The notes under the pieces are model-generated. The model was not told the origin of the DNA and did not search any database. It was given only the letters and a program-made list of their open reading frames with translations. The position numbers were made by a program, and so were the translations under genes. Positions 1 through 64,000 of a stretch of DNA of 64,000 bases are shown piece after piece; position 1 is the first letter of the stretch, and the number at the start of each line of letters is the position of its first letter. Source of the DNA: a virus (lineage: Duplodnaviria > Caudoviricetes); IMG/VR virus record IMGVR_UViG_3300048691_000224. One strand, written 5' to 3'.

Positions 1-1
1 G

Positions 2-418
2 GCGAAGGCTGCGTCGTGGTTGTTCGATCCAGCTGACGAAGCCCTCATGGGTGATGCACTGGATGCTGTTGATTCTGGAATGGAGCCTGAGAAGTTTCCA
101 CGATATTTCGACTTCGAGGGTCGTGTAATATTGATCAGTAACTTATCACCTGACGTGCTCGATCCCGATGGTGCACTCGCCACACGAGGATTTATCATAA
201 CACTAGACCCCACAAAGGCTGAGGTGTTTGCATTCATGCGTAAGATTGCTCCCAACATTCCAATCGAGGGTACTCTCACACTCGAAGAGCGAATGGCAGT
301 AGTCGACTTGATAGAGAAACAGACAGGTGCTGTTAATATCAGAAAATTGGTACGCGGGATGAACCTGGCGGCTTCGGGGGTTCCAAATTGGGCTCGATTG
401 GTTGAGCGCTACTGCTAA
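2..418 (+). CDS. C-terminal part of a probable P-loop/AAA+ ATPase-like protein (5' truncated by window edge)
   Basis: Frame open from position 2 to stop at 418; FEGRVILISN...ALATRG resembles the AAA+ strand/arginine-finger region; Walker motifs lie outside the window. Confidence 0.35.
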   Translation, partial: AKAASWLFDPADEALMGDALDAVDSGMEPEKFPRYFDFEGRVILISNLSPDVLDPDGALATRGFIITLDPTKAEVFAFMRKIAPNIPIEGTLTLEERMAVVDLIEKQTGAVNIRKLVRGMNLAASGVPNWARLVERYC

Positions 419-505
419 AAGCTAAAGTGTTTATTGAGCGGGGAACTACACTAAGGTTAACCCTGCTCTATTCTATTGCACATATCATAATTACAATACC
501 ACCAT

Positions 506-513
506 TATAAATA
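506..513 (+). promoter_or_regulatory. T4-type late promoter TATAAATA
   Basis: Exact T4 late consensus 50 bp upstream of the 563 ORF. Confidence 0.7.
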
Positions 514-562
514 GTACACATATGTGCACTGAAATGAAAATTAGTATGAAAGATACCACCAA

Positions 563-1087
563 ATGAAATTATATGGTTATACCCGAGCAACAGCGTTACC
601 TACCTCTCCTGATGTGGGTCAGATTGTATTTTTATCAGTCGATGGTTTGACAGGGACACTACAACACTGGGACGGTAGTGCCTGGGTGCTCGTTGGTGGT
701 ACTCCACAATTATTGAGTATTGTTGGTGATCAATTGACATTATCTGGCGGAGGTGGGTCTGTTACACTGCCAACGTTCTCATGGCGTGAAGTCGTGAATA
801 GTACAATTGTTGCCCCTATGGACGTCGCAAATGGAATTGCTGTGAGCAATTCCAGCGCCACTACAGTCACGATACCTCTCAATTCTGCTGTACCAATTGC
901 AGTAGGATCATCTGTGTTGGTAGCTGCTGATGATGTTGGTACAGTGACACTGGTACCGGCTAGTGGTGTTACGCTACACGTCGGAAATGGTCTGTCCACT
1001 ACTCTGTTGGGACAGTACTCTGTAGTAACACTTATCAAGCGATCACCTGATGTTTGGTATGCGGCTGGAGACTTCGCTACACCATGA
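563..1087 (+). CDS. Virion/tail-fibre-associated beta-rich protein
   Basis: C-terminal SNSSATTVTIP...GTVTLVPASGVTL...GQYSVVTLIKRSPDVW motif is typical of phage tail-fibre accessory domains; late promoter upstream. Confidence 0.55.
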   Translation: MKLYGYTRATALPTSPDVGQIVFLSVDGLTGTLQHWDGSAWVLVGGTPQLLSIVGDQLTLSGGGGSVTLPTFSWREVVNSTIVAPMDVANGIAVSNSSATTVTIPLNSAVPIAVGSSVLVAADDVGTVTLVPASGVTLHVGNGLSTTLLGQYSVVTLIKRSPDVWYAAGDFATP

Positions 1088-1518
1088 AGACTTCTCTCCA
1101 TGGAATCTTAGCCGATAGGCGAGAACTCACAGTAAGTGAATTCTTCACCAGTTCACTCTATGGATTTGAGATTAGTGATACTGCGTCTATAGGGCTACCT
1201 GGAGTGATATCTGGAAGTCTACCACCTTATGGGCTGGCTGAAGACACAGGTAGTATTGGACTACCATCTATCGCATCAGGATCACTGGTTGATCTAATTA
1301 TCAATACAAATATTGAAGACACAGGTAGTATTGGACTACCATCTATCGCATCAGGATCACTGGTTGATCTAATTATCAATACAAATATTGAAGACACAGG
1401 TAGTATTGGACTACCATCTATCGCATCAGGATCACTGGTTGATCTAATTATCAATACAAATATTGAAGACACAGGTAGTATTGGACTACCATCTATTATT
1501 TCTGGAACATTAATTTAA
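1084..1518 (+). CDS. Virion-associated repeat protein (MKTSLHGILADRR start, 25-aa repeats)
   Basis: ATG at 1084 overlaps the previous stop (ATGA); N-terminus matches that of the 3034 ORF. Confidence 0.6.
   Translation: MKTSLHGILADRRELTVSEFFTSSLYGFEISDTASIGLPGVISGSLPPYGLAEDTGSIGLPSIASGSLVDLIINTNIEDTGSIGLPSIASGSLVDLIINTNIEDTGSIGLPSIASGSLVDLIINTNIEDTGSIGLPSIISGTLI
1240..1496 (+). repeat. Perfect 75-bp in-frame tandem repeat, about 3.4 copies (EDTGSIGLPSIASGSLVDLIINTNI)
   Basis: Unit starts at 1240, 1315, 1390 and 1465. Confidence 0.95.
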
Positions 1519-1519
1519 T

Positions 1520-2452
1520 ATGGAAACTACTATGCAACAAGAGCAAACAAATATTACAGCAGCAATGCACATGAGAGTATCAGGTGAATACAGCGCAGAA
1601 GTGCGGCACGCAGATGGTACAATAACAGAGATCCCATGGTTCAAGAATCTGATCCTAAATTCAGGACTTGATGATTTAGGAACAATGGGTGGTTTGCGTA
1701 ATTACTGTCATGTTGGTACTGGGACATCAACGCCCGCCGTGACACAAGTTGCATTAGATGCTAAGATTGGTACATATGGATCATATGCGTCGGCGACGAC
1801 TACTCAGATTGGTGCACCATCATATGCATGGGCTACTACACTCCCATACACATTCGCTATCGGAGCAATTGTGGGTAACATTACTGAGGTAGGTGTCGGG
1901 GCGACAACTTCAGGAACTCGGTTATACAGTCGGGCACGATTTACTGATGGTGGTGGCAATCCAATTGCTATAACTGTGACAGCATCAGATCAACTAGTTG
2001 TGTATCACAAAGTAACAGTCACGCCCCCAATTACCGATGGGACTGGATCAGTTGTGATATCAGGCACCACTTATAATTATACTACCAGGCTATTATCAGC
2101 TGGTCAGAATGTTAGTAGGTTCGAAGACCTTGGGGTGGCGGTATTCCTGCCAACTTCGGCGAGCGCTTTTGGATCTAACGCAGCTCTCTCAGCAATCACC
2201 GCATCTGTGCCGACTGGTACCAATCTTGGTAATTCTAATACGGGTACGTATTTGCCGTATGTTCCTGGAACATACTACCGCGACACCTCACTCGTTTGGT
2301 CACCTGAATATGCGAATGCTGTTGGTGGTATCAAAGGGTTTAGAGCAACGGGGAGTGATTCAACTGTGTTCCAAATTATCCTAGACACACCAATAATGAA
2401 GACCAACCTCCAGCAATTGACGATGGTGTTCAGAAGAAGTTGGGGTAGATAA
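1520..2452 (+). CDS. Tail protein (tail-tip/fibre-associated family)
   Basis: WFKNLILNSGLD...YCHVGTGTSTP motif recalled from phage tail proteins; T/G/S-rich beta composition. Confidence 0.55.
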   Translation: METTMQQEQTNITAAMHMRVSGEYSAEVRHADGTITEIPWFKNLILNSGLDDLGTMGGLRNYCHVGTGTSTPAVTQVALDAKIGTYGSYASATTTQIGAPSYAWATTLPYTFAIGAIVGNITEVGVGATTSGTRLYSRARFTDGGGNPIAITVTASDQLVVYHKVTVTPPITDGTGSVVISGTTYNYTTRLLSAGQNVSRFEDLGVAVFLPTSASAFGSNAALSAITASVPTGTNLGNSNTGTYLPYVPGTYYRDTSLVWSPEYANAVGGIKGFRATGSDSTVFQIILDTPIMKTNLQQLTMVFRRSWGR

Positions 2453-2453
2453 T

Positions 2454-3029
2454 ATGATCCCAGGTAACACAATCATCACAACTGCTCAGGTTGGAGAATT
2501 TACGTATCCAACTAATCTACCATACGCAAAACAGTCCCAGACTGTGATGGGTGGAGTAGCACTAGGCGATCCGAGCCAAGGTAGGCTGTATCAGACTTGG
2601 GTAATTGCGCTATCTGGAACTACTATTACAGTTGCACCAACCGCAACTGGTGTGACTGCACTCACTCACACCGCAACGGGTGCAGACATCAACAGTACCG
2701 TTGCTCTGGCTTTCGATTCCAATATGGCTCCAACCATCTGCTGGACAACGCCGGCTGGATGTAGTCTGTATTGGTACGACTCGAGTCTAGGTGCTTATAC
2801 CACAACAAACTATCCTGGAGTCACAAGCTGCAGGGTAGCAGTGGACGATGCTCGTCCATTCTACTCGAGTGGATCAGATGTGATATTTGCTTATACTCTT
2901 GGTGGTACACTGTATTGGAGACAACAGCGCGATCGATACGCAGTCGAACGTACGGTAGGTGCAACTACAAAGAAATTGGTGCGTGTAGGCTTATCAGACA
3001 AAAATCGTCTGCAATTTGAACTGAGATAA
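2454..3029 (+). CDS. Tail-associated protein (GGVALGDPSQG family)
   Basis: GGVALGDPSQGRLYQTW motif; recalled as the usual partner of the preceding gene family. Confidence 0.5.
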   Translation: MIPGNTIITTAQVGEFTYPTNLPYAKQSQTVMGGVALGDPSQGRLYQTWVIALSGTTITVAPTATGVTALTHTATGADINSTVALAFDSNMAPTICWTTPAGCSLYWYDSSLGAYTTTNYPGVTSCRVAVDDARPFYSSGSDVIFAYTLGGTLYWRQQRDRYAVERTVGATTKKLVRVGLSDKNRLQFELR

Positions 3030-3033
3030 TAAT

Positions 3034-5058
3034 ATGAAAACATCCCTTGCTGGTATTTTGAACAGACGTAGAGTAGTTTCGGGTGTAGTGAATAATCTAT
3101 TATTTGGACTTGGAGCTAACTGGTTTAACAATATATCAACATCCAACACTCAATTTTATACCACTCCGTACCAAGTTGATAATTCAGAGTGGATTTCAGT
3201 TAGCAATGGTATACATTCAGCCTACGGAGTTAGATCTGACGGGACGCTATGGGCTTGGGGACAGAATTCAGGTGATGATTTTTTAGCAGTAGGCAACATC
3301 AATCCTACTCACCCACTACAAGTCGGTTCAGATACTGATTGGGCGAAAGTGGTTGGCTCTCAGTATGGTGCTTACGCCATCAAACAAGATGGGGCGCTGT
3401 ATGCGTGGGGAGAGGATTCGCAAGTACTAGGTTTCGGCAATACACAAATCAATGTAATGACTCCGTCACTCCTACCAGGAACCTGGTCGCATATCGCCGC
3501 AGCACAAGTTGTCACACTAGGTATCAAAACAGACAATACCCTGTGGGCTTGGGGATCTGATTCGTATGGAGTGTTAGGGACAGGTGTAGAAGATGTTGGA
3601 TTGTGGTCCCCAACACAGGTAGGGACCTCCACATGGAATACCGTCGACATGGTTAAAGATATGAGTATCGGGATTCAGTCAGATGGAACCATGTGGTCGT
3701 GGGGTAGGTGGAATAATGGTGCAACTGGGAATGGTGGTACTACTGACATCACGGAATCACTACCAGTCCACATTGGTGTTGGGTATACGTGGTCACGTGT
3801 AGCTTGTGGAATCCAACACAAGCTGGCTATTAGATCTGACGGAACCCTGTGGTCGTGGGGGTCAGGTGATTTGGGAGTACTAGGGTTGGGAGACCTCATC
3901 AATCGATATGAACCAACCCAAGTGGGTACAGACTCTGATTGGGTCTTTATTAAAGCAGGGTGGTACTTCTCTAGTGCACTAAAGGCTGATGGGTCGCTGT
4001 GGGTTTGGGGCGAAAATGTTCAAGTTATGTCCGATGGTTCAGATTATGCTGCGGTCTTAATACCAACTAAGATATCAAAAGGACCATACAAATTTATATC
4101 TCACAGTATATCGATTGAACCTGAGACATTTTTGCTTACAGGGACTAACACACTGCCGGTAGCAATTGCGTTCAATGCAATTGCTACTTTTTCGTTGGGT
4201 TACGATATTAGCAATTACACAACCATTGAGTTCAACGGATTATTCAATGTGGTGCAGACCACTGTTGTTAACATAACCGCCAATGTTGCAGAACTGAATT
4301 TTTTAAACTCTAATGCGATAACTTATGGTAGTGGGTCTGGTGCGCCATTAGTTGAGTTAACACTAACTGAAGCTCAGGTTACCCAACCATCAGCTTTTAA
4401 TGGTATTCCTACGCTACAGAAGTTCACGTGCAATACAATGTCTACAATCGCAGCGAGCACCTTTCAACAGTGTGCCAGCTTACAGACAGTCATTCTTCCA
4501 GCAGTGAGTACAATTGGCACTCAAGCATTTGTTGGTTGTACGGCATTAGATCTAGATCTTAGTGATTTTTCATCGTGCGTTGTCATCGAGGCTCAAGCAT
4601 TTAGTGGATGCACTGCACTCACACCACACATCACCACCCAACACTTTCCAAGTTTAACTCATCTCGGTAAAGGTGTGTTTAGTGCATCTAGTGTAGGTAG
4701 AATTGAGTTGCCTACAGTGACGAGTGTTGACACCGATGGGCCAATATTCACTTCTGTTGGGCACATCCAGCTCAACGGACTTAGCTCAATACAAGGAACC
4801 TCTTTTGTGTACTGCACATCTTATATACTGGAGTTTGCGGGCTGTGTGAGTGTTGGGGATTATGCATTTGCAAACTGGAGTCCTGTCGGTGCTGCATTGT
4901 CGTGGTTATATCTACCGGTCGTAACCACTTGGGGCAATGATGTATTTCATGGAGTCTCCGGATTGTCAGTTACTCTCACTATCCGCACAGATCAACAGAG
5001 TAATCCAAATGTATTATATCTTCAGGCGAATAATGATGTTACCTTGGTGTTAGTGTGA
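3034..5058 (+). CDS. RCC1-repeat beta-propeller plus C-terminal BspA-type leucine-rich repeats; putative receptor-binding/virion protein
   Basis: Repeated (S/A)DG(T/A)LW(A/S/V)WG RCC1 units; IAASTFQQCASLQTV and IGTQAFVGCTAL are LRR_5-type units. Confidence 0.8.
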   Translation: MKTSLAGILNRRRVVSGVVNNLLFGLGANWFNNISTSNTQFYTTPYQVDNSEWISVSNGIHSAYGVRSDGTLWAWGQNSGDDFLAVGNINPTHPLQVGSDTDWAKVVGSQYGAYAIKQDGALYAWGEDSQVLGFGNTQINVMTPSLLPGTWSHIAAAQVVTLGIKTDNTLWAWGSDSYGVLGTGVEDVGLWSPTQVGTSTWNTVDMVKDMSIGIQSDGTMWSWGRWNNGATGNGGTTDITESLPVHIGVGYTWSRVACGIQHKLAIRSDGTLWSWGSGDLGVLGLGDLINRYEPTQVGTDSDWVFIKAGWYFSSALKADGSLWVWGENVQVMSDGSDYAAVLIPTKISKGPYKFISHSISIEPETFLLTGTNTLPVAIAFNAIATFSLGYDISNYTTIEFNGLFNVVQTTVVNITANVAELNFLNSNAITYGSGSGAPLVELTLTEAQVTQPSAFNGIPTLQKFTCNTMSTIAASTFQQCASLQTVILPAVSTIGTQAFVGCTALDLDLSDFSSCVVIEAQAFSGCTALTPHITTQHFPSLTHLGKGVFSASSVGRIELPTVTSVDTDGPIFTSVGHIQLNGLSSIQGTSFVYCTSYILEFAGCVSVGDYAFANWSPVGAALSWLYLPVVTTWGNDVFHGVSGLSVTLTIRTDQQSNPNVLYLQANNDVTLVLV

Positions 5059-5150
5059 TCAGGTACCAATATGGGTCATGGCGGTGGTGGGTGACCCACT
5101 GCTGTTACTCAGCGCTAAGGATCTTTCTAACATTATAAACGTACCGAATG

Positions 5151-5158
5151 TATAAATA
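5151..5158 (+). promoter_or_regulatory. T4-type late promoter TATAAATA with no downstream + strand ORF
   Basis: Exact consensus, followed by a GTGAGC/GCTCAC hairpin and AAGGAG. Confidence 0.5.
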
Positions 5159-5290
5159 AGAATGTGAGCCACGATGAACCAACATCTGCTCACTCTAACG
5201 CTTACAAGGAGCATCAGCAACTGTACGATACAGAGCATTGAGTTTGTATTTTAGCGATTGGCAGTACATTTAACTACCAATGCCCAAACA

Positions 5291-5860
5291 TTAAGCGCCC
5301 TTGGCTCGCTGCGCTCTTACTATTTTCAAGCAATTATAAACGTATGTGGCGGCACCATTTGCGGTTAGTGCTAGTTGATCTCGAAATATCGCCTGCAATT
5401 CTTTATTACTCAACTCAGGGTGAGCTCGCACGATCTCAACTGCTCGGTCTTGTTTAGACGCCGGTCGTGAGTGTGTTCGGGTCAGGTCTTCAATCTTCGC
5501 GCGGTGTTCATCATCTGATGCTCGGATCCATACCAATCGCTTCTTCGTTGGATTCTTAGAAGTAAACACATCAAAATATTTCTCTGCAGCTCGTTGCGCG
5601 CGGTTTAGTGAGCGGGCGATGTTAACTTCGTCATTGATGCTGTACTGTTCAACAATATCATCAACCAAATTTATATAGAACATTCGTGCCTGTTCCATAA
5701 AAGCTGTCTTGTAATAGACCCCTGTAGCTTTGAACACTCGCATCTCAAAGTCTTGTTGTGTTCCTTCAACATCTTGTGCCAGTGAGACAGCAGTCACCTG
5801 ATTGTGGATTGTGATTCCTGAGTCACGAAGAGAAGCAATAGGGTCAAAGTTGAACGTCAT
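5291..5860 (-). CDS. Hypothetical protein with a C-terminal putative HTH-like domain
   Basis: 189-aa ORF; RAVEIV...LALTANGAATYVYN pattern recalled from T4-like phage proteins. Confidence 0.55.
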   Translation of the reverse strand: MTFNFDPIASLRDSGITIHNQVTAVSLAQDVEGTQQDFEMRVFKATGVYYKTAFMEQARMFYINLVDDIVEQYSINDEVNIARSLNRAQRAAEKYFDVFTSKNPTKKRLVWIRASDDEHRAKIEDLTRTHSRPASKQDRAVEIVRAHPELSNKELQAIFRDQLALTANGAATYVYNCLKIVRAQRAKGA

Positions 5861-5976
5861 TTAAGATATTAGCCTTGTAAAAAGATGTTGGGGATGGAAT
5901 TGAGACACACCAGGACAAATTGCCTGATATGTCTCTATTATACACTAAATTTTGAGAATTGCTACCTAAAAATAAA

Positions 5977-6657
5977 TTATTTTTGTGTTAATTTCACACC
6001 AGCAGCGAATTCAATCAGGGGGATTGCTGTACGATAGTTAGTGAATTTGTCACCTGGTTGATATTCTCGATTTTCCATCAAGTATCCTTCCGATGATCCA
6101 GATTCTGGTACAATAATCTTCCAGAAGTGAGTCGGCACTACTACCCCACGTACACCAAGCTTAGCATCACCTGATTTTGGAAATACGACACCTGTATACA
6201 CTACAGCTGTAGGGTGTGTCACCTGAACATACTTCTCAAGAGATCGCCACTGCCCTCGATTGAAGTTTGGAACCTGTGGGGCTGCGTTTGTGTACAAAAA
6301 CGTATCATTATACGCCACCTTGTCACACGAGTGATTTGATGCTGCTGCAAGGTGACCGATATCATAGGCCGACTGTCGATATGCGCTCTTATTTGCTTGT
6401 TTTGTAGATTGGATAGCAGAATCTGCGCCGAATTGTTTGGTGCGTACGATAGTGCACACCGATACTCGAGGTTCTACGACGAAGTGCGGAATTTTGTGTG
6501 TAGTATTATATGCTATTTCATATCCTGATTTACACAATGTCACACTAGGATCACTAGACTCTAATTTGGACGTGAGTTGGGAGGTTAGGCTGGGGCAGGT
6601 TGCCCCTGCAGATGTGGTCAGAATTAAAATTGAGGCGAGTCCGAGCATTTTAAACAT
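5977..6657 (-). CDS. DNA/RNA non-specific endonuclease (NucA/Endonuclease_NS family) with signal peptide
   Basis: YDIGHL active-site motif, TNAAPQVPNFNRGQWRSLE, VPTHFWKII; hydrophobic N-terminus MFKMLGLASILILTTSAGA. Confidence 0.85.
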   Translation of the reverse strand: MFKMLGLASILILTTSAGATCPSLTSQLTSKLESSDPSVTLCKSGYEIAYNTTHKIPHFVVEPRVSVCTIVRTKQFGADSAIQSTKQANKSAYRQSAYDIGHLAAASNHSCDKVAYNDTFLYTNAAPQVPNFNRGQWRSLEKYVQVTHPTAVVYTGVVFPKSGDAKLGVRGVVVPTHFWKIIVPESGSSEGYLMENREYQPGDKFTNYRTAIPLIEFAAGVKLTQK

Positions 6658-6660
6658 ATA

Positions 6661-7719
6661 TCAAACCTCCACATCTTCAAATCTCAACAATTCAACTTCT
6701 ACATCCGATGTAGAGAATTTTGAAATAATCTTTCTGACTCCATCAAACTTCGATCGCACGTGGTCAATTACCTTGGCATTTGGCCAAGGATTGGGCGATT
6801 GGGTGAGTAGGTTATTATAGATCTTCGTCAGTTGAGAGTTAGTCAATTTGAGTAAACGATCGACAAGCTCAGTTTCTTGTAGTGTAGATTGCTCAGCAGG
6901 CGCGGGAGATGCAGGAATCGGCGGCGTAAACACCACAGGAGTTGCAGTAGCAGATAGGGTTGGCTTTGAATAGTCTACCAGGTGATCAACTACGGTGTAT
7001 TCGCAGCATCGGCCTTTTGTGTCGTTGTAATCAGTTGGAATTGCTACGACGTCACGTGGATTGATCTTCAGAATGACCACTGTATGTGAGCTTTGAATGC
7101 CATAACTGCTCAAATAATCATATGAACAAAAATGGAGACCAGCCTCACAAGTTTTATTGTCGTCGTCATTGATCAGGGATCGAGGCATTGTACACACTGC
7201 GCCTACTGAGTTGTCGATGGTGTTTGTGTAGATGTCTTTGAAGCCGGCTGTGACTTTCTTATATGCAAGAAAGCAGCCATCTTCTGTGGTTGGCATATTG
7301 CCGTGTTCCAAAAATTGGTACAACCGGTTGACGACCGAGGAGCTCGGATTTTGATACAAATTTTCCAAAAACTTCAGGAAATACTGAAGTGGCTGAGTAA
7401 GACCACTTTTGTACAGATTCAGTGCGCGTGTGAGAAAAATGCTGGCTACTGGATAACCCTGATAGGTCATCTGCCCTGTCACACCCGAAAATTGTAACCC
7501 CGAGTTGGAGGACTGTGTCGGGGGCGGCAATAGTGCTTGGACAATATCTACCAACTGTTCAATTTTGTGGAAATCCGACTCACTCAGCGCATATAAGATA
7601 TCCTGAAAATTCAAGTGATCGCGTGTAATCACACGAGGGCGACCACTCAAGAACAGTGTGAGTTCGATTGGTTGTGAAGATAATGGATCTTGTTTAATTA
7701 GATATGGGATTGGTTTCAT
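6661..7719 (-). CDS. rIIB: RIIB protein
   Basis: DGCFLAYKKV...GLHFCSYDYL...KINPRDVVAIPTDYNDTKGRCCEY; follows rIIA. Confidence 0.9.
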   Translation of the reverse strand: MKPIPYLIKQDPLSSQPIELTLFLSGRPRVITRDHLNFQDILYALSESDFHKIEQLVDIVQALLPPPTQSSNSGLQFSGVTGQMTYQGYPVASIFLTRALNLYKSGLTQPLQYFLKFLENLYQNPSSSVVNRLYQFLEHGNMPTTEDGCFLAYKKVTAGFKDIYTNTIDNSVGAVCTMPRSLINDDDNKTCEAGLHFCSYDYLSSYGIQSSHTVVILKINPRDVVAIPTDYNDTKGRCCEYTVVDHLVDYSKPTLSATATPVVFTPPIPASPAPAEQSTLQETELVDRLLKLTNSQLTKIYNNLLTQSPNPWPNAKVIDHVRSKFDGVRKIISKFSTSDVEVELLRFEDVEV

Positions 7720-7720
7720 T

Positions 7721-10078
7721 TTAAGCGCTTTCTGGTGTTGATTGTACTAAATTGTCTACCATATTGATGTAAGTTGTCAACATATGGTAGTGTGATCGGT
7801 CTGAGTCTACAATCTTCAACATTGGGTATCGGTCCGCGAGTGTTTTTTCACTCGCCCTAAGGGCTTCTAGTTGTTGAGAACAATTAGATGTTTTGGTAGG
7901 ACGTACGTCAAAGCAACCACCCAATTCACGTAGTTGATGGGGCTCTCTATCTCCGACCGCTCTTTGTGCAGCTTTTCCTAATTCAACGCAGTGCTTGTAT
8001 TGCTCGATAATAGGTAAGAAGCCTGTTGGGACACCATCAAGCTGAGTAGTGTAATACTCTACTAACCGGGTTATTGTGGATAGATTATACCGATGAGAGT
8101 GTGATTTTGATCTGTGTAGGTAAAATGCTGCAAGTTCTGTCTCGGCTAATTTTTCATCTATCACCAAGGCCAGCACACGCTTGATATAAGCATAGACGTT
8201 CTCCCACGAGTCAGGGACCGACTTGATGTGCTTGGGTTGAACACCAATCACGACTACATCACTACCAAATAAGCCGAGTTGACACAAAGCAGCAAAGTAA
8301 TTACCAAACAATTTAGTCTGATGCGAAGTTTCTCCAGATGCTGAATCAACAACGGAGTGACCTTTGCGAGGAATATACAGTACTTTTTTTGATCCTGAAT
8401 TATCTAATTGGTCAGTGAGTTGTACCCACGACGTGGGCATATACGGAGTTGCTGGTGTTTTGGTTCCATAACGTCTGCGTGTGTCAGCGACTTTACCTGT
8501 CCACACCAAGTGCTCGAAGGAGTTTTTTACCTTCGTTGCACGTGCTGGGGATGGTCTCAATGATGAGCTCAACACTACTGAAGATGCTGGGAATCCACCT
8601 AGTGCAGTCAGATACTTAGTGAGTGCAGCATCAAACTCTTGTTGAGTGACTTTTGAGTGCTTTTTTTCAATTAATACAATTTGTCTAGCAGAATCGTATA
8701 ATGGGCTGGTGGTGCGCAAATAATTATACTTAATTTTATCGAGAGCGCTAGTACCATCATCTTTGACAACGGCAGTAAAACTAACTATCCGTGATGGGAA
8801 GGTGTATATTGTGTGCTCACGATCAAATCTAGCTTTGTCATTCGCGTTGTATGGAGGCATTGTTCCCAGCACATTCAACCGAATCTTTAGCACGGCATCC
8901 AATTCGACGAGTACACTACGTGGAACCTCAATGTGGTTAGCAGGACTAAATGGTACCCCATCGATCAAGTACGGGCTAAGCTTTAGTAGACCCTCACGGA
9001 TTGGCTCAGCTAATCCCATACCCGATTGCCACCGGGTTTTACCATACGTCAGTGCAGTTAAAAATTTACTTCCACCGCCCTGAACAAGTTGCTTATGAAG
9101 TAGATCTGTGAGCTCTCGAATAACAGTAGTACACATCAGTGCCAACTGCTCTTTGGTGTGATTAGTATACTGCAGTTCTTCACGAGATGGTGCAAAATCT
9201 AACGTACCGATGGGGGCAGTTATAATGAGGCGGTGCATTGGGGTGCGATTATCTGCAGTAAGTGTATCAACGAACAACTGCAACTCAGGAGAAATGGGTG
9301 TACCCTGTATAACAGGAAATGCGGACGTGACATCAATCGGGTACGGAACATTACCTTGAACAACAATGAGAGTATTTTTGAACTGGGTGTTACGTTTTGG
9401 TGTAATGGTCCAATTACTTCCTACTATAGCACCAGCTATTGTAACATCTACTGGCTCAAAGCGATTGGTCAGCGTTCCTCCAGTGATGTTAGGAAATGTT
9501 GTAGTCCACGTGCTAAAGAACAAGCTGGCTTCATCTACAAATGTATTGAAATCTCGAGCCTTGACCTCAAACAAAACTTCAAACCCGGATCGTTCAGCAG
9601 AAGGTTCGGATCCAACGTGTGACAGAGATGGTGCTCCACTCGAGTCAATGAACGCAATGTAAAGAGATTTAGTTCCTTCAGACCAACTAGTCACCGTGAA
9701 AGTTTCGGTGTATGAGAATGGGCTTTTGCTGCCCAACCCGAGTGCTCCAACTTGCGTGTTAGAATTGGTCTTGGTGCTTCGAAAGTAGGTTGTGTAGATT
9801 GCTTGGATATCATCTGCAGCAATTCCTGTCCCAAAGTCTCTGATTGAGAACCAGCTTTCCAGTGCATTAGGTAAATGGATATCAAAAGGATCTATACTGC
9901 CAGACATTGTGTGAGAGTCGAGTGCATTACAAGAGAGTTCTCGAATAATCGCTCGAATTGGATTCTTGTAGATGGAGTTCGACAAAATTTGAAAGGCTTT
10001 GGCTGAGCTTTCAATTGTAAATGCTTGGCTAGTCGCGCCGACTAGCGTCATTGGTTTGTGTGGGGTTGTTAAAATCAT
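7721..10078 (-). CDS. rIIA: RIIA protein (N-terminal GHKL ATPase domain)
   Basis: AFQILSNSIY..AIIRELSCNALDSH, RDFGTG, GALGLGSKSPFSY. Confidence 0.9.
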   Translation of the reverse strand: MILTTPHKPMTLVGATSQAFTIESSAKAFQILSNSIYKNPIRAIIRELSCNALDSHTMSGSIDPFDIHLPNALESWFSIRDFGTGIAADDIQAIYTTYFRSTKTNSNTQVGALGLGSKSPFSYTETFTVTSWSEGTKSLYIAFIDSSGAPSLSHVGSEPSAERSGFEVLFEVKARDFNTFVDEASLFFSTWTTTFPNITGGTLTNRFEPVDVTIAGAIVGSNWTITPKRNTQFKNTLIVVQGNVPYPIDVTSAFPVIQGTPISPELQLFVDTLTADNRTPMHRLIITAPIGTLDFAPSREELQYTNHTKEQLALMCTTVIRELTDLLHKQLVQGGGSKFLTALTYGKTRWQSGMGLAEPIREGLLKLSPYLIDGVPFSPANHIEVPRSVLVELDAVLKIRLNVLGTMPPYNANDKARFDREHTIYTFPSRIVSFTAVVKDDGTSALDKIKYNYLRTTSPLYDSARQIVLIEKKHSKVTQQEFDAALTKYLTALGGFPASSVVLSSSLRPSPARATKVKNSFEHLVWTGKVADTRRRYGTKTPATPYMPTSWVQLTDQLDNSGSKKVLYIPRKGHSVVDSASGETSHQTKLFGNYFAALCQLGLFGSDVVVIGVQPKHIKSVPDSWENVYAYIKRVLALVIDEKLAETELAAFYLHRSKSHSHRYNLSTITRLVEYYTTQLDGVPTGFLPIIEQYKHCVELGKAAQRAVGDREPHQLRELGGCFDVRPTKTSNCSQQLEALRASEKTLADRYPMLKIVDSDRSHYHMLTTYINMVDNLVQSTPESA

Positions 10079-10084
10079 ATTGGG

Positions 10085-10372
10085 TCACTCATCAGTATAT
10101 TCACAGGGAGCCATTGGATATGGTTCGTATATAAAGCTCGGAGGGAGTTGCAGTTCTTTCAGATCACTAAGTGCTAAATTTCTTCGGTGACCATCTTTGC
10201 TTACTTGGTATCCTGGAGGGACACACGTGTAGGAACTCTTCCATCCTTTGCGAGGTTTCATTGGACGCAGTACCCCCGAGACTTTAAGTGTGTAGAGTTG
10301 TTGCTCGGTGACTGACCAGAAATATCCTGGATAGTTCTTGATGCTGACAAAATCTTCACGTAAGTGAATCAT
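10085..10372 (-). CDS. Hypothetical protein
   Basis: ATG at 10372 coupled (ATGA) to the previous stop. Confidence 0.6.
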   Translation of the reverse strand: MIHLREDFVSIKNYPGYFWSVTEQQLYTLKVSGVLRPMKPRKGWKSSYTCVPPGYQVSKDGHRRNLALSDLKELQLPPSFIYEPYPMAPCEYTDE

Positions 10373-10752
10373 GTAGTGCTCCACGAGCAGTACTCACCAA
10401 CCCGTTCCGGATACAGGTGCGTATTACCATTGATAGGACTCAGCACATCTTCAATCCAGCGAACTCCTAAACCCATACGAGGGGCGGCGAATTTAACAAC
10501 ATCTTCATCATGTACCGCGAAGAATAAGTCATTGCGGTCACCAGTACCTGGTACAGGATATCCACTGGTATCCAAATCAGCGCGTGTGTTGATTTGTTCG
10601 AGGTACTGCACACGAGTACCGAACTCTTTTTGGAAGAAGTCCACAAAATCACCAAAGTCATCTGGACTGAGCACTGTGCCAGGCCACACACAAACTTGGG
10701 TAAATGAAGGGTTTAATTTGATGTTTGACATTTTTGTATTACCTTTAACCAT
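10369..10752 (-). CDS. Hypothetical protein
   Basis: In the operon, overlapping its neighbours. Confidence 0.65.
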   Translation of the reverse strand: MVKGNTKMSNIKLNPSFTQVCVWPGTVLSPDDFGDFVDFFQKEFGTRVQYLEQINTRADLDTSGYPVPGTGDRNDLFFAVHDEDVVKFAAPRMGLGVRWIEDVLSPINGNTHLYPERVGEYCSWSTT

Positions 10753-10951
10753 CTAATCCATTAAACGCCATAACTGTTTCTGTACAATCATCCCGAACAT
10801 AATCTACTAGTTTATTCATATGAGATACAAATTCGTTTTTGGTCATCTGGCCAGTCTTCGCCCACATGAATACGTTCTCGTGTGGAACCGTCAGTGCTGT
10901 GAATATAGTAGAATTTGTTACAAATTCACCGGTATTCATGTTGTATTTCAT
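10745..10951 (-). CDS. Hypothetical early protein
   Basis: First ORF after the promoter at 10987-11014; AGGA SD. Confidence 0.55.
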   Translation of the reverse strand: MKYNMNTGEFVTNSTIFTALTVPHENVFMWAKTGQMTKNEFVSHMNKLVDYVRDDCTETVMAFNGLDG

Positions 10952-10986
10952 TTTGGATTTCCTATATTCGCTTGCTCTTAGGGTCT

Positions 10987-11014
10987 ATTATACCCTAAAT
11001 TTACGTAAGGTCAA
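10987..11014 (-). promoter_or_regulatory. Sigma70-type early promoter (TTGACC-N16-TATAAT) with a TTAGGGT/ACCCTAA inverted repeat around the -10 box
   Basis: Member of the repeated promoter family. Confidence 0.8.
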
Positions 11015-11071
11015 CAGTTATTTTTCAACAACCTGCCTGGCGAACAAGCGCTATTGGCAATTGGTAACACA

Positions 11072-11842
11072 TCACGTCCAGAGATGGTCTCTATATTTCA
11101 CAATGTTAGTACAATGTTTCGTGACTTCATCATCAAATGTTTTCTCCAACTCTGCAATTTTCTTATATGCTTCAGACTTTTCAGGCGTAGTCTCAAATGG
11201 TTTACTTGACTCGAAATCATAATCCACGAGTTTCCAAGCATCGAAATTAAAATATTCATATTTTGCAAAATAATATGCAGCCATAAGTTTCTGGTATGGG
11301 TGCCTATCAATATCACGTTTATTTTTCGCAAATGCTCTGATTTGATAATTCAACCACTGCACACCATATTCACAACGAACAGCTGAATCGATTTTCATTG
11401 GAAACAGTTTACGCTTCAAATACGACTGGTTGTTGTATGCGATAATTACTGGATCAGTGGTATCCGAATCGTAACAAACCATCATGTGGAAGGCTTCTAC
11501 CTCAACAAAGTCGATAATCGATAACATTAGTGCGTCTGGAATTTTTGTGACCAGGTCAGACCACGTACCGGGTTTGGTTTGCGTTTTCAACACGTGGGTC
11601 TGATTCTGTCTATTGGAAACGTAATATACCAGACTTCTAATTTTGTCAGGGACGTACATAACAATATTCTGAACCGTGTTTAATTTTTCTACAAGAAAAT
11701 ACCCAAACTTTGATTTCTGTTTTGATTCACTTCTATAAGTTTTCCACCCGTCGAATGATGCCGCTGCTGGTAGGGTGGTGATACCGAACAAGACTCGAAT
11801 CTTATCAGCAAATTTAGAATTTGACCAGTATGAACTTCTCAT
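11072..11842 (-). CDS. Hypothetical protein
   Basis: 256-aa ORF in the operon. Confidence 0.7.
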   Translation of the reverse strand: MRSSYWSNSKFADKIRVLFGITTLPAAASFDGWKTYRSESKQKSKFGYFLVEKLNTVQNIVMYVPDKIRSLVYYVSNRQNQTHVLKTQTKPGTWSDLVTKIPDALMLSIIDFVEVEAFHMMVCYDSDTTDPVIIAYNNQSYLKRKLFPMKIDSAVRCEYGVQWLNYQIRAFAKNKRDIDRHPYQKLMAAYYFAKYEYFNFDAWKLVDYDFESSKPFETTPEKSEAYKKIAELEKTFDDEVTKHCTNIVKYRDHLWT

Positions 11843-12192
11843 TTTAATACACCAATCAATTTATTAAGTTCCGCAATAGGGTCCCCAAAATGTGGACTTA
11901 GTGAAGCAGCAGCAATCAATTTATTTGAAGCAACAATATGATTACTTCGTTCGAGATTTACTCTATTGTGTGCCTCGAGGTTTTCTGTGATATTCGAAAC
12001 ATATGAATCAAACTTAGCATCTAATGATGTTGTGTGTGTCATAACACTATTGATGTGATCAACCGAAATCTTATTGCAAGTCTCAATACAACCATCGACA
12101 TAGGTTTTAAGTTCATTCGTATAGTTCTTAAACTCACTCTTCAGTTCATTAGCGATCCTAATGAATTCGACCAGTGTTTCTTCATTTGTCAT
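11839..12192 (-). CDS. Helical/coiled-coil hypothetical protein, paralog of 25330-25689
   Basis: Likely start MTNEE; shared ELKS.FK and N..SN.L.A.A.L motifs. Confidence 0.6.
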   Translation of the reverse strand: MTNEETLVEFIRIANELKSEFKNYTNELKTYVDGCIETCNKISVDHINSVMTHTTSLDAKFDSYVSNITENLEAHNRVNLERSNHIVASNKLIAAASLSPHFGDPIAELNKLIGVLK

Positions 12193-12224
12193 GTAATTCT
12201 TTCCAGTTTTGATTTGTAAACTAC

Positions 12225-12407
12225 CTACAAGGCACCGAGCCACAGAAATAGAGGAACGATAATAACATATACTAGATATGCAATAATTGCGGCGGCGCCT
12301 ACCAGTGCTGCAATGATTGTTCCGGTGCTTTCTTTCGCATAGAACCCCCAGTACACTAGAGCGAATGCGGGGATTAGGATTAGTAAATGTTGATATAGAT
12401 TCATCAT
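12225..12407 (-). CDS. Small membrane protein
   Basis: Two hydrophobic segments. Confidence 0.55.
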   Translation of the reverse strand: MMNLYQHLLILIPAFALVYWGFYAKESTGTIIAALVGAAAIIAYLVYVIIVPLFLWLGAL

Positions 12408-12736
12408 TGTGTTCCTGTTGCCTTTAAAATAACTGCATCCAACTTTTCCAGCGCTTCATAGAACCTAGTAGGGCTAAACCTCGCGCTCGCTTGGTGTTGT
12501 CCACTTTTCATGATTTGTCGGACTTCGTTGGAAGCCTTTAATAGCTCGGGTGCTACTGCGATAAGTCGGGCATTGGCTAACATTTCATCACATGAAATCA
12601 CAACCTCACCAGTATTAGCATCTTGTCGGTCGAGTGAGCAAGTTAGGTTATATTGAACACCCAAGTTGACATCACAGCATTGGTTATTTTCATCACCCAA
12701 GGTCCACGGGCCAGGTGTATGGTGAAATGTAGTCAT
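12404..12736 (-). CDS. HTPGPW/ANARLIAAAP-family phage protein
   Basis: HTPGPW...ANARLIAVAPELL. Confidence 0.7.
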   Translation of the reverse strand: MTTFHHTPGPWTLGDENNQCCDVNLGVQYNLTCSLDRQDANTGEVVISCDEMLANARLIAVAPELLKASNEVRQIMKSGQHQASARFSPTRFYEALEKLDAVILKATGTQ

Positions 12737-13086
12737 GATTGTGTTCCTGTTGCTTTAGCAATTGCAATTTCAGCATTGTGAATAGATTCATCCATTGATG
12801 GACTAATGGCGTAAACCCCAAAACCTTCTTTAGCCTGCAGCACTTGACCATATAAATTTTGTAGAGCATCTAGTAGATCCGGTGCCGCTGTTATAAGTCG
12901 GGCATTGGCAGCAAACATCTCTCCGCAGTGCGTACCCTTACGCACTGCGGGAACCGTGCAAATACCTTGGTAACCCCTACCATCCCAATTTACAGGGTCT
13001 TGTTTGATGTGCCAGTTTCCAAACGACATGTTGCAAGCCCAAGGTCCCGGCGTGTGAGTTCCCTGTACTTTAGTTTGGTTACTCAT
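12733..13086 (-). CDS. HTPGPW/ANARLIAAAP-family phage protein (tandem paralog)
   Basis: HTPGPW...ANARLITAAPDLL; both paralogs contain KATGTQ at the C-terminus. Confidence 0.7.
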   Translation of the reverse strand: MSNQTKVQGTHTPGPWACNMSFGNWHIKQDPVNWDGRGYQGICTVPAVRKGTHCGEMFAANARLITAAPDLLDALQNLYGQVLQAKEGFGVYAISPSMDESIHNAEIAIAKATGTQS

Positions 13087-13594
13087 GTAGTTCCTTTGTC
13101 AATTCGACTTTGATTAATTCTTGTACGATTTTTGGATCCGCCTTGATTATCTTCAGTACACTCCCAACTAGTGCACCAATAGCTTTAGTATTACCGGACC
13201 GATATTGATCAGCCGCCCTCTCATTCTTTGCAATGACGTCACGCACTACAACTAAAATATCGGTAGAGCTTGCTTCGTTCATCAATCGTGAAGAACGCAA
13301 ATAGTCGATGATGTTGTACCCACAGTAATTATACCAACAATCATCGATAATTTTTTTCGCGTGAGAATATGATATAGTTTTGTGGTGTAGGCAACAAGCG
13401 ACATCTGCTGTCAGTTGAGTGAATCCATAATGATAGTACTCAATATCACCAATATCGGTGTCTTCCTTTTCCAATTTGGGTAGAATTTCATTTATCATTA
13501 GCTTAGCTAGATATGGGCCCGCCTCATTGGGATGGGCGCTAGTCAAACACGACATCATGATCGCACCCAATTTATCTTTTTCAGTTTCAGTCAT
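13079..13594 (-). CDS. Protein with C-terminal GatB/YqeY-like domain
   Basis: VIAKNERAADQYRSGNTKAIGALVGSVLK...KADPKIVQELI matches the GatB C-terminal pattern. Confidence 0.7.
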   Translation of the reverse strand: MTETEKDKLGAIMMSCLTSAHPNEAGPYLAKLMINEILPKLEKEDTDIGDIEYYHYGFTQLTADVACCLHHKTISYSHAKKIIDDCWYNYCGYNIIDYLRSSRLMNEASSTDILVVVRDVIAKNERAADQYRSGNTKAIGALVGSVLKIIKADPKIVQELIKVELTKELHE

Positions 13595-13606
13595 TGTTAA
13601 AGTAGT

Positions 13607-13978
13607 TTAATCTACATCCAACACGATGTCCATCAATCGGATAGGTTCTTCGCGATCACCACAAGAACCTTTGTGTGCAATGTAAACATCCACACCCCCA
13701 TACATGGTATATTCGCCACCTTTGTAACCGAAGAATTTCTTATCGAGCGCTTCATTCACCAACATTGACAAAAACTCACCAGCTGTAAATTTGTCGTTGG
13801 CCGGTTCGATAGCCAACTCACAATAGTATCCGCGATAGCTGTGCGGATTTACAAATTTCTTTACTGGTTCATCAGACGGCATCGACCTCAAATGTTTGAT
13901 TAACTCACTGAGAGTCAAACATTTTTCGAATGTTTCTTGCAAGTTTTTGAGTGCTTGGTATTGTGTATTGAGATGCAT
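13607..13978 (-). CDS. Conserved-type phage hypothetical protein
   Basis: PHSYRGYYCELAIEP...GYKGGEYTM motif. Confidence 0.65.
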   Translation of the reverse strand: MHLNTQYQALKNLQETFEKCLTLSELIKHLRSMPSDEPVKKFVNPHSYRGYYCELAIEPANDKFTAGEFLSMLVNEALDKKFFGYKGGEYTMYGGVDVYIAHKGSCGDREEPIRLMDIVLDVD

Positions 13979-14015
13979 TTTTGTATTTCCTTGTGTTTTG
14001 TTAGCAGATGAGTCA

Positions 14016-14043
14016 ATTATACCCTAATTCGACACCAAGTCAA
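14016..14043 (-). promoter_or_regulatory. Early promoter (TTGACT-N16-TATAAT)
   Basis: Family member with AATTAGGG before the -10 box. Confidence 0.8.
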
Positions 14044-14046
14044 CAA

Positions 14047-14295
14047 TTATTTTCTAAAATTGTTTAATTCTTCTTCAATCTGCCACTCAAATTCATTTAG
14101 CTTGCGGCTGAGGGCATCCAGTCTGGAAGAGGAAACCACCTCTTTGGCTCGTTCCAGCACTGCTCGCTCACTCGCAACATCAAACTGCATCAATATATCA
14201 TGCAGTGCATCCAAGAAGTCTACACTCTCACCGTTGATTGTTAGTTCAACATCAACTGTGGTATTACCAACACCCAATCCAAATTTGTTGAACAT
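14047..14295 (-). CDS. Hypothetical protein
   Basis: 82-aa ORF. Confidence 0.5.
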   Translation of the reverse strand: MFNKFGLGVGNTTVDVELTINGESVDFLDALHDILMQFDVASERAVLERAKEVVSSSRLDALSRKLNEFEWQIEEELNNFRK

Positions 14296-14417
14296 TTCGG
14301 CGCCATATTTTTTTTGCGAGAGTGTTGATTATGAAAACTGATGGAGTGTCGTGACCACCTAATTCGATCTTAGCCATTTTGAATTTCCTTAAAGGTACGT
14401 TACCTGCGCTCAGCTTG

Positions 14418-14645
14418 TCAAAACAATACAGTGATATTAGGCATTTTGCCAGTAACTTCTAAAATATCAAGCGCTCGCGATCCTGCGTAAATTGCTTCAT
14501 CTTCATTCTCAAACAATGGAGCCGACTCGACGGTATTGAGGATATATTCATCCCCAGGAGTACCACCGTAAGTAACAAAACTGATGCTGAACTTGTCAGA
14601 TGTGCTGTGATAGTTAACAATGTCGAGTTGAGTGCGCATTTTCAA
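14418..14645 (-). CDS. Hypothetical early protein
   Basis: Directly downstream of the promoter at 14676. Confidence 0.6.
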   Translation of the reverse strand: MKMRTQLDIVNYHSTSDKFSISFVTYGGTPGDEYILNTVESAPLFENEDEAIYAGSRALDILEVTGKMPNITVLF

Positions 14646-14675
14646 GATCCTTATTTAAATTTGATTGATGAGTCA

Positions 14676-14703
14676 ATTATACCCTAATTTCACATTAGGT
14701 CAA
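14676..14703 (-). promoter_or_regulatory. Early promoter (TTGACC-N16-TATAAT)
   Basis: Family member. Confidence 0.8.
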
Positions 14704-14725
14704 CAGAGATCGCCGAATTATTACT

Positions 14726-15100
14726 TCACAAGGAGGTGTCAGTGAGACGAAATTTTTCTTTGAGCTCGAGGTATAATTTATACTCTGGATCACTCTGTAG
14801 CTTCAGGTATTGTGCAATTTCACCAACTTGTGTGGGTGTTTCTGGTGTAGTTCCCAATACAGAATACCGGGCTCTCAGAACTTCACCAACGGTATACTTT
14901 GGTTCGCCCAGCACTTTAGTTGAGTCGTCAACTAATTTTATTTCTCTCCATACAATATCATGTATGGCGCAACGATGATCACCGGATTTATCAGTATTTG
15001 GGCAAACGTTATCTGATATAAATGCACACCCGACACAGCTTTGCTGGCTGGACTGGACTGGCTCTGATTCGTATTTCTTGCCTTTTAATTCCAAAATCAT
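14726..15100 (-). CDS. Hypothetical Cys-rich early protein
   Basis: Start at 15100 (MILELKG) fits the promoter at 15138-15165. Confidence 0.6.
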   Translation of the reverse strand: MILELKGKKYESEPVQSSQQSCVGCAFISDNVCPNTDKSGDHRCAIHDIVWREIKLVDDSTKVLGEPKYTVGEVLRARYSVLGTTPETPTQVGEIAQYLKLQSDPEYKLYLELKEKFRLTDTSL

Positions 15101-15137
15101 TTTGAAGTTCCTAGTATTCTGATTGCTCTTGGGGTCT

Positions 15138-15165
15138 ATTATACCTAGTTTTCTGATAAGGTCAA
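15138..15165 (-). promoter_or_regulatory. Early promoter (TTGACC-N16-TATAAT)
   Basis: Family member. Confidence 0.75.
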
Positions 15166-15186
15166 CAAAATAAGTGTACAATTATT

Positions 15187-15263
15187 TGGCAGGGGCGGAA
15201 GGACTCGAACCTTCGCATGCTGGAATCAAAATCCAGTGCCTTAACCAACTTGGCGACGCCCCT
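15187..15263 (-). tRNA. tRNA-Gln(TTG)
   Basis: Cloverleaf; CTGGA-TTTTGAT-TCCAG; G73; encoded CCA. Confidence 0.95.
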
Positions 15264-15426
15264 ATAAAAAGATACTGGTTTCTTTCCCACCAGCAAAGTC
15301 ACGGTTCAGCAGTCAGCGCCGTTGTAACGCTAGAGCAGTGTGCCTTGGTCGATTATACCTAGAATCATCGACCTTCCGAAGTCGTTGGAATTGCTGCAGA
15401 CAACTCTCAACGACTCTATATCCAGA

Positions 15427-15981
15427 CTAAATCAACAGTCCAAGAGCATTTAAACCTTGTGTATGATAGTCGGCTGTAGATTCGAGTGCTTGTGGTGTAG
15501 ACATGTGAGCAAATGCGGCCGTGTGAAAGATTTCATCAGGTAAGATCTTCTGGAATACACTGCGAATGTCAGAGTCAATTTCATTGTCACTACACAGGGC
15601 ACGAATCCGAATCAATCGCATCTTCTCAGCGTGGTGACCCGCGCCAGCGAGCTCTTCAAAGTTTGTGAGATTTTTGAGGATTGGTTCCCAGTAACGATCA
15701 CCATCATAGGTAATCGCAGGTAGATGGATTCCCCTGGTGGTGAGTAGTTCACCGATCCAATCTCGATGAGTAGCTTCATCAACTGCAATGCGTCCTAGAA
15801 TCCTAGCCTTACCTGTTGCATCATCTGCAAATTTAAGTAGGGGAGACTCCATCAAACTATCCAATCGAGAGGCTGCAAGCGCCTCGCCGATGTACTGTCG
15901 GGTCAGCCAGTGGGTCAACTTGGCGCTACTCTGTTTAATTTCGACTAACCATTGTTCAGTTGTTTTCATGGAACTACTCAC
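15427..15981 (-). CDS. Ferritin-like di-iron four-helix protein
   Basis: IGEALA...DEATH...EKMR...DEIFH; paired ExxH ligands. Confidence 0.75.
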   Translation of the reverse strand: MSSSMKTTEQWLVEIKQSSAKLTHWLTRQYIGEALAASRLDSLMESPLLKFADDATGKARILGRIAVDEATHRDWIGELLTTRGIHLPAITYDGDRYWEPILKNLTNFEELAGAGHHAEKMRLIRIRALCSDNEIDSDIRSVFQKILPDEIFHTAAFAHMSTPQALESTADYHTQGLNALGLLI

Positions 15982-15991
15982 TAAAATAATA

Positions 15992-16066
15992 TGGTACCCT
16001 CTACTAGATTCGAACTAGTGACCTGCGCCTTATCGGGGCGTTGCTCTACCACTGCGCTAAGAGGGT
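15992..16066 (-). tRNA. tRNA-Ile(GAT)
   Basis: Loop CC-GAT-AA; CCA encoded. Confidence 0.9.
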
Positions 16067-16075
16067 GTATGTTTG

Positions 16076-16165
16076 TGGTGGGCTTGGGGAGAGTCGAACT
16101 CCCATGTCCTTTTACAGACGGTAGGACCTAAACCTACTGCGTTTCCTGAGTTTCACCACAAGCCC
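16076..16165 (-). tRNA. tRNA-Leu(TAG)
   Basis: GTAGG-TTTAGGT-CCTAC; long variable arm; CCA. Confidence 0.9.
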
Positions 16166-16175
16166 GATTTGTCTA

Positions 16176-16421
16176 TTATCTATCAGAAAGCATTTGTGCA
16201 ATCTTTAAATTTAATACGAAATTTTCTACGGTTAATTTGACGGCCGTCGCCAATAGTACCATGTCTCTGCAATCGCGTTCTGTAGCCAGGTATGTGTCTA
16301 ACACACCACCAGCTATCAATCGATACGCATCACACTCAGAGATCTCCAACATCCCCCAATCAATTGGGTCACCACACTCTATTTGTTGAGCGAGTTCGAC
16401 GAGTTGTTCTGTTAGGTTCAT
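16176..16421 (-). CDS. Hypothetical protein
   Basis: 81-aa ORF inside the tRNA cluster. Confidence 0.6.
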   Translation of the reverse strand: MNLTEQLVELAQQIECGDPIDWGMLEISECDAYRLIAGGVLDTYLATERDCRDMVLLATAVKLTVENFVLNLKIAQMLSDR

Positions 16422-16432
16422 ATTTTATTCTA

Positions 16433-16576
16433 CTACAATATGTATCGAGTGAGAATTAGTTCAATTACCAAGTACCACGCCCAAAATGGGAGGCAGAACG
16501 CAATAAGTGTTGACCAGAAACCTTTGGCAATTACGATACCAGCTACCCAAAATACAAGCACAGCCAATCTAAACAT
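16433..16576 (-). CDS. Small membrane protein, 47 aa (MFRLAVLVFWVAGIVIAKGFWSTLIAFCLPFWAWYLVIELILTRYIL)
   Basis: Translated by hand; AAGGA SD upstream; below the ORF-track cutoff. Confidence 0.6.
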   Translation of the reverse strand: MFRLAVLVFWVAGIVIAKGFWSTLIAFCLPFWAWYLVIELILTRYIL

Positions 16577-16731
16577 TGTCGCAGTTCCTTCATTAATGAT
16601 ATTGATTACTTTTAAGTAGGTGGGGTAGCCTAAGGCATAACTACCATGAGTGAGAGTCCGCTCAGAGGGTCGTGTTTCCGATTACCTCATTATTTGCCTC
16701 ACCTTTTGCGCTGATCAGACGCCTCTATTAC

Positions 16732-16806
16732 TGGTGCTCCCACAAGGACTTGAACCCTGCTTTCCGGATTACAAAACCGGTACATCGCCGTCTATGTTTT
16801 GAGAGC
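16732..16806 (-). tRNA. tRNA-Thr(TGT), class I
   Basis: Loop TT-TGT-AA; CCA. Confidence 0.85.
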
Positions 16807-16818
16807 TTTTTTCTTTAC

Positions 16819-16911
16819 TGGCGGAAACGAAGGGATTCGAACTCACGATGAGGCTCAACACCCCATACTCCCTTAGCAGGGGAGCACCTTCGGCCACTCG
16901 GTCACGTTTCC
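16819..16911 (-). tRNA. tRNA-Ser(GCT) with a mispaired T-stem
   Basis: CTCCC-CTGCTAA-GGGAG; long variable arm; T-stem GTGAG/CCCTT. Confidence 0.8.
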
Positions 16912-16914
16912 TGC

Positions 16915-17121
16915 TTAACTATAAAATTTCACAACAGATGTTACGAATGTAAAACCCCCATCCACTGCAGCTACTGATGCTAGTGCAATGATGTACCGTG
17001 CATCCCAAGATGCTACCATGGTGGCCGGCAACTCGGCATATAATATCGAAGCAAAATATCGATAGATGATTACGATCGCGACGATTGCAATAATTGCGGA
17101 GAGGATCAAAGAACTGTGCAT
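16915..17121 (-). CDS. Small membrane protein
   Basis: Two hydrophobic stretches. Confidence 0.45.
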   Translation of the reverse strand: MHSSLILSAIIAIVAIVIIYRYFASILYAELPATMVASWDARYIIALASVAAVDGGFTFVTSVVKFYS

Positions 17122-17149
17122 ATTGTTGTGTATAGTATTTGAGGTAAGG

Positions 17150-17224
17150 TGGAGCTGGGTATAGGAGTTGAACCTATATTTTCCGACTGGAGGTCGGACG
17201 TATTATCATTTATACGAACCCTGC
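17150..17224 (-). tRNA. tRNA-Gly(TCC)
   Basis: TCCGA-CCTCCAG-TCGGA; U73; CCA. Confidence 0.85.
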
Positions 17225-17242
17225 GTGATTGCGCTAAGAAGT

Positions 17243-17329
17243 TGGTGGAGGTGGTAAGATTCGAACTTACAGCGCCGTTAAGCACCGGGATTACAATCCG
17301 GCGGGGAAACCAGTCTCCCCAACACCTCC
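17243..17329 (-). tRNA. tRNA-Tyr(GTA)
   Basis: Loop TT-GTA-AT; long variable arm; CCA. Confidence 0.9.
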
Positions 17330-17356
17330 ATAGAATAGGTGTGAAATAATGAATAT

Positions 17357-17433
17357 TGGCGGACTGTGTGGGGAACACGATCCCACGACTTCTTGCTCGA
17401 CAGGCAAGCGCTCTACCACTGAGCTAACAATCC
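17357..17433 (-). tRNA. tRNA-Asp(GTC) with an atypical T-loop
   Basis: CTTGC-CTGTCGA-GCAAG; T-loop ATCGTGTTC. Confidence 0.8.
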
Positions 17434-17444
17434 TTATGTGTTTA

Positions 17445-17533
17445 TGGACCAAGCACTCAGATTTGAACTGAGGTGTGTATGTGATACATGCGGATTTGCA
17501 ATCCGCCCCCTTCGACCACTTGGGTATGCTTGG
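17445..17533 (-). tRNA. tRNA-Cys(GCA) with a long variable arm
   Basis: GCGGA-TTGCAAA-TCCGC; U73; extra arm TGTAT-CAC-ATACA. Confidence 0.85.
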
Positions 17534-17541
17534 TTGTGTGA

Positions 17542-17617
17542 TGGCTGACCAGGTTGGTTTCGAACCAACAACCTTCGGTTTTGGAGACCGACGCTCTGCC
17601 AATTGAGCTACTGATCA
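17542..17617 (-). tRNA. tRNA-Trp(CCA)
   Basis: TCGGT-CTCCAAA-ACCGA; CCA. Confidence 0.9.
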
Positions 17618-17626
17618 AAAAATTAC

Positions 17627-17699
17627 TGGTGGCATCACGTGAGGACTCTTACCCCAGAGTGTGTTATGAAGAACACACCAACAAACGATACACCATGCC
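17627..17699 (-). ncRNA. tRNA-like element with a TAAGAGT T-loop and CCA end
   Basis: GGCAT/ATGCC-A-CCA terminus; TGGGG-TAAGAGT-CCTCA arm; GTGTGT/ACACAC arm. Confidence 0.45.
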
Positions 17700-17747
17700 A
17701 CCACGATGCATTCTGTTTACTATTTCGGTTAATTACGCCGACTAATT

Positions 17748-17823
17748 TGGTTGCGGATGGAACGATTTGAACGCCTCCTTGAGGTTATGAGCCTCATGTG
17801 CTGCCGGATTACACTACACCGCG
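17748..17823 (-). tRNA. tRNA-Met(CAT), initiator-like (C1xA72), with a distorted T-arm
   Basis: TGAGG-CTCATAA-CCTCA; CCA; 5' end overlaps the HNH stop codon. Confidence 0.7.
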
Positions 17824-18632
17824 ATAACTTTTAATTTACTTACAGATTTCCGTAGAAAATAACCCGTTGGTGGTTTTGTTAATTCCCACTTTTTTACCCA
17901 ACGATTCACGCCATTGTCTGACATATTATACTTTTTACCAATTTTTGTTAACGGTATCTTCCACAATAATTCTTGCAATTCCTCTTTTGTAAAGTTTGCT
18001 TTTATAGGTTGTGGAATATATGGCGGCTTCTTTGCAACTGGTGAGTTCAATTGGGTTTTATTTCTACCAGCAAATGTGGTGGTTTGACTATGACAATTCG
18101 GACATAAGAAGCACAAATTTTCTAATCTGTGATCAGTTCGTACTCCATTCTTGTGTTCTAGTTGTAAAGTAATGGGAGTACCTTGCCAAATTGGCCCCAT
18201 ATCACAATTTACACATTTGTATTGTAGAACACCTTCCTTAATCAAACGCTTTTTCAAAGACGAACGGTCATAATTCGTGGATTCTATTAATATTTCTGAC
18301 AGTGGGCGGCCGGTAGATCCATTTCTTGTCTGAGGTCTATTTAAGTGAGGATCGAAATGTGAAATATCTATCCCATACTTCGCAACATATTTCCTAAATG
18401 TAACAGCATTTGATGCAGGAGTAAGCCCCAGCTGTCTTAATACTTCACTCATTGAGACCGATTTTTTAATCAACTCCTCCAACATTTGGCGATTATGCCA
18501 ATCTACTTTAAAACTACCTCTTTTTATATTGACCATACTATAGATTTGTCATCTGCTTGTCTATTTATGATGGCCAGCGAGATGGTTAGTTGGTGGGCTC
18601 ATGTGCTGCCGGATTACACTACACCGCGATAA
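17793..18632 (-). repeat. 35-bp exact direct repeat (17793-17827 and 18598-18632) containing the 5' half of tRNA-Met and flanking the HNH gene
   Basis: ctcatgtgctgccggattacactacaccgcgataa present twice. Confidence 0.95.
17814..18536 (-). mobile_element. Free-standing HNH homing endonuclease
   Basis: CVNC...LQLEHKNG...DHRLENLCFLCPNCHSQT; helical DNA-binding repeats at both ends. Confidence 0.85.
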
Positions 18633-18637
18633 ATTTC

Positions 18638-18719
18638 TGGGTCCATTCTGTGAGGACTCTTACCTCAGATTTTCTTCTACCCTTTCGAGGCAGACACTGT
18701 ATACACAGTAAGAATGACC
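18638..18719 (-). ncRNA. Second tRNA-like cloverleaf with a TAAGAGT T-loop and CCA end
   Basis: GTC-ATTCT/AGAAT-G-GAC; ACTGT/ACAGT; TCTGCC/GGTAGA; TGAGG-TAAGAGT-CCTCA. Confidence 0.5.
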
Positions 18720-18934
18720 ATAGACCCGAGATCATTTCTGTTTACTTCTACACCACGTCTGATGTACTAATTTTGGTTTTAGTTGCTACTGAGCTATATG
18801 CCAATAATATTTGTGAGGCTGTGCGAGCTCATCTGCACACTTGGGCTTTTTGTCTTCTCGTTCCAGCTGGCTCTTACGACTGTAGCGTCACCTCAAAAAA
18901 TGGTGCTCCCTCACTCAATCAGGAATACACAAAG

Positions 18935-19020
18935 TGCTGGACACAGGATTCGAACCTGCGATGGATAATAAAATCAATAGCTTACAAAACTATTCCCGTC
19001 AACCGCTTGGGTAATCCAGC
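18935..19020 (-). tRNA. tRNA-Thr(TGT) with a class II-like body (long variable arm); CCA not encoded
   Basis: GCTGGAT/GTCCAGC; ATAGT-TTTGTAA-GCTAT; 17-nt variable region. Confidence 0.75.
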
Positions 19021-19066
19021 ACTTTGTATACTCACTATGAGTGGTGGGTGCACGTTGTATATCTTC

Positions 19067-19137
19067 AGCGGAATGTCAGAATCGAACTGACAACCACAGT
19101 TTGGAAAACTGTCGTTTTACCATTAAACTAATCCCGC
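19067..19137 (-). tRNA. tRNA-Gly(TCC), second copy; CCA not encoded
   Basis: ACAGT-TTTCCAA-ACTGT; U73. Confidence 0.85.
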
Positions 19138-19235
19138 ATAAGTTGGACGTGTGTCGATGAAGCCCCACGATTATCCAATACGTGGTATTTTTCAGACTTG
19201 GCTTTCCAGTATTTACTGACTGGATACATTTGAAA

Positions 19236-19325
19236 TGGTGGAAGTAGTGAGATTCGAACTCACGGACGGATTGCTCCGCCGGCAGTTTTCAAGACTGCTC
19301 CATTAAACCACTTTGGTACACTTCC
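19236..19325 (-). tRNA. tRNA-Ser(TGA)
   Basis: GCAGT-CTTGAAA-ACTGC; long variable arm; CCA. Confidence 0.95.
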
Positions 19326-19346
19326 TTAAAATATTCGCATAATTTT

Positions 19347-19422
19347 TGGCAGGCCGGGCAGGGTTCGAACCTGCGACACTTCGCGTCAAAGGCGAATGCT
19401 CTACCAGCTGAGCTACCGACCG
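19347..19422 (-). tRNA. tRNA-Gln(TTG), second, divergent body
   Basis: TTCGC-CTTTGAC-GCGAA; G73; 1-72 mismatch. Confidence 0.8.
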
Positions 19423-19431
19423 ACAAAAATA

Positions 19432-19505
19432 TGGTGGACCGTCCCAGAATCGAACTGGGACTATAGCTTGCAAAGCTATCGTGTTACCATCTATACCAAC
19501 AGCCC
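19432..19505 (-). tRNA. tRNA-Ala(TGC)
   Basis: ATAGC-TTTGCAA-GCTAT; G3-U70; CCA. Confidence 0.95.
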
Positions 19506-19522
19506 TTTTGTTTACGCGTGTG

Positions 19523-19597
19523 TGGGTCAAATAATGGGGATCGAACCCATGCTAACAGAATCACAATCTGTGTTGCTACCATTACAACATATTTGAC
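19523..19597 (-). tRNA. tRNA-His(GTG)
   Basis: ACAGA-TTGTGAT-TCTGT; G-1:C73. Confidence 0.95.
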
Positions 19598-19600
19598 ATA

Positions 19601-20218
19601 CTATAACTCACCAAGTTGTTGTGCGCTAATCACGATCCTACGTGCTTGGTGTTTATTGTCGATTCCCCAAATTTCCTTGTTTCGAACAAGCGCCCGATAC
19701 TCAACGTCACTGTTAATTTGGGTAATTTCTCGAGGTGGTATCAGACTTACGTAGTATACCCACAAATCAATACGTAACGCATCCAGAATCCTATTGTCCC
19801 AGAATCGTTGCCCATCTTCCGTTTGTTGCGAGTCGGTAATGATTGATCTATACTTCGGCAACAAGCACTCGAAGAATACAAATTCGGTGAGCCCCCTTGT
19901 CTGAAATACCTGGGAGTCTCTCCACACCATTACTTGCTGTGCACAAGTTGTTCTGAGGTATGAGTTCGAGCCAACAGTAAATTGCATTGCGTATGCCGCT
20001 CTCTGAGTATCATGTTCGATCAGTGCGTATGCTCTCGTCGACTCGTAAAGAGTATAGTCGCCTATTTGTTTGATCGCTATTGGTCGCTTTGTTTCGAAAA
20101 ACTTGTGAGTAAATGCGGCATTCTTAATGTCATCCATCAGATGAAAATCTGTCGGAAACACAGACTGAGGCAGTTCAAACAGCTCCTGCGGCTTGACCTG
20201 TGATTGTATAAATTTCAT
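19601..20218 (-). CDS. Hypothetical protein embedded in the tRNA array
   Basis: 205-aa ORF; IITDSQQTEDGQRFW motif (possibly GNAT-like, unverified). Confidence 0.65.
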   Translation of the reverse strand: MKFIQSQVKPQELFELPQSVFPTDFHLMDDIKNAAFTHKFFETKRPIAIKQIGDYTLYESTRAYALIEHDTQRAAYAMQFTVGSNSYLRTTCAQQVMVWRDSQVFQTRGLTEFVFFECLLPKYRSIITDSQQTEDGQRFWDNRILDALRIDLWVYYVSLIPPREITQINSDVEYRALVRNKEIWGIDNKHQARRIVISAQQLGEL

Positions 20219-20233
20219 TGTGTATCCTAATTT

Positions 20234-20307
20234 TACAGCTACAGAGAATTGAACTCTGATTACTGGTGATGAGAACCCCAGCGTCCTAGACGTTAGACGA
20301 TAGCTGC
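20234..20307 (-). tRNA. tRNA-Glu(CTC), atypical anticodon stem; CCA not encoded
   Basis: Glu-type D-arm TCGTCTA...AGGAC; CTGGGG-TTCTCAT-CACCAG. Confidence 0.7.
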
Positions 20308-20345
20308 ATTTATTTTTCGGCTCTTGCTAACCGATCGATTCATCA

Positions 20346-20485
20346 ATATGATGGTCAGGATTTTAACCTGACGTTTCCACGGGCACGAGTATCCTTATTT
20401 AGACGACTACAGTTAACCCGTAGATGAGTTTCAAAACTCACGTCTCTCGCTGTTGAGGTATCCTAATCTCTAGATGACATCATAT
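20346..20485 (-). ncRNA. 140-nt double-cloverleaf tRNA-like RNA candidate
   Basis: ATATGATG/CATCATAT outer stem; two D-arm+T-arm modules; central CTACGG/CTGTAG hairpin. Confidence 0.6.
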
Positions 20486-20497
20486 AATTAAAAATTT

Positions 20498-20571
20498 TGG
20501 TACAGATACGGGGAGTCGAACCCCGCTTAGTAGAGAGAAAATCTACTGTCCTACCGATAGACGATATCTGC
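20498..20571 (-). tRNA. tRNA-Glu(TTC) with a pyrimidine at position 37
   Basis: GTAGA-TTTTCTC-TCTAC; CCA. Confidence 0.9.
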
Positions 20572-20582
20572 ATTTATTTTTG

Positions 20583-20620
20583 TGGCTCCTTAGACAGGCA
20601 TCTCGAACCTGTATATTACG
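20583..20620 (-). pseudogene. tRNA 3'-half remnant
   Basis: ACAGG-TTCGAGATG-CCTGT followed by ...GAGCCA; no 5' half visible. Confidence 0.35.
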
Positions 20621-20623
20621 GCT

Positions 20624-20697
20624 TGGTCAGGGTAGAAGGAATCGAACCTTCACCACGACGTCCCAAACGTCGCATGATACCATTTCACCACACCCTG
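20624..20697 (-). tRNA. tRNA-Pro(TGG)
   Basis: CGACG-TTTGGGA-CGTCG; CCA. Confidence 0.95.
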
Positions 20698-20702
20698 ATA
20701 AC

Positions 20703-20775
20703 TAATTAGATCTAAGTGTGCTCCTGTTACAAACTGCCGGTGAGGCCTGGCGTAGTGCACACTTAGATCTAATTA
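20703..20775. repeat. Perfect 19-bp inverted repeat with a 35-nt loop
   Basis: taattagatctaagtgtgc / gcacacttagatctaatta. Confidence 0.9.
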
Positions 20776-20960
20776 CTCAGGGTTGAGAGACACAAATTGT
20801 ATTAACGGGAGGAATGAGGCATCAGCGACCACTCATATTACCAACTCACAAATTAATACAAAGCATTTCACGCCCTGAGTAATAAGATATTATTTCACAC
20901 CTATTTGTTAATGATCATTTTTGCTACAGAATTCGATGATTCTGAGTGCACATATAATTG

Positions 20961-20992
20961 AAAAGAGCCTTGTAAATTACTTGGCTCTTTTT
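20961..20992. terminator. Bidirectional intrinsic terminator-like hairpin
   Basis: AAAAGAGCC...GGCTCTTTTT. Confidence 0.6.
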
Positions 20993-21182
20993 GTGTTTGT
21001 TATAATTCTTATTATTCTGAGGGATCAAATTCTTTTTCGATCTCCATAATTTCGATTATCACATACACAGGGAGCTTTACAATCCGCCGGCGTCCAATAA
21101 TTGGCTTCCGTCTGGCAATGTTCACTTCCTGTATTATACGAATTCAAAATCATTTCTTGATCTCTTTATTTGCTATCTGTCT

Positions 21183-21211
21183 ATTATATATGCTTTATTT
21201 ATATAAGTCAA
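21183..21211 (-). promoter_or_regulatory. Sigma70-type promoter (TTGACT-N17-TATAAT) driving the main tRNA array
   Basis: Near-consensus, upstream of the ORF-free structured region. Confidence 0.8.
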
Positions 21212-21233
21212 CAATTATTTTACCAAAATTTTA

Positions 21234-21352
21234 AAAATATTTTCAAATCAAAGTTTAGAAAGGACTTGAACCTCCCATCCAATAGGATAGCAATTGAACG
21301 CCGCCCCGACTGCTCTACCAATGAGCTATAAAATTTGATTTGAAAATATTTT
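21234..21352 (-). ncRNA. tRNA-mimic element E3 (D-arm and T-arm inside a 19-bp perfect terminal stem)
   Basis: TA-GCTC-ATTGGTA-GAGC; GGAGG-TTCAAGT-CCTTT; AAAATATTTTCAAATCAAA and its complement. Confidence 0.65.
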
Positions 21353-21376
21353 AGATTTTCTAACTACTTAGACCCC

Positions 21377-21404
21377 ATTATCAACATTTATTTGAACAGG
21401 TCAA
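21377..21404 (-). promoter_or_regulatory. Promoter (TTGACC-N16-GATAAT) for element E3
   Basis: Family-like -35 box, directly upstream of E3. Confidence 0.65.
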
Positions 21405-21423
21405 CAATTATTTTTCAACTTGA

Positions 21424-21600
21424 AAAATAAATTTAGAAAGAGCGGGTAAAGGGAGATCGAACCCTAACAACTTAGTGGATTTCTCGATAGGTAATATTAC
21501 CTCCTATCGCGGCACAGATCCTCAATACTAATTAGGAGTCTACTAATCTATGCCCGCACGAAGTTGGCTGCCTTGCAACCACTCTTTCTGAATTTATTTT
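21424..21600 (-). ncRNA. tRNA-mimic element E2 (extended anticodon arm, 19-bp terminal stem)
   Basis: GCGGGCA/TACCCGC; GATT/AATT D-stem; AGGG-TTCGATCT-CCCT; CGATAGG/CCTATCG. Confidence 0.6.
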
Positions 21601-21616
21601 ATACAAGAATTGCACT

Positions 21617-21766
21617 AAAAACTGAACACAGTACTCGGTTGGATTTGCACCAACTACCACCTGATGGTTACAGGTCGTACTATTCTCATGGGCTTTATAG
21701 CTAATATTTCCCACTACCTTTGTACTAGCTCTACTATTTAAGCTATCGTTACACTGTTCAGATTTT
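21617..21766 (-). ncRNA. tRNA-mimic element E1 (extended anticodon arm, variable arm, terminal stem)
   Basis: GCTT-AAATAGTA-GAGC; ACCTG/CAGGT; GTTGG-TGCAAAT-CCAAC; CTGAACA/TGTTCAG. Confidence 0.6.
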
Positions 21767-21789
21767 AATGTAATCCTCACTTGATATCC

Positions 21790-21817
21790 ATTATCAATGA
21801 AGTTTCAAACAAGTCAA
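21790..21817 (-). promoter_or_regulatory. Promoter (TTGACT-N16-GATAAT) for elements E1+E2
   Basis: Directly upstream of E1. Confidence 0.65.
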
Positions 21818-21824
21818 CAATTAT

Positions 21825-22025
21825 TTAATTTACTTTCTGGCCGGTGCTGGAATTGATGCACAAAAATCGGCTGGTATTAGAGTCTCCAATTTTACTAGCC
21901 ACAAGCAATGTGGTGCTTGCATTTTTGCAAGCAAGTTCTGATGCATAATTACCTAACACAGCTGGTGCAGCTAATGGATTGTGGAATGATGCTGCAATGT
22001 AAATTAGTGTGTATACGGTCGCCAT
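21825..22025 (-). CDS. Small exported/membrane protein (GxYAS..AC family), paralog of 27254-27466
   Basis: Hydrophobic N-terminus; LGNYASELACK; AAGGA SD. Confidence 0.6.
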   Translation of the reverse strand: MATVYTLIYIAASFHNPLAAPAVLGNYASELACKNASTTLLVASKIGDSNTSRFLCINSSTGQKVN

Positions 22026-22061
22026 TTTGAATTTCCTTTATTAAACTTGCTCTTAGGGTCT

Positions 22062-22089
22062 ATTATACCCCAAATCGGAGTAAGGTCAA
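22062..22089 (-). promoter_or_regulatory. Early promoter (TTGACC-N16-TATAAT)
   Basis: Family member with the -10 palindrome. Confidence 0.8.
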
Positions 22090-22128
22090 CAAGTAATTCA
22101 AGTTTTTATGGTTTTAATCAAAAAAAGT

Positions 22129-22473
22129 TCAGATATCGTGGTAATCCCAGTTTTCAATACATGAACCATATGATTCGATAAAATTATTGTAGGCAGCTTC
22201 CGTCGAGGCTTCTACCAACGATTCTAAATCTCCAACCACTTTACCGTACACTAGGTGTGATGCTTCAAAGTGGTTCACCCACTTGTAATAGTCTTCATGA
22301 ACTTCCGCGACCACTGTCCATCCAGACACTTCATCATATCCAATACAAACTGGATTAAGCGTAATTGCTTCTGTTCTTCTTTGCACACACGAGTTAACTT
22401 TAAATGGTAACTCGTCAACGGTAGGGACAATTGGTCTGTTCAAAAACTCGGTTAATGCTTGATTATTCATCAT
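22129..22473 (-). CDS. Hypothetical protein
   Basis: Likely start MMNNQAL. Confidence 0.6.
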   Translation of the reverse strand: MMNNQALTEFLNRPIVPTVDELPFKVNSCVQRRTEAITLNPVCIGYDEVSGWTVVAEVHEDYYKWVNHFEASHLVYGKVVGDLESLVEASTEAAYNNFIESYGSCIENWDYHDI

Positions 22474-22636
22474 TGATTCCTTCGGAGTACAATCTATCTG
22501 CCTCATCGCACGGGTCTTCGTCGAGTGGATTAGTATCAATCATGATGTGCCCGATGTGAATTTTACCATCTTCAGTTGCACAGCACGGGTCACCAATGAA
22601 GTGTTGGCCAGCGAGTAGCGTTACTTTATTTTTCAT
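22463..22636 (-). CDS. Small hypothetical protein, 57 aa (MKNKVTLLAGQHFIGDPCC...)
   Basis: Translated by hand; fills the gap and overlaps the next start. Confidence 0.45.
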   Translation of the reverse strand: MKNKVTLLAGQHFIGDPCCATEDGKIHIGHIMIDTNPLDEDPCDEADRLYSEGINDE

Positions 22637-22649
22637 GTCAAACTTTCAG

Positions 22650-31056: not shown

Positions 31057-31263
31057 TCAATAACATCTAGCACACCGAATTTCCACAGTTTGTTGAAAGA
31101 AATCATACGACACCGATTCGACGATAGTATCGCACAACTGTCGCAACTGTCCTGGTCCTTTTTTGCGCATCGCCACAGTTTCACCAACACGTGGGATTGG
31201 AACGGCTGTCCCTGTTTCACCACTAATCACTTCACAACCTTCAGCGCTAATATAAAAGTTCAT
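31057..31263 (-). CDS. Hypothetical early protein
   Basis: AAGGA SD; follows the promoter at 31298. Confidence 0.55.
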   Translation of the reverse strand: MNFYISAEGCEVISGETGTAVPIPRVGETVAMRKKGPGQLRQLCDTIVESVSYDFFQQTVEIRCARCY

Positions 31264-31297
31264 CTTGGTTTTCCTTGTTTGTTTGATCTTAGGGTCA

Positions 31298-31325
31298 ATT
31301 ATACCCTAATTCTACATCATGTCAA
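31298..31325 (-). promoter_or_regulatory. Early promoter (TTGACA-N16-TATAAT)
   Basis: Perfect TTAGGGT/ACCCTAA palindrome at 31289-31309. Confidence 0.85.
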
Positions 31326-31385
31326 CACTTATTTGAGAAATGAGATTTTTACTCACAAAAGTCCACAGTATTGTTAAATTGCGTT

Positions 31386-31616
31386 TCAATAAAATAGTGT
31401 GTATGTTGGGTTTGAATACGTGATCGCTTCAATTTGCAAGAGCTCAATGGATTGGACCAACAATCTGGTCTTTGCTTGAGTGCTTTGAGCAAGTTTAAAT
31501 GACGAAATCACACTATTCGTATAGTCCACAGTTATTTCCTTGACCCGATCGAGTACCAGTGAGTTTCCAGATTTCATAAAAATCTCAACAGTGTGAATTT
31601 TTGTAATTTTAATCAT
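31386..31616 (-). CDS. Hypothetical early protein
   Basis: IFMKSG..L.LD.V; AAGGA SD. Confidence 0.6.
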   Translation of the reverse strand: MIKITKIHTVEIFMKSGNSLVLDRVKEITVDYTNSVISSFKLAQSTQAKTRLLVQSIELLQIEAITYSNPTYTLFY

Positions 31617-31646
31617 TTTGAACTTCCTTGTTTGATCTTAGGTTCA

Positions 31647-31674
31647 ATTATACCCTAATTCAACATCAAGTCAA
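31647..31674 (-). promoter_or_regulatory. Early promoter (TTGACT-N16-TATAAT)
   Basis: Family member; leader nearly identical to that of the 31298 promoter. Confidence 0.8.
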
Positions 31675-31688
31675 CACTTATTTTGGAT

Positions 31689-32678
31689 TTATGATGCCCA
31701 ATGTCCCAGTTTCATTTGTGCACTAAATTCACTATCAACAATTCCTTGTGTAATTGCACTTTCGAGGTACATACTCCCATATTTGCGCAGGGCTTCGTTA
31801 AGATCGCTGCAAGATCCAATGTCGGGGAAACTCAGTGAGAACCCAACACTAAGGGCTTGCTTAGCCATCACAGCGCCATTTGCATCTTTATTTGGTACGA
31901 TGATTTTTCTACCACGCGCTTGCGTCAATTTGTGAACGTGATACTTAGAGAAAGTGCTCCCCAGTATTGCAACACCATTAGACACCGATAGAGCATCCAA
32001 TGATCCCTCACACACTACAATATCATCTTCCGAGAACCGCGGAATTGAATTGTAATTGAACAACACGTTCGTCTTGGGGTGGATAGGTGATTCCCAACGC
32101 TTTGTGTTGGGGTTGCCTGTTATGTCACGACCTTGAAAAAAAGTTACCTGATTAGCTTGGTTGCGGCACAAAACAATCAACCTGTCTTGCCACTTGCCTC
32201 CTATTTTATCACTCACCATAAACTCATGACTGGAAGGCTCGAGTGCTCGAGTGCGTAAGTAATCCACATATGTAGTATCTCGAGTTGGATCCAGCGGTCT
32301 GAAGAAGGTCGGTAGTTCAATCTGAGAGGCTTCAGCGAGGTTAGCTGGGATATACTGAGTAGAGTCGACTTGCCGACCACCTGCGGCGAATGCCGAGAAT
32401 AGTACTGATTTTGCGCTATCCAATAACCCAAAGTCTGATAAAACCGTTACCATTTTTTCAGAGAATCGGCTAGCGCCGGCTTTGTATCCAGCTGTGGTAG
32501 AGCAATTAAAACAGTGGTAGCTTGCGCTTCCACCCTCAAATTTCCACCCGCCGCGCGACTTCTTATCATTACACACCGGACAACGCAGTGTATACCACCC
32601 AGACGGGGAGCGGGATCCTAGGATCCCGCTTGATGTGATTATCTGCTCGAGAGTGTCGTCAGATCCAGGCAGTACCAT
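31689..32678 (-). CDS. DNA primase (Zn finger plus TOPRIM)
   Basis: CPVC...HCFNC; VVCEGSLDAL; AILGS; DLNE. Confidence 0.85.
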   Translation of the reverse strand: MVLPGSDDTLEQIITSSGILGSRSPSGWYTLRCPVCNDKKSRGGWKFEGGSASYHCFNCSTTAGYKAGASRFSEKMVTVLSDFGLLDSAKSVLFSAFAAGGRQVDSTQYIPANLAEASQIELPTFFRPLDPTRDTTYVDYLRTRALEPSSHEFMVSDKIGGKWQDRLIVLCRNQANQVTFFQGRDITGNPNTKRWESPIHPKTNVLFNYNSIPRFSEDDIVVCEGSLDALSVSNGVAILGSTFSKYHVHKLTQARGRKIIVPNKDANGAVMAKQALSVGFSLSFPDIGSCSDLNEALRKYGSMYLESAITQGIVDSEFSAQMKLGHWAS

Positions 32679-32689
32679 GTGTGTATGTA

Positions 32690-33373
32690 TTATTCAATGG
32701 GTTGATCGGGATTGGGTTTAGCTAATTTTGAAGTTAATTTTTTTGGTTTAGGTTCTTGGAGAGTTGATTGCGCTTGCTTGGCTAGTTCCTTCAGTCGCTT
32801 CTCAATTGTCTCAGAAAGTAACCAAAGTTCTTCACCGTTGTCTATCTTCTTAATCTCATCGCTGGTGAGAAACTTTGAACATATCTTCTTGACGAGATTT
32901 GAGTATTGTCTCTTGTATGCGACAATCTGTCGATCGACGTCCGAACTCTTACCATAGAATCCACCACTGAATGTGTGGAACATCAACATTGTACAATCAT
33001 GCACAACATACTGGTGCCCCGCAAGGAAAATAATTGCAGCCATCGAGCTAGCACTAGAATCTAGCACTGTCGTAACAGTCGCTCGTGATTCAGCAATTGC
33101 GCTACAAATTGCAATACCAGTATCGAGTCTCCCACCATCCGAATTTAGGTATATCGTGATGTCATCGTGTGGTTCTGCAGTGCGAATCGTATTGATCATC
33201 TCAACATAATTAGCGGGTGCGCCGATCGGTCCATACAAGTAGTACGGATGTTGTTTTACGGGGATTACCCGCGAAAGACTTTGCTTGTATACGATGTTAA
33301 TCGGGGCATCATCTAATTCTGCTTCTTCATCAAGATTGTTATTTTTGGAGATTTTGCTCATTGCCTGATTCAC
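32690..33373 (-). CDS. ClpP-like serine protease
   Basis: IYLNSDGG...SASSMAAII...MLMFH. Confidence 0.85.
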   Translation of the reverse strand: MNQAMSKISKNNNLDEEAELDDAPINIVYKQSLSRVIPVKQHPYYLYGPIGAPANYVEMINTIRTAEPHDDITIYLNSDGGRLDTGIAICSAIAESRATVTTVLDSSASSMAAIIFLAGHQYVVHDCTMLMFHTFSGGFYGKSSDVDRQIVAYKRQYSNLVKKICSKFLTSDEIKKIDNGEELWLLSETIEKRLKELAKQAQSTLQEPKPKKLTSKLAKPNPDQPIE

Positions 33374-33391
33374 CGTACCTTTGTGTGTAAA

Positions 33392-33946
33392 TTAAGTTCT
33401 CACATAGTCGACAAAGACAAAATTATCTCCGTCGAGCTCGCCGGCTTTATTTACAGGCACAAAGTTTGTGGAAATCGCCTTTATGGGGTAGAATACATCG
33501 CAATCATCTGTGTTCTTGACTACAGTCATGTAACAGTGTGTTGTGAAGGGTAGTGTTTCTACAAACAAATAATACCCTCCAATTACAAATACAGTCTCAC
33601 CATCCTGCATGATGTTTATATCACGCAATTTACCTACGCTGGGAATTTTGGTGGCGTGGGCCGGGGTAAAGTCCTCAGTATTACTAACAACATAACACTT
33701 GCGACCTGGCAGAAATTCAATACCCTTCTCTTGAGCAATTCGCTCAACATCCAGATACGTCCTCCTCCCCATCACGACAGTGTGCCCCATAGTCAGTTCT
33801 TTGAATCGCTTCAAATCTTCCTTTATGTACCAAGGTTGTTTGCCGTCTTTGCCGATTCCACCGTACGAATTGACACTGACGATGTGCTTGAAGCCGTTAT
33901 CGATAGTTAGTGCGTTAACCGCAGGGGTTACATTTTGAAATATCAT
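33392..33946 (-). CDS. frd: Dihydrofolate reductase
   Basis: GGIGKDGKQPW.IKEDLKRFKELT...VVMGRRT...VIGG. Confidence 0.9.
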   Translation of the reverse strand: MIFQNVTPAVNALTIDNGFKHIVSVNSYGGIGKDGKQPWYIKEDLKRFKELTMGHTVVMGRRTYLDVERIAQEKGIEFLPGRKCYVVSNTEDFTPAHATKIPSVGKLRDINIMQDGETVFVIGGYYLFVETLPFTTHCYMTVVKNTDDCDVFYPIKAISTNFVPVNKAGELDGDNFVFVDYVRT

Positions 33947-34152
33947 TTAGTTTGGTGGGGAAAATAAATTGTAGTGCCTACAATCCGGGCACCAAGAACA
34001 CTGTTCACCATATCAATATTGTGCATTTGGCGTATTTTGCTTTTTACAGTATCTCGTCTGATGCACAGGGCCGCGATTGAATCCATAATCTCAGCGAGTT
34101 CAGTGTTGAGTTGGTCTAGCGGTGTGGGAAAGTCGAATTCTAGTTGTACCAT
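33943..34152 (-). CDS. Small coiled-coil hypothetical protein
   Basis: Start MVQLEF downstream of the Acb1-like stop. Confidence 0.5.
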   Translation of the reverse strand: MVQLEFDFPTPLDQLNTELAEIMDSIAALCIRRDTVKSKIRQMHNIDMVNSVLGARIVGTTIYFPHQTK

Positions 34153-34156
34153 TTTA

Positions 34157-34636
34157 TCAGTCCTCCAACTTAGAGTGATATTCGCTCGTGAGCACGATTC
34201 TTGGTAGTGTTGATACGTCAGGCAACTCACCTGACCATTCCTTAGACAGTGTGATGTGAGGGAGATACTCATCATAATCATACTCAGCTCCACACTTCAT
34301 GTATTCTTTGAACCTCTTTGTCGCATAGGGACACTTCACACGGACTACCAACAGTTTAGTCTGGGTATTTGGTGTTTCAAACACATCAAACTTAGTCGGC
34401 TGAGCCTCCACATTCTCCAGATCAGTTTTGAGAGTGGTCCAATCATACTCAAATGGTGTCTTTGAGTACGCAGTTGTGATGTGTAGGTCGTACTCATCAT
34501 CAATTTTGATATTATGATTGCGCGCCCAATCTTTGATGGCAGCAATACTGGTATCACTCAGTGAGAGTGCAGCATAATCCCCGGCGGGTTTCTTTGCTTC
34601 CAATAATATATGGAGTTTCTTGATGAATTCAAACAT
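34157..34636 (-). CDS. acb1: 2H phosphoesterase, T4 gp57B/Acb1 (anti-CBASS nuclease)-like
   Basis: Two HxT motifs (LHITTAYS, YLPHITLS); GAEYDYDEY and LTSEY match the gp57B pattern as recalled. Confidence 0.7.
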   Translation of the reverse strand: MFEFIKKLHILLEAKKPAGDYAALSLSDTSIAAIKDWARNHNIKIDDEYDLHITTAYSKTPFEYDWTTLKTDLENVEAQPTKFDVFETPNTQTKLLVVRVKCPYATKRFKEYMKCGAEYDYDEYLPHITLSKEWSGELPDVSTLPRIVLTSEYHSKLED

Positions 34637-35213
34637 TTGTGTCTAGTGCTTTATTGAAAATAGTACGAATCATTCTGACCGCTTTGAGTGCAGCTTGAGC
34701 ATCTTCAAGTGAATTGTGCTTGTCACGAACTACATTGAACATCTCAAACAACTCATTCGAGTCCTTGGTGTTATATAGGATAGACCCAACTGAGAACGAA
34801 TCGATGCTGTGCCCCGACAACTTGAGAGCCATGTTGTATTTGTCGAACCAACTTAGTAAGAAATGCCGGTCGAACGTATCTACATTGTGTCCACCAAGCG
34901 TTAGAGCCTTGTTCGTGTCGAAGTTTTCGCTCAAGAATTCACAGAATGCTGCAAGAGCTTCCTCTTCTTCAACACCATTCTCCTCTAGGTACTCTCTCGA
35001 CAGTCCGTGTACAGCCTCTGCTTCACTGTCCCACAAACTCATACCATTTGGTTTAATTTCAATATAGAATGAGTTTCCTTCTTTGAGCGTTTTAGTATCT
35101 GATACTACCCCTCCAAGGGATACAATTTGGTACTTGTAGCCGTTGCTCCGATCCATGCCGGTATTCCTACTATATCCACTAGTCTCAACGTCAATGAATA
35201 AGACTTTGCTCAC
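34629..35213 (-). CDS. DEDDh 3'-5' exonuclease (DnaQ-like)
   Basis: FIDVETSG; GHNVDTFD; HNSLEDA. Confidence 0.85.
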   Translation of the reverse strand: MSKVLFIDVETSGYSRNTGMDRSNGYKYQIVSLGGVVSDTKTLKEGNSFYIEIKPNGMSLWDSEAEAVHGLSREYLEENGVEEEEALAAFCEFLSENFDTNKALTLGGHNVDTFDRHFLLSWFDKYNMALKLSGHSIDSFSVGSILYNTKDSNELFEMFNVVRDKHNSLEDAQAALKAVRMIRTIFNKALDTNV

Positions 35214-35797
35214 AATACGTCCTTATCAAATTCTGTCGTTGGACGAGCAATATTGCTGGTGGCTGTGTCCTTCCAGGATGTACCAAGTTGATTGTTGTAC
35301 GTACCATCATACAACTTAGCTGAATCACTGTCCCACAACACCATCTGGGCTAACCGCATATTCTCTTCAACGGCGATTGTGTAATTGACGTGTAACAGCA
35401 TTCCACAGTTTGTTGAAGTGAAGCCGGAATCGTACAAACCACTTACCCCAAAGCAACCATTGCGCACGAATGTACTGCGCAGGTGCAATGTTGCAGCTAC
35501 CCCCAAGGGCAATGCACACCCTTCATTAAATGTAACATCATACACAGCCGGGTGCAAGAAGTACGATCGTGGTAGACTAGAATCTGCACCCGGGGTCGAT
35601 ACCGGTATAATAGGGGTATGATCGAGGTACTGTGTCCGTTGTTTGGATTCTGATAGGGTAACTGGTCGGTGTGGACTAGCCACCCGCGAGATAGATTTGA
35701 TTGTCAAATCAATACCATCACTGCCAATTTGTTTGGTAGCGTTTAATAGTTTTGTAACAATCCCGAGGTCGTAGGCTTTTTGTGGTGAAATAATCAT
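35210..35797 (-). CDS. dCTP deaminase/dUTPase family protein
   Basis: GIDLTIK; LRSTFVRNG; GLYDSGF; RLAQM. Confidence 0.8.
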   Translation of the reverse strand: MIISPQKAYDLGIVTKLLNATKQIGSDGIDLTIKSISRVASPHRPVTLSESKQRTQYLDHTPIIPVSTPGADSSLPRSYFLHPAVYDVTFNEGCALPLGVAATLHLRSTFVRNGCFGVSGLYDSGFTSTNCGMLLHVNYTIAVEENMRLAQMVLWDSDSAKLYDGTYNNQLGTSWKDTATSNIARPTTEFDKDVL

Positions 35798-36645
35798 TTT
35801 TGATACGATCTAAAAATCTCGTCAATAATTGCGAGGTTATGGGAGATGATTGAGTCATCTTTAACGGGGTGAACTGAGAAGTCTACCTCTGGTACATATT
35901 TCTTGTCAACAGGAGTCAGTGATTCACTAAATTGATTGTAAGGAATTCCACAGTGACCAAACCACACAGGATTGGAGCTATCGAGGGTATCAACGAGACC
36001 CATCCCCAACAGTGCCGGTAACTCCAGTCCAGGATTCAACAAACCCAACCAATGGATGTGTTTGTAGTAGAATGCTTCAGCACGCTCAGTATCTTGTGTT
36101 AGCCAGGTTGCAATACGATCGGCTGCTACAACACGGACGTATGATTTTGGGATGTGGGGAAGTGCAATTGGGTGTGCGAGGATTGACATACCGATCATGT
36201 CAATTTCAGGATTGAATAGAGCCCACTCGAAGCTTCGTAGCCACCCACCCCAATCACCTGGTGCTGATTGTGGGACGTAGAATGTTTTGAATCCCGCGTC
36301 TTTGAATTGTGGAATATATTTCTTCGCTGCTGTAATTGTGACATCGGATGGTTGCCCAGGGTAATCAGGCAACACTAATACATCAGCTCCTACCGACTTA
36401 CCAATTGTGATTAATCGGTCAGGAGCATATGACTGATTTAACTCGAAAGCTCCATTGTCGCAGATGTATGTTTCGTTGGAATACTTCGACTCCTTATAGA
36501 ATGATGCGTAGCCGGGATCATAGTGAGATGAATTGGGATCAATTAAATGTGCCAAAAGCAAGTGGAAGTCGGAGCCGTTTGCACGGGCAAATTTAGGCAA
36601 GTATGCCGTTGGTGTGATTGTACAGAATTGTGGATGTTGTTTCAT
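35794..36645 (-). CDS. TIM-barrel protein, tRNA-guanine transglycosylase/DpdA-like (tentative)
   Basis: CDNGAFE; LPDY; HWLG; DTLDSS follow TGT-superfamily motif order. Confidence 0.45.
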   Translation of the reverse strand: MKQHPQFCTITPTAYLPKFARANGSDFHLLLAHLIDPNSSHYDPGYASFYKESKYSNETYICDNGAFELNQSYAPDRLITIGKSVGADVLVLPDYPGQPSDVTITAAKKYIPQFKDAGFKTFYVPQSAPGDWGGWLRSFEWALFNPEIDMIGMSILAHPIALPHIPKSYVRVVAADRIATWLTQDTERAEAFYYKHIHWLGLLNPGLELPALLGMGLVDTLDSSNPVWFGHCGIPYNQFSESLTPVDKKYVPEVDFSVHPVKDDSIISHNLAIIDEIFRSYQK

Positions 36646-36709
36646 GGATGTTTGAATATAGTGATGGGAGTGATCTAATTATGTGGTAATCTAAAGATGG
36701 TGTCAAAGC

Positions 36710-36919
36710 TCACTTAGTGGGTCTACTCGACTTTACTATTTTAGCAATGGATGTAGGATCAAATAACCCCGAATGTACAACTTCGCCGTCAACCAATATG
36801 CACCGGGTGGTTCTCGTTGCTCGAGCAAATCTCAAAAATGAGTCGACATCACAATCTGGTAGTGCATATTCGATTTTGTTGGTTATTGAGCTAAACTCTG
36901 TTACTGTTCTTGATTGCAT
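36710..36919 (-). CDS. Hypothetical protein
   Basis: In the operon. Confidence 0.5.
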   Translation of the reverse strand: MQSRTVTEFSSITNKIEYALPDCDVDSFLRFARATRTTRCILVDGEVVHSGLFDPTSIAKIVKSSRPTK

Positions 36920-36929
36920 GTAGTATGTT

Positions 36930-37169
36930 CTAGTTAGTGGTTAATCGAATAGGGTAGAATGTTTCGCATGGAGAATCGGCTCCAATATCTCTACAGGGGT
37001 GGCAACAAAACCACACCTCCCAACCAGACTTATCTTCTTCGGTTGCGCCTGTCCACACCTCCTCTGTGTGCCCAACATCACTACCACAAAACATGCAGGT
37101 TGGGTCAAGGGGGTAGCGAGATTGGTCGATGCGTTGCTGAACTTCAAAAGACATAAAATCTGATCTCAA
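36930..37169 (-). CDS. Small Cys-rich hypothetical protein
   Basis: CMFC...CCHPC. Confidence 0.5.
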   Translation of the reverse strand: MRSDFMSFEVQQRIDQSRYPLDPTCMFCGSDVGHTEEVWTGATEEDKSGWEVWFCCHPCRDIGADSPCETFYPIRLTTN

Positions 37170-37176
37170 TGAGTTA

Positions 37177-37536
37177 TTAAACTTTCCTACCCATCGTATG
37201 AAAGTCTTTGCTGTCTGTAATTACTTGGTACGCACCTTTGTTACAGATTGGTGCTATGGTAGCAGTAACTGTTAGCACCGGCTTGTGAATTGGGGTTGTG
37301 CCATTTCCGACCAGGTCACCATAGGACGAGAGCTTCGGCGACTCTCCACGAGGCGGAGATTTTGGTTGCCAAAAAGAGTTACTATTAGTGGTGGTCTTGG
37401 TTGCCGAGGCGGATGTGTTGGCTCGGTATCGAAGCTTGAGGGCTTCCCATTCGACTAACAACTCTCGCTGCGCTTTTGTTAATTTTTTAGGTTTACTTTT
37501 TGTGGATGTGTATATCATAGTGTATGCAGCATACAC
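37177..37536 (-). CDS. T4-like conserved hypothetical protein
   Basis: APICNKGAYQVIT...MGRK ending. Confidence 0.6.
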   Translation of the reverse strand: MYAAYTMIYTSTKSKPKKLTKAQRELLVEWEALKLRYRANTSASATKTTTNSNSFWQPKSPPRGESPKLSSYGDLVGNGTTPIHKPVLTVTATIAPICNKGAYQVITDSKDFHTMGRKV

Positions 37537-37545
37537 ACATCTGAA

Positions 37546-37869
37546 TTAGTTGACAACAGACAGTGGAGTAGATGATGCGAGAACGGCTTGTTGTTCTAAT
37601 TTTCGGCGAGCCTCAGTGGCTACCCAACTTTTTTCATAAGCGCCTTCATCAAGCAGCTTGAGAGTTCCGATAGCCCGCAACCGCGTCAATCCTTGCAAGA
37701 CGGGGTTATTAGACAGGCAATCCGCCAACAGCAGTTCGTACATCTTATTTCGCTGTGTGAGCTGAACCTGAGTTATTTGATCACTGGGTAGTGCATATAG
37801 TGCGATCACGACCCTAAACCAAGCAAAAAATGTTGCTGGAGTTGGGACGATTTTAGTTAGAGAGGCCAT
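37546..37869 (-). CDS. Hypothetical protein
   Basis: In the operon. Confidence 0.5.
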   Translation of the reverse strand: MASLTKIVPTPATFFAWFRVVIALYALPSDQITQVQLTQRNKMYELLLADCLSNNPVLQGLTRLRAIGTLKLLDEGAYEKSWVATEARRKLEQQAVLASSTPLSVVN

Positions 37870-38227
37870 TTATTTGGACAAAATTTAATGTATCTTCAGG
37901 TGCCCCTACACTCCACACATCAACTGTTTGCTCTCCATCGGGACTCTTGCGAGAGTGTTTGGAAATATCTGTACCAGCAAGAATTGCTGTGTATACCACA
38001 TCTTCGCGCTTAGCTAACTTGTTGCTTTTGTATATCCACAGTTCACTGTACCGAGTAGCATCATCTTTGCGTTTATATACCAAGTGAGCGCCTTTAACAG
38101 TACGGATAGTACCTTGTTTGTTTGGATCATCCTGATCTTCCGTTTGATCATCAACTTGATCTTCTGTGGTGTCAGGGATAGCAGCAAAAGATACGATTGG
38201 AGATTCTAGGATTTGAAATAATCGCAT
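37853..38227 (-). CDS. Putative virion (internal head) protein
   Basis: MRLFQILES N-terminus; RTVKGAHLVYK...ELWIY...AGTDI; CTAAATA upstream. Confidence 0.55.
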   Translation of the reverse strand: MRLFQILESPIVSFAAIPDTTEDQVDDQTEDQDDPNKQGTIRTVKGAHLVYKRKDDATRYSELWIYKSNKLAKREDVVYTAILAGTDISKHSRKSPDGEQTVDVWSVGAPEDTLNFVQINGLSN

Positions 38228-38329
38228 AATATTAGATTGTTTTAAGTGTATTACTATTTAGGAGCGTGACTACAAGGATAGTCCGACTAAGTACACCTTG
38301 AATATCTCAGCACTCAGCTCAACATACAC

Positions 38330-38662
38330 GTGAAGAAACTACAGACCATTACCCGCAACGGAAAATTACATACCTTTTTTCCGGATGTTTTAATTGACGA
38401 TCACGTGAAAGGTTTTTTAGTAGATCAATCATGCACCCACATAATATTATCACTTGAGGTATTGTGGCAGGACTTTACTACAATCTGCGGAGAGGTGCCG
38501 GCGGCGACACATTACTTCAGTTTGTATATCGCTAGTGTCGTTGAGGAAAGTCTTAGTTCTAAATTTTATACCCACTACGTATCATTACCGACAACACAGG
38601 TACTCACTAGTGGAGAACCACTAGTGTCGTTTTGCTCGATTGTGAAGAAACATCGCTTGTAA
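38330..38662 (+). CDS. Hypothetical protein (divergent orientation)
   Basis: Fills an otherwise empty gap; GTG start without a clear SD. Confidence 0.35.
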   Translation: MKKLQTITRNGKLHTFFPDVLIDDHVKGFLVDQSCTHIILSLEVLWQDFTTICGEVPAATHYFSLYIASVVEESLSSKFYTHYVSLPTTQVLTSGEPLVSFCSIVKKHRL

Positions 38663-38938
38663 TGATTCGGTAATCACCATGTCGATGTAGCTCTGTCCTA
38701 GTTCTGTCAACTCTCCGACATCATCGATAATACCATACTCAACACACTTCGCTTGAGTTGCAACTACATCCACAACAACGCTCTCAGGGCCTATCGAAAT
38801 CAAGTGTTCGGATTCCAAGAGTTTGCCAAAAGACAGTGTCTTGGTGTTAGCATTTACCAAGTTGTAACAATCAATCGCCGAATCTCGTGATTGCCACAGT
38901 TGGGCTAGTAGTGCTAATTGTAAGTCGGACAGTATCAT
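38621..38938 (-). CDS. Hypothetical protein (possible winged helix)
   Basis: GII...GELTELG motif. Confidence 0.5.
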   Translation of the reverse strand: MILSDLQLALLAQLWQSRDSAIDCYNLVNANTKTLSFGKLLESEHLISIGPESVVVDVVATQAKCVEYGIIDDVGELTELGQSYIDMVITESLQAMFLHNRAKRH

Positions 38939-39306
38939 GGAGTTGGGTGATCGATTACAGCAAGTGTATCTACAACTACATACGCAGTATTGGAGTCTTG
39001 TTTCACTTGATGTGAAATAGACGTCAGTTTGCTTGCAGATTTTTTGCCTTTGAAAATATCGGCGATTGTTGGGACTGTAGTCTTATTTGGCAAGCTATCC
39101 AAAAATTCACCAAATGTTGGCACATCGTGTGCTTCTGTCACTGCTACTTGAGGTTGGTATGATGTGATAATTGGGAATGCTTGTACTACACTCCCTCTAG
39201 TATCTGCTGAAATAGCATCTGCAATAGAGCGTTCGCTAGTTATGCTGTGGATTGTGTTGTTTACCAACACAACGTATGCTGATGTAGAGTCTGAGAATGA
39301 TGCCAT
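38935..39306 (-). CDS. Hypothetical protein
   Basis: ATAAATA upstream. Confidence 0.5.
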   Translation of the reverse strand: MASFSDSTSAYVVLVNNTIHSITSERSIADAISADTRGSVVQAFPIITSYQPQVAVTEAHDVPTFGEFLDSLPNKTTVPTIADIFKGKKSASKLTSISHQVKQDSNTAYVVVDTLAVIDHPTP

Positions 39307-39358
39307 GGTATGTTACTACTGTAGTTAGTTAATTATTTATCTGCGTGGTGTTAAGAAC

Positions 39359-39673
39359 TCAGAGCCGCAATTCCCACGATTTGTGAAGGATACCTGTGCC
39401 GGTCTTGGATATTTTGTATGATGCTTTCTTGATAAGCATATCCACTAGGTGTTGAGTTTCATCAATCGTTTTCTTGTCGTCCGCAGTGAATGTGAGTGAT
39501 GTTCGTTGATAGGGAGGCAACTTCACGATATCCTGAAACTTCTTGCTAGCTGGGATCATCACTTTGAGCTTTTTGTTCATATTAAAAGCAACTATCCCTG
39601 TTGCGAATCCAGCCGCAATTGTTAGCAATGATGTGCTTAGTGCAGATTCCGCGAGTACAGTTTCGAGTCTCAT
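39359..39673 (-). CDS. Hypothetical protein (possible head-packaged)
   Basis: MRLETVLAES N-terminus. Confidence 0.5.
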   Translation of the reverse strand: MRLETVLAESALSTSLLTIAAGFATGIVAFNMNKKLKVMIPASKKFQDIVKLPPYQRTSLTFTADDKKTIDETQHLVDMLIKKASYKISKTGTGILHKSWELRL

Positions 39674-39685
39674 GTGGTCACAACA

Positions 39686-39979
39686 CTACTTCGATGGGGT
39701 TTGATTCACCGCATTCAACAGTGATTCTAGCTGGCTAGCGTAAGTCTGCAATTGCACAATTGTGACTCTATACGCAATTACCAACTCTGATACTGAGCTT
39801 GTAGGAGTGATTTTAGCAATTTCTAGGGCGGGGCGGGGTGGCACTACAACCTTGGGTAGATCCAGTGCAACAGGCACTTCAACAACTTGGGTTTCTACTC
39901 GAACAAACTTAGATTTCGGGAGCGCAAAGCATCCACTGAGTAGTACACACAACACGACGGGTAAAATTATTTTTTCCAT
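39686..39979 (-). CDS. Outer-membrane spanin (Rz1-like lipoprotein)
   Basis: Lipobox LLSGC; Pro-rich stretch; overlaps the end of the i-spanin. Confidence 0.8.
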   Translation of the reverse strand: MEKIILPVVLCVLLSGCFALPKSKFVRVETQVVEVPVALDLPKVVVPPRPALEIAKITPTSSVSELVIAYRVTIVQLQTYASQLESLLNAVNQTPSK

Positions 39980-40395
39980 TGTAAGGCCTCTAGGTTTCTT
40001 AGCACACTAATTGCATCAACACAAGTAAGGGCAATATTTTCATCCTGGCGAATAGTCGCAATCTTGCGGTTGCCATCGACAACCACTCGTTGGTTGGACT
40101 TTTCAGCAGTGGTTACTCTCGTTTGTTGCTCAATAACTTGGGTCTTGAGTTTGTTGACAGCCGCATTTTGGAGTGCTATTGTGTCTCGGAAGCTATCTGC
40201 TTGTTGGGTATTCAACTCTGAAGCAACAATTAAATCTGTTTCTTGTTGTTTAACTTTGACTTCGAGTTTAGATACCACTGATTGTGAGTGTTGCAGCATA
40301 CCATACATGACGATAATGACTATCGAACATACGCCATACCCCCAGGCGGCGAGTGGTACTCGTCTTAATAAAGATACAATTATTGATATACTCAT
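39967..40395 (-). CDS. Inner-membrane spanin (Rz-like)
   Basis: N-terminal TM segment, coiled coil and C-terminal Cys. Confidence 0.75.
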   Translation of the reverse strand: MSISIIVSLLRRVPLAAWGYGVCSIVIIVMYGMLQHSQSVVSKLEVKVKQQETDLIVASELNTQQADSFRDTIALQNAAVNKLKTQVIEQQTRVTTAEKSNQRVVVDGNRKIATIRQDENIALTCVDAISVLRNLEALQWKK

Positions 40396-40424
40396 GTGCG
40401 TATGGCCACTGTTGGTCTGTGGTC

Positions 40425-40432
40425 TATTTATA
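40425..40432 (-). promoter_or_regulatory. T4-type late promoter TATAAATA
   Basis: Exact consensus upstream of the spanins. Confidence 0.75.
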
Positions 40433-40440
40433 CAAAAGCG

Positions 40441-41394
40441 TCAAAACGAGAAGTCAGACTCATACGCCTTACTTTGGCGAGTGGGGACTTGTCTGGGAAT
40501 CGAATCGAACATATTATGCAGCATATTGTCAACCAACATACCAACGTGGCGTTGCCTATCAATTTTATCAAAGAATTCATCCTTGAACCACTGAGGAATC
40601 ATCTCCTCATCTGTCGGGACAGCAATCGCCTTAAACATACGACCGGCGTGTTCCATTTCATATTTTAGTTTGAAAATCTTAATTTTCATACCACTCGATA
40701 TTAACAGCGACTCAGTATCTCCCGCAGCTTGTCTAAAATCATTATATAAAATTGCTGCTGATACATGGCCGGGTAGGCGTGTAGTTGGGTAGTCTCTAAA
40801 CGAGGCTGTGTACTGTTCAATTCCCTTGATACCTTTTGGAAGGCCGAGATCCATTAGATCAATCTCATCAATCATTTCATCACGATATTCCATGATAAAA
40901 TCATCTAGCTCTTCATCAGGGGTTCCTGTAAGCATTTTGTGACACGTAGATCGCAGGAATGCTTTGACGGGGCGGGGGGTCGTAGTCTTGCGCATGTCGA
41001 CCCCCATAGCCTTCAGTTCATCCTTGGCCTTGCCTTCTTTGTCGATCACATGGATGACATACCGCTTCTTCTGAATGAAAAATCCTTTATCAGCAACCAA
41101 TTCTCTACCAGTTTTAATGTGCTGGTCGAACCCGGGTTGTACCAAGAATGCTGATCGATTGTACGCGGGGAATGAGGCATTGATCTCATGACCTATCTTG
41201 TCAGCAATCTTAACTACAAGGTTTGGATTGGCATTGGGTGGGATTATCTCACTGAGTGAACAATACAAACTGTTGTGCACCAATATACCGTTGGCGAAAA
41301 AATTATGTACCCCATCAACCTCAATGTCGTACACATCAAGCTCTTGTAGACCCAAATCAATAATTTCAAAATTATCTGTCTCAACTATATTCAT
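40441..41394 (-). CDS. DNA polymerase B, C-terminal fragment preceded by a 41-aa C-intein (41272-41394)
   Basis: VYDIEVDGVHNFFANGILVHN|SLY; FIQKKRY; KAMGVDMRK. Confidence 0.9.
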   Translation of the reverse strand: MNIVETDNFEIIDLGLQELDVYDIEVDGVHNFFANGILVHNSLYCSLSEIIPPNANPNLVVKIADKIGHEINASFPAYNRSAFLVQPGFDQHIKTGRELVADKGFFIQKKRYVIHVIDKEGKAKDELKAMGVDMRKTTTPRPVKAFLRSTCHKMLTGTPDEELDDFIMEYRDEMIDEIDLMDLGLPKGIKGIEQYTASFRDYPTTRLPGHVSAAILYNDFRQAAGDTESLLISSGMKIKIFKLKYEMEHAGRMFKAIAVPTDEEMIPQWFKDEFFDKIDRQRHVGMLVDNMLHNMFDSIPRQVPTRQSKAYESDFSF

Positions 41395-41401
41395 CTATTT
41401 T

Positions 41402-42475
41402 TTACTCTTCAGGGGGATCACGAGGTGGTAGTTTATATTCTGCACGTATTATGTCAAGCACGTGGCTGGGATCACGATCAAAATCTCGCTCCCACACTAC
41501 TATAGTGCGATAGTTCCGGCTTTGTATGTGGGCAAGTTTTTTAGCGTCTGCGTCCCAACACTGAGATGCGGTTTTTCTGCCTCTACCGCGGAGTGCTTTT
41601 GGGAAGTCGGTTGGACCATATAGCGTTGGATTCCCATGATAGTGATCCCCGTTGAATTCTATACAAATCTTGTGGTTGGTATCAACGTAATCATATTTGT
41701 AAAATCGTCTACCCAACGGGTCAAATGACCCAAATTCGGTATTTTTTGTGGCGTAATATACGTGCTCATCCGGAAGCTGTAAGTCATTGACTATTAAGTC
41801 GAACAATACTTGCGACTTTACGGAATAAAAGTTAAATTGATTTGAGAACTTCTCAACCAATTTCTGAGTAGCAAGCTCAATATCCCCATACCGTTGGATA
41901 TAGTTGTCAATTGTGTGGGCTTTAGATTTACATAGCGCATCCCATACTACCAACCCCTCATCCACCCCATGCTTGTCCTGGAACCACTGTAGGGATACTC
42001 CTGCAGTTCGTTGCTTCTCGACATAACTGGTCCATCTAAGCAACCCCTCTTGTTCACCATGGCGGGCGATCATTCTTTCTTTAGTCTGCTTTCTGGTTGA
42101 GTTGTATTCATCAAACTGATCGAGGGTCCACCCATGTGTACGCGATTTATACACAAATGTATTTTTTTCAGCCATGAATGCCCGACGTGCGGCCCATTTT
42201 GCATCTGCGTAAGCGCCGTATGATAATACGTAGCGGTCATATGTGTGGGATAACCCTCCTTTATGCTCAATAACAATCCTCCAATACCGATCAAACATAT
42301 TAGGTTCGATCTTATGAATTTCATATTTCAAGAAGTTATACGTAAACTTGTGGTGATTTTTGTTCCCACTATCTTCCAATTGCTTACTCAGTTGCTGGTA
42401 TTTAATTAAGTCGATATCTGATATGTCTAGGTTGAATGTAGTTGCTTTATTGCGTAGTGTTCGTAAGGTTAGCAT
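41402..42475 (-). mobile_element. Free-standing Vsr/EDxHD-like homing endonuclease between the polB halves
   Basis: YDYVD...IEFNGDHYHG...WDADAKK...VVWERD; KHG.EEG..W repeats. Confidence 0.75.
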
Positions 42476-42477
42476 GT

Positions 42478-44973
42478 TTATGGAGATACAGATTCGGGGG
42501 TATTTACACTAATCAACTTATCCCCCCTTACTATATTCATCGGTGTTGTGCTTATTATTTCAGTGCCGCGGCGGACTATAATGGAGTGATCAGCTGTTAT
42601 AGTAACCGATGCTCCATTTACCCTAACCTCAAACATGCGTTTTTTGACAGTATGTTTCATGACATAATTAATGGGTTTGGTTACTGGGTTGGACCCATCA
42701 AAACCCACACTCGTTGAGCCGACTACTCGCTTGACATAATTGTTGGTAATCGGGTCGTGTTTTATGAAATCACCTGGCTGCTCCTCGTAAAACTGGGCAA
42801 TAGTTTTTTGAATTCCGTTTACATAAATCGCGGTACCCCCAACAACCGAGTCGGTGTCGCCATAGATCAGACATGGGCTTGCAATCTCGTTGTTGATCGC
42901 CCGTGGGTCTTCATCACTAGTAATTGGGTTGATGTTGTAATCTCCATCTATAATTTCACAACCCTTGCGAATTTGGTGCCCGAGTATGCACCTACCTGTT
43001 GCAGTCACTGATTGCCCCATCCGCTTATCATAGAACCGGAAATTTTGATTGAGTAATGCACCGTATGCTGAATTGAGCTTAATTTTCATCGCATATTGCG
43101 TCATATCTGCGAATTCATACTCTGTCTGCAGTAATGCCGCTTGATGAGCATCAGTCGTTGCTGCTATGGCACCCAATACTTGTTTGGATTGAGCTTGGAA
43201 TTGCTTCCTTGTCGAATACCACCTACCGAGTAATGCTGGAATGATGCCTTCAACATCTTGGCGGAAAACTGTACCGTACCCTGAAATGGCATACTTCAGT
43301 TCAATGAGATGCTCCTTCCACATTCTAGCTGACTTAGTTTCTACTTCCTGAGTTTTTTCCCATCTAAATGTTAATTGGGCGGTTGACCCAGCATTAATCT
43401 CAGTCCACGCAGACTCAAACTCACTGAATTGTCCGATTAACGTCTCGGGTGAAATGTTGACGGTGCGGATTGTATTTGGGTATAGAGAATTTATATCATA
43501 ACAAACTATCCAGTTATGCATACCAGTTTGCGGAACTAACACATATGCACCGGCAGCTTGCCCTTGTTCGTCTAGCTGTTTTGTATCAGGGACCCGAACA
43601 TTTAACTCGTACCAACAGTAATTATTGATAGCCATCTCTGCAGACCGGACAGTACCCACAATGTTTTTGAAATGGCACGTAGATTCATGAATTAGTGTAT
43701 TAGCTAAATTTATAAATTTATACTTCTTATCTAACTCTCGAAGAATTTCAGTGTCACGGCAATTGTACCTCACAAACTTACTAAAGTTGTTGTTGTACAG
43801 ATGGTGCAGAGTGCCTTCGTAATCCAACTTCTTGAATCGCTCGCCGAGATGGTCCTGGGAAACAGTTTCCAAGTTCCACGAGTCTCGATCCTCGACTGTA
43901 AACTTCTTGAATAACTCCATGTAGTCGAGTGTGACGCGGCCATCAAACTGAACAAATAATTGCTCTTGGAAGAATACTTCTTTGGTCTGGAACCACGGCG
44001 CTTTACCTTTTGGAAATGACAGCATCTGCAACCACTCTTTGCCTAACACAATCTCCACTCGTTTAGCGAAGTATGGATCATCAAATCGTGAGGAGTTCCA
44101 ACCAGACAACAAATCTGATTGTTGAATTTCCTCAACGGACCGAGTGAGTAGCTCAGTCTCATTTTTACAGAACACAATTGTAACCTTGGAATCAATATCT
44201 TCAAATAAACTGTAGTCAAACAGTTCTTCGACATTGCATCCTGTCCAGGACTTGGGTGGGACAGAAAAGATGACGTACTCGTCTTTCCAGGTGTGGTAGA
44301 ACGCAATTGAGTTTAGTGGTGCGTATGGATCGAGTGGTGAGCTGAAACCGATTGGCCCATCGTATGTGTACAATGAATTTTTAACCGCCACCCACTTCTT
44401 TACCGGCTCATCCCACACCTCAACATCAGGATCGCTCCTATAATCGCGAAGGTCCCAAACTGTAGCTTCGAAGGATTCTGAACCAATATTGCGAAGTTTG
44501 ATTTTATGGTCCGCGTCGTACTTTTTGGGCCGGTAATCTACCTCGATGTCATAGTATGTTGTGTTGATGTGAGGCAATTCACATTTATAATACAGCGCAC
44601 TCAGCGCCTTTAGTTCAGGTGGAATGTCGCTCTCAAATAAATCAACATCGATTGGTTTGCTATCTAGAAACTTCGACATCTCCTTCTTATTTGAGAATTC
44701 TAGTTCATACAAATCATCACCAAACATTGATTGATATTTGGTAGTTTCATCAATTGCAGTAGTACCAAGCCCCAGAAACTTTTTTAACACTCCATCAGGC
44801 GTTCCTTCTTCTACCGAATCACTAAACTCAGCGTGGGTTGAGTACCAGTCGCTACACTTGATGTAGCAATTGTACAGCGCCCTGACTGTCTTAATCGTCG
44901 GGGCGTGGTTAGGTGTCAGGCGTTGTTCCCAGATGGTTACGTGATCGAAGTGTCTACTAGCTGCAATGTACAT
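42478..44973 (-). CDS. DNA polymerase B, N-terminal fragment ending in a 123-aa N-intein (42478-42849)
   Basis: ExoI YDIEVD, ExoII WNSSRFD, ExoIII YNCRD; YDINSLYP; KIKLNSAYG; YGDTD|SVVGGT. Confidence 0.92.
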   Translation of the reverse strand: MYIAASRHFDHVTIWEQRLTPNHAPTIKTVRALYNCYIKCSDWYSTHAEFSDSVEEGTPDGVLKKFLGLGTTAIDETTKYQSMFGDDLYELEFSNKKEMSKFLDSKPIDVDLFESDIPPELKALSALYYKCELPHINTTYYDIEVDYRPKKYDADHKIKLRNIGSESFEATVWDLRDYRSDPDVEVWDEPVKKWVAVKNSLYTYDGPIGFSSPLDPYAPLNSIAFYHTWKDEYVIFSVPPKSWTGCNVEELFDYSLFEDIDSKVTIVFCKNETELLTRSVEEIQQSDLLSGWNSSRFDDPYFAKRVEIVLGKEWLQMLSFPKGKAPWFQTKEVFFQEQLFVQFDGRVTLDYMELFKKFTVEDRDSWNLETVSQDHLGERFKKLDYEGTLHHLYNNNFSKFVRYNCRDTEILRELDKKYKFINLANTLIHESTCHFKNIVGTVRSAEMAINNYCWYELNVRVPDTKQLDEQGQAAGAYVLVPQTGMHNWIVCYDINSLYPNTIRTVNISPETLIGQFSEFESAWTEINAGSTAQLTFRWEKTQEVETKSARMWKEHLIELKYAISGYGTVFRQDVEGIIPALLGRWYSTRKQFQAQSKQVLGAIAATTDAHQAALLQTEYEFADMTQYAMKIKLNSAYGALLNQNFRFYDKRMGQSVTATGRCILGHQIRKGCEIIDGDYNINPITSDEDPRAINNEIASPCLIYGDTDSVVGGTAIYVNGIQKTIAQFYEEQPGDFIKHDPITNNYVKRVVGSTSVGFDGSNPVTKPINYVMKHTVKKRMFEVRVNGASVTITADHSIIVRRGTEIISTTPMNIVRGDKLISVNTPESVSP

Positions 44974-45062
44974 TGATTTGGGTGTTTTGTATACTAAGAA
45001 AAGATAAAACTCACCTAATATTATCAGGTGAGTTGTGAGTTGTTAGCTAGATTGTAGTAGGA

Positions 45063-45578
45063 TTAAAATTCAGAGAGTAGATCTTCATTCCACTCTCTGT
45101 GACCTTCCCGAAAGGCCATATTCGCTTGTGTTTCACGGACCTCAACTTTATAGCACCAGAGCCGCTCAGCTTCGCTTTGCCCCAACATGTCGGGAATGTA
45201 AACGCCATTGACGTATTTGTATAACATGTCTGCCAATCCTTCACAGCCCAATCTAGGGAGGATCGTTAGCTTAGCAATGCCTGCACTCTGCATTGCTTCA
45301 TAGAGCGTAATATATGGATCATCCTGGGCGACTAGTAGTGTATGGTCAAATTGATCTGCCAAAACTTGTTTTAATTCTTTGAGGCCGCCATAGTCACAAA
45401 CCCAGTTTCTTTTGTCAAGATCATTTGTACCGAAGTAAAACTTCATTGAAAAACAGTACCCGTGTACAGTGTTGCACCAGGTGTCTGATTTCCACTGGCG
45501 ATATGCACACGGGAATGCGTCAACGTACTCTTTTGTGGATGTGAATTTGTATGCGATTGGCTGATGTTGTGGGGTCAT
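45063..45578 (-). CDS. queD: 6-carboxy-tetrahydropterin synthase (QueD/PTPS family)
   Basis: CAYRQW...C..VHGY...WVCDYGGLK...QFDHTLL...GCEGLA. Confidence 0.85.
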   Translation of the reverse strand: MTPQHQPIAYKFTSTKEYVDAFPCAYRQWKSDTWCNTVHGYCFSMKFYFGTNDLDKRNWVCDYGGLKELKQVLADQFDHTLLVAQDDPYITLYEAMQSAGIAKLTILPRLGCEGLADMLYKYVNGVYIPDMLGQSEAERLWCYKVEVRETQANMAFREGHREWNEDLLSEF

Positions 45579-46540
45579 TGTAATCTTTCTGTAGTATAGT
45601 TAATAAATTCGCTCAGAACTTCTACTGTTTGTTGCTCCGTGAAGTCAGATCGGACGACAAAGACTTTGTACCCTCGATCTTCAGCCATTTGTATTTTAGC
45701 TTGGTCTTTTGAATATTTTTGTGCATATGTCATGCCAGTTATCTCCATCAGCTCATCAGGAAATTCCTCAGCTTGCTGTTTAGTTGGGTGCCACCGAAAT
45801 CCATCATACTCTAAAATTGATTTGGCTTCACGTACACAGAAATCATAAAAATTAACACCACTCTTAGAACTCAAAAACCACTCACATTTGGATTTGTCGG
45901 AGGAACTTCTGTAATACAGCGAGTAATTTAATAGCCATGGATTTTCCAACAACACTCGATCGATTAGTATTTCAGCTTCCTTCGAATGGCCGATAGACTT
46001 GAAAATTTTCTGGAGGTAACGGGCGTATAATTCGTGACCAAGCTCACCATGCTTGTCGATGTAAATTTGGAGCTTTGTTTTATTACCATATCGCTCTTTT
46101 TTGGTTGCGGATGATTTCGCAGCTCTCGTCGTGATGTGGTATTGCCGTTCTGTCTCAGATAGATTGGACCAATACTTATCAATAGCAGCTTTTCGTTTTG
46201 CATGCATTGCATCTACCGCAACCTCTCCACCACTTGCTCGGACTAGAGCGACAGTGTTCTTCTTAGCGACAGTGTCCTGCCATTTTTTTCTACCTAACTC
46301 TTCACCCCACCTAGCAATCATATTTTCTTCCGACTGCCTGGATTTATTCACATGATTATTAAATCTAGTTAAACCATCTAGTGGATATCTCCACACAAAC
46401 CACTCCTTGGTTAGTCGTGTATACGGGTGAGTGGCGTAAGTTTGTGCTCGTATAGCCAATCGCCGTTGGGTAGCCTCAAATTTCTCAACCCCTCGATCGT
46501 TACCATATTTATCGATGTAGTCTTGTACCGTCATTACCAT
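45575..46540 (-). mobile_element. Second Vsr/EDxHD-like homing endonuclease
   Basis: FYDFC...ILEYDGFRWH...KDQAK...GYKVFVV; KYG..RG and WGEELG repeats. Confidence 0.7.
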
Positions 46541-46579
46541 ATCCGTGCTCCTAATTAAAAGAGTATTTATACACGGATA
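46540..46579 (-). promoter_or_regulatory. Late promoter TATAAATA (46564-46571) inside a hairpin that covers the SD-to-start region
   Basis: TATCCGTG/CACGGATA arms; CTCTT can pair with AGGAG. Confidence 0.75.
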
Positions 46580-46625
46580 CTAATTATAGGTAGCACGTTA
46601 GGGTCATAATTATTTGCAGTATACT

Positions 46626-46808
46626 TTAATCAGTTGAGTTATCAGTATGGAGGTCAGGATTCAGATCTTCTTCAATTTCTTCGTGGTCGGACCACTCAAC
46701 GTTCGGTTGTTTTGTGCCGAATATTCTATCCCAACCTGTTCGATATGAGTCTGATGCTTTCTTGGAAATCAGTGCGTCACCAGTGATGTCATTGCGGGCT
46801 GTGGTCAT
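46626..46808 (-). CDS. Small T4-like conserved hypothetical protein
   Basis: MTTARNDITGD...SK...Y..GWDRIFG; coupled to the folE stop. Confidence 0.65.
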   Translation of the reverse strand: MTTARNDITGDALISKKASDSYRTGWDRIFGTKQPNVEWSDHEEIEEDLNPDLHTDNSTD

Positions 46809-47497
46809 GATAATTTTTGACGGGCGATGGCCAGAAATTCTGAGCGGACACTCGAGTCGGTTACAAATTTTCCACTCATCGCACACGTTGTTGTATCCGA
46901 AGCTGTATCTTTTGCTCCCCGTGTTGACATACACAAATGTGCCATGGATGCAAACACAGCGACACTGTCGGATTTTGTGACAAACTTGACAGCTTCCAAA
47001 ATTTGATGTGTGAGACGTTCCTGTACCTGTGGGCGGGCGGCGAAAAAGTTCGCAATTCGACTCAACTTTGACAACCCAAGCACTTTATCCGCTGGAATGT
47101 AAGCGATCACAATTGAAGGTTGGTTCAAGCCACCCGCAGGAATTATGGACAAAAGGTGATGTTCACACTGAGAAGCCGCAGAAACTGCGACTGCAACAAA
47201 TTCATCTGGTGCTGACATCTTATTGTCTACGGTCGTGCACTTTGGGAAGTTGTTGTAATCAAGCCCCCACATCATATCATCTACCCACATCTTAGCAACC
47301 CGCATCGGAGTCTCTGTTAAGCTATCATCCGTCAGGTCTAAACCAAGCACTTCTAACATTGCTTTGGTACTCGCTTCAATAGCGGCTAATTTTTCCGCTC
47401 TGGAAGCGTTCACCTTATCTGTAGTCGGTGTCTCGAGACCGAGAGATTTCAAGTGGGTGTGTACTTGACTTCCAAGTAATTTATCTGTGCTTGCCAT
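46805..47497 (-). CDS. folE: GTP cyclohydrolase I
   Basis: ETPMRVAKM; CEHH; GLSKLSR; RPQVQERLT; HLCMSTRG. Confidence 0.95.
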   Translation of the reverse strand: MASTDKLLGSQVHTHLKSLGLETPTTDKVNASRAEKLAAIEASTKAMLEVLGLDLTDDSLTETPMRVAKMWVDDMMWGLDYNNFPKCTTVDNKMSAPDEFVAVAVSAASQCEHHLLSIIPAGGLNQPSIVIAYIPADKVLGLSKLSRIANFFAARPQVQERLTHQILEAVKFVTKSDSVAVFASMAHLCMSTRGAKDTASDTTTCAMSGKFVTDSSVRSEFLAIARQKLS

Positions 47498-47520
47498 GGT
47501 TATATCCTATAATAGTTTTG

Positions 47521-47805
47521 TTAAATCAATTGAATGCCAGAAACCTCTGTGAGGTACTGCTTCTCAAAATCGGGGTGTGGAGTACTTACAACAACAACGT
47601 GCTTGCGATCCAATTCAAAATCTTCTTTGTCATTGTTACTCATCAGTACGGGAATGAGTGCCATGCCGACCCCGCCTCCTTGTTGAGGCATGATGTGGAG
47701 TTTGCGGACTTTTGTCAGCGACAAGACTGTATTGGAGTCGAGTGTCTCTTGTTGCTGAGCAATCCATTCAGCGCCGTTAGTTAGTAGAATTGATACTGTT
47801 TTCAT
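47521..47805 (-). CDS. Small beta-barrel (Sm/SH3-like) hypothetical protein
   Basis: LLTNGAEWIA pattern. Confidence 0.5.
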   Translation of the reverse strand: MKTVSILLTNGAEWIAQQQETLDSNTVLSLTKVRKLHIMPQQGGGVGMALIPVLMSNNDKEDFELDRKHVVVVSTPHPDFEKQYLTEVSGIQLI

Positions 47806-48352
47806 GTGCTTTCTTTTGTTTTAGTAGGTATCTTAAAATTGTATCGTATTGAAACTTGTTACTAGGATCAAATTTGATATATTTGATATTTTGAGATATA
47901 AGATGAGTTGTGATCAACTCATCGATCACCTTCGCTTGATCTACATCTTCATTTCTGCCTAGATGACTGTATGGTAGTGAACCACGATCGATGAATAGGT
48001 TTACATTATTGTAGCTCTTGTACACTTTGTTCACAAGAGCGCTATACTCATCGAATGGGCAATATTTGTCGTATGGGCGTTGGGACGCATACACAACTGG
48101 CAAGTTGATTGGAGAATCACATACTGCAATCTCACACTTACCTACAACTGATCGCAATAGTCGATGTTGTTGAGCAAAGCAATAATCAGGCTGATCAAAT
48201 ACATCTGTGTGTCCCCACCAAGCAGCGTCCTTGACAAATTCGTACACATACTCAGTCGTTAATCCAGCTAATTTCAAATCATACGTCAGGCGTAGTGCTG
48301 TAGTTGATTTGCCAGCGCCAGGGCCAGCATACAGGTTAACGACTATTGTCAT
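47777..48352 (-). CDS. P-loop nucleotide kinase-like protein (NadR/AAA_28 type)
   Basis: AGPGAGKST; EFVKD; CDSP. Confidence 0.8.
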   Translation of the reverse strand: MTIVVNLYAGPGAGKSTTALRLTYDLKLAGLTTEYVYEFVKDAAWWGHTDVFDQPDYCFAQQHRLLRSVVGKCEIAVCDSPINLPVVYASQRPYDKYCPFDEYSALVNKVYKSYNNVNLFIDRGSLPYSHLGRNEDVDQAKVIDELITTHLISQNIKYIKFDPSNKFQYDTILRYLLKQKKAHENSINSTN

Positions 48353-48555
48353 GTTGTGGTGGGAGTAGTACTAACAGAATCTGTATATTGTCGAATACTC
48401 TTGAACAGTGGAGACTCAGGAGCTGTGGTGTACCAAGACACAGCATTACTAACCGTATTCGCGACCCACGCTTCGTGGACTTGTTTGAATTCTCCCGTAG
48501 ATCTTTCCCGTGTCAGATACTTCTCAATATCTGCGTGCGTTATAATGGTGCTCAT
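48349..48555 (-). CDS. Hypothetical protein
   Basis: Coupled ORF. Confidence 0.5.
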   Translation of the reverse strand: MSTIITHADIEKYLTRERSTGEFKQVHEAWVANTVSNAVSWYTTAPESPLFKSIRQYTDSVSTTPTTT

Positions 48556-49220
48556 TTGATTTGTCCTAATAGTGTATACCGTTGATATGCAGCACAGTAT
48601 AGTATGTTACATGAAATGATGTCAACATGCTTGTGTGCTTGTTCAACCAAATCAAATATTGAATTGCAACAATTGACGTGCCCTTCACAGTCGAATAGAT
48701 TATTGCTCTGCAGCAATATAGTCTGCCCTCGTTGAAGCATACTCAACCACATCGGAAGATCAGGTATGTGTTCGCAACTTGTGTTTATTACTACACCGTA
48801 ATCACCGTACAACTGGAAGTCGTACATATCAACAGTAACAGCAGTAAAACGATTTGGATCACGGATGTACGCGTCTGCGATCGGTGCTACAGTTGGGTCT
48901 ATATCCAATGAAGTAATGTGTAAGTTTTGTTTCTTACTCAACAACAATTTGCTTAGTGTACCATACCACCCACCAACCACCAGAGCTGTGTCGTGGTCGA
49001 GACCTGTGTTGTATAGCATATCGCAAGCTAATATCTTACTCGCAAGTTGTCCCTCTGATAGTGCGTCTCTGACGGCATCAGCTTGCACTCGCATTGGTTG
49101 GTGGTATAGTTCGCTAACAAGGTCACTGGTTAGGGCAGCAGGAATGTGGTTATCGCTCAATATATCCCAAGAGTAAGAAGTTGTGAGGTGTAGTACTAGA
49201 TCAGTGTGTGATGTATTCAT
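48552..49220 (-). CDS. SAM-dependent methyltransferase
   Basis: VVGGWYG; SLDID; VINTSCEH; LQSN. Confidence 0.75.
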   Translation of the reverse strand: MNTSHTDLVLHLTTSYSWDILSDNHIPAALTSDLVSELYHQPMRVQADAVRDALSEGQLASKILACDMLYNTGLDHDTALVVGGWYGTLSKLLLSKKQNLHITSLDIDPTVAPIADAYIRDPNRFTAVTVDMYDFQLYGDYGVVINTSCEHIPDLPMWLSMLQRGQTILLQSNNLFDCEGHVNCCNSIFDLVEQAHKHVDIISCNILYCAAYQRYTLLGQIK

Positions 49221-49986
49221 TGGGTGATTGTGATGTCCATTGGTCTCTCAACCATGTGAAATTATTAATGAGTGTTGGATCTATATTCTGATCATACCAC
49301 GTTTGTGCAGCACAAACCCCAGCGTTATATTCCAATTGATATTCAGTATTCGGATCATCCGTACGCCAGAGGCTAAGCCTCGCTATCACATCAGCATATT
49401 CTGTGTTGGTCGATAACTCAGCTAGTGATAGGGTAGTTTCGTAGTGGTGTTGAGCGGTTGCTAGTTTAAACACCTCCCGAGCTGTTGCTCTGAATGTGTG
49501 GAATGGAGTTTGGTCAAAATGAGTTATACTTGCGGGTGGAGTGTTCATGCATTTTATGCCGAGTCCTCGCGTCGAGCAGAAATCAATCCATGTGGGTGGT
49601 TTGTCTACGGTCATCAACTGAGTGTTGAATAATTTTATACCACCGTAACCATACGTGCTACCGTTCACAATATTTTTTGTTGGCCATATGTGGGTATATC
49701 CCTGATCCCAAGGTTGGACCTCAGTGTCAAACTTAAACGTACTCAATGGTTCATTATCACCATCAATTACATAAAACATCTCAGTGCTAGCAAGCTTGGC
49801 GGCTTCGTAATGTGCCGCTGCTATACCAACCACACCGTGGACGCGTTTTACATATGGGAAGTCTTCCTGGAGTTTTGCATATGTTGAATCAGCGGTTGGT
49901 TCATCATAACTAATTAGTACAATATCAAACATATAAGCGAGTTCTATAGGCTTATAGCCTACATTCAAAACAAGGAAAAGTTGCAA
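49201..49986 (-). CDS. GT-A fold glycosyltransferase-like protein (start may be ATG 49932)
   Basis: IVLISYDEP; AHYEAA; YVIDGD; YGYGGIKLF. Confidence 0.6.
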   Translation of the reverse strand: MQLFLVLNVGYKPIELAYMFDIVLISYDEPTADSTYAKLQEDFPYVKRVHGVVGIAAAHYEAAKLASTEMFYVIDGDNEPLSTFKFDTEVQPWDQGYTHIWPTKNIVNGSTYGYGGIKLFNTQLMTVDKPPTWIDFCSTRGLGIKCMNTPPASITHFDQTPFHTFRATAREVFKLATAQHHYETTLSLAELSTNTEYADVIARLSLWRTDDPNTEYQLEYNAGVCAAQTWYDQNIDPTLINNFTWLRDQWTSQSPNEYITH

Positions 49987-50043
49987 CAGGTGTTAATCAC
50001 CGTACAACTTTTCCTTGTTGGGGGGAAGCTTTAGTTCAATAGG

Positions 50044-51279
50044 TCAGGCGATACCAACAGATGAACTTGCTGGGTATGCTACAGGCGGATTATTGTAGCA
50101 CAGTGCTCCAACTCGTGTGAGTGATATTCCACTTGTGAACGAGCCTGTTACTGTAGCTGAGTCGTTGAATGATATGGTTAAAGTTAATACATTTCCTGTT
50201 GTATTAACTTTGCCTTGAATCAAGACAGATCGAGTAGCTAGTACGTGCGAGAACATTGTTTGATTTGCGGTTGTTAGATCCTCAAACCCAATGGTCGAAG
50301 TCTGAGCTCCTTGAGTTGTATTGCTCTTTGTGACCGTGACGTTTGGAATTGAAGCTAACGCTGTTTGCCAAGCTACGTCAACAGCGCTACTGGTATTAGT
50401 AACTGCTCCGGTCCAGACAATCTTACCGCCTGTGTTAAAAAATCTACCAACAGAACCGGCGTCTGCCCATGACAAAGTCACAGTGTGTGCGATTGTCCCT
50501 ATCCATGCGGCGGTGCGAGCAGCTGATGCATTCGGTGGTGTGATCGTCTCGAAGCACGACGTGTTAATGGTTGGTGACAGTAGCGCTTGATTCAACAGCG
50601 TTTGTAGCTTACTATACTCACTCAATACTGTAGCCAAGCCACAGCGAGCATCCGAACAGAGGCGGAAGTTGTTAAATGCTACAGCATTGATTGTAGCAGT
50701 TGGAACAGATTTTGCATATGCAAGTTGCTTCACTCGATTAATCAGAGTCTGCCACTGAGCGTCGGTAATTCTGTACACAGTAGCCGGTGTCGGAGACGGT
50801 AGGATTTCAGTCTGACCAACTGCGATTGAGTCAGCGTTTACAAGCGCAACCAGTTCGTCGTACTCACACACACCAGCAACTGCGATGCATACTGTGTTGA
50901 TCCAGGCTGCGCCATCATAATAGTATAAACCACCAGTGATGGGGTTGTACCAGAGAGTATTGCTGTTGGCGGGGGCTGTGGGTCCTACGTATACGCCGGA
51001 TCCGATTGTGTGCCATAGATTGTCTACACCATAGAATTTGGGTGTACCTGGAGTAGTTCCTGTATCCAACCAAATTTGTCCAGCAATTGGATGGATGGGT
51101 GGAGAATTGCGAGCAAAGTGCTCTAGCATTTGTAAGAAGTTTGTCCAAACAGCTTCTTGGTATACAGGAGATCTGTAACCTAAAAGTGTCAGTGATGTGC
51201 TCATATCTATACCAAGGGGTTGGATGGATATGGGGGTTTTTGTTGGGTCGCTGTGTTCGACTGAATAGGTTCCTGGCAT
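50044..51279 (-). CDS. Virion structural protein (tail/baseplate-associated)
   Basis: NFLQMLEHFA...P.HPIAGQIWLDT module shared with the 51759 ORF. Confidence 0.7.
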   Translation of the reverse strand: MPGTYSVEHSDPTKTPISIQPLGIDMSTSLTLLGYRSPVYQEAVWTNFLQMLEHFARNSPPIHPIAGQIWLDTGTTPGTPKFYGVDNLWHTIGSGVYVGPTAPANSNTLWYNPITGGLYYYDGAAWINTVCIAVAGVCEYDELVALVNADSIAVGQTEILPSPTPATVYRITDAQWQTLINRVKQLAYAKSVPTATINAVAFNNFRLCSDARCGLATVLSEYSKLQTLLNQALLSPTINTSCFETITPPNASAARTAAWIGTIAHTVTLSWADAGSVGRFFNTGGKIVWTGAVTNTSSAVDVAWQTALASIPNVTVTKSNTTQGAQTSTIGFEDLTTANQTMFSHVLATRSVLIQGKVNTTGNVLTLTISFNDSATVTGSFTSGISLTRVGALCYNNPPVAYPASSSVGIA

Positions 51280-51336
51280 GATGGATGGCAGTTTCTCTGG
51301 TTGTAGTATTGTTTATTTAGTGCGATGAGTGATACG

Positions 51337-51762
51337 TCACGTTGCTAGTGCTATTTTTGCAAGTAATTTTAACTCATCACTGGTAACTCCTAGCTTAGCG
51401 CACAGTGCGGCTTCTTTCTCAGCTTGCTCTGTAGATAGTTTGAGTTGTTCTTTATCATATACTTTTTGTAGCTTTGCCTGCTCTTTTTGTAGTTTGGTAT
51501 AGGTTGTCTTGTCAACTACACCAACCCTTGGAAATTTACCAGGAAAGTAAGTGATCATGTCGGGGGAAGCAATTTGTTGTTGCAGGGTAATATATTCAGC
51601 TTCTGAGATCTCTGTGGGCTTGTACCCCAAAAATACACTACCATCTGTAGTTCGCATTACACCAATCCACTCACCATTGTCATCTTGATTGTAACACGCA
51701 AGTGTTAGACCTGTTCCAAATGAGTCATTGAGTTCACCTAGTGTGTAATATTTTGTTATCAT
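51337..51762 (-). CDS. Hypothetical protein (possible fibre assembly chaperone)
   Basis: Coupled to the fibre-like gene; C-terminal coiled coil. Confidence 0.55.
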   Translation of the reverse strand: MITKYYTLGELNDSFGTGLTLACYNQDDNGEWIGVMRTTDGSVFLGYKPTEISEAEYITLQQQIASPDMITYFPGKFPRVGVVDKTTYTKLQKEQAKLQKVYDKEQLKLSTEQAEKEAALCAKLGVTSDELKLLAKIALAT

Positions 51763-53168
51763 AGATATGCTCCTCCGCGTGTTACTTTAACTTTCATTGC
51801 CATATTGCCGTGAATTACAGCGTATCCGTTCCAACTATGGGCTTGATATAGAATGCCCCACCATTGAGCGTATACTGTCACCGTTCCACCAGGTGGGATA
51901 ACTTTGAAAAATCTCGCTCCTGATACAGTAGATTCTGTGTAGACGTCGAAGCCGCCAGCACTTCGCGTATTGAGGCCCGAAGAGTACACATCCTGTCTCA
52001 TCGTGCCTTGTAGATTTGGGTCACCATTACCACTGTATCCAGCAGGCATTGTTATATTTAAATTCTCACCGATTGTATAAACCAAACCAAATGCGGCGTT
52101 GGGTAATCCATAATACAAATTGCCGTGTCCAGTGAGGTCTGCTTCAAATAGTACCGATTGATTTGTCGGATTTGTATATGAATAACTTAGATACGCGGGT
52201 GGATTGCTGCCAGAGGGAATTGTAACTCCTCCAGCTTCAGTTGCAAAGTCCCTACCTCGGAAGATTGCTACACCATCACCATTCCCTGTGTCGTATTGAT
52301 ACCATTGGGCACCGACAGCCAGACAAATCCCAGCACCAATCAGTGTGCTGGGGTTGCTAACCCAAACTGCTGGATAGGGTTGCTCAATCGGCCAGACTAA
52401 TTGCCATGTACCAGCTGTGTCGCAGATGTATAACTTATTGACCGCGGTATTGTGCCAGAGCAAACCAATTTCATTTGCTGGTTGATTAGGGCTAACGATT
52501 ACTTCCTCAGGAATTGGCCAGACTAATTGCCAGATGTTATTCACATCACAGATTCTGAGTTGATTAGCAGCGGTATTGTGCCAGAGCAAACCAATTTCAT
52601 TTGCTGGTTGATTAGGGCTAACGATTACTTCCTCAGGAATTGGCCAGACTAATTGCCATGCGTTATTGGTGTCACAAATATACAACGTATTGGTTGCGGT
52701 ATTGTGCCAGAGTAGACCAGTTTCGTACGCTGGTTGAACTGGGCTAACAATCACCTCTTCGGGGGTGGGCCAGACCAATTGCCATGTACCAGCTGTGTCG
52801 CAGATGTATAACTTATTGACCGCGGTATTGTGCCAGAGCAAACCAATTTCATTTGCTGGTTGATTAGGGCTAACGATTACTTCCTCAGGAATTGGCCAGA
52901 CTAATTGCCAGACTCCAACAGAGTCGTACAATTTCAACTCCTGGGCTCCAGTATCATACCACATCTGCCCCGGGGTTGGGTTGACAGGGGGATAATCACT
53001 CGCGAAGTGCTCCATTGTATGGAGCATATTCTCCCAAATCAATTCTCCGTACACTGGAGATCGATACCCAACCATCTTGAGTGATGTTGAGTGGTCGAAA
53101 CTCAGTGGGGGAATTATAATCTGTGGTTTTGTATTGTCGCTATGGTCGACTACGTAGGTTCCTGGCAT
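51759..53168 (-). CDS. Virion fibre-like protein with 42-aa repeats
   Basis: MPGTYVVDHSD...NMLHTMEHFA...PTPGQMWYDT N-module; four repeats. Confidence 0.7.
   Translation of the reverse strand: MPGTYVVDHSDNTKPQIIIPPLSFDHSTSLKMVGYRSPVYGELIWENMLHTMEHFASDYPPVNPTPGQMWYDTGAQELKLYDSVGVWQLVWPIPEEVIVSPNQPANEIGLLWHNTAVNKLYICDTAGTWQLVWPTPEEVIVSPVQPAYETGLLWHNTATNTLYICDTNNAWQLVWPIPEEVIVSPNQPANEIGLLWHNTAANQLRICDVNNIWQLVWPIPEEVIVSPNQPANEIGLLWHNTAVNKLYICDTAGTWQLVWPIEQPYPAVWVSNPSTLIGAGICLAVGAQWYQYDTGNGDGVAIFRGRDFATEAGGVTIPSGSNPPAYLSYSYTNPTNQSVLFEADLTGHGNLYYGLPNAAFGLVYTIGENLNITMPAGYSGNGDPNLQGTMRQDVYSSGLNTRSAGGFDVYTESTVSGARFFKVIPPGGTVTVYAQWWGILYQAHSWNGYAVIHGNMAMKVKVTRGGAYL
52391..52912 (-). repeat. 126-bp in-frame tandem repeat, 4 copies (QLVWPIPEEVIVSPNQPANEIGLLWHNTAVNKLYICDTAGTW)
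   Basis: gccagac anchors at 52391, 52517, 52643, 52769 and 52895. Confidence 0.95.
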
Positions 53169-53172
53169 TTTA

Positions 53173-54030
53173 TTAATTCACAACCAAATTAGTGAGATAT
53201 TTATGCAGATCAGGCAGTCCGCCAATGGAGGTGCCATCAGGGCACACTATTTGCGGGAAGCTTCGAGCGCTTGGAAACTTCTCACTAAAGTCATCACGCG
53301 TGAAGTCAACATCCAACATCTTGGTTATAAATTGTTTATCCTTGTTTGTCAGTAGCGCTTTAGCTTGATCGCACTGTGGACAGCCGGGTTTGGAATATAC
53401 AGTAAATTCTGGAATTCCAACATATCGATCTGCTGAACCAAACATTGGAGCATCATCACCGCTGTATTGGCCCCAGACGTCATCCCAATCACCCTCTGTA
53501 GCACCTTTGGAATACTCAAATACTTTTTGTTCGAAAAAGTTTCCGTGAGTTACGCTATCAATCATCTGCTCTACCCATGGTAGCGGATTCTTTTTAATTT
53601 TGAATATCCCCTTTAATCCAAGGGCGATCAATCGGCGATCTGCAATGTACCTAATATACAACTTCACATCAGCTGCCGTAAGGTCTTTCATTTCACCCAT
53701 CTCAAACGCGAGATCGATAAACTTATCCTCCAAATCAACCATGCGCTCTGCAATTGTATAGAGTTGACTCTTCAGGCTATCTTTCCAGATGTGTCGATTT
53801 TCCTCAATAAACACACGGAACAACTTAATCATAGCGTCTGTATGACAATTACCAGAAATGGATAGTGTGTTAGCATGTCTAATTTGAAACGCTGTACCAG
53901 GGACGCTGAGACAAAACACTTCTGTTGACTGAAGTTCTTTGGTCACTTGTACTGCTGATTTGGGGATCGGTGGTAAGCTACCAGCAATCGCCTGAAGCAT
54001 ATTGATAATATCCGTATTTGTTTTATTCAT
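53173..54030 (-). CDS. nrdB: NrdB C-terminal fragment: 61-aa C-intein (53848-54030), RNR beta C-part and fused glutaredoxin
   Basis: VFCLSVP...SISGN|CHTDAMIKLF; YIADRRL; NFFEQ; YSKPGCPQC. Confidence 0.85.
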   Translation of the reverse strand: MNKTNTDIINMLQAIAGSLPPIPKSAVQVTKELQSTEVFCLSVPGTAFQIRHANTLSISGNCHTDAMIKLFRVFIEENRHIWKDSLKSQLYTIAERMVDLEDKFIDLAFEMGEMKDLTAADVKLYIRYIADRRLIALGLKGIFKIKKNPLPWVEQMIDSVTHGNFFEQKVFEYSKGATEGDWDDVWGQYSGDDAPMFGSADRYVGIPEFTVYSKPGCPQCDQAKALLTNKDKQFITKMLDVDFTRDDFSEKFPSARSFPQIVCPDGTSIGGLPDLHKYLTNLVVN

Positions 54031-54982
54031 TTGTTGTATTCTGAGCACTAGTTAATGTTTTTGCGCGAGCCGCTGCTGCAGCGGCTAGCAGTTTGTCAAT
54101 GTGTTTTATGGTTCTACCTAATTTCCACCCAGTTGGTATCTCAGCTAGCCTACCAATAGTTTTAGATTCAGTGCCGTTGGTTATCCACTGCTTATCGCGC
54201 TTCTTTTGGGTCATCCCAGCCCAGAATCCAATTGGAGGATCTATATTAGGCTGAAGCTTCAGATTGGTTGTGCCATCTGTATAGCAAATTACACCCCTAA
54301 TATTTGGGTGATTTGATACTTGCATCCTTTGGGCAGCAGTACGGATTTGGGGTGGGGGTGGATGTTTACCAAATCTCCACCCAACTGGTAGTTGGGCTGT
54401 TTTTAGCATTTGTGTCGACGTTGTACCATCAGTAATCCACCTAAACTTCCCTACTCGAGTTGCTGAGGCCTTGCGCCTAATCTCTATTGCTTCTTCAGTA
54501 TACACTCGTCCTGTGTTGTTGGGAATACTATGTGGGTGGTCTTGCAACCGCTTGATGTTGCGCCTAGTCACACATTCTAGTTCATCCGCCGAATAGTAAC
54601 TACCACCATTTAATAATCGCCGGGCAGCAGATGTTTTTGCACGCGTAGCGGTAGCTTTTGACCTTGCGGTTTGACGCACATAATCAGGTACACCCGCTAG
54701 TGTGTCTCCACCTTGGCCACCTATTGCTATGTTGTAGGTATCATCCCTTGATACAAAATTAACGTCAACTAGTTGACGTTCTACAGCTCGAGCTTCGTCC
54801 CAAGTGTCACACTCATGCAATGTGATTCTCACAAAGTTATCTCTACCATATTTTTCGACGGCCCTAGCTAACAATATACCCGAACCCAAATACCCATCAA
54901 ATTGATCGGCAAACTGCTTGTGGATCCCCACATATATGCGATCATTGATTACGTTAGTTGTCTGGTACACGATATAATTCAT
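54023..54982 (-). mobile_element. Free-standing GIY-YIG homing endonuclease between the nrdB halves
   Basis: YIVYQTTN...IYVGIH...YLGSG...KYG..NF...E...YN; WITDG/WITNG repeats. Confidence 0.85.
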
Positions 54983-54996
54983 TCAGATTCAAGATG

Positions 54997-55036
54997 TTAC
55001 GTGGTACCATATTTATGTCTTCGTTGTACCACGTAA
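54997..55036 (-). promoter_or_regulatory. 11-bp hairpin with a late-promoter-like CATAAATA in its loop
   Basis: ttacgtggtac / gtaccacgtaa. Confidence 0.6.
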
Positions 55037-55044
55037 TATTCTCT

Positions 55045-56094
55045 TCAGCTCATGTACTCTAGTAGAAATTCCTTCGCCCACGATGAGTCCATTATTGGGA
55101 GCAGTGGCAATACCCACTCCAAAGACAATACACCTTCTTTGGTGAGTCTACACAATTCCTTATGCTTGTCTGTCAATACTTTCAAGGAGCCACTCTTAGT
55201 GCCCGAGCACACGTAACTAAACTCCTCAGTTACAGATTCAATATCCTTCGCCTGAACGTCCTGTATCCGACCATCACCCATCTCTAAAATCATTCTATGA
55301 TTTGGTGATACTGATTGTGAGAAACCTTCACCCTTAAAATGGTACACTGTCGGTACTGTTTTCTTGGTAAGATTGGTTGGAGTCACAAAATTAGTCTGAC
55401 TGGTTTCGGTATCATACTCTAACAGTTCAGTAGATAGTGTGACACATTCGATAGGTAACCACCCATCTAGTGTCATAACTTCTGTGCCGGCAACCAAACA
55501 CTTCTCATCAAGGATCGACCAAGAGATGTTTGAGCCCATTCCAACCATCGTTCCGTGACGGGGGAAGTTCAATAACATGATGAATGATGAAAATAATTGC
55601 ATACCTTCAGTGAATGCTGAGAATACTGCTAGCTGTTGAGCAATGGACTCGGTGTCAGTTCCGATAAAATTCTCAACATATTCGTATTTTTCACGCATCG
55701 CATCATATTCTAAGAACTGATTGTAGATTGTGTCAGGCATTCCTAGCGTTTCCACTAGGTTAGAGTATGCTGCAATATGAGTAGCTTCACGAGCCGCAAA
55801 ACTTAACAACATCATCCGAACTTCTGGTTGGGGAAATACCGGTAGATAATTCATCACATATGCATTTGCTACACTGATGTCACCTTGAGTGAAAAATCTG
55901 AAGATGTGGGTCAAGAAGTTTTGTTCAGACTGTGTTAATTTGGTGTTCCAATCTTTAACATCCTCCAGGAGAGGGGCCTCCCAGTGACCCCAATGCATGC
56001 GTTCGTGATCCATCCACGTTTCGTAGCACCACTGGTAGTTGAATGGCTTGTACGATGGACGTGGGTCTGTTAATTTTAATTTCTTTTTGGACAT
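55045..56094 (-). CDS. nrdB: NrdB N-terminal fragment ending in a 151-aa N-intein (55045-55500)
   Basis: FFTQGD; REATH; FTEGMQLFSSF; WSILDEK|CLVAGTEV. Confidence 0.9.
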   Translation of the reverse strand: MSKKKLKLTDPRPSYKPFNYQWCYETWMDHERMHWGHWEAPLLEDVKDWNTKLTQSEQNFLTHIFRFFTQGDISVANAYVMNYLPVFPQPEVRMMLLSFAAREATHIAAYSNLVETLGMPDTIYNQFLEYDAMREKYEYVENFIGTDTESIAQQLAVFSAFTEGMQLFSSFIMLLNFPRHGTMVGMGSNISWSILDEKCLVAGTEVMTLDGWLPIECVTLSTELLEYDTETSQTNFVTPTNLTKKTVPTVYHFKGEGFSQSVSPNHRMILEMGDGRIQDVQAKDIESVTEEFSYVCSGTKSGSLKVLTDKHKELCRLTKEGVLSLEWVLPLLPIMDSSWAKEFLLEYMS

Positions 56095-56100
56095 AGTAGT

Positions 56101-57927
56101 TTATTGGCAGGCGATACACTCTGTAGAATCAACAGCTTCTGTGGTAGGAGACTGTTCGTCGATTTTAACTCGTTTGATTGTTTTGGAGATTTTTTCAGTA
56201 GATTTAAGTTTCTCACTTCTAAGGTAATATAGCGTCTTCAATTCTTGTTTCCAAGCATTGAAGTGAATGTCGTGCAATACCTTAGTAGTCACGTTAGGTT
56301 TGGTGAACACATTAACACTCTGCGCTTGGTCGATGTGGGGTTGACGATCAGCAGCGAGATCAATGATATGTTGTTGGTCAATTTCCATTGCTGTCTTGAA
56401 CACGTCTTTTGTATGTGCGTCAAATAAATCAGAGTGTTGGATTGACCCATCGTGTGCATTGATGTCCGACCAAATATCATCACGGTCCAACTTTTTATCT
56501 GCAGCACACAGAGCAATAATCAATTTATCAAGGTATGGGTTGCGATGGAAGTTGAATCCAGAGAGTGTGTCCTGACGATAGCAGTTGGCTCTGAACGGTT
56601 CGGCGCTTGGTGAAGTGTTTCCTAGAATCAAACTAGACGACGCATTTGGCGCAAGTGCGCATCTGTGAGAGAATCTAAGTGGTTTGGTCATGTCCCCACC
56701 ACCTTCGATATAGTCGAGGTTTGCTCCACGCTCTACCCCAAGTCTCTCTGAGGATTCGAGTGATTGATCGTCTAGCTGTTTGAATATTTGGATATTCATT
56801 GCTCGCGATTCGGGTGATCCAAACGCAACATTATTTTTTTGGAAATATGCGTGCAGACCAAGCAAACCCAAACCAACTGATCTCTCTCGTTGAGCTGAGA
56901 AGCGAGCTCGAGCAATCGAATCTGGCGCATTATCTATAAAATATTGCAGCACATTATCCAACATTTCCATAACATCAGATATAAACAAGTTGTCGTTCTT
57001 CCACTCATCGTAGTACTCCGCATTTACAGATGATAGTACGCAGATTGCAGTTCGATTTTCATCGACAGGTAGTGTTATCTCAGAGCACAGATTCGACTGT
57101 CGGATTTTCAATCCTAATTTTTTTTGCCAGTGAGGGAGCTTCTTATTTGCGGTGTCGATGAACAGAAAATATGGTTCGCCGGTTTCTTTGCGGAGTTTGA
57201 GCAGTTGAGACCAGAGAGCTTTGGCAGATACCACCTTAGTAACTTCTTTGCTGAATGGATCAATCAGTGGCCAATCATCATTAGCATTACTGTCCTTCAT
57301 ACATCGTTCGATGATGTGCATGAAAGCATCTGGGATATTGACTGCGTGATTCAAATTTGTGCAACGTGTATTAGCATCGCCAGTAGGTTTTCTCATTTCT
57401 AAGAATGGGATAATCTCGGGGTGTGAGATATCCAAATACATGGCGAAACTACCTCTGCGCGTAGATCCTTGTTTGTAGGCCATACTCGCGCTGTCATACG
57501 TCTTCATATGGGCAAGTACGCCAGTAGATTTATCGTCGCTAGTACGAAGGCCAACACCTACGCCAACGCCTCCCCCAAGCATACTCAGAATACAGGTTTC
57601 TTTATAGGTATCAACCAACCCATCAGATGAATCAGGCAAAAAACTAAGGTAGCAGCTAACAGAAAGACCTTTCTTGTTGCGGCCATGTGATAAGATTGGC
57701 GTTGAATAACTCAACCAGTGTTTACTAGCGTAATTGTATAACCGCTGAGCGTGTTCAGGATTGCTAGAAAACTGCTTGGATACTTTAGCGAACCGCTCTT
57801 GTGGACTGACCTCGTCGGAGGTCATATATGATTCTCTGAGCCTCTGTAGACCGAGTTGATCAAACAATGAATCGCGTGAGTAGTCTACGGTAATGCCTGC
57901 TATTGCAGGTGGGAGAGTGGTTGTCAA
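56101..57927 (-). CDS. nrdA: Class Ia ribonucleotide reductase alpha subunit (no ATP cone visible)
   Basis: VSCYL; SNLCSE; CVLSS; APNASSS; EP; DQAQS; TLYY; C-terminal CIAC. Confidence 0.95.
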   Translation of the reverse strand: MTTTLPPAIAGITVDYSRDSLFDQLGLQRLRESYMTSDEVSPQERFAKVSKQFSSNPEHAQRLYNYASKHWLSYSTPILSHGRNKKGLSVSCYLSFLPDSSDGLVDTYKETCILSMLGGGVGVGVGLRTSDDKSTGVLAHMKTYDSASMAYKQGSTRRGSFAMYLDISHPEIIPFLEMRKPTGDANTRCTNLNHAVNIPDAFMHIIERCMKDSNANDDWPLIDPFSKEVTKVVSAKALWSQLLKLRKETGEPYFLFIDTANKKLPHWQKKLGLKIRQSNLCSEITLPVDENRTAICVLSSVNAEYYDEWKNDNLFISDVMEMLDNVLQYFIDNAPDSIARARFSAQRERSVGLGLLGLHAYFQKNNVAFGSPESRAMNIQIFKQLDDQSLESSERLGVERGANLDYIEGGGDMTKPLRFSHRCALAPNASSSLILGNTSPSAEPFRANCYRQDTLSGFNFHRNPYLDKLIIALCAADKKLDRDDIWSDINAHDGSIQHSDLFDAHTKDVFKTAMEIDQQHIIDLAADRQPHIDQAQSVNVFTKPNVTTKVLHDIHFNAWKQELKTLYYLRSEKLKSTEKISKTIKRVKIDEQSPTTEAVDSTECIACQ

Positions 57928-58080
57928 GGGTTCAGACTTTCAGGTTAAGGGATGGTGTGGAATCTAATAACAAATCAAATGCGTGAAGAGATTTCTCGTA
58001 TGTGATCGGATCACATGAAGTGGATCTATTTAGTACACATGAGTGTGAACTATGCTCCAAAATTAACATGTTTACTACAA

Positions 58081-58088
58081 TATAAATA
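58081..58088 (+). promoter_or_regulatory. T4-type late promoter TATAAATA
   Basis: Upstream of the 58169 ORF. Confidence 0.7.
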
Positions 58089-58168
58089 TACGGGAGTATT
58101 CACTCAGTAAACACGATACTAAATTCGCGTTTATCACATATCAACAACTCAGTTCTGACAAGGAAACC

Positions 58169-58495
58169 ATGGAACAACAAACCCAATATCAACAACGCCC
58201 AGCTTTCAATTCCGAGGCAATGACGAATAAGCTATCAGCAATGTTTCGTAGTGCTACTCGAGCACTACCACACTCTTCCCCTAATTTGAGAAAGCTTCAG
58301 GTTAAATTTACATACTTTATTGACGACATTCAACGTGGGCCAGCATATGACCAGTCAAAGTTGAGTATGTTTGTACTACAATGGGTAAATGACTTGACGC
58401 GATCTCTCCAAGAAGCTCAAGGTACTAGTGGAGTAGACTCGTGTGTTCGCAGACTTATGGTACCTGAGTACGAGCACCGAAATTACTACATCTAA
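58169..58495 (+). CDS. Hypothetical late protein
   Basis: AAGGAAA SD; own late promoter and terminator. Confidence 0.65.
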   Translation: MEQQTQYQQRPAFNSEAMTNKLSAMFRSATRALPHSSPNLRKLQVKFTYFIDDIQRGPAYDQSKLSMFVLQWVNDLTRSLQEAQGTSGVDSCVRRLMVPEYEHRNYYI

Positions 58496-58502
58496 CATCA
58501 AT

Positions 58503-58527
58503 AAAAAGCCGCTTCAAGCGGCTTTTT
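58503..58527. terminator. Bidirectional intrinsic terminator
   Basis: AAAAAGCCGC-TTCAA-GCGGCTTTTT between convergent genes. Confidence 0.9.
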
Positions 58528-59416
58528 ATGTAATAACAAGATTTTTAATCGATTGCCTGAGAGCCTCAGCTTTTGCTCGGGCAGATGATTGTGCTGCTTG
58601 AGACTCTTCGTTGATGTCTCGCCTAATTGGGTACTCTATGTTTCCACACATATTTGAGATATCAGGATTCTGCTCAAAGGGGACACCTAAGTCCAGGCGG
58701 AACGCATCATAATCGAATGTGAATCTCAATATTGAGTTGTCGGTAGCTTCCATAGACAATTCATCCAACTCAAGCGTTGCTACTCTAGGGTTTATGAATG
58801 TGTATTTGTTGAACGTGCGGCCGAATCGATACACGTGATACAATTCAATAGATTTAATTAATTGTGGTGGGGTTCCACCACCTGGCAGTCCTAAGGGCCC
58901 CGAACTAACACTGTATAAGTTTGCTGGTGTTTCATTGGGGTTGGTAGGTTCGTCATACTCAGCTGCCCCAAAGTTATACAGATACTGCCCCGATTCCAAC
59001 AATGAGCTTGTATCTGAATTAGATAGTGGACTCTGAAGCCTTAGTACATTAGCGTAAAAGTTCATCATCTGATTTTGAGAATCGTCCAGAAATGACATAG
59101 ACATATTGTCATAAGTGGTTTTTTTCAATACACCAGTCCGCATTCCATAGAGGTTCACATCACCATATTCAAACTTCGGCTTTGGTCGAGTCATCGTCTG
59201 AGTCAGTAGCGAGAACTTATCCACCCCAACAATTGTATCATAAGGAGCATTGAATGTTATCATCGTAACAAACAAAAACTTATGTTTGGGGAAAAACTTA
59301 TCAAGATCTCGGGCATATGCAGATACGTCCCTAGTAGCACCCGGCGCTACTTCAGGGGCACGTGCCCCCGAAACGAACGATCGTTGGGCTACTGTTGGTA
59401 TTCTAGGGTCTGCCAT
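58526..59416 (-). CDS. Tail tube / tube-junction protein (T4 gp19/gp54-like)
   Basis: RPKPKFEY...KKTTYDNMSMSFLDD...YTFINP...FTFDYD. Confidence 0.7.
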   Translation of the reverse strand: MADPRIPTVAQRSFVSGARAPEVAPGATRDVSAYARDLDKFFPKHKFLFVTMITFNAPYDTIVGVDKFSLLTQTMTRPKPKFEYGDVNLYGMRTGVLKKTTYDNMSMSFLDDSQNQMMNFYANVLRLQSPLSNSDTSSLLESGQYLYNFGAAEYDEPTNPNETPANLYSVSSGPLGLPGGGTPPQLIKSIELYHVYRFGRTFNKYTFINPRVATLELDELSMEATDNSILRFTFDYDAFRLDLGVPFEQNPDISNMCGNIEYPIRRDINEESQAAQSSARAKAEALRQSIKNLVIT

Positions 59417-59448
59417 TAGGGTGATAACTTACAAATGTGGTCTATTAT

Positions 59449-60870
59449 TTAGCGCCTCCATCGCTCATCACGAACTTTGTGCTCGCGACCGACCATTGGA
59501 TCATCATACTCATATTTTGGCTCAAGTGAATTATCATTCATTGTTCCAGTTCGAGCCCACGGTTCATGGTGAGGATATCGACTTGGCCAGAAGCAGTCAA
59601 GTGGATCAGCTTTCGGTGCTGTAGGGGCGGTTGGTCCATTCATATCAATGCGGGCGGCGGTTTCAGTGATATTCCCACCAGCTTTTTCAGTGATATTCCC
59701 ACCAGCTGATTCTGTGATGTTTTTACCAATATTATCAAGCATACTACCGCCGGCGGTGTGCATTATATCACCCCCAGCTGTCATTTGAATATTCTTAACC
59801 GCATCGAGAAAAATGCTGCCCTCCGTCTTCAGATGAATGCTATCATATGCAAATAAGCGTACGGTAGCTTCACCTATTAAATTAATATCTGGTGCATTGA
59901 CAGAGATCTTAGTTGTCGAGAATAATTCAACACACCCATCTTCGTCAAACTCCATCCAATTGTTGCCTTTGCATGTATTGATGTAGATGCGCTCATTTGT
60001 ATCATCCAAGATAATCTGGTGGCCAGCCGTGGTACGGAATCGCATTCTACAGTTCTCGATTCGATCATCCATCGTAATAGAGTGAAACCCCGGAGTAGTC
60101 CATGTGTACACGGAACTGTCAGGAGAGTCAGCGTTGGTTCTATCCATCGTCTCAGCCATCCCTTGGACTACAAAAATTACGGTACCATCCTCTTGCTCGA
60201 ATTCGACAATTTCGTCGTCTGTAACATTACACGGACTTGGGTCTAGATAATTATCGAAAATTGCAGTGGCTTGATAGTCAGCGCCGCGGGTGCGCCACTC
60301 AAAATTGTGATCTCTACGTTCGAACGCTTCTGTTTGATTATCGAAGATCGGTTGGATTGGTTCTTCTGTTCCACTCAATGGACCATATGGCGCACCAAGT
60401 GGGTGTGGAACATTACCTTCTTCATCCTCATAGAAAAATCTACCGTGAGGGAGGGTGTTTGTTGTGAATTGGTCGTAGATGCACCCAATCCAGATTCGTT
60501 GAGTTGGATTTCCATCGATGCACATTACGACGACTGTTGCACCAGGCTTCGGTATATTCCACATGCCGTAAGTGACAGGCCCATTAGTTAAGTTCTTCTC
60601 TAGTTCATAACTTGGGCCACGCTTCAAAATTGAAGTCGATGTTCCTGCTAATGGTGAACAATATGTGCAGAGTGGCAGATCTTCATATTCATCTTGAGCA
60701 AGATCGACTGGATCCCCTAGTTCGGGGCAATGGACGTACAATCGACCCATCTGTTGAGGATCATTGGTACTAACAACACGGCCGGTTGTTACACCATAAA
60801 ACAGTGCGCCGCCCCTAGAGGCGTCGCTATTGACATATTGAGTTCGTTCGGTATTAAAAAATTCTGCCAT
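59449..60870 (-). CDS. Baseplate central spike (T4 gp5/VgrG-like OB fold and beta-helix)
   Basis: NDPQQMGRLYV; PKPGATVVV...DGNP; GHQIILDD; repetitive AGGNITE strands. Confidence 0.8.
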   Translation of the reverse strand: MAEFFNTERTQYVNSDASRGGALFYGVTTGRVVSTNDPQQMGRLYVHCPELGDPVDLAQDEYEDLPLCTYCSPLAGTSTSILKRGPSYELEKNLTNGPVTYGMWNIPKPGATVVVMCIDGNPTQRIWIGCIYDQFTTNTLPHGRFFYEDEEGNVPHPLGAPYGPLSGTEEPIQPIFDNQTEAFERRDHNFEWRTRGADYQATAIFDNYLDPSPCNVTDDEIVEFEQEDGTVIFVVQGMAETMDRTNADSPDSSVYTWTTPGFHSITMDDRIENCRMRFRTTAGHQIILDDTNERIYINTCKGNNWMEFDEDGCVELFSTTKISVNAPDINLIGEATVRLFAYDSIHLKTEGSIFLDAVKNIQMTAGGDIMHTAGGSMLDNIGKNITESAGGNITEKAGGNITETAARIDMNGPTAPTAPKADPLDCFWPSRYPHHEPWARTGTMNDNSLEPKYEYDDPMVGREHKVRDERWRR

Positions 60871-60871
60871 A

Positions 60872-63280
60872 TTACTTCTGTGTTTTTTGAGTTTTCTTGT
60901 ACGGGATGTACTGTTTGTTGCCTAGGTATCTGAGAATGCTTTTTTTACCCTTTGGGTTGAAAGCAACGTGAATCCAAACACTCTTGTTGGGGGGTTGCTC
61001 AAAAATGACTTGACTGAAAGGCAACCCAGATGCTAATATCTTTTCCATAAATGCCTCAGCATCGGACGCTGCAAAGCCAGGACAAACGATGTCAGCGGCT
61101 AAGCCGGATACGTGATCAGACTTTGCAGCACCTTTCACCTTGGCGTTAACTGTAGGAGATCTGTATCCACTGTTAATTTGAATCGGGAACCCAACAAATT
61201 TCTGCAGCTGCTGGAGGTACCCAATTGTAGATACGATGTTATCCAAAATCTCCTGCGATGGTGGAAAGTTATCCTTCTGCCAGTTGGCAACCTGTCTAGT
61301 AGCTAACATTCGTCCGAGTGTAAAGTCCTCCGTAATCTTGGTCTCTGCTGATACACTATCTATTAAGAACTTTCCACTCAATGATGATGTGGGTACTACA
61401 CCAGGAATAGCTTTGATCTCTGATGTCACAGTATCTTCACGAGCAGCCTCAAGCTCAACAGGGACATCTTTCTTGCTCTGAGGTTTACCAGCAGCTTCCC
61501 CAGCAGATGGCTGATCATCTCGTGTCGGAACTATCTCTCCCGTCATAGGGTACCCAATAATCTCCAGCTCGTGCCTAAATTTACCATCTGCAAATATTGA
61601 CTTCACTTGGAGAATTTGCCAGACCCCTTCGTACCAAAAAGCATCATATGTAGGAATTTCTTCTCGACTTGCTCCCGTCTTGGTATAAGTCGAGGGCATC
61701 TTGACGTGTATTTTAATATACGGAAGTGCGGTGTGTAGTCCGATATCAATGGTCTCATCGATCACATTCCCCGGCTCCAGGTTAAATAATGAGATCCAAG
61801 CTGGATTTCCCCGAATTCCCAAAGTCGCGGCAGATTTTGCTACAGTGATAGATGTTGATTCGGAAAGTAAGTTTTTATACTGCGTTATCGCAACATCCAT
61901 GTCTGAATTTCGCTGACGAACCGAATCCGACATTGCCCCCACCCCAACAAGAGTATTGTCAGGGATTTGCTTAGCTGGATCTTTTTCATTTGTCAGAAAC
62001 CCCGACTCCTTTGCTCGCGCTGTTCCATCTCGAGTGAGTGATGGTGATCTATATGAGGTGCTAAGACTTTGATTCGTGGTCACAGTTTGAAACAAAGGGA
62101 ATCCTTCATCTACTACCATATCAAAATCTGTGATGTCTATATTCTTTCCTGTAAAAATATAGTCAAAGTGTAATACATTACTCGTTTCTTGGAGGTTTTT
62201 ATCTTCAGAGATCTGTTTGTGTTCACCCACAACATACGAAGGTGTAATCCTATACACAACATCGAGTGAGTCTTTCATCGTGTAAATGGTTGATACTATT
62301 CGATATGTAAACGATTTGCCTGGGATTTTCTCATTCGCTTGCTGTAGGTACTGCTTGCAGGATTCAAATACCAATCGAATTGCACCTTCGATTGCGATCT
62401 TTTGTCCTACAGATATTGCGTTTGTTTGCCCTGAGCCCTGAGATCGTGGGGATTTATCTTCTGTTATCGCCCAATCAGAAGCTTCAGCGATTGATGGGTC
62501 AAATTCAATTGTATATGTTGCTACTCGTTTGTTACCAACACTACCAAACATCGTCTTGCAATTCTTCAACGCATCTTGAGTGTATGCGTCCGCTATTGTA
62601 TCAAGCGCATCACCAACGCTACCACTACCACGAATGTTGATTCCACCTGCTGATGTGGATATGTTTGGGTGCATTGCTCCACTGTTAATTATGGGAAGTA
62701 GCGATAGTGAGTAGACAGTACCCTGTTCATCAATTCGTGCGCGAGATTTCAGTATGTTAAAATATAGCGGTGCAACATTCCAAACTGTTTCTACAGTTCC
62801 TTCGTCGGTGTAACCGACGAAGACAGTCTTTATCACATTAGTGTTGTCCTGAGCAAGCCCACCGAGCGTGCGGTTGGCTTCACGAAAAATATTTGCAAAC
62901 CGGATACCTGCAGGCTCTTCGACGACAATGTCGGCTTCTTGGACCGTGGCATTTGAAGTCCCCATACTCATTTGATTTGATATAGGGTTGGCGGTAGTGA
63001 TCATACTCGTTATACGAAGATCAGCATCTTGTGCTTCGTTTATCAATATAATGAAGTCGCCACCAGCAGGGGTGGCGGCTAAGCGGTTGCCAAATTCATC
63101 CTTCGGTGTGGGTTGTGATACTATTTGTTGGAGGAGTTCAACATCAGAGAATACCTCTTCAGCTCGACGGGTTGAATTTGCCATACCCCATATGTGGAAA
63201 TACGAGTATGATCTGTACTTGTCAAGTGGGTTAGTGAAGCGAGCTTTGGTAGCTGCTGGAGCAGAGTCTAGTATACGCAT
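60872..63280 (-). CDS. Baseplate hub-like protein with a C-terminal peptidase M15 domain
   Basis: INSGYRS...SDHVSGLAADI...QVIFE...WIHV; N-part lies in the baseplate operon. Confidence 0.75.
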   Translation of the reverse strand: MRILDSAPAATKARFTNPLDKYRSYSYFHIWGMANSTRRAEEVFSDVELLQQIVSQPTPKDEFGNRLAATPAGGDFIILINEAQDADLRITSMITTANPISNQMSMGTSNATVQEADIVVEEPAGIRFANIFREANRTLGGLAQDNTNVIKTVFVGYTDEGTVETVWNVAPLYFNILKSRARIDEQGTVYSLSLLPIINSGAMHPNISTSAGGINIRGSGSVGDALDTIADAYTQDALKNCKTMFGSVGNKRVATYTIEFDPSIAEASDWAITEDKSPRSQGSGQTNAISVGQKIAIEGAIRLVFESCKQYLQQANEKIPGKSFTYRIVSTIYTMKDSLDVVYRITPSYVVGEHKQISEDKNLQETSNVLHFDYIFTGKNIDITDFDMVVDEGFPLFQTVTTNQSLSTSYRSPSLTRDGTARAKESGFLTNEKDPAKQIPDNTLVGVGAMSDSVRQRNSDMDVAITQYKNLLSESTSITVAKSAATLGIRGNPAWISLFNLEPGNVIDETIDIGLHTALPYIKIHVKMPSTYTKTGASREEIPTYDAFWYEGVWQILQVKSIFADGKFRHELEIIGYPMTGEIVPTRDDQPSAGEAAGKPQSKKDVPVELEAAREDTVTSEIKAIPGVVPTSSLSGKFLIDSVSAETKITEDFTLGRMLATRQVANWQKDNFPPSQEILDNIVSTIGYLQQLQKFVGFPIQINSGYRSPTVNAKVKGAAKSDHVSGLAADIVCPGFAASDAEAFMEKILASGLPFSQVIFEQPPNKSVWIHVAFNPKGKKSILRYLGNKQYIPYKKTQKTQK

Positions 63281-63322
63281 ATGTAGTCGACAGATCTTTC
63301 CTGTACCCGCAGTCGGGTGCTG

Positions 63323-63604
63323 TTAATTTATACGGGTAGGGTGAGGTAATACAATTACTTTACCTGGGAACAATTCTTCCACCGGATCAATAATATTGTT
63401 ATATTGCAGCAACAGCCACAATAAATTATCTTTACCATATAACTTATAGGTGACTTGACTTGGTTTCAACGCTTCGACAACTGACATTTTAATATACACG
63501 TCATCAGAGCGGAACGGGAGTATCTTCCGTGTCCAGAAGCCGACACCAACGGTGTTGGTGTCCACGACCCCCCCAAAACCATATCTCGTTTTATCTGTTA
63601 CCAT
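63323..63604 (-). CDS. Baseplate wedge protein (gp53/LysM-like)
   Basis: YKLYG...LWLLLQYNNIIDP.EE..PG. Confidence 0.7.
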   Translation of the reverse strand: MVTDKTRYGFGGVVDTNTVGVGFWTRKILPFRSDDVYIKMSVVEALKPSQVTYKLYGKDNLLWLLLQYNNIIDPVEELFPGKVIVLPHPTRIN

Positions 63605-63999
63605 CCTAACATCCTACCTTGCTTGAATGCTGCAATGTCAAAACTCTCAACTTCCCTAGGTGAGTGTGTCTCTCTCAAGGTCATTGATATTGTCATTACA
63701 GCTGGGAACGGAATACCCTCAGATGTTGGTATGTAGTCGACGTCATTTGGATAATCGTACGTCAGACTCTCAATCACAACTGGGATCTTATTTATATTTT
63801 GAGCGGATGTTGAATTTCCAGGGTCTGAATATCCATATAGGTACAACACCATCGGAGGAGCACCCAACATACTTGATTCGGTTGTTGCTGCTGCTTTAGA
63901 AGCGGCGATTCGGTTGGCTACAGCTTCTGTCTTTTGTGCTTGAGCTGCTTTTCGTGCAGCTTGAGCCGCAGAATCTGCAGCACTTTCTGTCGCTGTTTG
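63598..63999 (-). CDS. Baseplate/tail tube initiator-like protein, C-terminal part (open to the window edge)
   Basis: Frame open to 63999; PVVIESLTYDYPNDVDY...ISMTLRE. Confidence 0.6.
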   Translation of the reverse strand, partial: QTATESAADSAAQAARKAAQAQKTEAVANRIAASKAAATTESSMLGAPPMVLYLYGYSDPGNSTSAQNINKIPVVIESLTYDYPNDVDYIPTSEGIPFPAVMTISMTLRETHSPREVESFDIAAFKQGRMLGW

Positions 64000-64000
64000 G

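Follow-up and report, generated by a model that had tools for sequence, protein, structure and literature searches.

A 140-nt element of cross-paired tRNA-Glu-type units in the tRNA array of an uncultured T4-like phage, a candidate recombination mosaic

The window analyzed here, a stretch of 64,000 nt, comes from an uncultured phage of freshwater metagenomes that is T4-like, its genes including those for RIIA, a family B DNA polymerase, NrdA and a baseplate hub/lysozyme. A long minus-strand tRNA array, in which ARAGORN finds 21 tRNA genes and Rfam gives 21 matches, surrounds the 140-nt element that is the subject of this report. Along the minus strand, the local order is a 21-bp hairpin, tRNA-Pro, a relic of tRNA-Asn, tRNA-Glu(UUC), a 12-nt spacer, the element, a 37-nt spacer, tRNA-Glu(CUC) and an ORF of 205 aa (Table 1). 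The relic upstream of tRNA-Glu(UUC), which matches part of an intact tRNA-Asn of 95 nt in the related locus L003, is a clear recombination scar about 90 nt from the element, and a second relic, a short tRNA-Asn 3′ end with its leader (AGAGCCGAAAAATAAAT), lies at about 20318-20335 in the spacer on the other side. A promoter scan found no sigma-70-type match belonging to the element itself; strong early-type promoter-like sites are located further upstream, at 21211, 21404 and 21817.

Table 1. Features of the locus and parts of the element; RNA positions are counted from the 5′ end of the element.
Feature	Position	Strand	RNA position	Basis and remarks
21-bp perfect hairpin	20701-20777			Start of the local order
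tRNA-Pro(UGG), encoded CCA	20624-20697	-		ARAGORN; Rfam 61 bits
52-nt relic, tRNA-Asn 3′ part and leader (...GAGCCACAAAAATAAAT)	20572-20623	-		86.6% identity to intact tRNA-Asn 3′ end of L003
tRNA-Glu(UUC), encoded CCA	20498-20571	-		ARAGORN; Rfam 52.1 bits
12-nt A/U-rich spacer, CCA end to element	20486-20497	-		Two substitutions in the X21 variant
Terminal (outer acceptor-like) stem, 5′ strand AUAUGAUG	20478-20485	-	1-8	8/8 pairs with 133-140
D-arm A (AUCU-AGAGAUUA-GGAU), Glu type, UC before	20460-20475	-	11-26	Motif count; pair probability about 0.55
Truncated anticodon region of unit A	20442-20459	-	27-44	GCGAG (36-40) can pair 5/5 with CUCGU (97-101)
T-arm-like hairpin A	20424-20441	-	45-62	5-bp stem and 8-nt loop UUUUGAAA, or 7-bp stem and tetraloop
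Closed acceptor-like hairpin CUACGG-GUUAA-CUGUAG	20407-20423	-	63-79	3′ strand of unit A and 5′ strand of unit B; 6/6 pairs
D-arm B (GUCU-AAAUAA-GGAU), Glu type, UC before	20391-20404	-	82-95	Loop without GG; pair probability about 0.8
T-arm-like hairpin B	20354-20372	-	114-132	6-bp stem, 7-nt loop UUAAAAU; pair probability >0.98
Terminal stem, 3′ strand CAUCAUAU	20346-20353	-	133-140	No discriminator base and no CCA after it
37-nt 3′ spacer	20309-20345	-		Competing UGAUG, small hairpin, second short tRNA-Asn-end relic (folding; alignment to L030 and L003)
tRNA-Glu(CUC), lengthened anticodon arm, no encoded CCA	20233-20308	-		ARAGORN; Rfam 43.2 bits
ORF, 205 aa, phrog_1349 (function unknown)	19601-20218	-		Anchor for fetching related loci

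The string and segmentation given for the element in a preliminary description of this DNA are exact, as are its placement at 20346-20485 between the two tRNA-Glu genes and the statement that it has neither an anticodon nor a CCA. The element consists of two units, A and B, each of which had been said to carry a Glu-type D-arm. The pattern TC[AG]TCTA-N4-9-GGA[CT], which was defined after the sequences were seen, is indeed present in both; the 64 kb contain four matches, one in each tRNA-Glu gene and one in each unit, against 0.83 expected from shuffles, and among all of the fetched loci it is otherwise restricted to tRNA-Glu genes. This motif supports derivation of the element from tRNA-Glu-type sequence. 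A T-arm had been described in each half, and hairpins do occur at both places, but the loop of hairpin A has 8 nt rather than the canonical 7. Four of the five pairs of hairpin A, which resembles the T-arm of tRNA-Ser(UGA), have pair probabilities of 0.85-0.995, and the closing G-U pair has one of 0.46. The stunted anticodon arms that were also described are both 3-bp helices with one mismatch, and only that of unit A is represented in the ensemble (pair probability about 0.53, versus about 0 for unit B). AGAC fills the variable-loop position of unit A. The stems of the element are intact, and its loops have diverged far from the tRNA consensus: D-loop A retains a single G, in a GA context, D-loop B has none, and in T-loop B the C at position 56 is replaced by A. 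The elbow pairs suggested earlier as substitutes, A-U in unit A and U-A in unit B, are putative.

The element belongs to no known RNA family. Searches of slices of 801 nt and 191 nt against Rfam gave no relevant match at E<=10, which rules out membership of the tRNA, tmRNA and YrlA families; the element does not reach the 29-bit threshold of the tRNA covariance model (RF00005), and ARAGORN finds no gene in it at thresholds down to 70% or with introns allowed, so that an intron-containing tRNA (ARAGORN -i) is also ruled out. The halves, which had been presented as tRNA modules, are thus not recognized as tRNAs by either program. A 7-nt anticodon loop on a 5-bp stem is absent from both, unit A having 3 bp with a 6-nt loop and unit B 3 bp with a 4-nt loop, and neither has an acceptor stem of its own with a free 3′ end, because within-unit pairing reaches only 3/6 in each and the terminal stem ends flush.

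In contrast to this chance-level pairing within the units, pairing between them is perfect, and all of it is in the register of a tRNA (8/8, 6/6 and 5/5). The 5′ strand of unit A and the 3′ strand of unit B form the terminal stem with eight Watson-Crick pairs out of eight (pair probabilities of 0.65-0.999 when the element is folded alone), and the 3′ strand of unit A is complementary to the 5′ strand of unit B at six of six positions, including one G-U pair; both swaps had been reported before. An additional in-register cross-unit helix, 36-40/97-101, had been missed. The earlier claim that neither unit can fold alone holds in that neither can close its own acceptor stem.

The element is more than a chance structure. 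Its minimum free energy (MFE) when folded alone is -41.8 kcal/mol (z = -3.55), none of 200 shuffled sequences folds as well, and the whole 189-nt spacer has z = -3.29. It is most improbable, in our judgment, that an ordinary spacer folds in this way by accident and that the cloverleaf is mere pattern-matching on A/U-rich sequence with a common 8-bp inverted repeat. Such repeats are indeed frequent: there are 80 perfect ones with arms 100-160 nt apart in the 64-kb window, and the terminal stem is therefore notable for its exact tRNA register alone, in that it begins exactly 8 nt before the UC and D-arm A and ends flush after T-arm B. The lack of a match to tRNA models would also fit an accident, as would the local-alignment similarity of the units to the tRNAs of the phage, which is not above controls (best z of 1.8-3.0 for unit A and 4.1-4.6 for unit B; 7.5% of controls reach 4.6). 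However, both of the extra matches to the Glu D-arm motif fall inside the 140 nt, the z-score of the fold is low, and the helices occupy exact tRNA register at per-helix odds, by our own arithmetic and with G-U allowed, of 0.375^8, 0.375^6 and 0.375^5. The overall similarity of units A and B to each other (z = 3.8) is equaled by 27% of unrelated tRNA pairs, and direct duplication was rejected as a deduction from it. The units do share a string foreign to tRNAs, GA(G/A)ACGU(G/C)AG, ahead of the T-arm, and this sequence hints that an anticodon-less unit may have existed first and then been duplicated.

Three candidate folds of the element were compared. The MFE fold retains the terminal stem, both T-like hairpins and D-arm B, and pairs positions 63-70 with 102-109 as part of an irregular 18-bp hairpin spanning 63-109; the middle hairpin, 63-79, is outcompeted by this hairpin and is practically absent from the ensemble (pair probability about 0). 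Forcing the middle hairpin yields a nested fold of -36.8 kcal/mol, and the double cloverleaf around an 8-way junction proposed in the preliminary description is the least stable of the three (-32.5 kcal/mol). The outer junction of the nested fold comprises the terminal stem, D-arm A, a central arm and T-arm B. The central arm terminates in a second four-way junction, closed by helix 36-40/97-101, around which a 4-nt linker at the variable position, T-arm A, the closed acceptor-like hairpin, UC, D-arm B and a single A (equivalent to position 26) follow one another. Every helix is intact in this fold, which has 42 base pairs and one U-U mismatch, between positions 30 and 107 in an internal loop. 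As modeled, the element would be described more simply as nested, that is, as a tRNA-like outer frame with a circularly permuted cloverleaf at the end of its anticodon arm. Energy cannot decide among these folds, because the genuine tRNAs of the phage show similar deficits: over the 21 tRNAs, the cloverleaf exceeds the MFE by 2.9 kcal/mol in the median, and in 6 of them by at least 5 kcal/mol. Rejection of tRNA-like folds on thermodynamic grounds is ruled out by these values. When the whole Pro-Glu-element-Glu precursor is folded, the pair probability of the terminal stem falls to 0.10-0.15.

Among 28 related loci fetched with the 205-aa ORF as the anchor, three haplotypes are found in genomes with 93-97% identity in the flanks. 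The element is present in Form 1, represented by the window, L008 and L021, which are all identical over the 140 nt. In Form 2 (L003, L009-14 and L030), a tRNA-Ser-like gene, a reverse-strand ORF and the 95-nt tRNA-Asn occupy the place of the element. The ORF belongs to phrog_23051, a family in which one relative carries PF18780, a homing-endonuclease-associated repeat, and its sequence marks the Form-2 insert as a putative homing-endonuclease cassette. A derivation of the element from the tRNA-Ser-like and tRNA-Asn genes of Form 2 by loss of the ORF was considered and rejected, the similarity being no greater than that between any two tRNAs. Form 3 (L015-20) lacks tRNA-Pro, tRNA-Glu(UUC) and the element; tRNA-Pro(UGG) is the first gene of the missing 393-nt block, and the deletion joint, 20311->20705, is also present in the DNA run X5. 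Only tRNA-Glu(CUC) among these genes is found in all three forms. The arrays vary even among contigs whose anchor protein is identical, and one of them, L034, has a tandem pair of tRNA-Glu(UUC) genes 7 nt apart. The tRNA arrays of these uncultured freshwater T4-like phages are thus subject to very fast turnover of cassettes.

These haplotypes bear on the reading that the element acts in cis, as a structured spacer that prevents the flanking pre-tRNA-Glu sequences from mispairing or as an entry site at which RNase P, RNase III or RNase E separates the precursor. The element lies exactly between two similar tRNA-Glu genes (z = 11 in mutual local alignment), which share acceptor and D-arm sequences and could mispair, and it is co-transcribed with them. 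RNase P can recognize minihelices of the acceptor-stem and T-arm kind. In the modeled fold, the terminal stem stacked on T-arm B would form a 14-bp minihelix of this type, and Mycobacterium smegmatis YrlA is cleaved by RNase P (PMC4201824). Nevertheless, tRNA-Glu(CUC) is expressed without the element in Form 3, the same two tRNA-Glu genes are separated by unrelated sequence in Form 2, and a mere 7 nt lie between the tRNA-Glu genes of L034. We therefore regard a role in cis as quite unlikely.

Few other copies of the element were found. It is absent from relatives whose anchor proteins are 72%, 60% and 47% identical to that of the window, unlike the neighboring non-coding stretch 20703-21328, which is 71% conserved in the 72% relative. 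A distant-mode blastn search of 50,697 phage records in INPHARED returned only matches to the flanking tRNAs and chance matches of 24-35 nt, with none in a T4-type phage, and exact and degenerate pattern scans of IMG/VR found no copy. Words of 17-18 nt matched 8 IMG/VR contigs, in which R1, a covariance model built from the single sequence, aligned to the 17-nt hairpin alone; the match in L025 was discarded as an unrelated degenerate tRNA-like piece near another tRNA array. A scan of GTDB genomes with 18-mers gave two chance matches (R1 scores of 8.6 and 6.9 bits), and R1 found no homologue in 40 loci and the 110-kb relative G001. Scans of the JGI metagenomes gave no copy; the flank-based pattern that was used does match the window itself, so this collection evidently lacks the samples from which L008 and L021 come, and the negative result is weak. 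No independent lineage with compensatory substitutions was found, the known copies being the identical L008 and L021 and one variant contig. The perfect identity of the element in L021 does not reflect constraint: the 36 differences between L021 and the window all lie upstream of 20581, and the entire 363-nt block from tRNA-Glu(UUC) to the ORF is identical, which points to a recently shared block and rules out the use of this identity as a sign of constraint. A double cloverleaf with a dedicated function is possible, and has no comparative support.

The element is present in three metatranscriptome runs, X15, X18 and X21; the recovered shares of its sampled words, in descending order, are 100%, 73% and 46%. 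The contigs of the RNA libraries gave no usable molecule ends. In the RNA library X18, the contig over the 3′ part of the element has a depth of 39.6 and the adjacent ORF one of 7.1, versus 9.9 and 19.7 at the same places in X5, these values being assembler depths of contigs from different samples. This comparison suggests that RNA of the element is real and occurs at a level similar to that of the flanking pre-tRNA region. The sole variant found, X21, has three clustered changes, at RNA positions 33, 35 and 36, as well as two in the 12-nt spacer. The clustered changes render positions 29-38 identical to CUCAUCUACG at 58-67, 29 nt downstream, and from the sequence this looks like a templated conversion. 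One of them, G36A, replaces a G-U pair of helix 36-40/97-101 with A-U, and the remaining two are located in an internal loop; the variant costs the nested fold a little stability (-36.8 to -35.5 kcal/mol) and shifts the preference in the 5′ domain to another fold.

On balance, and by a modest preference, the element is best explained as a mosaic of tRNA-Glu gene pieces that was assembled by recombination and is co-transcribed with its neighbors, excised as spacer and dispensable. The origin from tRNA-Glu sequence, the pairing pattern, the polymorphism among haplotypes, the lack of relatives and the occurrence in RNA libraries are shown by the data, whereas the way in which the pieces recombined, the processing and the dispensability are inferred. 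The mosaic would have originated by duplication or out-of-register recombination within a fast-turnover tRNA array colonized by endonuclease genes. Its layout may be written as tRNA X 1-31, tRNA Y ~39-76, a 5-nt spacer, tRNA Y 1-31 and tRNA X ~39-76, that is, the junction of two tandem Glu-type copies nested in the anticodon region of a third copy, with both anticodon loops lost. Out-of-register repair of a double-strand break could produce such a nested copy, and a nested origin would supply all three swapped helices in register without selection. The element would then be transcribed together with tRNA-Pro, tRNA-Glu(UUC) and tRNA-Glu(CUC) from a promoter not its own, and released as a spacer of ~190 nt by 3′ trimming of tRNA-Glu(UUC) and an RNase P cut at the 5′ end of tRNA-Glu(CUC). 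Being compactly folded, this by-product may persist, like T4 RNAs C and D, in a phage that has no need of the RNA.

Several observations count in favor of the mosaic: the three haplotypes and the endonuclease-like ORF in the alternative allele, the tRNA-Asn relics on both sides of the element, the variable arrays with the tandem tRNA-Glu(UUC) pair of L034, the missing copies in the relatives and collections searched, and the block identity of L021 together with the templated-looking conversion in X21. There is also a precedent in T4, in which the SegB endonuclease cleaves at T-arm motifs of tRNAs and is the driver of tRNA-region turnover between related phages (Brok-Volchanskaya et al., 2008; PMC2330249). 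Other observations count against it. Simple neutral decay of a plain tandem duplicate is excluded, because the cross pairings are perfect and those within the units are at chance, and a specific nested recombination event is consequently needed. Intact helices with diverged loops fit selection on structure as well, and the loss of the anticodon loops in both units, the shared GA(G/A)ACGU(G/C)AG string and the X18 depth, by which the RNA is about as abundant as its pre-tRNA neighbors, are likewise unfavorable to a mosaic.

Some of the same evidence would suit a strain-specific accessory RNA that mimics a tRNA, a reading we consider doubtful. Such a nested double cloverleaf with closed ends would bind a factor that recognizes the tRNA-Glu body, possibly a tRNA-targeting defense nuclease of the host, a modification or processing enzyme, or the GatB/YqeY-domain protein of the phage; it would be stable through the lack of a free acceptor end, and would be swapped like other accessory cassettes of phages. 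The strong fold signal (z = -3.55), the perfect in-register helices between units whose internal pairings are at chance, the intact stems with diverged loops, and a depth in RNA libraries comparable to that of the flanking pre-tRNA region are all consistent with a mimic, as are the changes in X21, one of which converts G-U to A-U, the others being confined to an internal loop. In addition, the region contains other closed-end tRNA-like RNAs (one of which, E3, has a sub-threshold tRNA match of 20.2 bits and is 71% conserved in L004), genes for an RNA ligase and a GatB/YqeY-domain protein lie close by, and T4 RNA C and RNA D are small RNAs from a phage tRNA region (PMC3014915). Against a mimic stand the lack of a homologue in the collections searched and the absence of the element from siblings and relatives, the lack of a sigma-70-type promoter match of its own and of an Rfam family match, the pair probability of only ~0.1-0.15 for the terminal stem in the fold of the whole precursor, and the lowered stability of the nested fold in X21, in which another 5′-domain fold is favored. 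A more specific version is that the element is a functional mimic of new architecture, with an outer tRNA-like frame (an 8-bp closed acceptor stem, a Glu-type D-arm and a T-arm) and a circularly permuted second cloverleaf at the tip of the anticodon arm, which would serve as a nuclease-resistant decoy or scaffold and as one of a closed-end set, E1-E3, beside the tRNA array; this we hold to be unlikely.

The closest analogues of the element are the small RNAs of the T4 tRNA region in terms of context and YrlA in terms of the topology of the inner module. T4 RNA C (species 1 RNA, rnaC) is likewise a non-tRNA RNA of about 140 nt (139 nt) encoded on the same strand within the tRNA cluster of a T4-like phage; it shares tRNA-like features with the element, having a canonical T-arm and an acceptor-like stem at its end, and both RNAs are strongly structured (z = -4.6 for RNA C and -3.55 for the element). 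No biological role is known for either RNA C or RNA D (PMC3014915). However, the two RNAs cannot be aligned beyond scattered identities (MAFFT), homology to rnaC or rnaD being ruled out by alignment, and RNA C has one tRNA-like 3′ domain and a long hairpin, whereas the element has two Glu-type units. In the constrained fold, the inner module would have the same order as YrlA (RF02553), a Y RNA-like tRNA mimic of bacteria and phages, namely a variable region, a T stem-loop, a closed acceptor-like stem-loop and a D stem-loop within a closing helix at the position of the anticodon stem (topology according to PMC4201824). The element differs from YrlA in lacking the Ro-binding motif GNCGAAN0-1G (it has no CGAA) and the conserved tRNA nucleotides of the D- and T-loops, and its closing helix runs into a second, outer tRNA-like junction instead of forming a Ro-binding stem. 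No Ro60/TROVE gene was found among the large ORFs scanned in the window or in G001. Dimeric tRNAs can score as false positives for YrlA (Chen et al., 2014; PMC4201824), and a tandem tRNA junction is the origin proposed here for the element.

Dimeric tRNA precursors and tandem and permuted tRNA genes have, like the element, two head-to-tail tRNA-sized units per transcript, and any tandem pair of identical tRNAs offers the order T-arm, acceptor and D-arm at its junction. In real dimeric precursors, however, both strands of an acceptor stem come from the same tRNA, and RNase P releases the individual tRNAs, whereas the element pairs only across its units (3/6 within them) and has neither an anticodon loop nor a CCA or discriminator base. 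The T4 SegB system resembles the present locus in that close phages differ by whole cassettes, fragments of tRNAs are left behind, and the alternative allele carries a free-standing endonuclease-like ORF. The differences are that SegB is a GIY-YIG Seg protein, whereas phrog_23051 is related to an HNH-associated-repeat protein and is a putative endonuclease, and that the element and the Form-2 cassette share no sequence, which implies a replacement and not a mere insertion.

Should the element be no more than a recombination mosaic, it would illustrate clearly, in nature, how a permuted, nested tRNA-like fold can arise in one step from tandem tRNA genes and endonuclease-driven repair. Because this fold has the same topology as mimics of the YrlA type, such a step would be a plausible route for the origin of these mimics; it would also caution that tandem arrays yield swapped-strand tRNA dimers at no cost. 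A functional element, by contrast, would be a new architecture among the few tRNA mimics of phages and would bear on the role of the non-tRNA small RNAs in T4-type tRNA clusters, a question dating from the 1970s. Under both readings, the locus is a record of how quickly cassettes turn over in the tRNA arrays of uncultured freshwater T4-like phages.

Three haplotypes of the tRNA array co-exist in phage genomes that are approximately 95% identical and come from the same freshwater samples (window 20311-20705; related loci L003, L009-L021 and L030). In this region, the first haplotype harbors the double tRNA-Glu-like element, the second carries a tRNA-Ser-like gene, the phrog_23051 ORF and tRNA-Asn, and the third has a 393-nt deletion. 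More than one haplotype occurs within each of the runs X18 (RNA library) and X5 (DNA). All three haplotypes keep the inverted repeat upstream of tRNA-Pro, with a loop that varies among them. The only Rfam matches of this repeat, to miRNA precursors, are spurious. The presence of an HNH endonuclease gene within the array fits the view that endonucleases drive rearrangements of the cluster.

Features in and near the tRNA array (wider tRNA gene region, window 15187-26720)
Feature	Position	Strand	Match	Remark
Stand-alone GatB/YqeY-domain protein	13079-13594	minus	PF02637, E = 2.5e-17	just outside the wider region
HNH endonuclease gene	17814-18536		phrog_10822, E = 3e-48	embedded in the tRNA array
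tRNA-Glu(CUC)	20233-20308			lengthened anticodon arm
tRNA-Asn 3′-end relics (2)	20572-20623, 20318-20335			one immediately 5′ of each tRNA-Glu gene
Perfect 21-bp inverted repeat, 35-nt loop	20701-20777			immediately upstream of tRNA-Pro
Sigma-70-type promoters, near-consensus (3)	21183-21211, 21377-21404, 21790-21817	minus		
RNA ligase	23255-23896	minus	PF09414, E = 4e-23	inside the wider region

In both tRNA-Asn relics, the tRNA 3′-end is followed by the leader (C)AAAAATAAAT. An intact tRNA-Asn of 95 nt with a long insert is found in relatives that have the ORF cassette (L003 1746-1840).

Because tRNA-Glu(CUC) is the sole tRNA-Glu retained in genomes with the deletion, it is probably functional. 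In its lengthened anticodon arm, the Rfam alignment places 11 nt against 9 in the model; by our reading, the arm has a normal UUCUCAU loop on a stem of 6 bp that includes a single G-A mismatch. CCA is encoded in tRNA-Pro and tRNA-Glu(UUC), and tRNA-Glu(CUC) is without it.

The three predicted promoters, which have the upstream repeat AATAATTGTTGAC(T/C) in common, would drive a non-coding stretch of approximately 1 kb. This stretch, which is 71% conserved in the more distant relative L004, contains further tRNA-like elements, including one at 21251-21335 with a sub-threshold tRNA match (20.2 bits). In another distant relative (L002, 60% identity), a tRNA-shaped sequence at 5535-5615, for which ARAGORN made no tRNA call, has a canonical D-arm (TAGCTCAATTAGTAGAGCG) and a non-canonical T region (GCCGGGGCAGAGCCGGT).

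Given where they are encoded, inside and just outside the wider region respectively, the RNA ligase and the GatB/YqeY-domain protein may serve in tRNA repair or tRNA binding. Although the anchor protein (P0006) is 100% identical in three Logan contigs (L033, L034 and L035), the tRNA content of their arrays differs; in L034, two tRNA-Glu(UUC) genes lie in tandem at 6150-6309, and there are additional genes for tRNA-Gln(CUG), tRNA-Tyr and tRNA-Gly. Such variation alongside an identical anchor protein clearly points to very fast turnover of the tRNA array in this phage group.

Follow-up and report, generated by a model that had tools for sequence, protein, structure and literature searches.

E3, a short minus-strand element within the tRNA gene array of a jumbo phage, is derived from a tRNA and is not a standard working tRNA. 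It retains the D- and T-arms of a tRNA inside a long closed helix and most likely represents a tRNA-derived small RNA particular to this lineage, not a functional tRNA. Our preferred reading, which we put forward tentatively, is more specific: E3 would be a structured small RNA of the kind of T4 RNA C and RNA D that acts as a shape mimic, its long helix being a module for processing or stability.

Structure of E3 and its relation to tRNA

The positions of E3, its parts and the features discussed below are collected in Table 1; we refer throughout to the whole stretch of 64,000 nt that was analysed as the window. The original prediction of a perfect 19-bp inverted repeat that lengthens the stem to about 24 bp was borne out on the minus strand. 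The two arms of 24 nt are 96% complementary, with the outer 19 bp perfect, a single mismatch (T.C) and four further pairs, and in the related contig L081 the closing helix is a perfect 24 bp. By chance, 64 kb of sequence should contain about 6e-5 to 2e-4 perfect 19-bp inverted repeats with arms within 200 nt, and no second copy of the repeat-arm sequence was found in the window. With 24 bp and one mismatch, the helix has the double-stranded length of an RNase III substrate (at least 20 bp, roughly two turns). We considered whether the helix could be an intrinsic terminator and rejected this, as only A-U pairs form its base, whereas G+C stems mark the real terminators of the genome.

Table 1. 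Positions of E3, its parts and surrounding features in the window, and of tRNA genes with 8-nt anticodon loops on three other contigs
Feature	Position	Strand	Description
E3	21234..21352	-	119-nt tRNA-derived cloverleaf, stem closed
Closing helix, 5' arm	21329..21352	-	19 perfect bp, mismatch at position 21333, 4 bp
Closing helix, 3' arm	21234..21257	-	outer part and following A/T run overlap a possible UP element of the next promoter
D-arm	21312..21326	-	GCTC-ATTGGTA-GAGC; loop with G18 and G19; preceded by U8 and A9; RF00005 alignment
Central G+C-rich hairpin	21284..21307	-	occupies the place of the anticodon arm
Small hairpin	21277..21288	-	ATCC-TATT-GGAT; read from the sequence; overlaps 3' strand of central hairpin
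T-arm	21259..21275	-	GGAGG-TTCAAGT-CCTTT; canonical T-loop with T54, T55, C56 and A58
P_E3 promoter	21377..21404	-	TTGACC-16-GATAAT, A/T-rich upstream; 10/12 in consensus scan
Leader	21353..21376	-	from -10 hexamer to stem; start probably near 21368-21370, from usual spacing
Next promoter	21183..21211	-	TTGACT-17-TATAAT, 11/12; serves the 42-codon ORF
42-codon ORF	21153..21025	-	cysteine-rich
Canonical terminator	20991..20961		G+C-stemmed, T run; after the 42-codon ORF
E2	21424..21600	-	closing helix and tRNA-like core
RNA ligase family protein	23255..23896	-	213 aa; PF09414, 82.9 bits
Second tRNA-Thr(TGT)	18923..19033		87 nt; 6-bp anticodon stem, variable arm, without CCA
Long closed hairpins	20703..20775 and 20767..20888		19-bp perfect and 16-bp stems; directly upstream of tRNA-Pro
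8-nt-loop tRNA gene, L086	9381..9457		anticodon tgtt; ARAGORN
8-nt-loop tRNA gene, L042	1116..1192		anticodon ttca; ARAGORN
8-nt-loop tRNA gene, L067	1875..1946		anticodon ttag; ARAGORN

The canonical D- and T-arms that had been predicted are both present, and the Rfam tRNA model (RF00005) aligns each of them with high posterior probability. The nucleotides of the tRNA elbow (G18, G19, T54, T55, C56, A58, U8 and A14) are in place, as is A21. Read inward from the helix, the order is U8-A9, D-arm, 36 irregular nt, T-arm, one extra nt and the helix again. E3 shares with tRNA the two arms, U8, their spacing and the position inside a tRNA array. As to the claim that the anticodon region had been replaced by short hairpins, the G+C-rich hairpin stands. 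The ATCC-TATT-GGAT hairpin is present as well, but its stem is weakened in the related contigs L085 and L088, where a G to A change turns one pair into C.A, and it is therefore poorly supported. The loop of the central hairpin is either UUCAAU (6 nt) or GUUCAAUU (8 nt) and never 7 nt; its stem contains one C.A mismatch and four G.U pairs, and between the hairpin and the D-stem lie 9 nt, against one in a tRNA. Neither a complement nor a second copy of its 20-mer core was found in the window, and an antisense-target role for this 20-mer was rejected since the complement is absent elsewhere in the window.

Folded as RNA, E3 has a minimum free energy of -37.9 kcal/mol (z = -5.3 against shuffles) and a pair probability of 0.88-0.89 in the D-arm. 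The thermodynamic optimum extends the T hairpin otherwise, in competition with the inner 4 bp of the closing helix, and the strict cloverleaf is 6 kcal/mol less stable than this optimum in a two-dimensional model that ignores the tertiary contacts of the elbow.

Measured against tRNA as a whole, E3 scores 20.2 bits on RF00005 (E = 0.29-3.3), below the gathering threshold of 29 bits, and it is absent from the 21 default calls of ARAGORN, in agreement with the original prediction of an element that derives from tRNA and is no normal tRNA. Only with relaxed thresholds does ARAGORN report E3: the -ps90 call needs an artificial 12-nt 'intron' and has a mismatched stem, and the -ps80 call is a tRNA-??? 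to which no anticodon is assigned. The intron reading was rejected: an intron at position 31/32 is impossible, 12 nt are too short for self-splicing, and the resulting stem contains a mismatch. The acceptor end is closed and without CCA, as had been claimed, the 3' strand continuing into the 24-bp helix, whereas 18 of the 21 tRNAs in the window do encode CCA; the acceptor stem consists only of A/U and includes a mismatch. The Rfam search that had been proposed as a check gave a divided answer, in that both arms align to the tRNA family, while the total score stays below threshold and no Rfam family other than tRNA, YrlA included, matches E3.

Genome setting, promoter and neighbouring RNA

The source is an uncultured freshwater jumbo phage. 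The window encodes RIIA, a family B DNA polymerase and ribonucleotide reductase, and one of its proteins is also found on a recorded 221 kb contig. The DNA polymerase is just 33-40% identical to those of Ralstonia phage RsoM2USA, Xanthomonas phage XacN1 and similar phages. Adjoining its gene, positions 40441-41394 give a weak match to an intein-splicing domain (26.4 bits, below the 35.8-bit cutoff), and a GIY-YIG endonuclease (54023-54982) adjoins the ribonucleotide reductase genes; judged from their sequences, these may be mobile elements in the replication module.

With default settings, ARAGORN finds 21 tRNA genes in the window, every one on the minus strand between 15187 and 26720. Rfam likewise gives 21 tRNA matches at threshold, a partly different set with scores of 37-68 bits. 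The three ARAGORN tRNAs without an encoded CCA, namely the second Thr(TGT), the second Gly(TCC) and Glu(CTC), are atypical, and the Thr and Gly ones duplicate other calls. In the second tRNA-Thr(TGT) the acceptor stem is prolonged by a flanking 19-nt inverted repeat (89%); among 177 tRNAs of all loci fetched, such an extension occurs otherwise only in the tRNA-Asn of L014 (14 bp). Of the two further long closed hairpins upstream of tRNA-Pro, the first has a loop rich in indels among relatives. In other jumbo-phage contigs ARAGORN reports four-base anticodons in 8-nt anticodon loops (Table 1); these predicted tRNAs may be of the frameshift or suppressor type. Homing endonuclease genes (HNH and GIY-YIG) occur in the region, and the gene for an RNA ligase family protein lies inside the tRNA region, 1.9 kb upstream of E3. 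Relatives of this ligase that are about 50% identical are common across IMG/VR jumbo-phage contigs (228 stretches).

Strong sigma-70-type promoters matching the consensus at 10-11 of 12 positions occur throughout the tRNA region, nearly all of them on the minus strand, and at least four of them, P_E3 included, have the upstream context AATAATTGTTGAC in common. The promoter predicted about 25 bp upstream of E3 was confirmed, with the -10 hexamer ending 24 nt before the stem. Its hexamers are conserved and its spacer varies: among the variants the -10 hexamer does not change, the -35 hexamer keeps TTGAC ahead of a variable sixth base, and the spacer carries 2-3 changes. The 24-nt leader shows 0-1 substitutions across variants, and the next promoter is 100% conserved among relatives. 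No canonical terminator was found between E3 and the next promoter or the 42-codon ORF. This ORF has its own strong promoter and canonical terminator, and all relatives show 100% conservation of the promoter, the 5' UTR and the first codons. In L085 (9566-9620) and L088 (1208-1262), the promoter and leader before E1 nearly copy P_E3 and its leader, either by duplication or by replacement.

In freshwater metatranscriptomes (four runs, Logan contigs, region 20200-22600), E2, E1 and the sequence downstream of the next promoter are covered. No contig covers 21172-21414, a gap to which we give no weight either way because contig assembly, size selection and structure can hide an RNA. A single joint from 20762 to 21433, seen in one run with 22 letters on its shorter side, could come from a variant without the stretch and is too weak to use. 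Short RNA contigs of E2 end at about 21588-21591 and at 21435-21436 in three runs, that is, inside its closing helix with the outer 9-12 bp missing. E2 has the highest depth of the region (317 in X19), and in one X19 contig position 21592 is connected to about 21439; this head-to-tail junction could reflect a circular RNA, a tandem form or template switching by reverse transcriptase. In X20 and X21 the same E2 core lies within other flanks.

Distribution and conservation

By sequence comparison, E3 was found only in one phage lineage, on four contigs: the window, L081, which is 96-98% identical to it, and the more distant L085 and L088, whose coding flanks are 79-84% identical. No E3 was found in cultured phages (megablast and blastn, 50,697 records), exact and gapped patterns found L085 alone in IMG/VR, and a search of 1.44 Mb of other jumbo-phage loci with R1, the covariance model of E3, had no match. 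In JGI metagenome contigs a gapped pattern returned only an unrelated match in L086, an Asn-like tRNA with an 8-nt anticodon loop from a different phage, which has the D-arm and T-loop alone in common with E3. Among the neighbouring proteins, no homologue was found for the one of 114 aa, and the forms of the 42-aa and 66-aa proteins seen in the window are not on record.

The four contigs carry three distinct alleles of E3, that of L085 and L088 being the same. In the distant sub-lineage the E1-E2-E3 block has 90-93% identity, against 79-84% in flanking coding DNA. Per 100 nt, the neighbouring promoter spacer and linker carry 12-21 substitutions and E1, E2 and E3 carry 2.5-5. Each of the 39 cloverleaf pairs of E3 is standard in all four variants, as are all 23 pairs of the closing helix in each variant having the letters, as counted on a structure that is partly derived from the same sequences. 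Of the eight variable sites, six are unpaired and the other two lie in stems, where pairing is kept (G.U to A-U and G-C to G.U); with 66% of positions paired, the binomial probability of at most two sites in stems is about 0.02. The D-arm, the T-loop, the elbow nucleotides and the 20-mer core of the central hairpin are invariant in all four variants, and the T-arm stem has a single change, C to T in L081, which leaves a G.U pair. The helix mismatch position is T.C, T-A or G.A in the three alleles and is therefore free to vary. A deletion of 11 nt in the 3' arm, private to L085, shortens the helix of that contig; the arm of L088 is intact.

No compensatory double change was seen in the pairs of E3 among the four variants, so that structural selection on E3 itself is argued from few events. 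Because the 109 nt downstream of E3 are 100% identical in relatives, part of its conservation possibly stems from recent exchange, and its low divergence could result from recent shared ancestry or recombination. E2 has the same architecture as E3, with two compensatory double changes and no broken pair, and the block therefore encodes at least one RNA under structural selection. The surrounding tRNA array is highly mosaic between close relatives (20316-20704 and 22091-28931 compared with L088 and L085). More specifically, L085 is without about 6.8 kb upstream, including tRNA-Arg, tRNA-Met and the RNA ligase gene, and has a different 222-aa ORF before E1 (a 1-kb gene), while L088 is without tRNA-Pro, tRNA-Glu(TTC) and the double tRNA-like spacer downstream of the block.

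These comparisons bear on the reading of E3 as a decaying tRNA gene, a pseudogene or a by-product of recombination, functionless and preserved for the time being because it arose recently and is linked to neighbours that do function (the promoters, E1, E2 and the small ORF); we consider this reading unlikely. The reshuffled array, the confinement to one lineage, the absence of compensatory changes, the deletion in one variant and the irregular anticodon arm all agree with decay, and the three CCA-less tRNA calls suggest that aberrant tRNA-like genes accumulate here. However, a flanking helix of 19-24 bp is a constructed feature rather than a product of decay, and a similar one is present in E2 and in the second tRNA-Thr. 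Moreover, E3 has its own conserved promoter, its variable sites avoid stems, and it was kept in both sub-lineages while adjacent true tRNA genes were lost.

Alternative readings, related RNAs and proposed role

E3 could instead act in cis on the early transcript, as an RNase III processing or stabilising hairpin or as a transcriptional insulator for which the tRNA-like top was mere raw material; this we regard as quite unlikely. It would then be an element between two promoters, in the 5' region of the mRNA of the 42-codon ORF, and transcripts from P_E3 should run into this ORF since no canonical terminator intervenes. In length the helix matches a double-stranded RNase III substrate, its 3' arm merges into the A/T-rich region upstream of the next promoter, and tRNA-like 't-elements' of plant mitochondria are described as helping to form mRNA ends (PMC1920247). 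Against this, the next promoter already serves the ORF, which leaves an extra promoter and a 119-nt structure unneeded. The invariant elbow nucleotides of the D- and T-loops, which a mere hairpin would not need, also speak against a cis element, a weak point as there are few changes overall.

It is very unlikely that E3 is the precursor of an unusual functional tRNA of the opal-suppressor-like or quadruplet-reading type. Such a tRNA would be released by RNase III, followed by RNase P and 3' trimming, and would receive its CCA from a nucleotidyltransferase. Its anticodon arm would be the central hairpin with an 8-nt loop presenting U-UCA-A (UUCAA is contained in GUUCAAUU). The 8-nt-loop tRNAs of L042, L086 and L067 and the three other tRNA calls without CCA in the cluster offer parallels. 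However, the 9 unpaired nt between the D-stem and the central hairpin, the C.A mismatch and four G.U pairs of the latter, the extra nt between the T-stem and the acceptor stem, and the mismatched A/U-only acceptor stem are all at odds with a working tRNA. Both tRNA finders also place E3 below threshold, and the ORFs of the window are open under code 11, so that recoding is not apparent.

A DNA-level element (a miniature inverted-repeat mobile element, a cruciform or a protein-binding site) is extremely improbable: the perfect 19-bp terminal inverted repeats of the 119-bp unit and the HNH and GIY-YIG genes of the region would fit, but a mobile element of this kind is expected in several copies with target-site duplications, and E3 is single-copy in the window, occurs elsewhere only at the orthologous locus in all collections searched, shows no target-site duplication and keeps a constant location between E2 and the ORF promoter.

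Compared with canonical tRNAs and phage tRNA genes, E3 differs in its sub-threshold score, its lack of a 7-nt anticodon loop and of CCA, its closed acceptor and its own promoter. It is an old finding that phage tRNA clusters include a few RNAs other than tRNAs, T4 RNA C and RNA D among them, and E3, as a predicted RNA, resembles these as a small non-tRNA RNA gene inside such a cluster. To our knowledge, a role in RNA repair or as a tRNA mimic has been suspected for the two T4 RNAs and never shown. RNA C (species 1, 139 nt) and RNA D (species 2, 119 nt) are encoded where the T4 tRNA cluster ends. In RNA C the 5' and 3' ends pair in a terminal helix, beside which stands a canonical T-arm. Neither T4 RNA has a 24-bp closing helix, and E3 keeps both a D-arm and a T-arm. 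Their genes come immediately after tRNA-Arg in the T4 record; the two RNAs are cut from a tRNA precursor and are not known to have a promoter of their own, whereas E3 has one. Model R1 found no match in the T4 tRNA region (L084), and the folds of RNA C and RNA D differ from that of E3.

The YrlA Y RNAs (RF02553), partners of Ro60/Rsr, are like E3 in setting a D/T elbow module on a long end-to-end helix and in not being aminoacylated. In YrlA the helix extends from the side of the anticodon stem and the arms follow in the order T then D, whereas in E3 the helix extends from the acceptor side and the order is D then T. No match to RF02553 was found at E3 with E up to 10; the sole, weak match in the window (23.7 bits against a threshold of 69) covers two adjacent true tRNAs (19372-19485). 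The distinction from bacterial Y RNA that the original prediction had drawn by arm order is supported by this family search. A scan of 18 larger ORFs in the window found no TROVE (Ro60/Rsr) domain. A Ro60/TROVE protein is present in some jumbo phages, a few of which also have a tRNA-like partner for it (PMC7824862). By analogy, E3 resembles YrlA in principle, and T4 RNA C and RNA D are its nearest analogues, not its homologues.

RNase III hairpins (the T7 R sites and those of lambda) and t-elements are further points of comparison, being long stems or tRNA-like folds in transcripts that can direct endonucleolytic cuts, as is predicted for E3. A tRNA elbow such as that of E3 is not known from RNase III sites, and t-elements, which are substrates of RNase P or RNase Z, have an open acceptor end where that of E3 is closed.

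In the preferred reading, that of a tRNA-derived structured small RNA, E3 would be the gene of a descendant of tRNA that has lost decoding. Its own sigma-70-type promoter would be active early and would yield a joint transcript of E3 and the 42-codon ORF downstream, and this transcript would have to be cut to free E3, because no canonical terminator precedes the next promoter and the ORF. The long A/U-rich helix would be a processing or stability module, and at 24 bp, the length of an RNase III substrate (at least 20 bp), it would be the obvious cut site. Cut there by RNase III, the transcript would release a compact RNA of tRNA shape, separated from the leader and from the mRNA that follows. 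With neither CCA nor a 7-nt anticodon loop, this product would act through its tRNA shape, as a mimic or decoy for elbow-recognising proteins or as a partner of the phage's RNA-repair enzymes, and the conserved 'interface' it would offer is solely the elbow and the invariant G+C-rich hairpin. We infer the processing enzyme, the ends of the product, its stability and any partner.

A broader proposal, which we hold to be decidedly doubtful, is that E1, E2 and E3 together are conserved, promoter-driven, 'stretched' tRNA mimics in which the elbow is kept, both arms of the L are lengthened and the acceptor is closed and without CCA. They might serve as early decoys or sponges for host proteins that recognise tRNA shape, or as scaffolds for RNA ligase and repair. 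The targets of such a set would be tRNA-cleaving defence nucleases or modification or processing enzymes of the host. Jumbo phages carry RNA-repair kits, and phage tRNAs have been proposed as substitutes for host tRNAs cleaved by host defences (PMC7824862).

E3 is of moderate interest, mainly as a member of the E1-E3 set, its analogues T4 RNA C and RNA D being long known. If it is only a decaying tRNA gene, it shows fast turnover of the array, with debris that tRNA finders miss or mislabel. As an uncharged tRNA-shaped block near an RNA ligase gene, E3 with its neighbours would be a good test of whether phages use tRNA mimics, beyond carrying spare tRNAs.

What the first reader, a model, noticed from the sequence alone, without database searches (positions are those of the whole stretch)
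21424..21600. Element E2: tRNA-like core with a roughly 60-nt anticodon arm inside a 19-bp terminal stem
The outer stem is AAAATAAATTCAGAAAGAG / CTCTTTCTAAATTTATTTT (1 mismatch), followed by a side hairpin GGTTGC-AAG-GCAGCC. The acceptor-like stem GCGGGCA/TACCCGC, D-stem GATT/AATT and T-arm AGGG-TTCGATCT-CCCT are present. In place of the anticodon arm is a long stem (TAGT/ACTA, GGAT/ATCC, CGATAGG/CCTATCG). It is probably co-transcribed with E1 from the promoter at 21790-21817.
Basis: partly seen in the sequence, partly recalled or inferred. Interest (0 to 1): 0.7.

Follow-up and report, generated by a model that had tools for sequence, protein, structure and literature searches.

The report
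Stem-clamped tRNA-derived RNA gene in phage
A 177-base stretch in the tRNA cluster of an uncultured freshwater T4-like phage very probably encodes a small folded RNA that keeps a tRNA's T-arm and acceptor-type helix but has both ends locked in a 19-21 base-pair stem. It cannot decode, it occurs in only one phage species, and its role is untested.

Summary
E2 lies on the minus strand at 21600-21424. The terminal inverted repeat is the third best in the 64-kb window. Only three alleles exist in all collections searched (window, L082 type, L172 type; 95-97% identical). Their 14 variable sites break no pair in the helices common to all folds. The terminal stem has a compensatory A-U to U-A change and a repaired mismatch. 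The T-arm has A-U to G-C. The acceptor-like stem has C-G to U-A.

Its TAGT/ACTA stem loses a pair in one allele. Its D-loop lacks GG, its T-loop has 8 bases, and there is no CCA. The Rfam tRNA model and default ARAGORN both reject it.

A relative at 72% protein identity keeps the neighbouring element E3 but has a different stem-closed RNA and two tRNAs where E1-E2 sit.

The best reading is a young, lineage-specific, tRNA-derived, non-decoding small RNA. It is co-transcribed with E1 and resembles phage T4 RNA C, whose function is also unknown. This scan had already noted sister elements E1 and E3 in this window.

The parts
21424..21600 (-). E2, whole element (177 nt; E2 position i = window 21601 - i)
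   Evidence: Fold z = -4.7. Three alleles with 14 variable sites, none of which breaks a pair in the helices common to all folds.
21582..21600 (-). 5' arm of the terminal clamp (E2 1-19)
   Evidence: Pairs with 21424-21442. Ranked I3 among inverted repeats of the window. A12-U166 changes to U-A and C11.A167 to C-G in the L082 allele.
21424..21442 (-). 3' arm of the terminal clamp (E2 159-177), followed by a U run
   Evidence: It can alternatively pair with the region upstream of promoter P2 (I9).
21566..21580 (-). Side hairpin GGTTGC-AAG-GCAGCC (E2 21-35), contains a U.G pair
   Evidence: Present in all predicted folds and invariant in the three alleles.
21551..21557 (-). Acceptor-type 5' strand GCGGGCA (E2 44-50)
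   Evidence: Pairs with 21442-21448. C45-G158 changes to U-A in the L172 allele. It competes with helix 47-56/81-90.
21442..21448 (-). Acceptor-type 3' strand TACCCGC (E2 153-159), followed by TC and no CCA
   Evidence: Together with the T-arm it resembles the 3' ends of phage tRNA-Pro and tRNA-Gly.
21545..21554 (-). 5' strand of the 10-bp helix of the minimum-energy fold (E2 47-56), which pairs with 21511-21520
   Evidence: Pairing probability above 0.99. A82 to G gives a U.G pair. The arm 35-133 has z = -3.0.
21511..21520 (-). 3' strand of that helix (E2 81-90)
21485..21509 (-). Inner hairpin CGATAGG...CCTATCG (E2 92-116). Its loop holds AGGAGGT and the palindrome AATATT.
   Evidence: Present in all folds. 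A94 to G gives a G.U pair in the L082 allele.
21450..21465 (-). T-arm-like hairpin AGGG-TTCGATCT-CCCT (E2 136-151)
   Evidence: A136-U151 changes to G-C in the L172 allele. The loop begins with the T-loop motif TTCGA.
21790..21817 (-). Promoter-like site P1 (TTGACT, 16 nt, GATAAT) upstream of E1-E2
   Evidence: It belongs to a repeated promoter family in the region. In L082 it is a near copy of P2.
21617..21766 (-). E1, sister stem-clamped tRNA-like element, 16 nt upstream of E2
   Evidence: It accompanies E2 in every contig long enough to show it.
21377..21404 (-). Promoter-like site P2, 20 nt after E2, which drives E3
21246..21345 (-). E3, third stem-clamped tRNA-like element (context)
   Evidence: Weak tRNA model match of 20.2 bits. 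A homolog in L178 8048-8124 has a different but still paired closing stem.

Best explanation
E2 is a real, lineage-specific small RNA gene on the minus strand that descends from a tRNA gene.

What it keeps from a tRNA:
- a T-arm-like hairpin;
- an acceptor-type helix whose sequence and following bases look like those of phage tRNA-Gly or tRNA-Pro.

What it has lost or gained:
- its D and anticodon regions have been rebuilt into other helices;
- its two ends are clamped by a 19-21 bp duplex, so there is no free acceptor end, no CCA and no anticodon loop.
It therefore cannot decode.

Inferred steps:
1. It is made early, as an E1-E2 transcript from promoter P1.
2. It is cut out at the clamp by a double-strand-specific nuclease of the RNase III type.
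3. It is long-lived because its ends are paired.
4. It acts by presenting a tRNA-like top half (T-loop plus helix) that binds a tRNA-recognising protein of host or phage without being consumed. That would make it a decoy or sponge rather than an adaptor.

Shown: the anatomy, the selection on pairing, the narrow distribution and the failure of tRNA tests. Inferred: transcription, processing and the decoy role.
For: Terminal stem:
- It is far beyond chance.
- It is maintained by a compensatory change and a repaired mismatch.

Other helices:
- The T-arm pair changes from A-U to G-C, and the acceptor pair from C-G to U-A.
- No variable site breaks a pair in the helices common to all folds.

Conservation and strand:
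- E2 diverges 3.4-5.1% between alleles, against 9-11.5% for the adjacent promoter spacer.
- G.U pairs at 1/177, 23/33 and 94/114 fit the minus strand. So do the promoters and all 21 tRNA genes.
- The overlapping 82-aa ORF is not kept in L082.

tRNA ancestry:
- The 3' part aligns with tRNA-Pro of the same array.
- The best acceptor plus T-arm matches among 312 phage tRNAs are tRNA-Gly.

Recurrence of the architecture:
- The same clamp design occurs in E1, E3 and the tRNA-like gene at 18923-19033.
- T4 RNA C has a canonical T-arm next to an end-to-end helix. Its role is unknown (PMC3014915, PMC9697503).

Background from a paper: phage tRNAs are known to counter tRNA-cleaving defences (PMC11455837).
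Against:
- Only three nearly identical alleles exist, so covariation is thin. The shuffle controls are weak (60 of 500 and 15 of 500).
- The element is absent from the nearest relative, which keeps E3. It is absent from 1.49 Mb of other large-phage loci, from IMG/VR apart from one contig, from JGI metagenome contigs and from GTDB genomes.
- Such a young, narrowly distributed element could be dispensable.
- In the unconstrained ensemble the acceptor helix has probability about 1e-4, so a tRNA-like top half may not form at all.
- No partner protein is identified.
Confidence: 0.4

Rival explanations
1. By-product or decaying tRNA gene. E2 is a remnant of a tRNA gene carried in a promoter-bounded cassette that is being shuffled and eroded. 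Only its closing stem matters, as a terminator, insulator or processing site for the E1-E2 transcript. The inner part has no function of its own.
For: - It is confined to one species-level lineage. The 72% relative has other genes in the same slot.
- P1 in L082 is a near copy of P2, so the cassette lies between repeated promoters.
- The clamp ends in a U run.
- The inner core fold is ambiguous.
- The divergence of E2 is not much lower than that of E1 or E3.
Against: - Variable sites inside the core (82, 94, 128, 136/151, 45/158, 156) all keep pairing in the leading folds.
- The 36 bases 46-81 and most of 95-126 are invariant, while the neighbouring spacer changes at 9-11.5%.
- The inner arm 35-133 is more stable than shuffles (z = -3.0).
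Confidence: 0.25
2. Precursor of a chargeable tRNA-like RNA. The clamp is a processing stalk. After RNase III-type cleavage, RNase P would cut before G44, the 3' end would be trimmed to U160 and CCA would be added. The product would be a roughly 120-nt tRNA-like RNA with a glycine-type acceptor end.
For: - The acceptor-type helix has G1-C72, C2-G71 and G3-C70, followed by U. That matches phage tRNA-Gly ends.
- There is a compensatory change at 45/158.
- Positions 36-43, 5' of the helix, are single-stranded in that fold.
Against: - The acceptor helix is strongly disfavoured thermodynamically (5-12 kcal/mol worse even in the best hybrid fold).
- It has a C.A mismatch.
- The L172 allele changes the 2:71 pair.
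- CCA is not encoded, whereas many true tRNAs of this array encode it.
- There is no anticodon loop.
Confidence: 0.12
3. Y RNA-like partner of a Ro60/Rsr protein. The long terminal stem binds a TROVE-domain ring protein and the tRNA-like module recruits an exonuclease.
For: Its general build is a terminal stem plus a tRNA-like module with a T-arm, as in D. radiodurans Yrn1 and the YrlA RNAs. These also occur in phages (PMC4201824).
Against: - No TROVE domain was found in 40 window ORFs tested against Pfam.
- No GNCGAA-type motif is present in the stem.
- No Rfam family matched at E up to 10.
- The order of modules differs from YrlA.
- The rest of the genome could not be searched.
Confidence: 0.04
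4. Intron-bearing tRNA gene. A 35-47 nt insert in the anticodon loop is removed to give a decoding tRNA.
For: ARAGORN, at 80% of its threshold with introns allowed, draws tRNA-Asn(ATT) or tRNA-Ser(CGA) with a 47- or 35-nt intron. An RNA ligase gene lies 1.7 kb away.
Against: - ARAGORN finds nothing at its default threshold, even with introns allowed.
- The drawn anticodon stem loses A72-U127 in the L172 allele.
- The D-arm is poor, there is no CCA, and the acceptor end is locked in the clamp.
Confidence: 0.05

Closest known systems
Phage T4 RNA C (species 1 RNA, rnaC, 139 nt) and RNA D, small stable RNAs of the T4 tRNA gene cluster
   Same: - It is a non-decoding small RNA encoded inside the tRNA cluster of a T4-type phage.
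- RNA C has a T-arm directly followed by a strand that pairs with the 5' end, plus extra arms in place of the D and anticodon arms.
- It has no Rfam family and no known function (PMC3014915, PMC9697503).
   Different: - There is no sequence or covariance-model similarity.
- T4 RNA C has a canonical 5-bp stem and 7-base T-loop and only a short, imperfect end helix.
- E2 has an 8-base loop, a 19-21 bp clamp and a side hairpin.
- E2 sits behind an early-type promoter, whereas T4 RNA C and D are reported as late RNAs (PMC9697503).
Bacterial Y RNAs (YrlA of Salmonella and Mycobacterium, Yrn1 of Deinococcus)
   Same: They have a terminal stem formed by the two ends plus a tRNA-like module with a T-arm. 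They are thought to derive from tRNA and are found in some phages (PMC4201824).
   Different: - They are defined by linkage to and binding of Ro60/Rsr, and by a conserved stem motif. Neither was found here.
- In YrlA the closing stem takes the anticodon-arm position, whereas in E2 it prolongs the acceptor side.
Leader-trailer processing stems cut by RNase III (rRNA operons, phage T7 early transcripts)
   Same: About 20 bp of duplex formed by the sequences that flank a structured RNA in a polycistronic transcript (established knowledge).
   Different: No cleavage data exist for E2. The stem is A-U rich and is followed by a U run, so it might instead terminate transcription.
tRNA-like genes with oversized anticodon loops or 'enigmatic' introns in large phages (Lak megaphages, PMC6784885, as cited in earlier finding e1-5322845)
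   Same: A tRNA-shaped gene in a large uncultured phage with extra sequence where the anticodon arm should be.
   Different: Those keep a normal acceptor end, D-arm and T-arm. E2 has none of these intact and is clamped at its ends. I did not read that paper.

Membership tests
tRNA (Rfam RF00005 / ARAGORN) | Match to the tRNA covariance model | tested here: not met
   No RF00005 match over E2 even at E up to 10. E3 nearby scores 20.2 bits and the true tRNAs score 37-68 bits.
tRNA (Rfam RF00005 / ARAGORN) | Cloverleaf call by ARAGORN at default threshold, with or without an intron | tested here: not met
   Nothing is found at default settings. It is called only at an 80% threshold with a 35-47 nt intron.
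tRNA (Rfam RF00005 / ARAGORN) | 7-base anticodon loop on a 5-bp stem | tested here: not met
   No such loop appears in any of the three candidate folds.
tRNA (Rfam RF00005 / ARAGORN) | Free 3' end with CCA (encoded or added) after a 7-bp acceptor stem | tested here: not met
   The acceptor-type 3' strand runs straight into the clamp. The following bases are TCTTTC, and the stem has a C.A mismatch.
tRNA (Rfam RF00005 / ARAGORN) | T-arm with a 5-bp stem and 7-base T-loop, and a D-loop with G18 G19 | tested here: not met
   The T-arm has a 4-bp stem and the 8-base loop TTCGATCT. The D-loop candidate AGTAGACTCCT has no GG.
Y RNA (YrlA / Yrn1, Ro60 partners) | A gene for a TROVE-domain (Ro60/Rsr) protein nearby | tested here: not met
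   None was found among 40 window ORFs scanned against Pfam. The rest of the genome is not available.
Y RNA (YrlA / Yrn1, Ro60 partners) | Conserved Ro60-binding motif in the terminal stem (GNCGAAN0-1G in YrlA, per PMC4201824) | tested here: not met
   It is absent from the E2 sequence.
Y RNA (YrlA / Yrn1, Ro60 partners) | Binding to Ro60/Rsr | not testable with these tools
   This needs immunoprecipitation.
T4 RNA C / RNA D | Sequence or structure homology to T4 rnaC or rnaD | tested here: not met
   The E2 covariance model with filters off gives no match at rnaC or rnaD (L188 1909-2172). Its only hits are generic hairpins that score alike on both strands.
T4 RNA C / RNA D | A stable, non-decoding small RNA encoded within a T4-type phage tRNA cluster, with a T-arm next to an end-to-end helix | tested here: inconclusive
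   Location and anatomy agree. The stability of the RNA could not be tested.
tmRNA | tRNA-like domain plus a tag reading frame | tested here: not met
   ARAGORN in tmRNA mode, even at an 80% threshold, finds nothing.

The most novel reading that the evidence does not exclude
This phage lineage may run a private class of leader-trailer-clamped tRNA derivatives: E1, E2, E3 and the clamped tRNA-like gene at 18923-19033. In this reading they are excised at the clamp by a double-strand-specific nuclease and then act as tRNA look-alikes. E2 would expose a glycine-type acceptor and T-arm half that either gets CCA and an amino acid, or traps a host tRNA-cleaving defence enzyme. That would be an RNA-based counter-defence not yet described for phages.
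Probability: 0.12. Interest if true: 0.75.

Novelty: new variant of a known kind. Interest (0 to 1): 0.4.

Why it matters
Small non-decoding RNAs in phage tRNA clusters have been known since T4 RNA C and D, and have had no function for fifty years. This phage carries at least four tRNA-derived genes whose ends are clamped by about 20 bp, some with their own early-type promoters.

That gives a compact and experimentally tractable set for two questions: what such RNAs do, and how tRNA genes turn into something else. Turnover is rapid, since E1-E2 are replaced by other RNAs in a relative at 72% protein identity. This points to an arms-race role.

On present evidence, though, E2 itself is a single-lineage element. 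Its expression is unproven and its core fold is ambiguous, so the claim stays modest.

Tried and rejected
**Searches for relatives**
- BLAST of the E1-E3 region and of 8 kb of coding DNA against 50,697 phage records gave no match.
- Anchoring on the neighbouring RNA ligase gave 80 loci of other large phages. None holds E1-E3 by blastn, nhmmer or the covariance model.
- Anchoring on the 136-aa and 131-aa ORFs and on DNA polymerase showed the lineage is isolated. The next polymerase is at 77%, then 41%. Their contigs lack E2.
- Purine/pyrimidine-degenerate DNA patterns from two parts of E2 found only L082 in IMG/VR. They found nothing in JGI metagenome contigs or GTDB genomes. One search went to the metagenome collection although I had meant to test the pattern on the viral one first.
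- Protein look-ups through ORF42, the pentapeptide-repeat gene of L082 and the 205-aa gene gave all the extra contigs. These added only one new allele.
- The homology search with the pentapeptide protein returned only generic pentapeptide proteins and was wasted.

**Ideas tested and dropped**
- A whole tRNA-Gly is embedded in E2 91-162. The alignment to T4 tRNA-Gly looked striking. But the part outside the T-arm and acceptor scores below the best scores of shuffled sequence, so I rejected it.
- L178's 91-nt tRNA-Gly is the orthologue of E2. The alignment is not significant.
- E1, E2 and E3 are paralogues. Pairwise local alignments are no better than shuffles.
- An Rfam family covers E2. There were no matches.

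Full report
**Setting.** The window looks like part of a large T4-type phage genome.
- It holds densely packed small ORFs on the minus strand, a family-B DNA polymerase, ribonucleotide reductase and baseplate genes.
- It holds 21 tRNA genes, all on the minus strand, between 15.2 and 26.7 kb.
- No whole genome is held for the window.
- Nothing in 50,697 deposited phage genomes resembles it at the DNA level.

**Layout on the minus strand**:

| Feature | Window coordinates |
|---|---|
| Promoter-like site P1 | 21817-21790 |
| E1 | 21766-21617 |
| Spacer | 16 nt |
| E2 | 21600-21424 |
| Promoter-like site P2 | 21404-21377 |
| E3 | 21345-21246 |
| Promoter-like site P3 | 21211-21183 |
| 42-codon cysteine-rich ORF | 21153-21025 |

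No promoter-like site lies between E1 and E2.

**The observation.** I number E2 from its 5' end, so position i is window 21601 - i.
- Terminal stem: 1-19 with 159-177, with one C.A mismatch.
- Side hairpin: 21-35.
- Acceptor-type strands: 44-50 and 153-159.
- Proposed D-stem: 53-56 with 68-71.
- Inner hairpin: 92-116.
- T-arm-like hairpin: 136-151.

The terminal inverted repeat is the third best in the whole 64-kb window. The other top ones are E3, a 19-bp perfect hairpin at 20703-20775, and a clamp around the tRNA-like gene at 18934-19020. The whole element folds far better than shuffled sequence (z = -4.7).

- The acceptor-type stem has a C.A mismatch and shares C159 with the clamp.
- The D-stem and the TAGT/ACTA stem both claim U71.
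- The T-loop has 8 bases.
- The D-loop candidate has no GG.
- No CCA follows.

**Relatives.** E2 turned out to be very narrowly distributed.
- An exact-pattern scan of IMG/VR found one contig (L082).
- Protein-anchored look-ups brought in JGI and Logan contigs (L172, L175, L176, L177, L189).
- Together they give only three distinct alleles, 95-97% identical.
- Degenerate pattern scans of IMG/VR, JGI metagenome contigs and GTDB genomes found nothing more.
- A covariance model built from the three alleles found nothing else in 1.49 Mb of loci from other large phages, nor in the T4 tRNA region.
- The nearest more distant relative is L178, at 72% identity in the neighbouring 205-aa protein. It keeps E3 and the cysteine-rich ORF.
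- Where the window has E1-E2, L178 has an unrelated rod-like RNA closed by a 19-bp stem, a tRNA-Ile and a 91-nt tRNA-Gly.
- E1-E2 therefore form a young or rapidly exchanged cassette. In L082 its promoter is a near copy of P2.

**What the three alleles say.** There are 14 variable sites.
- In the clamp, A12-U166 becomes U-A, the C11.A167 mismatch becomes C-G, and A1-U177 becomes G.U.
- In the T-arm, A136-U151 becomes G-C.
- In the inner hairpin, A94-U114 becomes G.U.
- The clamp, side hairpin, inner hairpin and T-arm are thus real and under selection for pairing.
- The G.U pairs, the promoters and the tRNA orientation all put the RNA on the minus strand.
- E2 differs between alleles at 3.4-5.1% of positions, against 9-11.5% for the adjacent promoter spacer.
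- The 82-aa ORF that overlaps E1 and E2 is disrupted by indels in L082.
- With three sequences the statistics are weak (shuffle controls of 60/500 and 15/500).

**The core fold is not settled.** Three folds fit all the substitutions.
- **Fold B, the minimum-energy fold.** It scores -58.5, -64.2 and -60.8 kcal/mol in the three alleles. The clamp extends to 21 bp and closes a four-way junction. The branches are the side hairpin, a long arm (35-40/128-133, 42-46/123-126, 47-56/81-90, inner hairpin) and the T-arm hairpin. The arm alone has z = -3.0, and helix 47-56/81-90 has probability above 0.99.
It scores only -36 to -45 kcal/mol.
- **Fold C, a hybrid.** It keeps the acceptor-type helix and helix 49-56/81-88. 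It is 5-12 kcal/mol worse than B.

Three points speak for an acceptor-type helix. Pair 45/158 changes on both sides in the L172 allele (C-G to U-A). Pair 47/156 changes from G-C to G.U. The block of T-arm, TACCCGC and TC resembles the 3' ends of tRNA-Pro in this array and of phage tRNA-Gly.

The same substitutions are also neutral or favourable in fold B.

The 'tRNA core' 44-159 alone is no more stable than shuffles.

My odds are fold B 50%, a fold with the acceptor helix (A or C) 40%, and other 10%.

**Is it a tRNA?** No.
- The Rfam tRNA model gives no match even at E up to 10.
- ARAGORN finds nothing at default settings, with or without introns. It draws a tRNA only at an 80% threshold with a forced 35-47 nt intron.
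- There is no 7-base anticodon loop, no CCA and no free acceptor end.

An apparent alignment of E2 91-162 to the whole of T4 tRNA-Gly did not survive a shuffle test. The tRNA ancestry therefore rests on the T-arm and the acceptor-type helix only.

**Comparison with known RNAs.**
- **T4 RNA C.** Folded here, it has a canonical T-arm directly followed by a strand that pairs with the 5' end, plus two other arms. Like E2, it sits in the tRNA cluster of a T4-type phage, has no Rfam family and has no known function (PMC3014915, PMC9697503). There is no detectable homology, and the 19-21 bp clamp has no counterpart in T4.
- **Bacterial Y RNAs.** They share the idea of a terminal stem plus a tRNA-like module (PMC4201824). 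But no TROVE protein was found among 40 ORFs tested, the stem motif is absent, and the module order differs.

**Mechanism.** I commit to the following, with the steps marked.
- **Shown:** a structured, tRNA-derived, non-decoding element with clamped ends and selection on its helices.
- **Inferred:** early transcription with E1 from P1; excision at the clamp by an RNase III-type enzyme; stability because no single-stranded end is left; and action as a mimic of the tRNA top half that occupies a tRNA-recognising protein.

The fast turnover of the cassette fits a conflict-related role. So does the known use of phage tRNAs against tRNA-cleaving defences (PMC11455837). The presence of an RNA ligase (23255-23896) and a GatB/YqeY-domain protein (13079-13594) at the edges of the array also fits. 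None of this is direct evidence.

The main rival is that E2 is an eroding cassette remnant in which only the clamp matters.

**Limits.** The rest of the genome was not available.

Noticed in passing
window 18923-19033 (minus): The gene called tRNA-Thr(TGT) at 18934-19020 is also enclosed by a 19-bp leader-trailer stem and lacks CCA (z = -6.1). It is a fourth stem-clamped tRNA-like RNA in this array.
   Followed up: partly
window 20703-20775 (minus): A perfect 19-bp hairpin with a 35-nt GC-rich loop lies just upstream of tRNA-Pro (z = -6.7). A hairpin at the matching place exists in L178 (8567-8641).
   Followed up: partly
L178 7738-7861: In the 72% relative, the slot after the promoter holds an unrelated rod-like RNA closed by a 19-bp perfect stem (z = -6.1). 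It is followed by tRNA-Ile and a 91-nt tRNA-Gly(TCC) with a long variable arm and CCA.
   Followed up: partly
L178 8040-8135 versus window 21246-21345: The E3 core (D-arm to T-arm) is about 90% conserved in L178. The closing stem has a completely different sequence, is shorter and still pairs, so there is covariation for E3's clamp.
   Followed up: partly
window 21025-21153 (minus): A 42-codon ORF with four cysteines and its own strong promoter (P3) is conserved next to E3 in all alleles. A diverged form (NYW[TS]PAD motif) occurs in L178. It has no family.
   Followed up: partly
window 13079-13594 (minus): A stand-alone GatB/YqeY-domain protein (Pfam E = 2.5e-17) lies at the downstream edge of the tRNA array. 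It is a candidate tRNA-binding protein.
   Followed up: no
window 23255-23896 (minus): An RNA ligase (PF09414, with a KxDG motif) lies 1.7 kb upstream of E1. It is widespread in large uncultured phages at about 50% identity (228 IMG/VR matches).
   Followed up: partly
window 53173-56094 (minus): The ribonucleotide reductase small-subunit gene is split into two ORFs by a GIY-YIG endonuclease gene. The C-terminal piece is fused to a glutaredoxin.
   Followed up: no
window 21485-21509 (E2 92-116) and E1 loop about 21700-21712: The E2 inner hairpin loop reads AGGAGGT, which is Shine-Dalgarno-like. The apical loops of E1 and E2 share the palindrome AATATT, which could allow loop-loop pairing. The similarity is not significant (21 of 300 shuffles).
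   Followed up: partly
window 21401-21437: The 3' arm of the E2 clamp can alternatively pair with the A/T-rich region upstream of promoter P2 (18 nt, 83%). The 5' arm of the clamp resembles the conserved promoter-upstream motif AAATAATTG.
   Followed up: no
window 48953-49117: A 24-nt inverted repeat (83% complementary, 117 nt apart) is the only other long inverted repeat of this quality outside the tRNA region.
   Followed up: no

Follow-up and report, generated by a model that had tools for sequence, protein, structure and literature searches.

A probable non-coding, tRNA-derived RNA gene enclosed by a 28-bp terminal helix in the tRNA array of a large tailed phage

The annotation of phage T5 (GenBank AY543070) lists six stable RNAs in the tRNA region, RNA1 (30501–30644), RNA2 (32959–33083), RNAI, RNAIII, RNAIV and RNA2H, two of which are labelled ‘tRNA-like’. 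These RNAs were detected experimentally, are 103–172 nt long and lie on the tRNA strand, some in tandem and some directly behind promoters of their own. The fold of T5 RNA1 consists of a closing stem, a D-arm, an arm of ∼55 nt at the anticodon position, an extra hairpin (6 bp, 7-nt loop) and a canonical T-arm. Phage T4 has RNAC (species 1, rnaC; ∼140 nt) and RNAD (species 2; ∼119 nt), which are encoded on the same strand as the tRNA cluster, at its edge and directly downstream of tRNA-Arg. The predicted fold of RNAC has paired ends, a single long arm of irregular shape and, after an extra hairpin, a canonical T-arm. The two T4 RNAs are expressed as late RNAs (PMC9697503) and their roles are listed as unknown (PMC3014915).

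Two further groups of RNAs invite comparison. In Lak megaphages, oversized ‘intron-containing’ tRNA genes carry inserts that are highly conserved and whose fate is unknown (Devoto et al. 2019, PMC6784885). The bacterial YrlA Y RNAs, some of which occur in phages, are non-coding, combine D- and T-arms of the tRNA type and lack a free CCA end (Chen et al. 2014, PMC4201824). They are encoded beside Ro60/Rsr, carry a Ro-binding motif of the GNCGAA type and have their ends at the anticodon side, while the ‘acceptor’ forms a closed hairpin that lies between the T- and D-arms (PMC4201824).

Here we describe E1, a predicted RNA element in a 64,000-nt stretch of DNA (the window; IMG/VR record IMGVR_UViG_3300048691_000224) from a large tailed phage, which encodes a family B DNA polymerase, ribonucleotide reductase and baseplate proteins. 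The minus strand of the window carries 21 tRNA genes, at 15187–20697 and 26560–26720, and E1 lies in a tRNA-free gap of this array with its arms reading on the minus strand. We consider it probable that E1 is a real non-coding, tRNA-derived structured RNA gene, neither a protein gene nor a decoding tRNA, whose product may act in trans as a tRNA look-alike.

An earlier, sequence-only reading of this DNA had placed a class II-like tRNA mimic with an enlarged anticodon arm at 21617–21766. Direct reading and an MFE fold recovered all five of its helices at that place on the minus strand, including the enlarged arm at the anticodon position. The location was right and the extent was not, as the element is larger (Table 1): the closing stem is present, but is far longer than had been read, and a clamp of 28 bp had been overlooked. 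The first and last 28 nt of E1 are predicted to zip into one long duplex that encloses a core of five helices. This core keeps the tRNA elbow, but its arm at the anticodon position is oversized and it has neither a CCA nor a paired acceptor base.

Table 1. Positions of E1, its parts and the neighbouring features in the window
Feature	Position	Strand	Description
Full E1 element	21606–21777	−	172 nt; terminal 28-bp helix and 116-nt tRNA-shaped core
Terminal helix, 5′ arm (leader)	21750–21777	−	Pairs with 21606–21633
5′ junction linker ACGA	21746–21749	−	Acceptor positions 4–7; unpaired in register with 21634–21637
D-arm	21726–21745	−	6-bp stem; 8-nt GG-less loop of UAGUA type
Enlarged arm at anticodon position	21677–21725	−	4-bp GUAC/GUAC stem, 7×7 internal loop, inner helix, apical loop
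Hairpin C	21659–21675	−	5-bp stem; 7-nt loop
T-arm	21638–21654	−	5-bp stem; loop UGCAAAU, G at position 55
3′ junction linker CGAG	21634–21637	−	Between T-stem and terminal helix
Terminal helix, 3′ arm (trailer)	21606–21633	−	One-sided changes keep pairing (G-C to G-U, U-G to C-G)
Promoter P1, sigma70-like	21790–21817	−	−35 box 21812–21817, 16-nt spacer, −10 box 21790–21795
Spurious 82-aa ORF over E1	21532–21780	−	GTG start
Unit 2	21424–21600	−	22-bp terminal helix, 133-nt tRNA-like core; inverted repeat I2
Promoter P2	21377–21404		Precedes unit 3
Unit 3	21234–21352	−	24-bp terminal helix, 71-nt near-tRNA core; inverted repeat I1

Three alleles of E1 could be compared. The contig L279, which was reached with P0001 as a synteny anchor, is a strain variant of the window (98.3% identical over 4.8 kb) and carries the commoner allele, found on at least 8 contigs; L365, reached through a 66-aa ORF, is identical to L279 across the cassette to which E1 belongs. 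The third allele is from a more distant phage, L366, whose flanks are 80–84% identical at the nucleotide level and which is without the 22.1–28.9 kb segment of the window.

The 150-nt interval originally delimited folds at −40.4 kcal/mol (z = −3.15), with 0/200 shuffles as good. For 21600–21783, the minus strand gives −53.6 kcal/mol (z = −4.8) and the plus strand −40.2 kcal/mol (z = −3.0), i.e. the minus-strand fold is better by 13 kcal/mol, as would be expected of a minus-strand RNA with G-U pairs in its helix. The L279 copy (nt 1–151 of E1) has a fold z-score of −5.6, and the full element of L366 reaches −64.1 kcal/mol (z = −7.2).

The D-arm, the anticodon-position stem, the extra hairpin and the T-arm of E1 all fit tRNA numbering. 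Acceptor positions 4–7 and 66–69 (ACGA versus CGAG) are unpaired in register and become 4-nt linkers; in an ordinary tRNA the T-stem is joined to the acceptor helix without a linker. The 5′ linker has one extra A in L279 and L366 (5 nt there versus 4 nt in the window). In the enlarged arm, the inner helix has 5 bp (21710–21714 with 21688–21692) and the apical loop 17 nt, and the whole arm is invariant in all three alleles, including the unpaired 7×7 internal loop and the apical loop. The stems of the D-arm and T-arm are also invariant among the alleles, with one variable site in the D-loop and three in the T-loop.

Hairpin C has the exact geometry of an anticodon arm, with 5 bp, a 7-nt loop and a 4-nt linker to the T-arm, and is either the equivalent of a variable arm or a look-alike of the anticodon arm in which A replaces U33. 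One base of its loop differs in L366, and the middle triplet changes from ACC to AUC between alleles. In some folds 21677–21679 pair with 21655–21657, so the GUAC segments can pair two ways, and the modelled junction topology is ambiguous between the alternatives. The mapping behind the term ‘class II-like’ in the sequence-only reading is therefore not unique; ‘mimic’ is apt as a description of shape only.

The closing stem as first read has 7 bp, with runs of A and U beside it. Pairs form at 24/28 clamp positions in the window and at 27/28 in L279, where the window mismatches 5/146, 13/138 and 14/137 are all paired. In L366 another mismatch is replaced by G-C and two pairs are changed on one side only and are still paired; L366 has lost one pair elsewhere and acquired a UU bulge, and the result is nonetheless a 27-bp helix. 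In the alignment of the three alleles, which are all close and in which the direction of pairing changes is not polarised, 95.8% of cells are paired, compared to 29–44% in slid controls. There were no two-sided compensatory changes among these close alleles and formal covariation is nil. By these comparisons, the clamp is maintained through differing sequences.

In bacterial rRNA operons, leader–trailer helices, in which the flanks pair over ≥20 bp around the mature RNA, are substrates of RNase III. The near-continuous flanking duplex of E1 likewise exceeds 20 bp, as in a leader–trailer stalk of the RNase III type, but it encloses a 116-nt tRNA-shaped core in a phage rather than rRNA. By analogy with these helices, the duplex may serve as a processing and/or stability stalk.

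E1 shares a set of traits with T5 RNA1 and RNA2 and with T4 RNAC, namely location in a tRNA cluster, on the tRNA strand, a length of 100–175 nt, paired ends, a T-arm and an oversized irregular arm. The layout of T5 RNA1 is that of E1, and the tandem arrangement and own promoters of some T5 RNAs are also seen in the E1 cassette; the layout of T4 RNAC is related. The differences are equally clear. The closing stems of the T5 RNAs are 6–12 bp long, compared to 28 bp in E1, and the T5 region is without a T-loop of the UGC type. RNAC has neither a D-arm-like hairpin nor a long clamp in its predicted fold, whereas E1 has both, and the T4 RNAs follow a tRNA gene, whereas E1 has its own promoter. Moreover, the T5 RNAs are experimentally established, whereas E1 is predicted from sequence.

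A covariance model built from the three alleles (R1) gave these alleles scores of 180–191 bits and found no further copy in the window and none in the 50 sources searched. It scored T5 RNA2 at 11.3 bits (E = 1.5) and matched neither T5 RNA1 nor T4 rnaC. At the sequence level, too, homology to T5 RNA1 and RNA2 was not detected, and E1 has no alignable similarity to the T4 RNAs. Matches of 18–24 bits were obtained in unrelated phages, at a set of loci biased by the T-arm probe and with folds that are not individually significant; these would reflect a generic plan of closing stem, D-arm and T-arm. We would thus group E1 with the T5 and T4 RNAs by kind and not by demonstrable homology, and by this analogy E1 appears to be a new example of the phage stable tRNA-like RNAs annotated in T4 and T5.

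The two other groups differ more from E1. If an intron is allowed, a tRNA with an anticodon can still be recognised in the Lak genes, whereas in E1 it cannot, and E1, unlike them, is also without a paired acceptor base. Compared with the YrlA RNAs, E1 has the normal D-before-T order and its ends at the acceptor side. The Rfam family RF02553 had no match over E1, its sole match (13.6 bits, E = 9.4) being in unit 3, and no Ro60/Rsr (TROVE) gene was found among the 38 ORFs scanned with Pfam, which represent part of the genome only.

E1 is the first of three units that are built alike and form one cassette (Table 1). The core of unit 2 differs from that of L366 at 2/133 sites. Unit 3 has an Rfam tRNA score of 20.2 bits in the window and 27.4 in L366, where the threshold is 29. 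On direct reading, the sites at which L279 differs within the unit 2 and unit 3 helices likewise preserve pairing or add new pairs. A fourth clamped element in the window is an 87-nt ‘tRNA-Thr’ at 18934–19020, which has no CCA. In other phage loci, clamps of 17–24 pairs were present at ∼8–10/882 T-arm sites, and the E1 clamp is the longest found.

The presence of a promoter before E1, which had been read from the sequence at a spacing of ∼15 nt, was supported by a promoter scan; the start then assumed, 21766, is 24 nt past the −10 box. With the full clamp, the helix starts 13 nt past the −10 box and ∼6 nt past the predicted transcription start. The boxes of P1 are TTGACT and GATAAT, the latter ending at 21790 (10/12 matches), and the same promoter box occurs three times (repeat family D6; 21788–21826, 21375–21413 and 21182–21220), P1 being the first of these positions. 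The boxes of P1 are kept in L366 although the surrounding leader differs there at 17/49 positions. The stretch from P1 to the next promoter contains E1 and unit 2 and neither a canonical tRNA nor an ORF. E1 is predicted to be transcribed from this sigma70-like promoter of its own; unit 2 is probably co-transcribed with it, because it lies 5 nt downstream with no predicted promoter between.

This arrangement bears on whether E1 needs a role in trans at all. It could instead be a cis-acting processing, stability or termination module that shapes the transcripts of the array, with the clamp and core merely entry sites for RNase III/RNase P, or spacers. Such a module would fit the packing of the units only 5 nt apart, and also the long leader–trailer helices that flank tRNA cores of ordinary size at the few sites in other arrays. 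We nevertheless regard it as unlikely, if worth keeping in mind, since E1 and unit 2 are all that P1 drives, which leaves such a module no other RNA to process, and since the invariance of the unpaired 7×7 and 17-nt loops goes beyond the need of a mere spacer.

E1 is not a decoding tRNA. ARAGORN did not call it in the default, relaxed (-ps80/-ps90) or intron modes, and at the default threshold it still failed when the 41-nt insert was replaced by every possible 7-nt loop. Rfam, including RF00005, gave no match over E1 at E ≤ 10, even in a search space of 581 nt. There is no 7-nt anticodon loop with U33, with 41 nt lying between the strands of the anticodon-position stem, and the 3′ CCA, which is encoded by 18/21 local tRNAs, is not encoded in E1. 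The variation of the hairpin C triplet between alleles also argues against decoding. Among other RNAs considered, tmRNA was ruled out by ARAGORN -m, and 6S RNA, skipping-rope and the other curated Rfam families had no match over E1 at E ≤ 10.

The D- and T-loops were compared with those of 486 distinct called tRNAs from the window and the phage loci compared. Where the T-loop is canonical, the D-loop contains GG in 373/386 tRNAs and is of the GG-less UAGU type in 0/386. Where the T-loop is UGCAAAU, only 3/31 have the GG D-loop and 23/31 have the GG-less UAGU type. The UAGUA-type D-loop and UGCAAAU T-loop of E1 are thus a matched pair that co-occurs in real phage tRNAs, which bears out the tRNA-like arms of the earlier reading. 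Within the window, E1 is the only site with the UGCAAAU T-arm, and so is not a recent copy of a local tRNA. A probe of 18 nt for this T-arm found it in more than 116 unrelated viral contigs; of 116 such sites, 67 were outside any tRNA call and 25 were in calls with 8-nt anticodon loops. T-loops of the UG type are rare in loci that were not selected for the T-arm (2/151 T-arm-like hairpins). By these sequence comparisons, the elbow of E1 is genuine and the RNA tRNA-derived.

A genuine elbow would also be expected if E1 were the precursor of a working decoding tRNA, one that loses its clamp to RNase III, RNase P and 3′ trimming and its extra ∼34 nt to splicing before CCA addition and charging, or in which hairpin C serves as the anticodon arm. 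In keeping with this, the inner three clamp pairs fall at acceptor pairs 1–3, with −1 and −2 unpaired in the window, unit 3 of the same cassette is nearly a tRNA, and oversized ‘intron-bearing’ tRNA genes have been reported in phages (PMC6784885). We judge a precursor of either form improbable. Acceptor positions 4–7 and 66–69 are unpaired, the ARAGORN intron and 7-nt-loop tests fail, no CCA is encoded and no loop has U33, while the would-be anticodon of hairpin C changes from ACC to AUC. Furthermore, a group I intron would be far larger than the 41-nt insert, no bulge–helix–bulge motif was seen, and there is no splicing endonuclease among the ORFs scanned.

Between the window and L366 the E1 core has 3/116 differences, whereas the promoter and leader have 17/49 (Fisher p = 6e-8 versus core) and the coding flank 137/1002 (Fisher p = 1.6e-4 versus core), i.e. 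the core is ∼13-fold less diverged than the leader and ∼5-fold less than the coding flanks. All of the variable core sites among the three alleles (6/6; p = 0.023) are unpaired, in loops or linkers. At the sequence level, the E1 core is thus clearly under purifying selection. A recent exchange of the cassette between phages could inflate the apparent conservation; such an exchange does not explain the 35% divergence of the leader in the same cassette.

This pattern is difficult to reconcile with a decaying tRNA pseudogene, i.e. a neutral relic of a duplicated class II tRNA gene. The broken acceptor and oversized middle of E1 would suit a relic, the window clamp has three more mismatches than the commoner allele, and pseudo-tRNAs do occur in phage arrays, one being flagged in T5. 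A relic would not be expected to have its own conserved promoter, however, or a core so much less diverged than its leader and coding flanks, with changes that avoid stems and a clamp that is maintained via different sequences. Its T-loop type is also absent from all other sites in the window, so E1 is not itself a recent local duplicate, and decay seems to us highly improbable.

A nucleotide search of deposited phages with 21300–22100 gave no match. Three E1-specific DNA patterns matched only L366 in IMG/VR, so that E1 is lineage-specific; a pattern for the T-arm junction had no match. Relatives of the RNA ligase on viral and metagenome contigs have at most 74% identity and none carries E1, and in the five closest of them the ligase gene is not in a tRNA array. 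E1 is also absent from the records of the PolB relatives, at 77% identity.

The inverted repeats might alternatively act at the level of DNA, as MITE-like terminal repeats or as a recombination or replication signal. Repeats of 28, 22 and 24 bp do flank three short cores, the block 20590–21910 is ∼5% diverged between strains with identical flanks, and the cassette neighbourhood differs in L366. That last difference is, however, a 6.8-kb indel upstream, and on the downstream side the L366 cassette has the same neighbour. The three units have arms of unrelated sequence, of which there are no further copies; no target-site duplication was seen, and the G-U pairs, together with the G-to-U change at position 13 in L279 and L366, fit a minus-strand RNA only. 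We therefore find a DNA-level signal scarcely credible.

The reading of the 82-aa ORF as a small protein gene has in its favour an open frame with a GTG start and is effectively refuted. Pfam gave no match to the ORF, and a search of 5.8 billion protein clusters gave no relative at E ≤ 1. The ORF is frameshifted by a 1-nt insertion in the 98% identical strain L279, with a stop at codon 13 and no gene called there by the JGI gene caller, and has its GTG (21780) only 10 nt past the −10 box, with no Shine–Dalgarno sequence and no room for one. The earlier suggestions that the region is RNA and that the ORF has no space for a Shine–Dalgarno sequence were both upheld. An ORF-based search for homologous DNA also found none.

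Returning to E1 as a structured RNA gene, we propose that the processed, uncharged, tRNA-shaped core would act in trans as a tRNA look-alike. A plausible role would be to bind or divert a tRNA-recognising factor, for example a host defence nuclease that targets tRNAs; a modification or processing enzyme, or a tRNA-handling protein of the phage, would be other plausible targets. Phage tRNAs are known to counter tRNA-targeting defences (PMC10264068, PMC11555353, PMC13096335). The proteins encoded around E1, as far as they were scanned, include an RNA ligase (PF09414), a GatB/YqeY-domain protein, an RNase T-like exonuclease and nucleases; neither an RNase III gene nor a binding partner was identified among these ORFs. 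A decoy or mimic function for E1 is purely something that we infer.

A bolder proposal, which we put forward tentatively and think unlikely, is that the whole cassette consists of three clamped, uncharged tRNA look-alikes that are made from strong promoters and soak up or misdirect a tRNA-recognising factor, with the rare elbow marking the class. The targets named for such soaking up would be a host tRNA-cleaving defence nuclease or an elbow-binding protein of the phage. In the same proposal, RNAs with the UAGUA/UGCAAAU (G55) elbow would be a separate and widespread class of non-decoding, tRNA-like phage RNAs.

Stable tRNA-like RNAs have long been annotated in the tRNA regions of T4 and T5, with roles that are still listed as unknown. 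The occurrence of the same kind of RNA, under clear purifying selection, in an unrelated lineage of uncultured phages argues that such RNAs do something. To what has been described, E1 adds a 28-bp leader–trailer clamp, of a kind shared by three neighbouring units and found less often in other phage arrays, and a distinct elbow (G55 with a GG-less D-loop) that in our sample is found mostly within non-canonical tRNA-shaped genes. No curated family or tRNA finder detects such RNAs, so they are currently unannotated or mis-annotated as small ORFs. As tRNA-targeting defences and their counter-measures are an active field, uncharged tRNA look-alikes with promoters of their own would be obvious candidates for decoys or regulators.

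Downstream of the tRNA-shaped RNA E1, unit 2 of the cassette follows after a gap of 5 nt, in which there is no promoter. The T-arm of its core is canonical, and the GCGGG segment at the 5′ side of the core can form alternative pairings. Just 2 of the 133 core sites differ between the window and L366, a more distant phage. For unit 3, the last member of the cassette, 23 of the 24 helix positions are paired in the window and all 24 in the strain variant L279 (checked by hand). The anticodon region of this unit has ∼13 nt extra, and its scores with the Rfam tRNA model, for which the threshold is 29 bits, were 20.2 bits in the window and 27.4 bits in L366.

Features in and around the cassette and in two other phage contigs (window coordinates unless a contig is named)
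Feature	Position	Strand	Description
Unit 2	21424-21600	(-)	22-bp leader/trailer helix around 133-nt tRNA-like core
UAGCUA	21695-21700	(-)	In apical loop of E1 enlarged arm
Unit 3	21234-21352	(-)	24-bp helix around 71-nt near-tRNA core
42-aa ORF	21025-21153	(-)	Four cysteines; behind promoter 21183-21211
Hairpin and long-range helix	20703-20775 and 20767-20888	(-)	19 bp and 16 bp, respectively
87-nt 'tRNA-Thr(tgt)' call	18934-19020 (helix span 18923-19033)	(-)	Long leader/trailer helix, 23/25 paired
RNA ligase	23255-23896	(-)	PF09414, E = 3.8e-23
GatB/YqeY-domain protein	13079-13594	(-)	Standalone; PF02637, E = 2.5e-17
Oversized tRNA-like elements	L108 4737-6445; L025 1444-4301		Several per contig

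Of the three copies of the promoter box, the third drives the four-cysteine ORF, and the ORF is followed by a clear terminator (stem and U-run) at ∼20961-20991. In L366 the start of this ORF likewise adjoins the cassette.

Within E1 itself, the 17-nt apical loop of the enlarged arm is invariant and includes the self-complementary hexamer UAGCUA. The hexamer could mediate loop–loop dimers or compete with the D-stem, both strands of which contain its AGCU core as well.

We noted that the block of non-coding RNAs at 20590-21910 is ∼5% diverged between the window and L279, and that the coding DNA on either side is identical for kilobases. Either recombination has made the block a mosaic, or the region evolves fast locally. 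Within the block, immediately upstream of tRNA-Pro, lies a hairpin (z = -6.2) with a perfect stem of 19 bp and a loop of 35 nt. It overlaps one arm of the 16-bp helix enclosing 90 nt, and in L279 its loop carries 5 inserted nt as well as several substitutions. Elsewhere in the array, an encoded CCA is missing from just three of the called tRNAs, among them the 87-nt tRNA-Thr call; a second, normal tRNA-Thr(tgt) of 75 nt is present at 16732-16806.

The RNA ligase gene, located 1.5 kb upstream of E1, is one of the genes within the tRNA array; the GatB/YqeY-domain gene lies just beyond the array. Relatives of the ligase with 68–74% identity are found on large contigs, where they do not adjoin tRNA genes, and L366 lacks the entire segment that bears the ligase in the window.

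The best non-self matches of the E1 covariance model (18–24 bits) were the elements of two related phage contigs, L108 and L025; these are 120–150 nt long with closing helices of 8–12 bp. Among the viral-contig loci chosen for an E1-type T-arm (L001–L116), the UGCAAAU T-loop, with G at position 55, is found mostly in non-canonical genes and occurs together with a UAGU-type D-loop that lacks GG. More than half of the E1-type T-arm sites (67 of 116) are not within any tRNA call; another 25 lie inside 75-nt 'tRNA-???' calls in which the anticodon loop is 8 nt long, and L005, L006 and L007 belong to this family. The combination of UGCAAAU and UAGU-type loops looks like a separate elbow class of phage tRNA-like RNAs.

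Follow-up and report, generated by a model that had tools for sequence, protein, structure and literature searches.

A Probable Split-Intein Family-B DNA Polymerase Locus in an Uncultured Freshwater Jumbo Phage with Intein-Less Close Relatives

Introduction

In the fractured genes described by Dassa et al. in 2009 (gp41-1, NrdJ-1, IMPDH-1, and others), the host gene is divided over two adjacent open reading frames that carry the halves of a split intein at the break, with a free-standing homing endonuclease gene, Vsr-like or GIY-YIG, in the middle (PMC2677866). The endonuclease overlaps the downstream gene by 6–69 bp in 15 of the 26 loci, a feature that is frequent but not obligatory. PolB is not among the eight host enzymes given in that study, where a gene-breaking and homing pathway was proposed only as a model (PMC2677866).

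Split inteins in family-B DNA polymerases have been described elsewhere. The closest system to the one analyzed here is the Aes123 PolB1 locus of T4-like Aeromonas salmonicida phages (JN377899, JN377902), in which gp43B1 carries the N-intein, gp43B2 carries the C-intein, and a putative VSR endonuclease lies between the two. This intein trans-splices in vitro, with an efficiency of only about 30% in its wild-type form (PMC11923092), and is the parent of the cysteine-less split inteins CL and CLm (PMC11923092, PMC12707363). Only a handful of cysteine-less split inteins have been characterized, and CP21 PolB1, LCGC14 PolB2, and GOM-OPS-1 PolB2 also lie in motif C of phage PolB (PMC12707363). A split PolB intein is found at the same site in the Pseudomonas jumbo phages MIJ3 and PA5oct (PMC6892783), and a second insertion site two residues upstream (YGD/S...HN/TDS) is used in Klebsiella phage KP13-7 and in two further loci (L011 and L013). 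The natural split intein of Nanoarchaeum equitans PolB (Neq Pol) is cysteine-less too, according to PMC10189870; it is archaeal and thermophilic, and its two genes are widely separated and lack an intervening endonuclease, as quoted in PMC2677866. The allele discussed below, PolB motif C interrupted at DTD/S, is not new, being both annotated in GenBank and published.

Results and Discussion

Organization of the Polymerase Locus

The window, a stretch of 64,000 nucleotides, comes from a contig of at least 221 kb that belongs to an uncultured, T4-like jumbo phage of freshwater. The following features were located at positions 40441–44973:

42478–44973, minus strand: PolB-N gene, 831 aa; N-extein (residues 1–708), then N-intein
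42850–44973, minus strand: N-extein of PolB, residues 1–708; exonuclease domain, fingers, and palm up to motif C
42481–42849, minus strand: N-intein, 123 aa; the stop codon follows at 42478–42480
42652–42660, minus strand: NX motif MKH, intein positions 64–66
42586–42597, minus strand: block B TADH, intein positions 85–88
41402–42475, minus strand: free-standing endonuclease gene, 357 aa, with its own ATG; frame different from both polymerase halves
41420–41830, minus strand: predicted Vsr-like/EDxHD nuclease domain, endonuclease residues 216–352
40441–41394, minus strand: PolB-C gene, 317 aa; C-intein, then C-extein from Ser+1
41272–41394, minus strand: C-intein, 41 aa; terminal VHN at 41272–41280
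41317–41334, minus strand: block F VYDIEV of the C-intein
40441–41271, minus strand: C-extein of PolB, 276 aa; remaining palm and thumb, stop codon included

Motif C (YGDTD) corresponds to residues 704–708 of PolB-N (42850–42864) and is directly followed by Ser1 (residue 709, codon 42847–42849). The first-pass annotation had placed a 123-aa Ser1 N-intein at this point, and its boundary proved exact to the residue; the 41-aa C-intein ending in VHN/SLY and the endonuclease gene between the halves were likewise found where it had put them. Its proposal that splicing restores YGDTDSLY agrees with the sequence, as the Ser+1 codon (41269–41271) is followed by LY and the joined exteins give exactly that motif. 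The insertion point lies inside the catalytic motif, between Asp708 and the next Ser, and the interrupting cassette of N-intein, endonuclease gene, and C-intein measures 1578 bp (41272–42849). The endonuclease ORF starts 2 nt past the PolB-N stop and ends 7 nt ahead of the PolB-C start. No near-identical DNA was found when the locus was compared by megablast against 50,697 phage records.

The N-extein matches Pfam DNA_pol_B (1.7e-26) and DNA_pol_B_exo1 (6.5e-09) as well as PHROG 262 (DNA polymerase; 1.9e-117), and the C-extein matches positions 582–845 of the 856 in the PHROG 262 profile (9.1e-37). The profile match stops at position 583 in the N-gene and restarts at 582 in the C-gene, and the spliced product is colinear with the continuous PolB of the intein-less relative L005. 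The two genes thus encode one host enzyme with no gap at the break, as in fractured genes. We estimate a probability of roughly 0.88 that the locus is a replicative family-B DNA polymerase gene interrupted in motif C by a mobile cassette, its halves being rejoined by trans-splicing. The adjacent same-strand halves, the split-intein ends, and the conserved splicing residues support the earlier suggestion that protein trans-splicing would join this fractured gene, and its likening to known split inteins holds for the anatomy described by Dassa et al. (PMC2677866), the window having a 7-nt gap where 15 of the 26 loci there overlap. Here too the endonuclease, of the Vsr-like type, is not fused to the intein.

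The Aes123 and Aes509 loci share with the window the host gene, the DTD/S point, the three-gene order, Ser1/Ser+1, and the lack of cysteine, and the Aes123 intein is split at the same endonuclease-insertion position. All three genes are homologous: the N-intein is 44% identical to the Aes509/Aes123 IntN, the C-intein is 69% identical to those of Aes509 and of Campylobacter phage F379, and the endonuclease is 34% identical to the “putative VSR endonuclease” of Aes509 (E 2e-43). The host polymerases, however, are only about 30–34% identical; that of the Aeromonas phages is additionally split into 43A and 43B, whereas the window's is not; the window's IntN has 123 aa, and the Aes509 reading frame continues for 120 residues past DTD; and the intein is hosted by an uncultured freshwater jumbo phage, unlike that of the Aeromonas phages. 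Campylobacter phages CP21 and F379 have the DTD/S site and a homologous cassette in common with the window. The IntN of MIJ3/PA5oct is also homologous (39%), although the gene between the halves bears a Hef-like annotation in PA5oct and its MIJ3 counterpart is called HNH (PMC6892783), and that of the window is Vsr-like.

The Intein Halves

Neither intein half contains a cysteine. Inteins of the gp41-1, NrdJ-1, and IMPDH-1 type use Cys1, whereas the window's uses Ser1. The N-intein matched the crystal structure of the Aes123 PolB1 split intein (PDB 9HTH) with an E-value of 1.5e-26 over 116 residues (phmmer). The C-intein ends in VYDIEV...HNFFANGILVHN/S, that is, in blocks F and G closing on His-Asn, followed by the +1 nucleophile. 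Among six homologues, Ser1, block F, the terminal HN, and Ser+1 are conserved, T-x-D-H of block B is invariant, and K/R-H of the NX motif is present in all. The halves therefore carry the sequence features of class 1 inteins (Ser1 nucleophile, block B, blocks F and G with His-Asn, and a +1 nucleophile) and those of the cysteine-less Ser1 inteins with the K-H “NX” motif (PMC10189870), namely, Ser1/Ser+1, no Cys, and MKH. Pfam Intein_splicing covers C-intein residues 10–41 to the profile end at 26.4 bits, under the cut-off of 35.8, which counts against the assignment yet is normal, as expected, for a 41-residue fragment. The joined halves can be aligned over their full length with the 159-aa mini-intein that a further relative, L091, carries unsplit (59% identity). 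Since the halves match a solved split intein and intein-less L005 reads through the same point, the arrangement is not due to chance.

The N-intein is basic (+4) and the C-intein acidic (net −9). Modeling of IntN with 10 extein residues against IntC with 19 extein residues gave a complex score of 0.77 (best control 0.00), a mark that 51 of 78 solved complexes and 2 of 108 mismatched pairs attain; because split-intein complexes, including that of a homologue, have already been solved, this score may mirror likeness to known structures instead of adding independent evidence. The runs agreed in at least 86% of contacts, with a partner pLDDT of at least 67. Alignment and modeling both indicate that the two halves jointly form a HINT fold. 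Compared with the fractured relative L088, pN was 0.17 for IntN, 0.105 for IntC, and 0.137 for the endonuclease, against a pS of 0.70–0.82. Synonymous sites are saturated (pS 0.70–0.88), so that only the comparison of pN with pS, not a dN/dS ratio, is meaningful; with pN far under pS, all three are kept by purifying selection.

In the mechanism that we propose, the two polymerase halves would be translated separately, and the basic N-intein and acidic C-intein would bind one another and together adopt the fold of a single HINT domain. An N-O acyl shift at Ser1, attack of Ser+1 on the oxyester, and cyclization of the terminal Asn would then release a polymerase of 984 residues whose YGDTDS motif is intact. 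Splicing would be of class 1, proceeding via oxyesters, and cysteine would not be involved.

The Intervening Endonuclease

The endonuclease combines N-terminal helical repeats (about residues 1–215) with the C-terminal domain listed above. It matches PHROG 22677 (6.5e-47). A Pfam scan at E up to 0.01 and a single-sequence search of the PDB returned nothing, as did Foldseek with the whole model at E up to 0.001, and its placement came only from profile and fold comparison. A profile of 44 homologues matched E. coli Vsr (1ODG/1VSR/1CW0) with E 0.0075–0.011. The AlphaFold model (pLDDT 92.7) was aligned by VIA-align with Vsr 1CW0 (Z 11.2, rmsd 3.1, 116 residues aligned) and with I-Bth0305I 3R3P (Z 9.9, rmsd 2.6, 97 of 97 aligned); Foldseek gave 3R3P a probability of 0.98 but an E-value of 0.17. 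Profile and model together argue for a Vsr-type nuclease fold in the C-terminal domain. E273, D262, and H280, invariant in the 44 homologues, align with Vsr Phe62, Asp51, and His69, respectively, and the Glu and His at the first and last of these positions agree with the description by Dassa et al. The last Asp candidate (D308 or D310, in the Vsr Asp97 region) is absent from the invariant columns of the alignment. I-Bth0305I, the EDxHD prototype (PDB 3R3P; PMC3239194), likewise has an N-terminal DNA-binding region followed by a Vsr-fold nuclease domain; it is encoded by an intron in recA, and the putative nuclease of the window has a longer N-terminal helical-repeat array. PPR/TAL-like and mitoribosome matches drawn by these repeats were set aside as reflecting a common helical arrangement rather than homology.

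No Shine-Dalgarno sequence was recognizable for the endonuclease gene, no exact copy of the T4-type late promoter TATAAATA occurs within the locus, and the fold of 42455–42545, scanned for a start-masking hairpin, was no better than shuffles (z 0.03); the expression of the endonuclease is therefore uncertain. Sigma-70 and terminator scans of the locus did not rise above shuffles. Certain fractured genes and homing endonuclease genes of T4 have hairpins of this kind. If produced, the enzyme would cut intein-less polB alleles of coinfecting relatives, and repair would then copy the complete cassette, along with part of the polymerase sequence beside it, into the cut alleles.

Relatives and a Mosaic Tract around the Insertion Point

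The closest relatives (L005–L008, IMG/VR) have one continuous PolB of 1001 aa that reads GDTDS-GY straight through the site. The more distant L088 is fractured, with exteins 58–66% identical to those of the window and a cassette that is more alike than its polymerase is (IntN 70%, endonuclease 76%, IntC 80%). In L088 and L089 the endonuclease overlaps the downstream half by 20 nt.

Around the insertion point, 228 codons upstream and 52 downstream (280 codons) form an incongruent tract:

42850–43533, minus strand: mosaic tract, upstream arm, spliced residues 481–708
41116–41271, minus strand: mosaic tract, downstream arm, spliced residues 709–760

Along the upstream arm, identity with the sister allele of L005 drops from 89–93% to 54%, and pN climbs from 0.04–0.07 to 0.35. 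The downstream arm is 44% identical to L005, and identity returns to 93% from residue 761 on (spliced residues 761–984). An AU test rejects a window and L005 clade within the tract (p 0.013). Within the tract, identity is similar to L005 (54%) and L088 (56%) and highest to the intein-less P0098 (72%). These values point to no particular donor, and either the window or L005 may have been converted; the tract tree puts the longer branch on L005. Such a tract is what co-conversion during homing would leave.

Alternative Explanations

If the halves no longer spliced and the intein acted only as a noncovalent dimerization module, the polymerase would be a two-subunit enzyme, much like the gp43A/gp43B pair into which the polymerase of Aeromonas phage 44RR is split or the NrdA fragments of phage Aeh1. 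Phages are known to have split polymerases and reductases that function in the absence of splicing (as quoted in PMC2677866; PMC3045599), and the intein halves are predicted to associate. This is nevertheless improbable, as all the chemistry residues (Ser1, block B His, His-Asn, and Ser+1) are present and kept among homologues, an unspliced HINT domain of 164 residues would separate the catalytic DTD from the next motif C residue, and the nearest characterized homologue splices (PMC11923092). A dead or decaying gene, or an assembly artefact, is very unlikely, even if the genome was assembled from metagenomes and has no isolate. Fifteen freshwater metagenome runs contain at least half of the sampled words of the stretch, every cassette junction is bridged by contigs of two additional freshwater DNA runs, and L088, L089, and phages in culture show the same fractured architecture. 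The ORFs are also unbroken and closely packed, and purifying selection acts on them.

The interruption could also be removed as RNA, by a group I intron with an endonuclease ORF and coincidentally intein-like ends. Vsr-like endonucleases reside in such introns too (recA of phage 0305phi8-36; PMC3239194), and a group I intron in phage polB is known from Aeromonas phage 25 (as quoted in PMC2677866). However, an Rfam scan of 40000–45500 at E up to 1 found none, the merely 2 and 7 noncoding bases beside the endonuclease ORF leave no room for one, and the flanking 123 and 41 codons encode a genuine HINT domain on which purifying selection acts. An RNA-library contig also runs unspliced from the endonuclease 3′ end into the C-intein, with DNA carry-over being possible. 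As far as sequence can go, RNA splicing is refuted, and we leave it a probability close to nil. Contigs joining across the cassette were not found in two DNA and two RNA-library runs; contigs cannot show absence, and this result is compatible with an intein-less subpopulation or RNA splicing, while uncovered bins of the RNA libraries say nothing on expression. The split-intein polymerase locus is real and probably working.

Conclusions

What is new here are the intein-less closest relatives, the unsplit relative, the distant phage with the same cassette, and the 280-codon tract of different history. The empty site, the unsplit mini-intein, and the fractured cassette make up a natural series among related freshwater phages that, with the empty-sited nearest relative and the foreign tract around the site, would directly record the pathway of gene breaking and homing, a proposal that we put forward tentatively. 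With the same reserve, the divergence of the intein from Aes123 PolB1 (IntN 44%, IntC 69%) suggests that it may be orthogonal to the CL/CLm and LCGC14 tools, or it may be better behaved than the aggregation-prone Aes N-fragment. The use of a Ser1/Ser+1 split intein as a ligation tool, correctly anticipated in the first-pass annotation, has already been realized through Aes123 PolB1 in CL/CLm (PMC11923092, PMC12707363); as ambient-temperature cysteine-less split inteins are few, a divergent natural member of the PolB1 type is still a reasonable candidate for the toolbox.

In this phage, an enzyme essential to replication should require a posttranslational ligation imposed by a selfish element. 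Such dependence is well documented for related phages, and the locus adds no new principle in that respect. The window, the intein-less sister allele, and the unsplit relative together form a good natural data set on how homing endonucleases fracture intein-bearing genes, and the same data set bears on how they drag flanking host sequence along.

The polB locus and its phage

The interrupted DNA polymerase B (PolB) locus comprises three tightly packed ORFs, all on the minus strand, of which the first and the last share a common frame:

42478-44973, minus strand: PolB N-gene, 831 aa; residues 704-708, YGDTD, are PolB motif C
41402-42475, minus strand: endonuclease ORF, 357 aa; the ATG start lies 2 bases past the N-gene stop and the frame differs
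40441-41394, minus strand: PolB C-gene, 317 aa; it opens 7 bases past the endonuclease stop

In the N-gene, residue 709 is a Ser, followed by 122 more residues and the stop, while the C-gene starts with 41 residues that have VHN at their end and are followed by SLY. The 123-aa N-intein, the 41-aa C-intein and the junction YGDTD/S ... HN/SLY claimed in the first-pass annotation are all exact on the sequence, and the endonuclease gene that it placed between the PolB halves is the 357-aa ORF at 41402-42475. The fractured-gene arrangement that had been claimed is indeed present, and it is the one described by Dassa et al. 2009. By Pfam, the first ORF contains both the exonuclease and the polymerase domain of DNA_pol_B. 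No polymerase sequence is lost at the break, because matches to the PHROG DNA polymerase profile 262 run to position 583 in the first ORF and resume at 582 in the third. The 7 bases that separate the endonuclease stop from the C-gene ATG (41395-41401) read TAAAAAATAG; in one contig (n=1) of the RNA-library run X23 the A-run there is one base shorter, at 41398, which could reflect population variation or an error.

Among cultured phages, the best matches of the window PolB are to Ralstonia, Xanthomonas and Stenotrophomonas jumbo phages (36-40% identity). The window's own proteins sit on a 221-kb contig in the gene-calling database, and every run that contains the stretch is catalogued as a freshwater metagenome; 15 of these runs have at least half of its sampled words. 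The gene content also includes 21 tRNA genes (an array at 15190-26720, minus strand, at the Rfam gathering threshold), rIIA/rIIB, ribonucleotide reductase and 7-deazaguanine genes. All this makes the source an uncultured T4-like jumbo phage from freshwater.

A PolB1-type split intein

Searched against the PDB, the 123 residues at the end of the first ORF gave one strong match (E 1.5e-26, 116 residues): entry 9HTH, identified in PMC11923092 as the crystallised Aes123 PolB1 intein. When the window intein was aligned with those of Aes509, Campylobacter phage F379, Pseudomonas phage PA5oct and two metagenomic loci, the splicing features were found to be invariant or conservatively kept: Ser1, the K/R-H "NX" motif that is the signature of Ser1 inteins (PMC10189870), T-x-D-H of block B, block F, the terminal HN and Ser+1. 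Neither the N-terminal half (IntN) nor the C-terminal half (IntC) contains a cysteine. Their net charges of +4 and -9 are in keeping with electrostatic capture, a step that PMC11923092 describes for split inteins. Complex prediction of IntN and IntC with short exteins scored 0.77 (best control 0.00). Among 78 solved complexes, 51 attain that mark, and among 108 mismatched pairs, 2 do; runs agreed in at least 86% of contacts, with a partner pLDDT of at least 67. Because split-intein complexes, that of a homologue included, have already been solved, this predicted complex is read as showing likeness to known structures and not as independent proof.

Could the interruption instead be removed by RNA splicing? 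This is very unlikely: an Rfam intron scan of the locus was empty at E up to 1, the endonuclease ORF has a mere 2 and 7 non-coding bases on its two sides, and an RNA-library contig (n=1), in which DNA carry-over is possible, continues from the endonuclease gene into the C-intein with no splicing. That the two halves form a non-splicing dimerisation module is possible in principle, but all catalytic residues are retained. Contigs of independent metagenomes that span every cassette junction contradict an artefact or pseudogene, as does selection on the genes: between the window and L088, a more distant phage from a Logan assembly, pN is 0.105-0.17 and pS 0.70-0.82, near saturation, for IntN, IntC and the endonuclease.

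The endonuclease between the halves

Single-sequence Pfam and PDB searches with the 357-aa endonuclease were blank. A database search returned 90 homologues, of which 42 were aligned with it and with the window's second endonuclease (n=44). E247, D262, E273, G276 and H280 are invariant in this alignment, and the derived profile matches E. coli Vsr (1ODG, 1VSR and 1CW0; E 0.0075-0.011), such that D262 and H280 coincide with the catalytic Asp and His of Vsr, and E273 lies at the Vsr Phe62 position, where the Vsr-like homing endonucleases of Dassa et al. likewise have Glu. The AlphaFold model (pLDDT 92.7) has an N-terminal helical repeat region and a C-terminal alpha/beta domain; the latter aligns with Vsr structures at Z 11.2 and 10.0, and with the I-Bth0305I catalytic domain over 97 of 97 residues (Z 9.9, rmsd 2.6). 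The profile match to Vsr and these fold alignments together make the ORF a putative nuclease of the Vsr-like/EDxHD family (PMC3239194).

The window also carries a paralogue of this ORF (E 6e-09), with a weak DUF559 match:

45575-46540, minus strand: second Vsr-like endonuclease, 321 aa

It stands without an intein between folE and queD, an interval of 1430 bp in the window vs 355 bp in the syntenic relatives L005-L008, which do not have it. An exact TATAAATA lies directly upstream of it, at 46564-46571.

Empty, cis and fractured alleles

L005-L008, the four nearest IMG/VR relatives, have an uninterrupted 1001-aa PolB with GDTDS-GY across the site and the same gene neighbourhood. The same intein occurs unsplit in P0096, the PolB of relative locus L091 (159 aa, without endonuclease, 59% identical to the joined halves), and the window break point maps to a short linker of this unsplit form. 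L088 has the same three-gene cassette as the window. Related phages therefore show all three states, empty, cis and fractured, in line with the gene-breaking model (PMC2677866). The cassette is more alike than the host genes between the window and L088, identity being 70% in IntN, 76% in the endonuclease and 80% in IntC vs 58% and 66% in the exteins.

Around the insertion site the polymerase is mosaic. In the spliced polymerase (984 residues, predicted), identity to L005 is 89% over residues 1-480, 54% over 481-760 and 93% over 761-984. The tract edges are sharp, nucleotide identity dropping from ~80-85% to ~50% and pN rising from 0.04-0.07 to 0.35 (window vs L005). Since other lineages are as close to the window there as elsewhere, the tract is not intrinsically fast evolving; P0098, from another lineage, is 72% identical to the window in the tract and 63-66% in the flanks. 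Trees place the window and L005 as sisters in the flanks (support 100/98) and not in the tract, where the AU test rejects their clade (p 0.013), a group named after the tree was seen. If the cassette moved by double-strand-break repair, co-converting 684 bp upstream and 156 bp downstream, such a mosaic is what would be left; L005, instead of the window, may be the converted party.

Other intein loci

A second intein site lies in PolB motif C two residues upstream (YGD/S ... HN/TDS, with Thr+1) and is occupied in three loci:

L013, 7449-8927: unsplit intein
L011, near 10077-10139: probably unsplit intein (C-terminal end alone read)
L086 (Klebsiella phage KP13-7), 3147-7907: split intein with Vsr-like endonuclease

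Motif C is an intein hot spot with at least two alleles. Between the PolB halves of Campylobacter phage F379 (L004, 5479-6430), two short hypothetical ORFs are annotated, and tblastn gives a single endonuclease homologue over 5699-6430 (28% identity); this endonuclease may be disrupted, or its annotation faulty. In Nitratidesulfovibrio phage SRB7757 (L087, 5037-7604), the PolB N-part ends AGDTD/SCPINS... and is followed by a Vsr-like endonuclease and an ORF opening with a second N-intein-like block (...YVMKHWVEKKMY...TEDHGL...); the inteins seem to be duplicated or arranged in a more complex way.

The ribonucleotide reductase (RNR) small-subunit gene of the window is fractured too (53173-56094, minus strand), next to a large-subunit gene:

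55045-56094, minus strand: RNR small-subunit N part, entering a Cys1 intein after ...ILDEK
54023-54982: GIY-YIG endonuclease gene
53173-54048, minus strand: RNR small-subunit C part, intein end ...SISGN, then CHTD
56101-57927, minus strand: NrdA-like large subunit, 608 aa; PHROG profile matched from position 190 of 975 on

Joining the small-subunit halves would rebuild the iron-ligand motif ExxH. A thioredoxin-like domain is also present in the C part. The ~600 bp upstream of the NrdA-like gene (57928-58525) contain no ORF of at least 130 aa, and its N-terminal ATP-cone region is either absent or separately encoded.

Relation to known systems

The counterparts of the three window genes in GenBank JN377902 (Aeromonas phage Aes509) carry the annotations "includes putative N-intein; gp43B1", "putative VSR endonuclease" and "includes putative C-intein; gp43B2". 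All three are homologous to those of the window, with identities of 44% (IntN), 34% (endonuclease, E 2e-43) and 69% (IntC). The window allele is the known PolB1 split intein, which is carried by Aeromonas phages Aes123, Aes509, Aes508 and AS-gz and by Campylobacter phage CP21; Pseudomonas phages MIJ3 and PA5oct have a homologous split intein at the same DTD/S site (PMC11923092, PMC12707363, PMC6892783). An N-intein homologue was found in 42 of 50,697 phage records. The use as a cysteine-free ligation tool that had been suggested is already realised with a homologue, in the CL and CLm inteins derived from Aes123 PolB1. The added value of the window allele is modest, and lies in how far its sequence has diverged from inteins already characterised, and in the natural series of empty, cis and fractured states.
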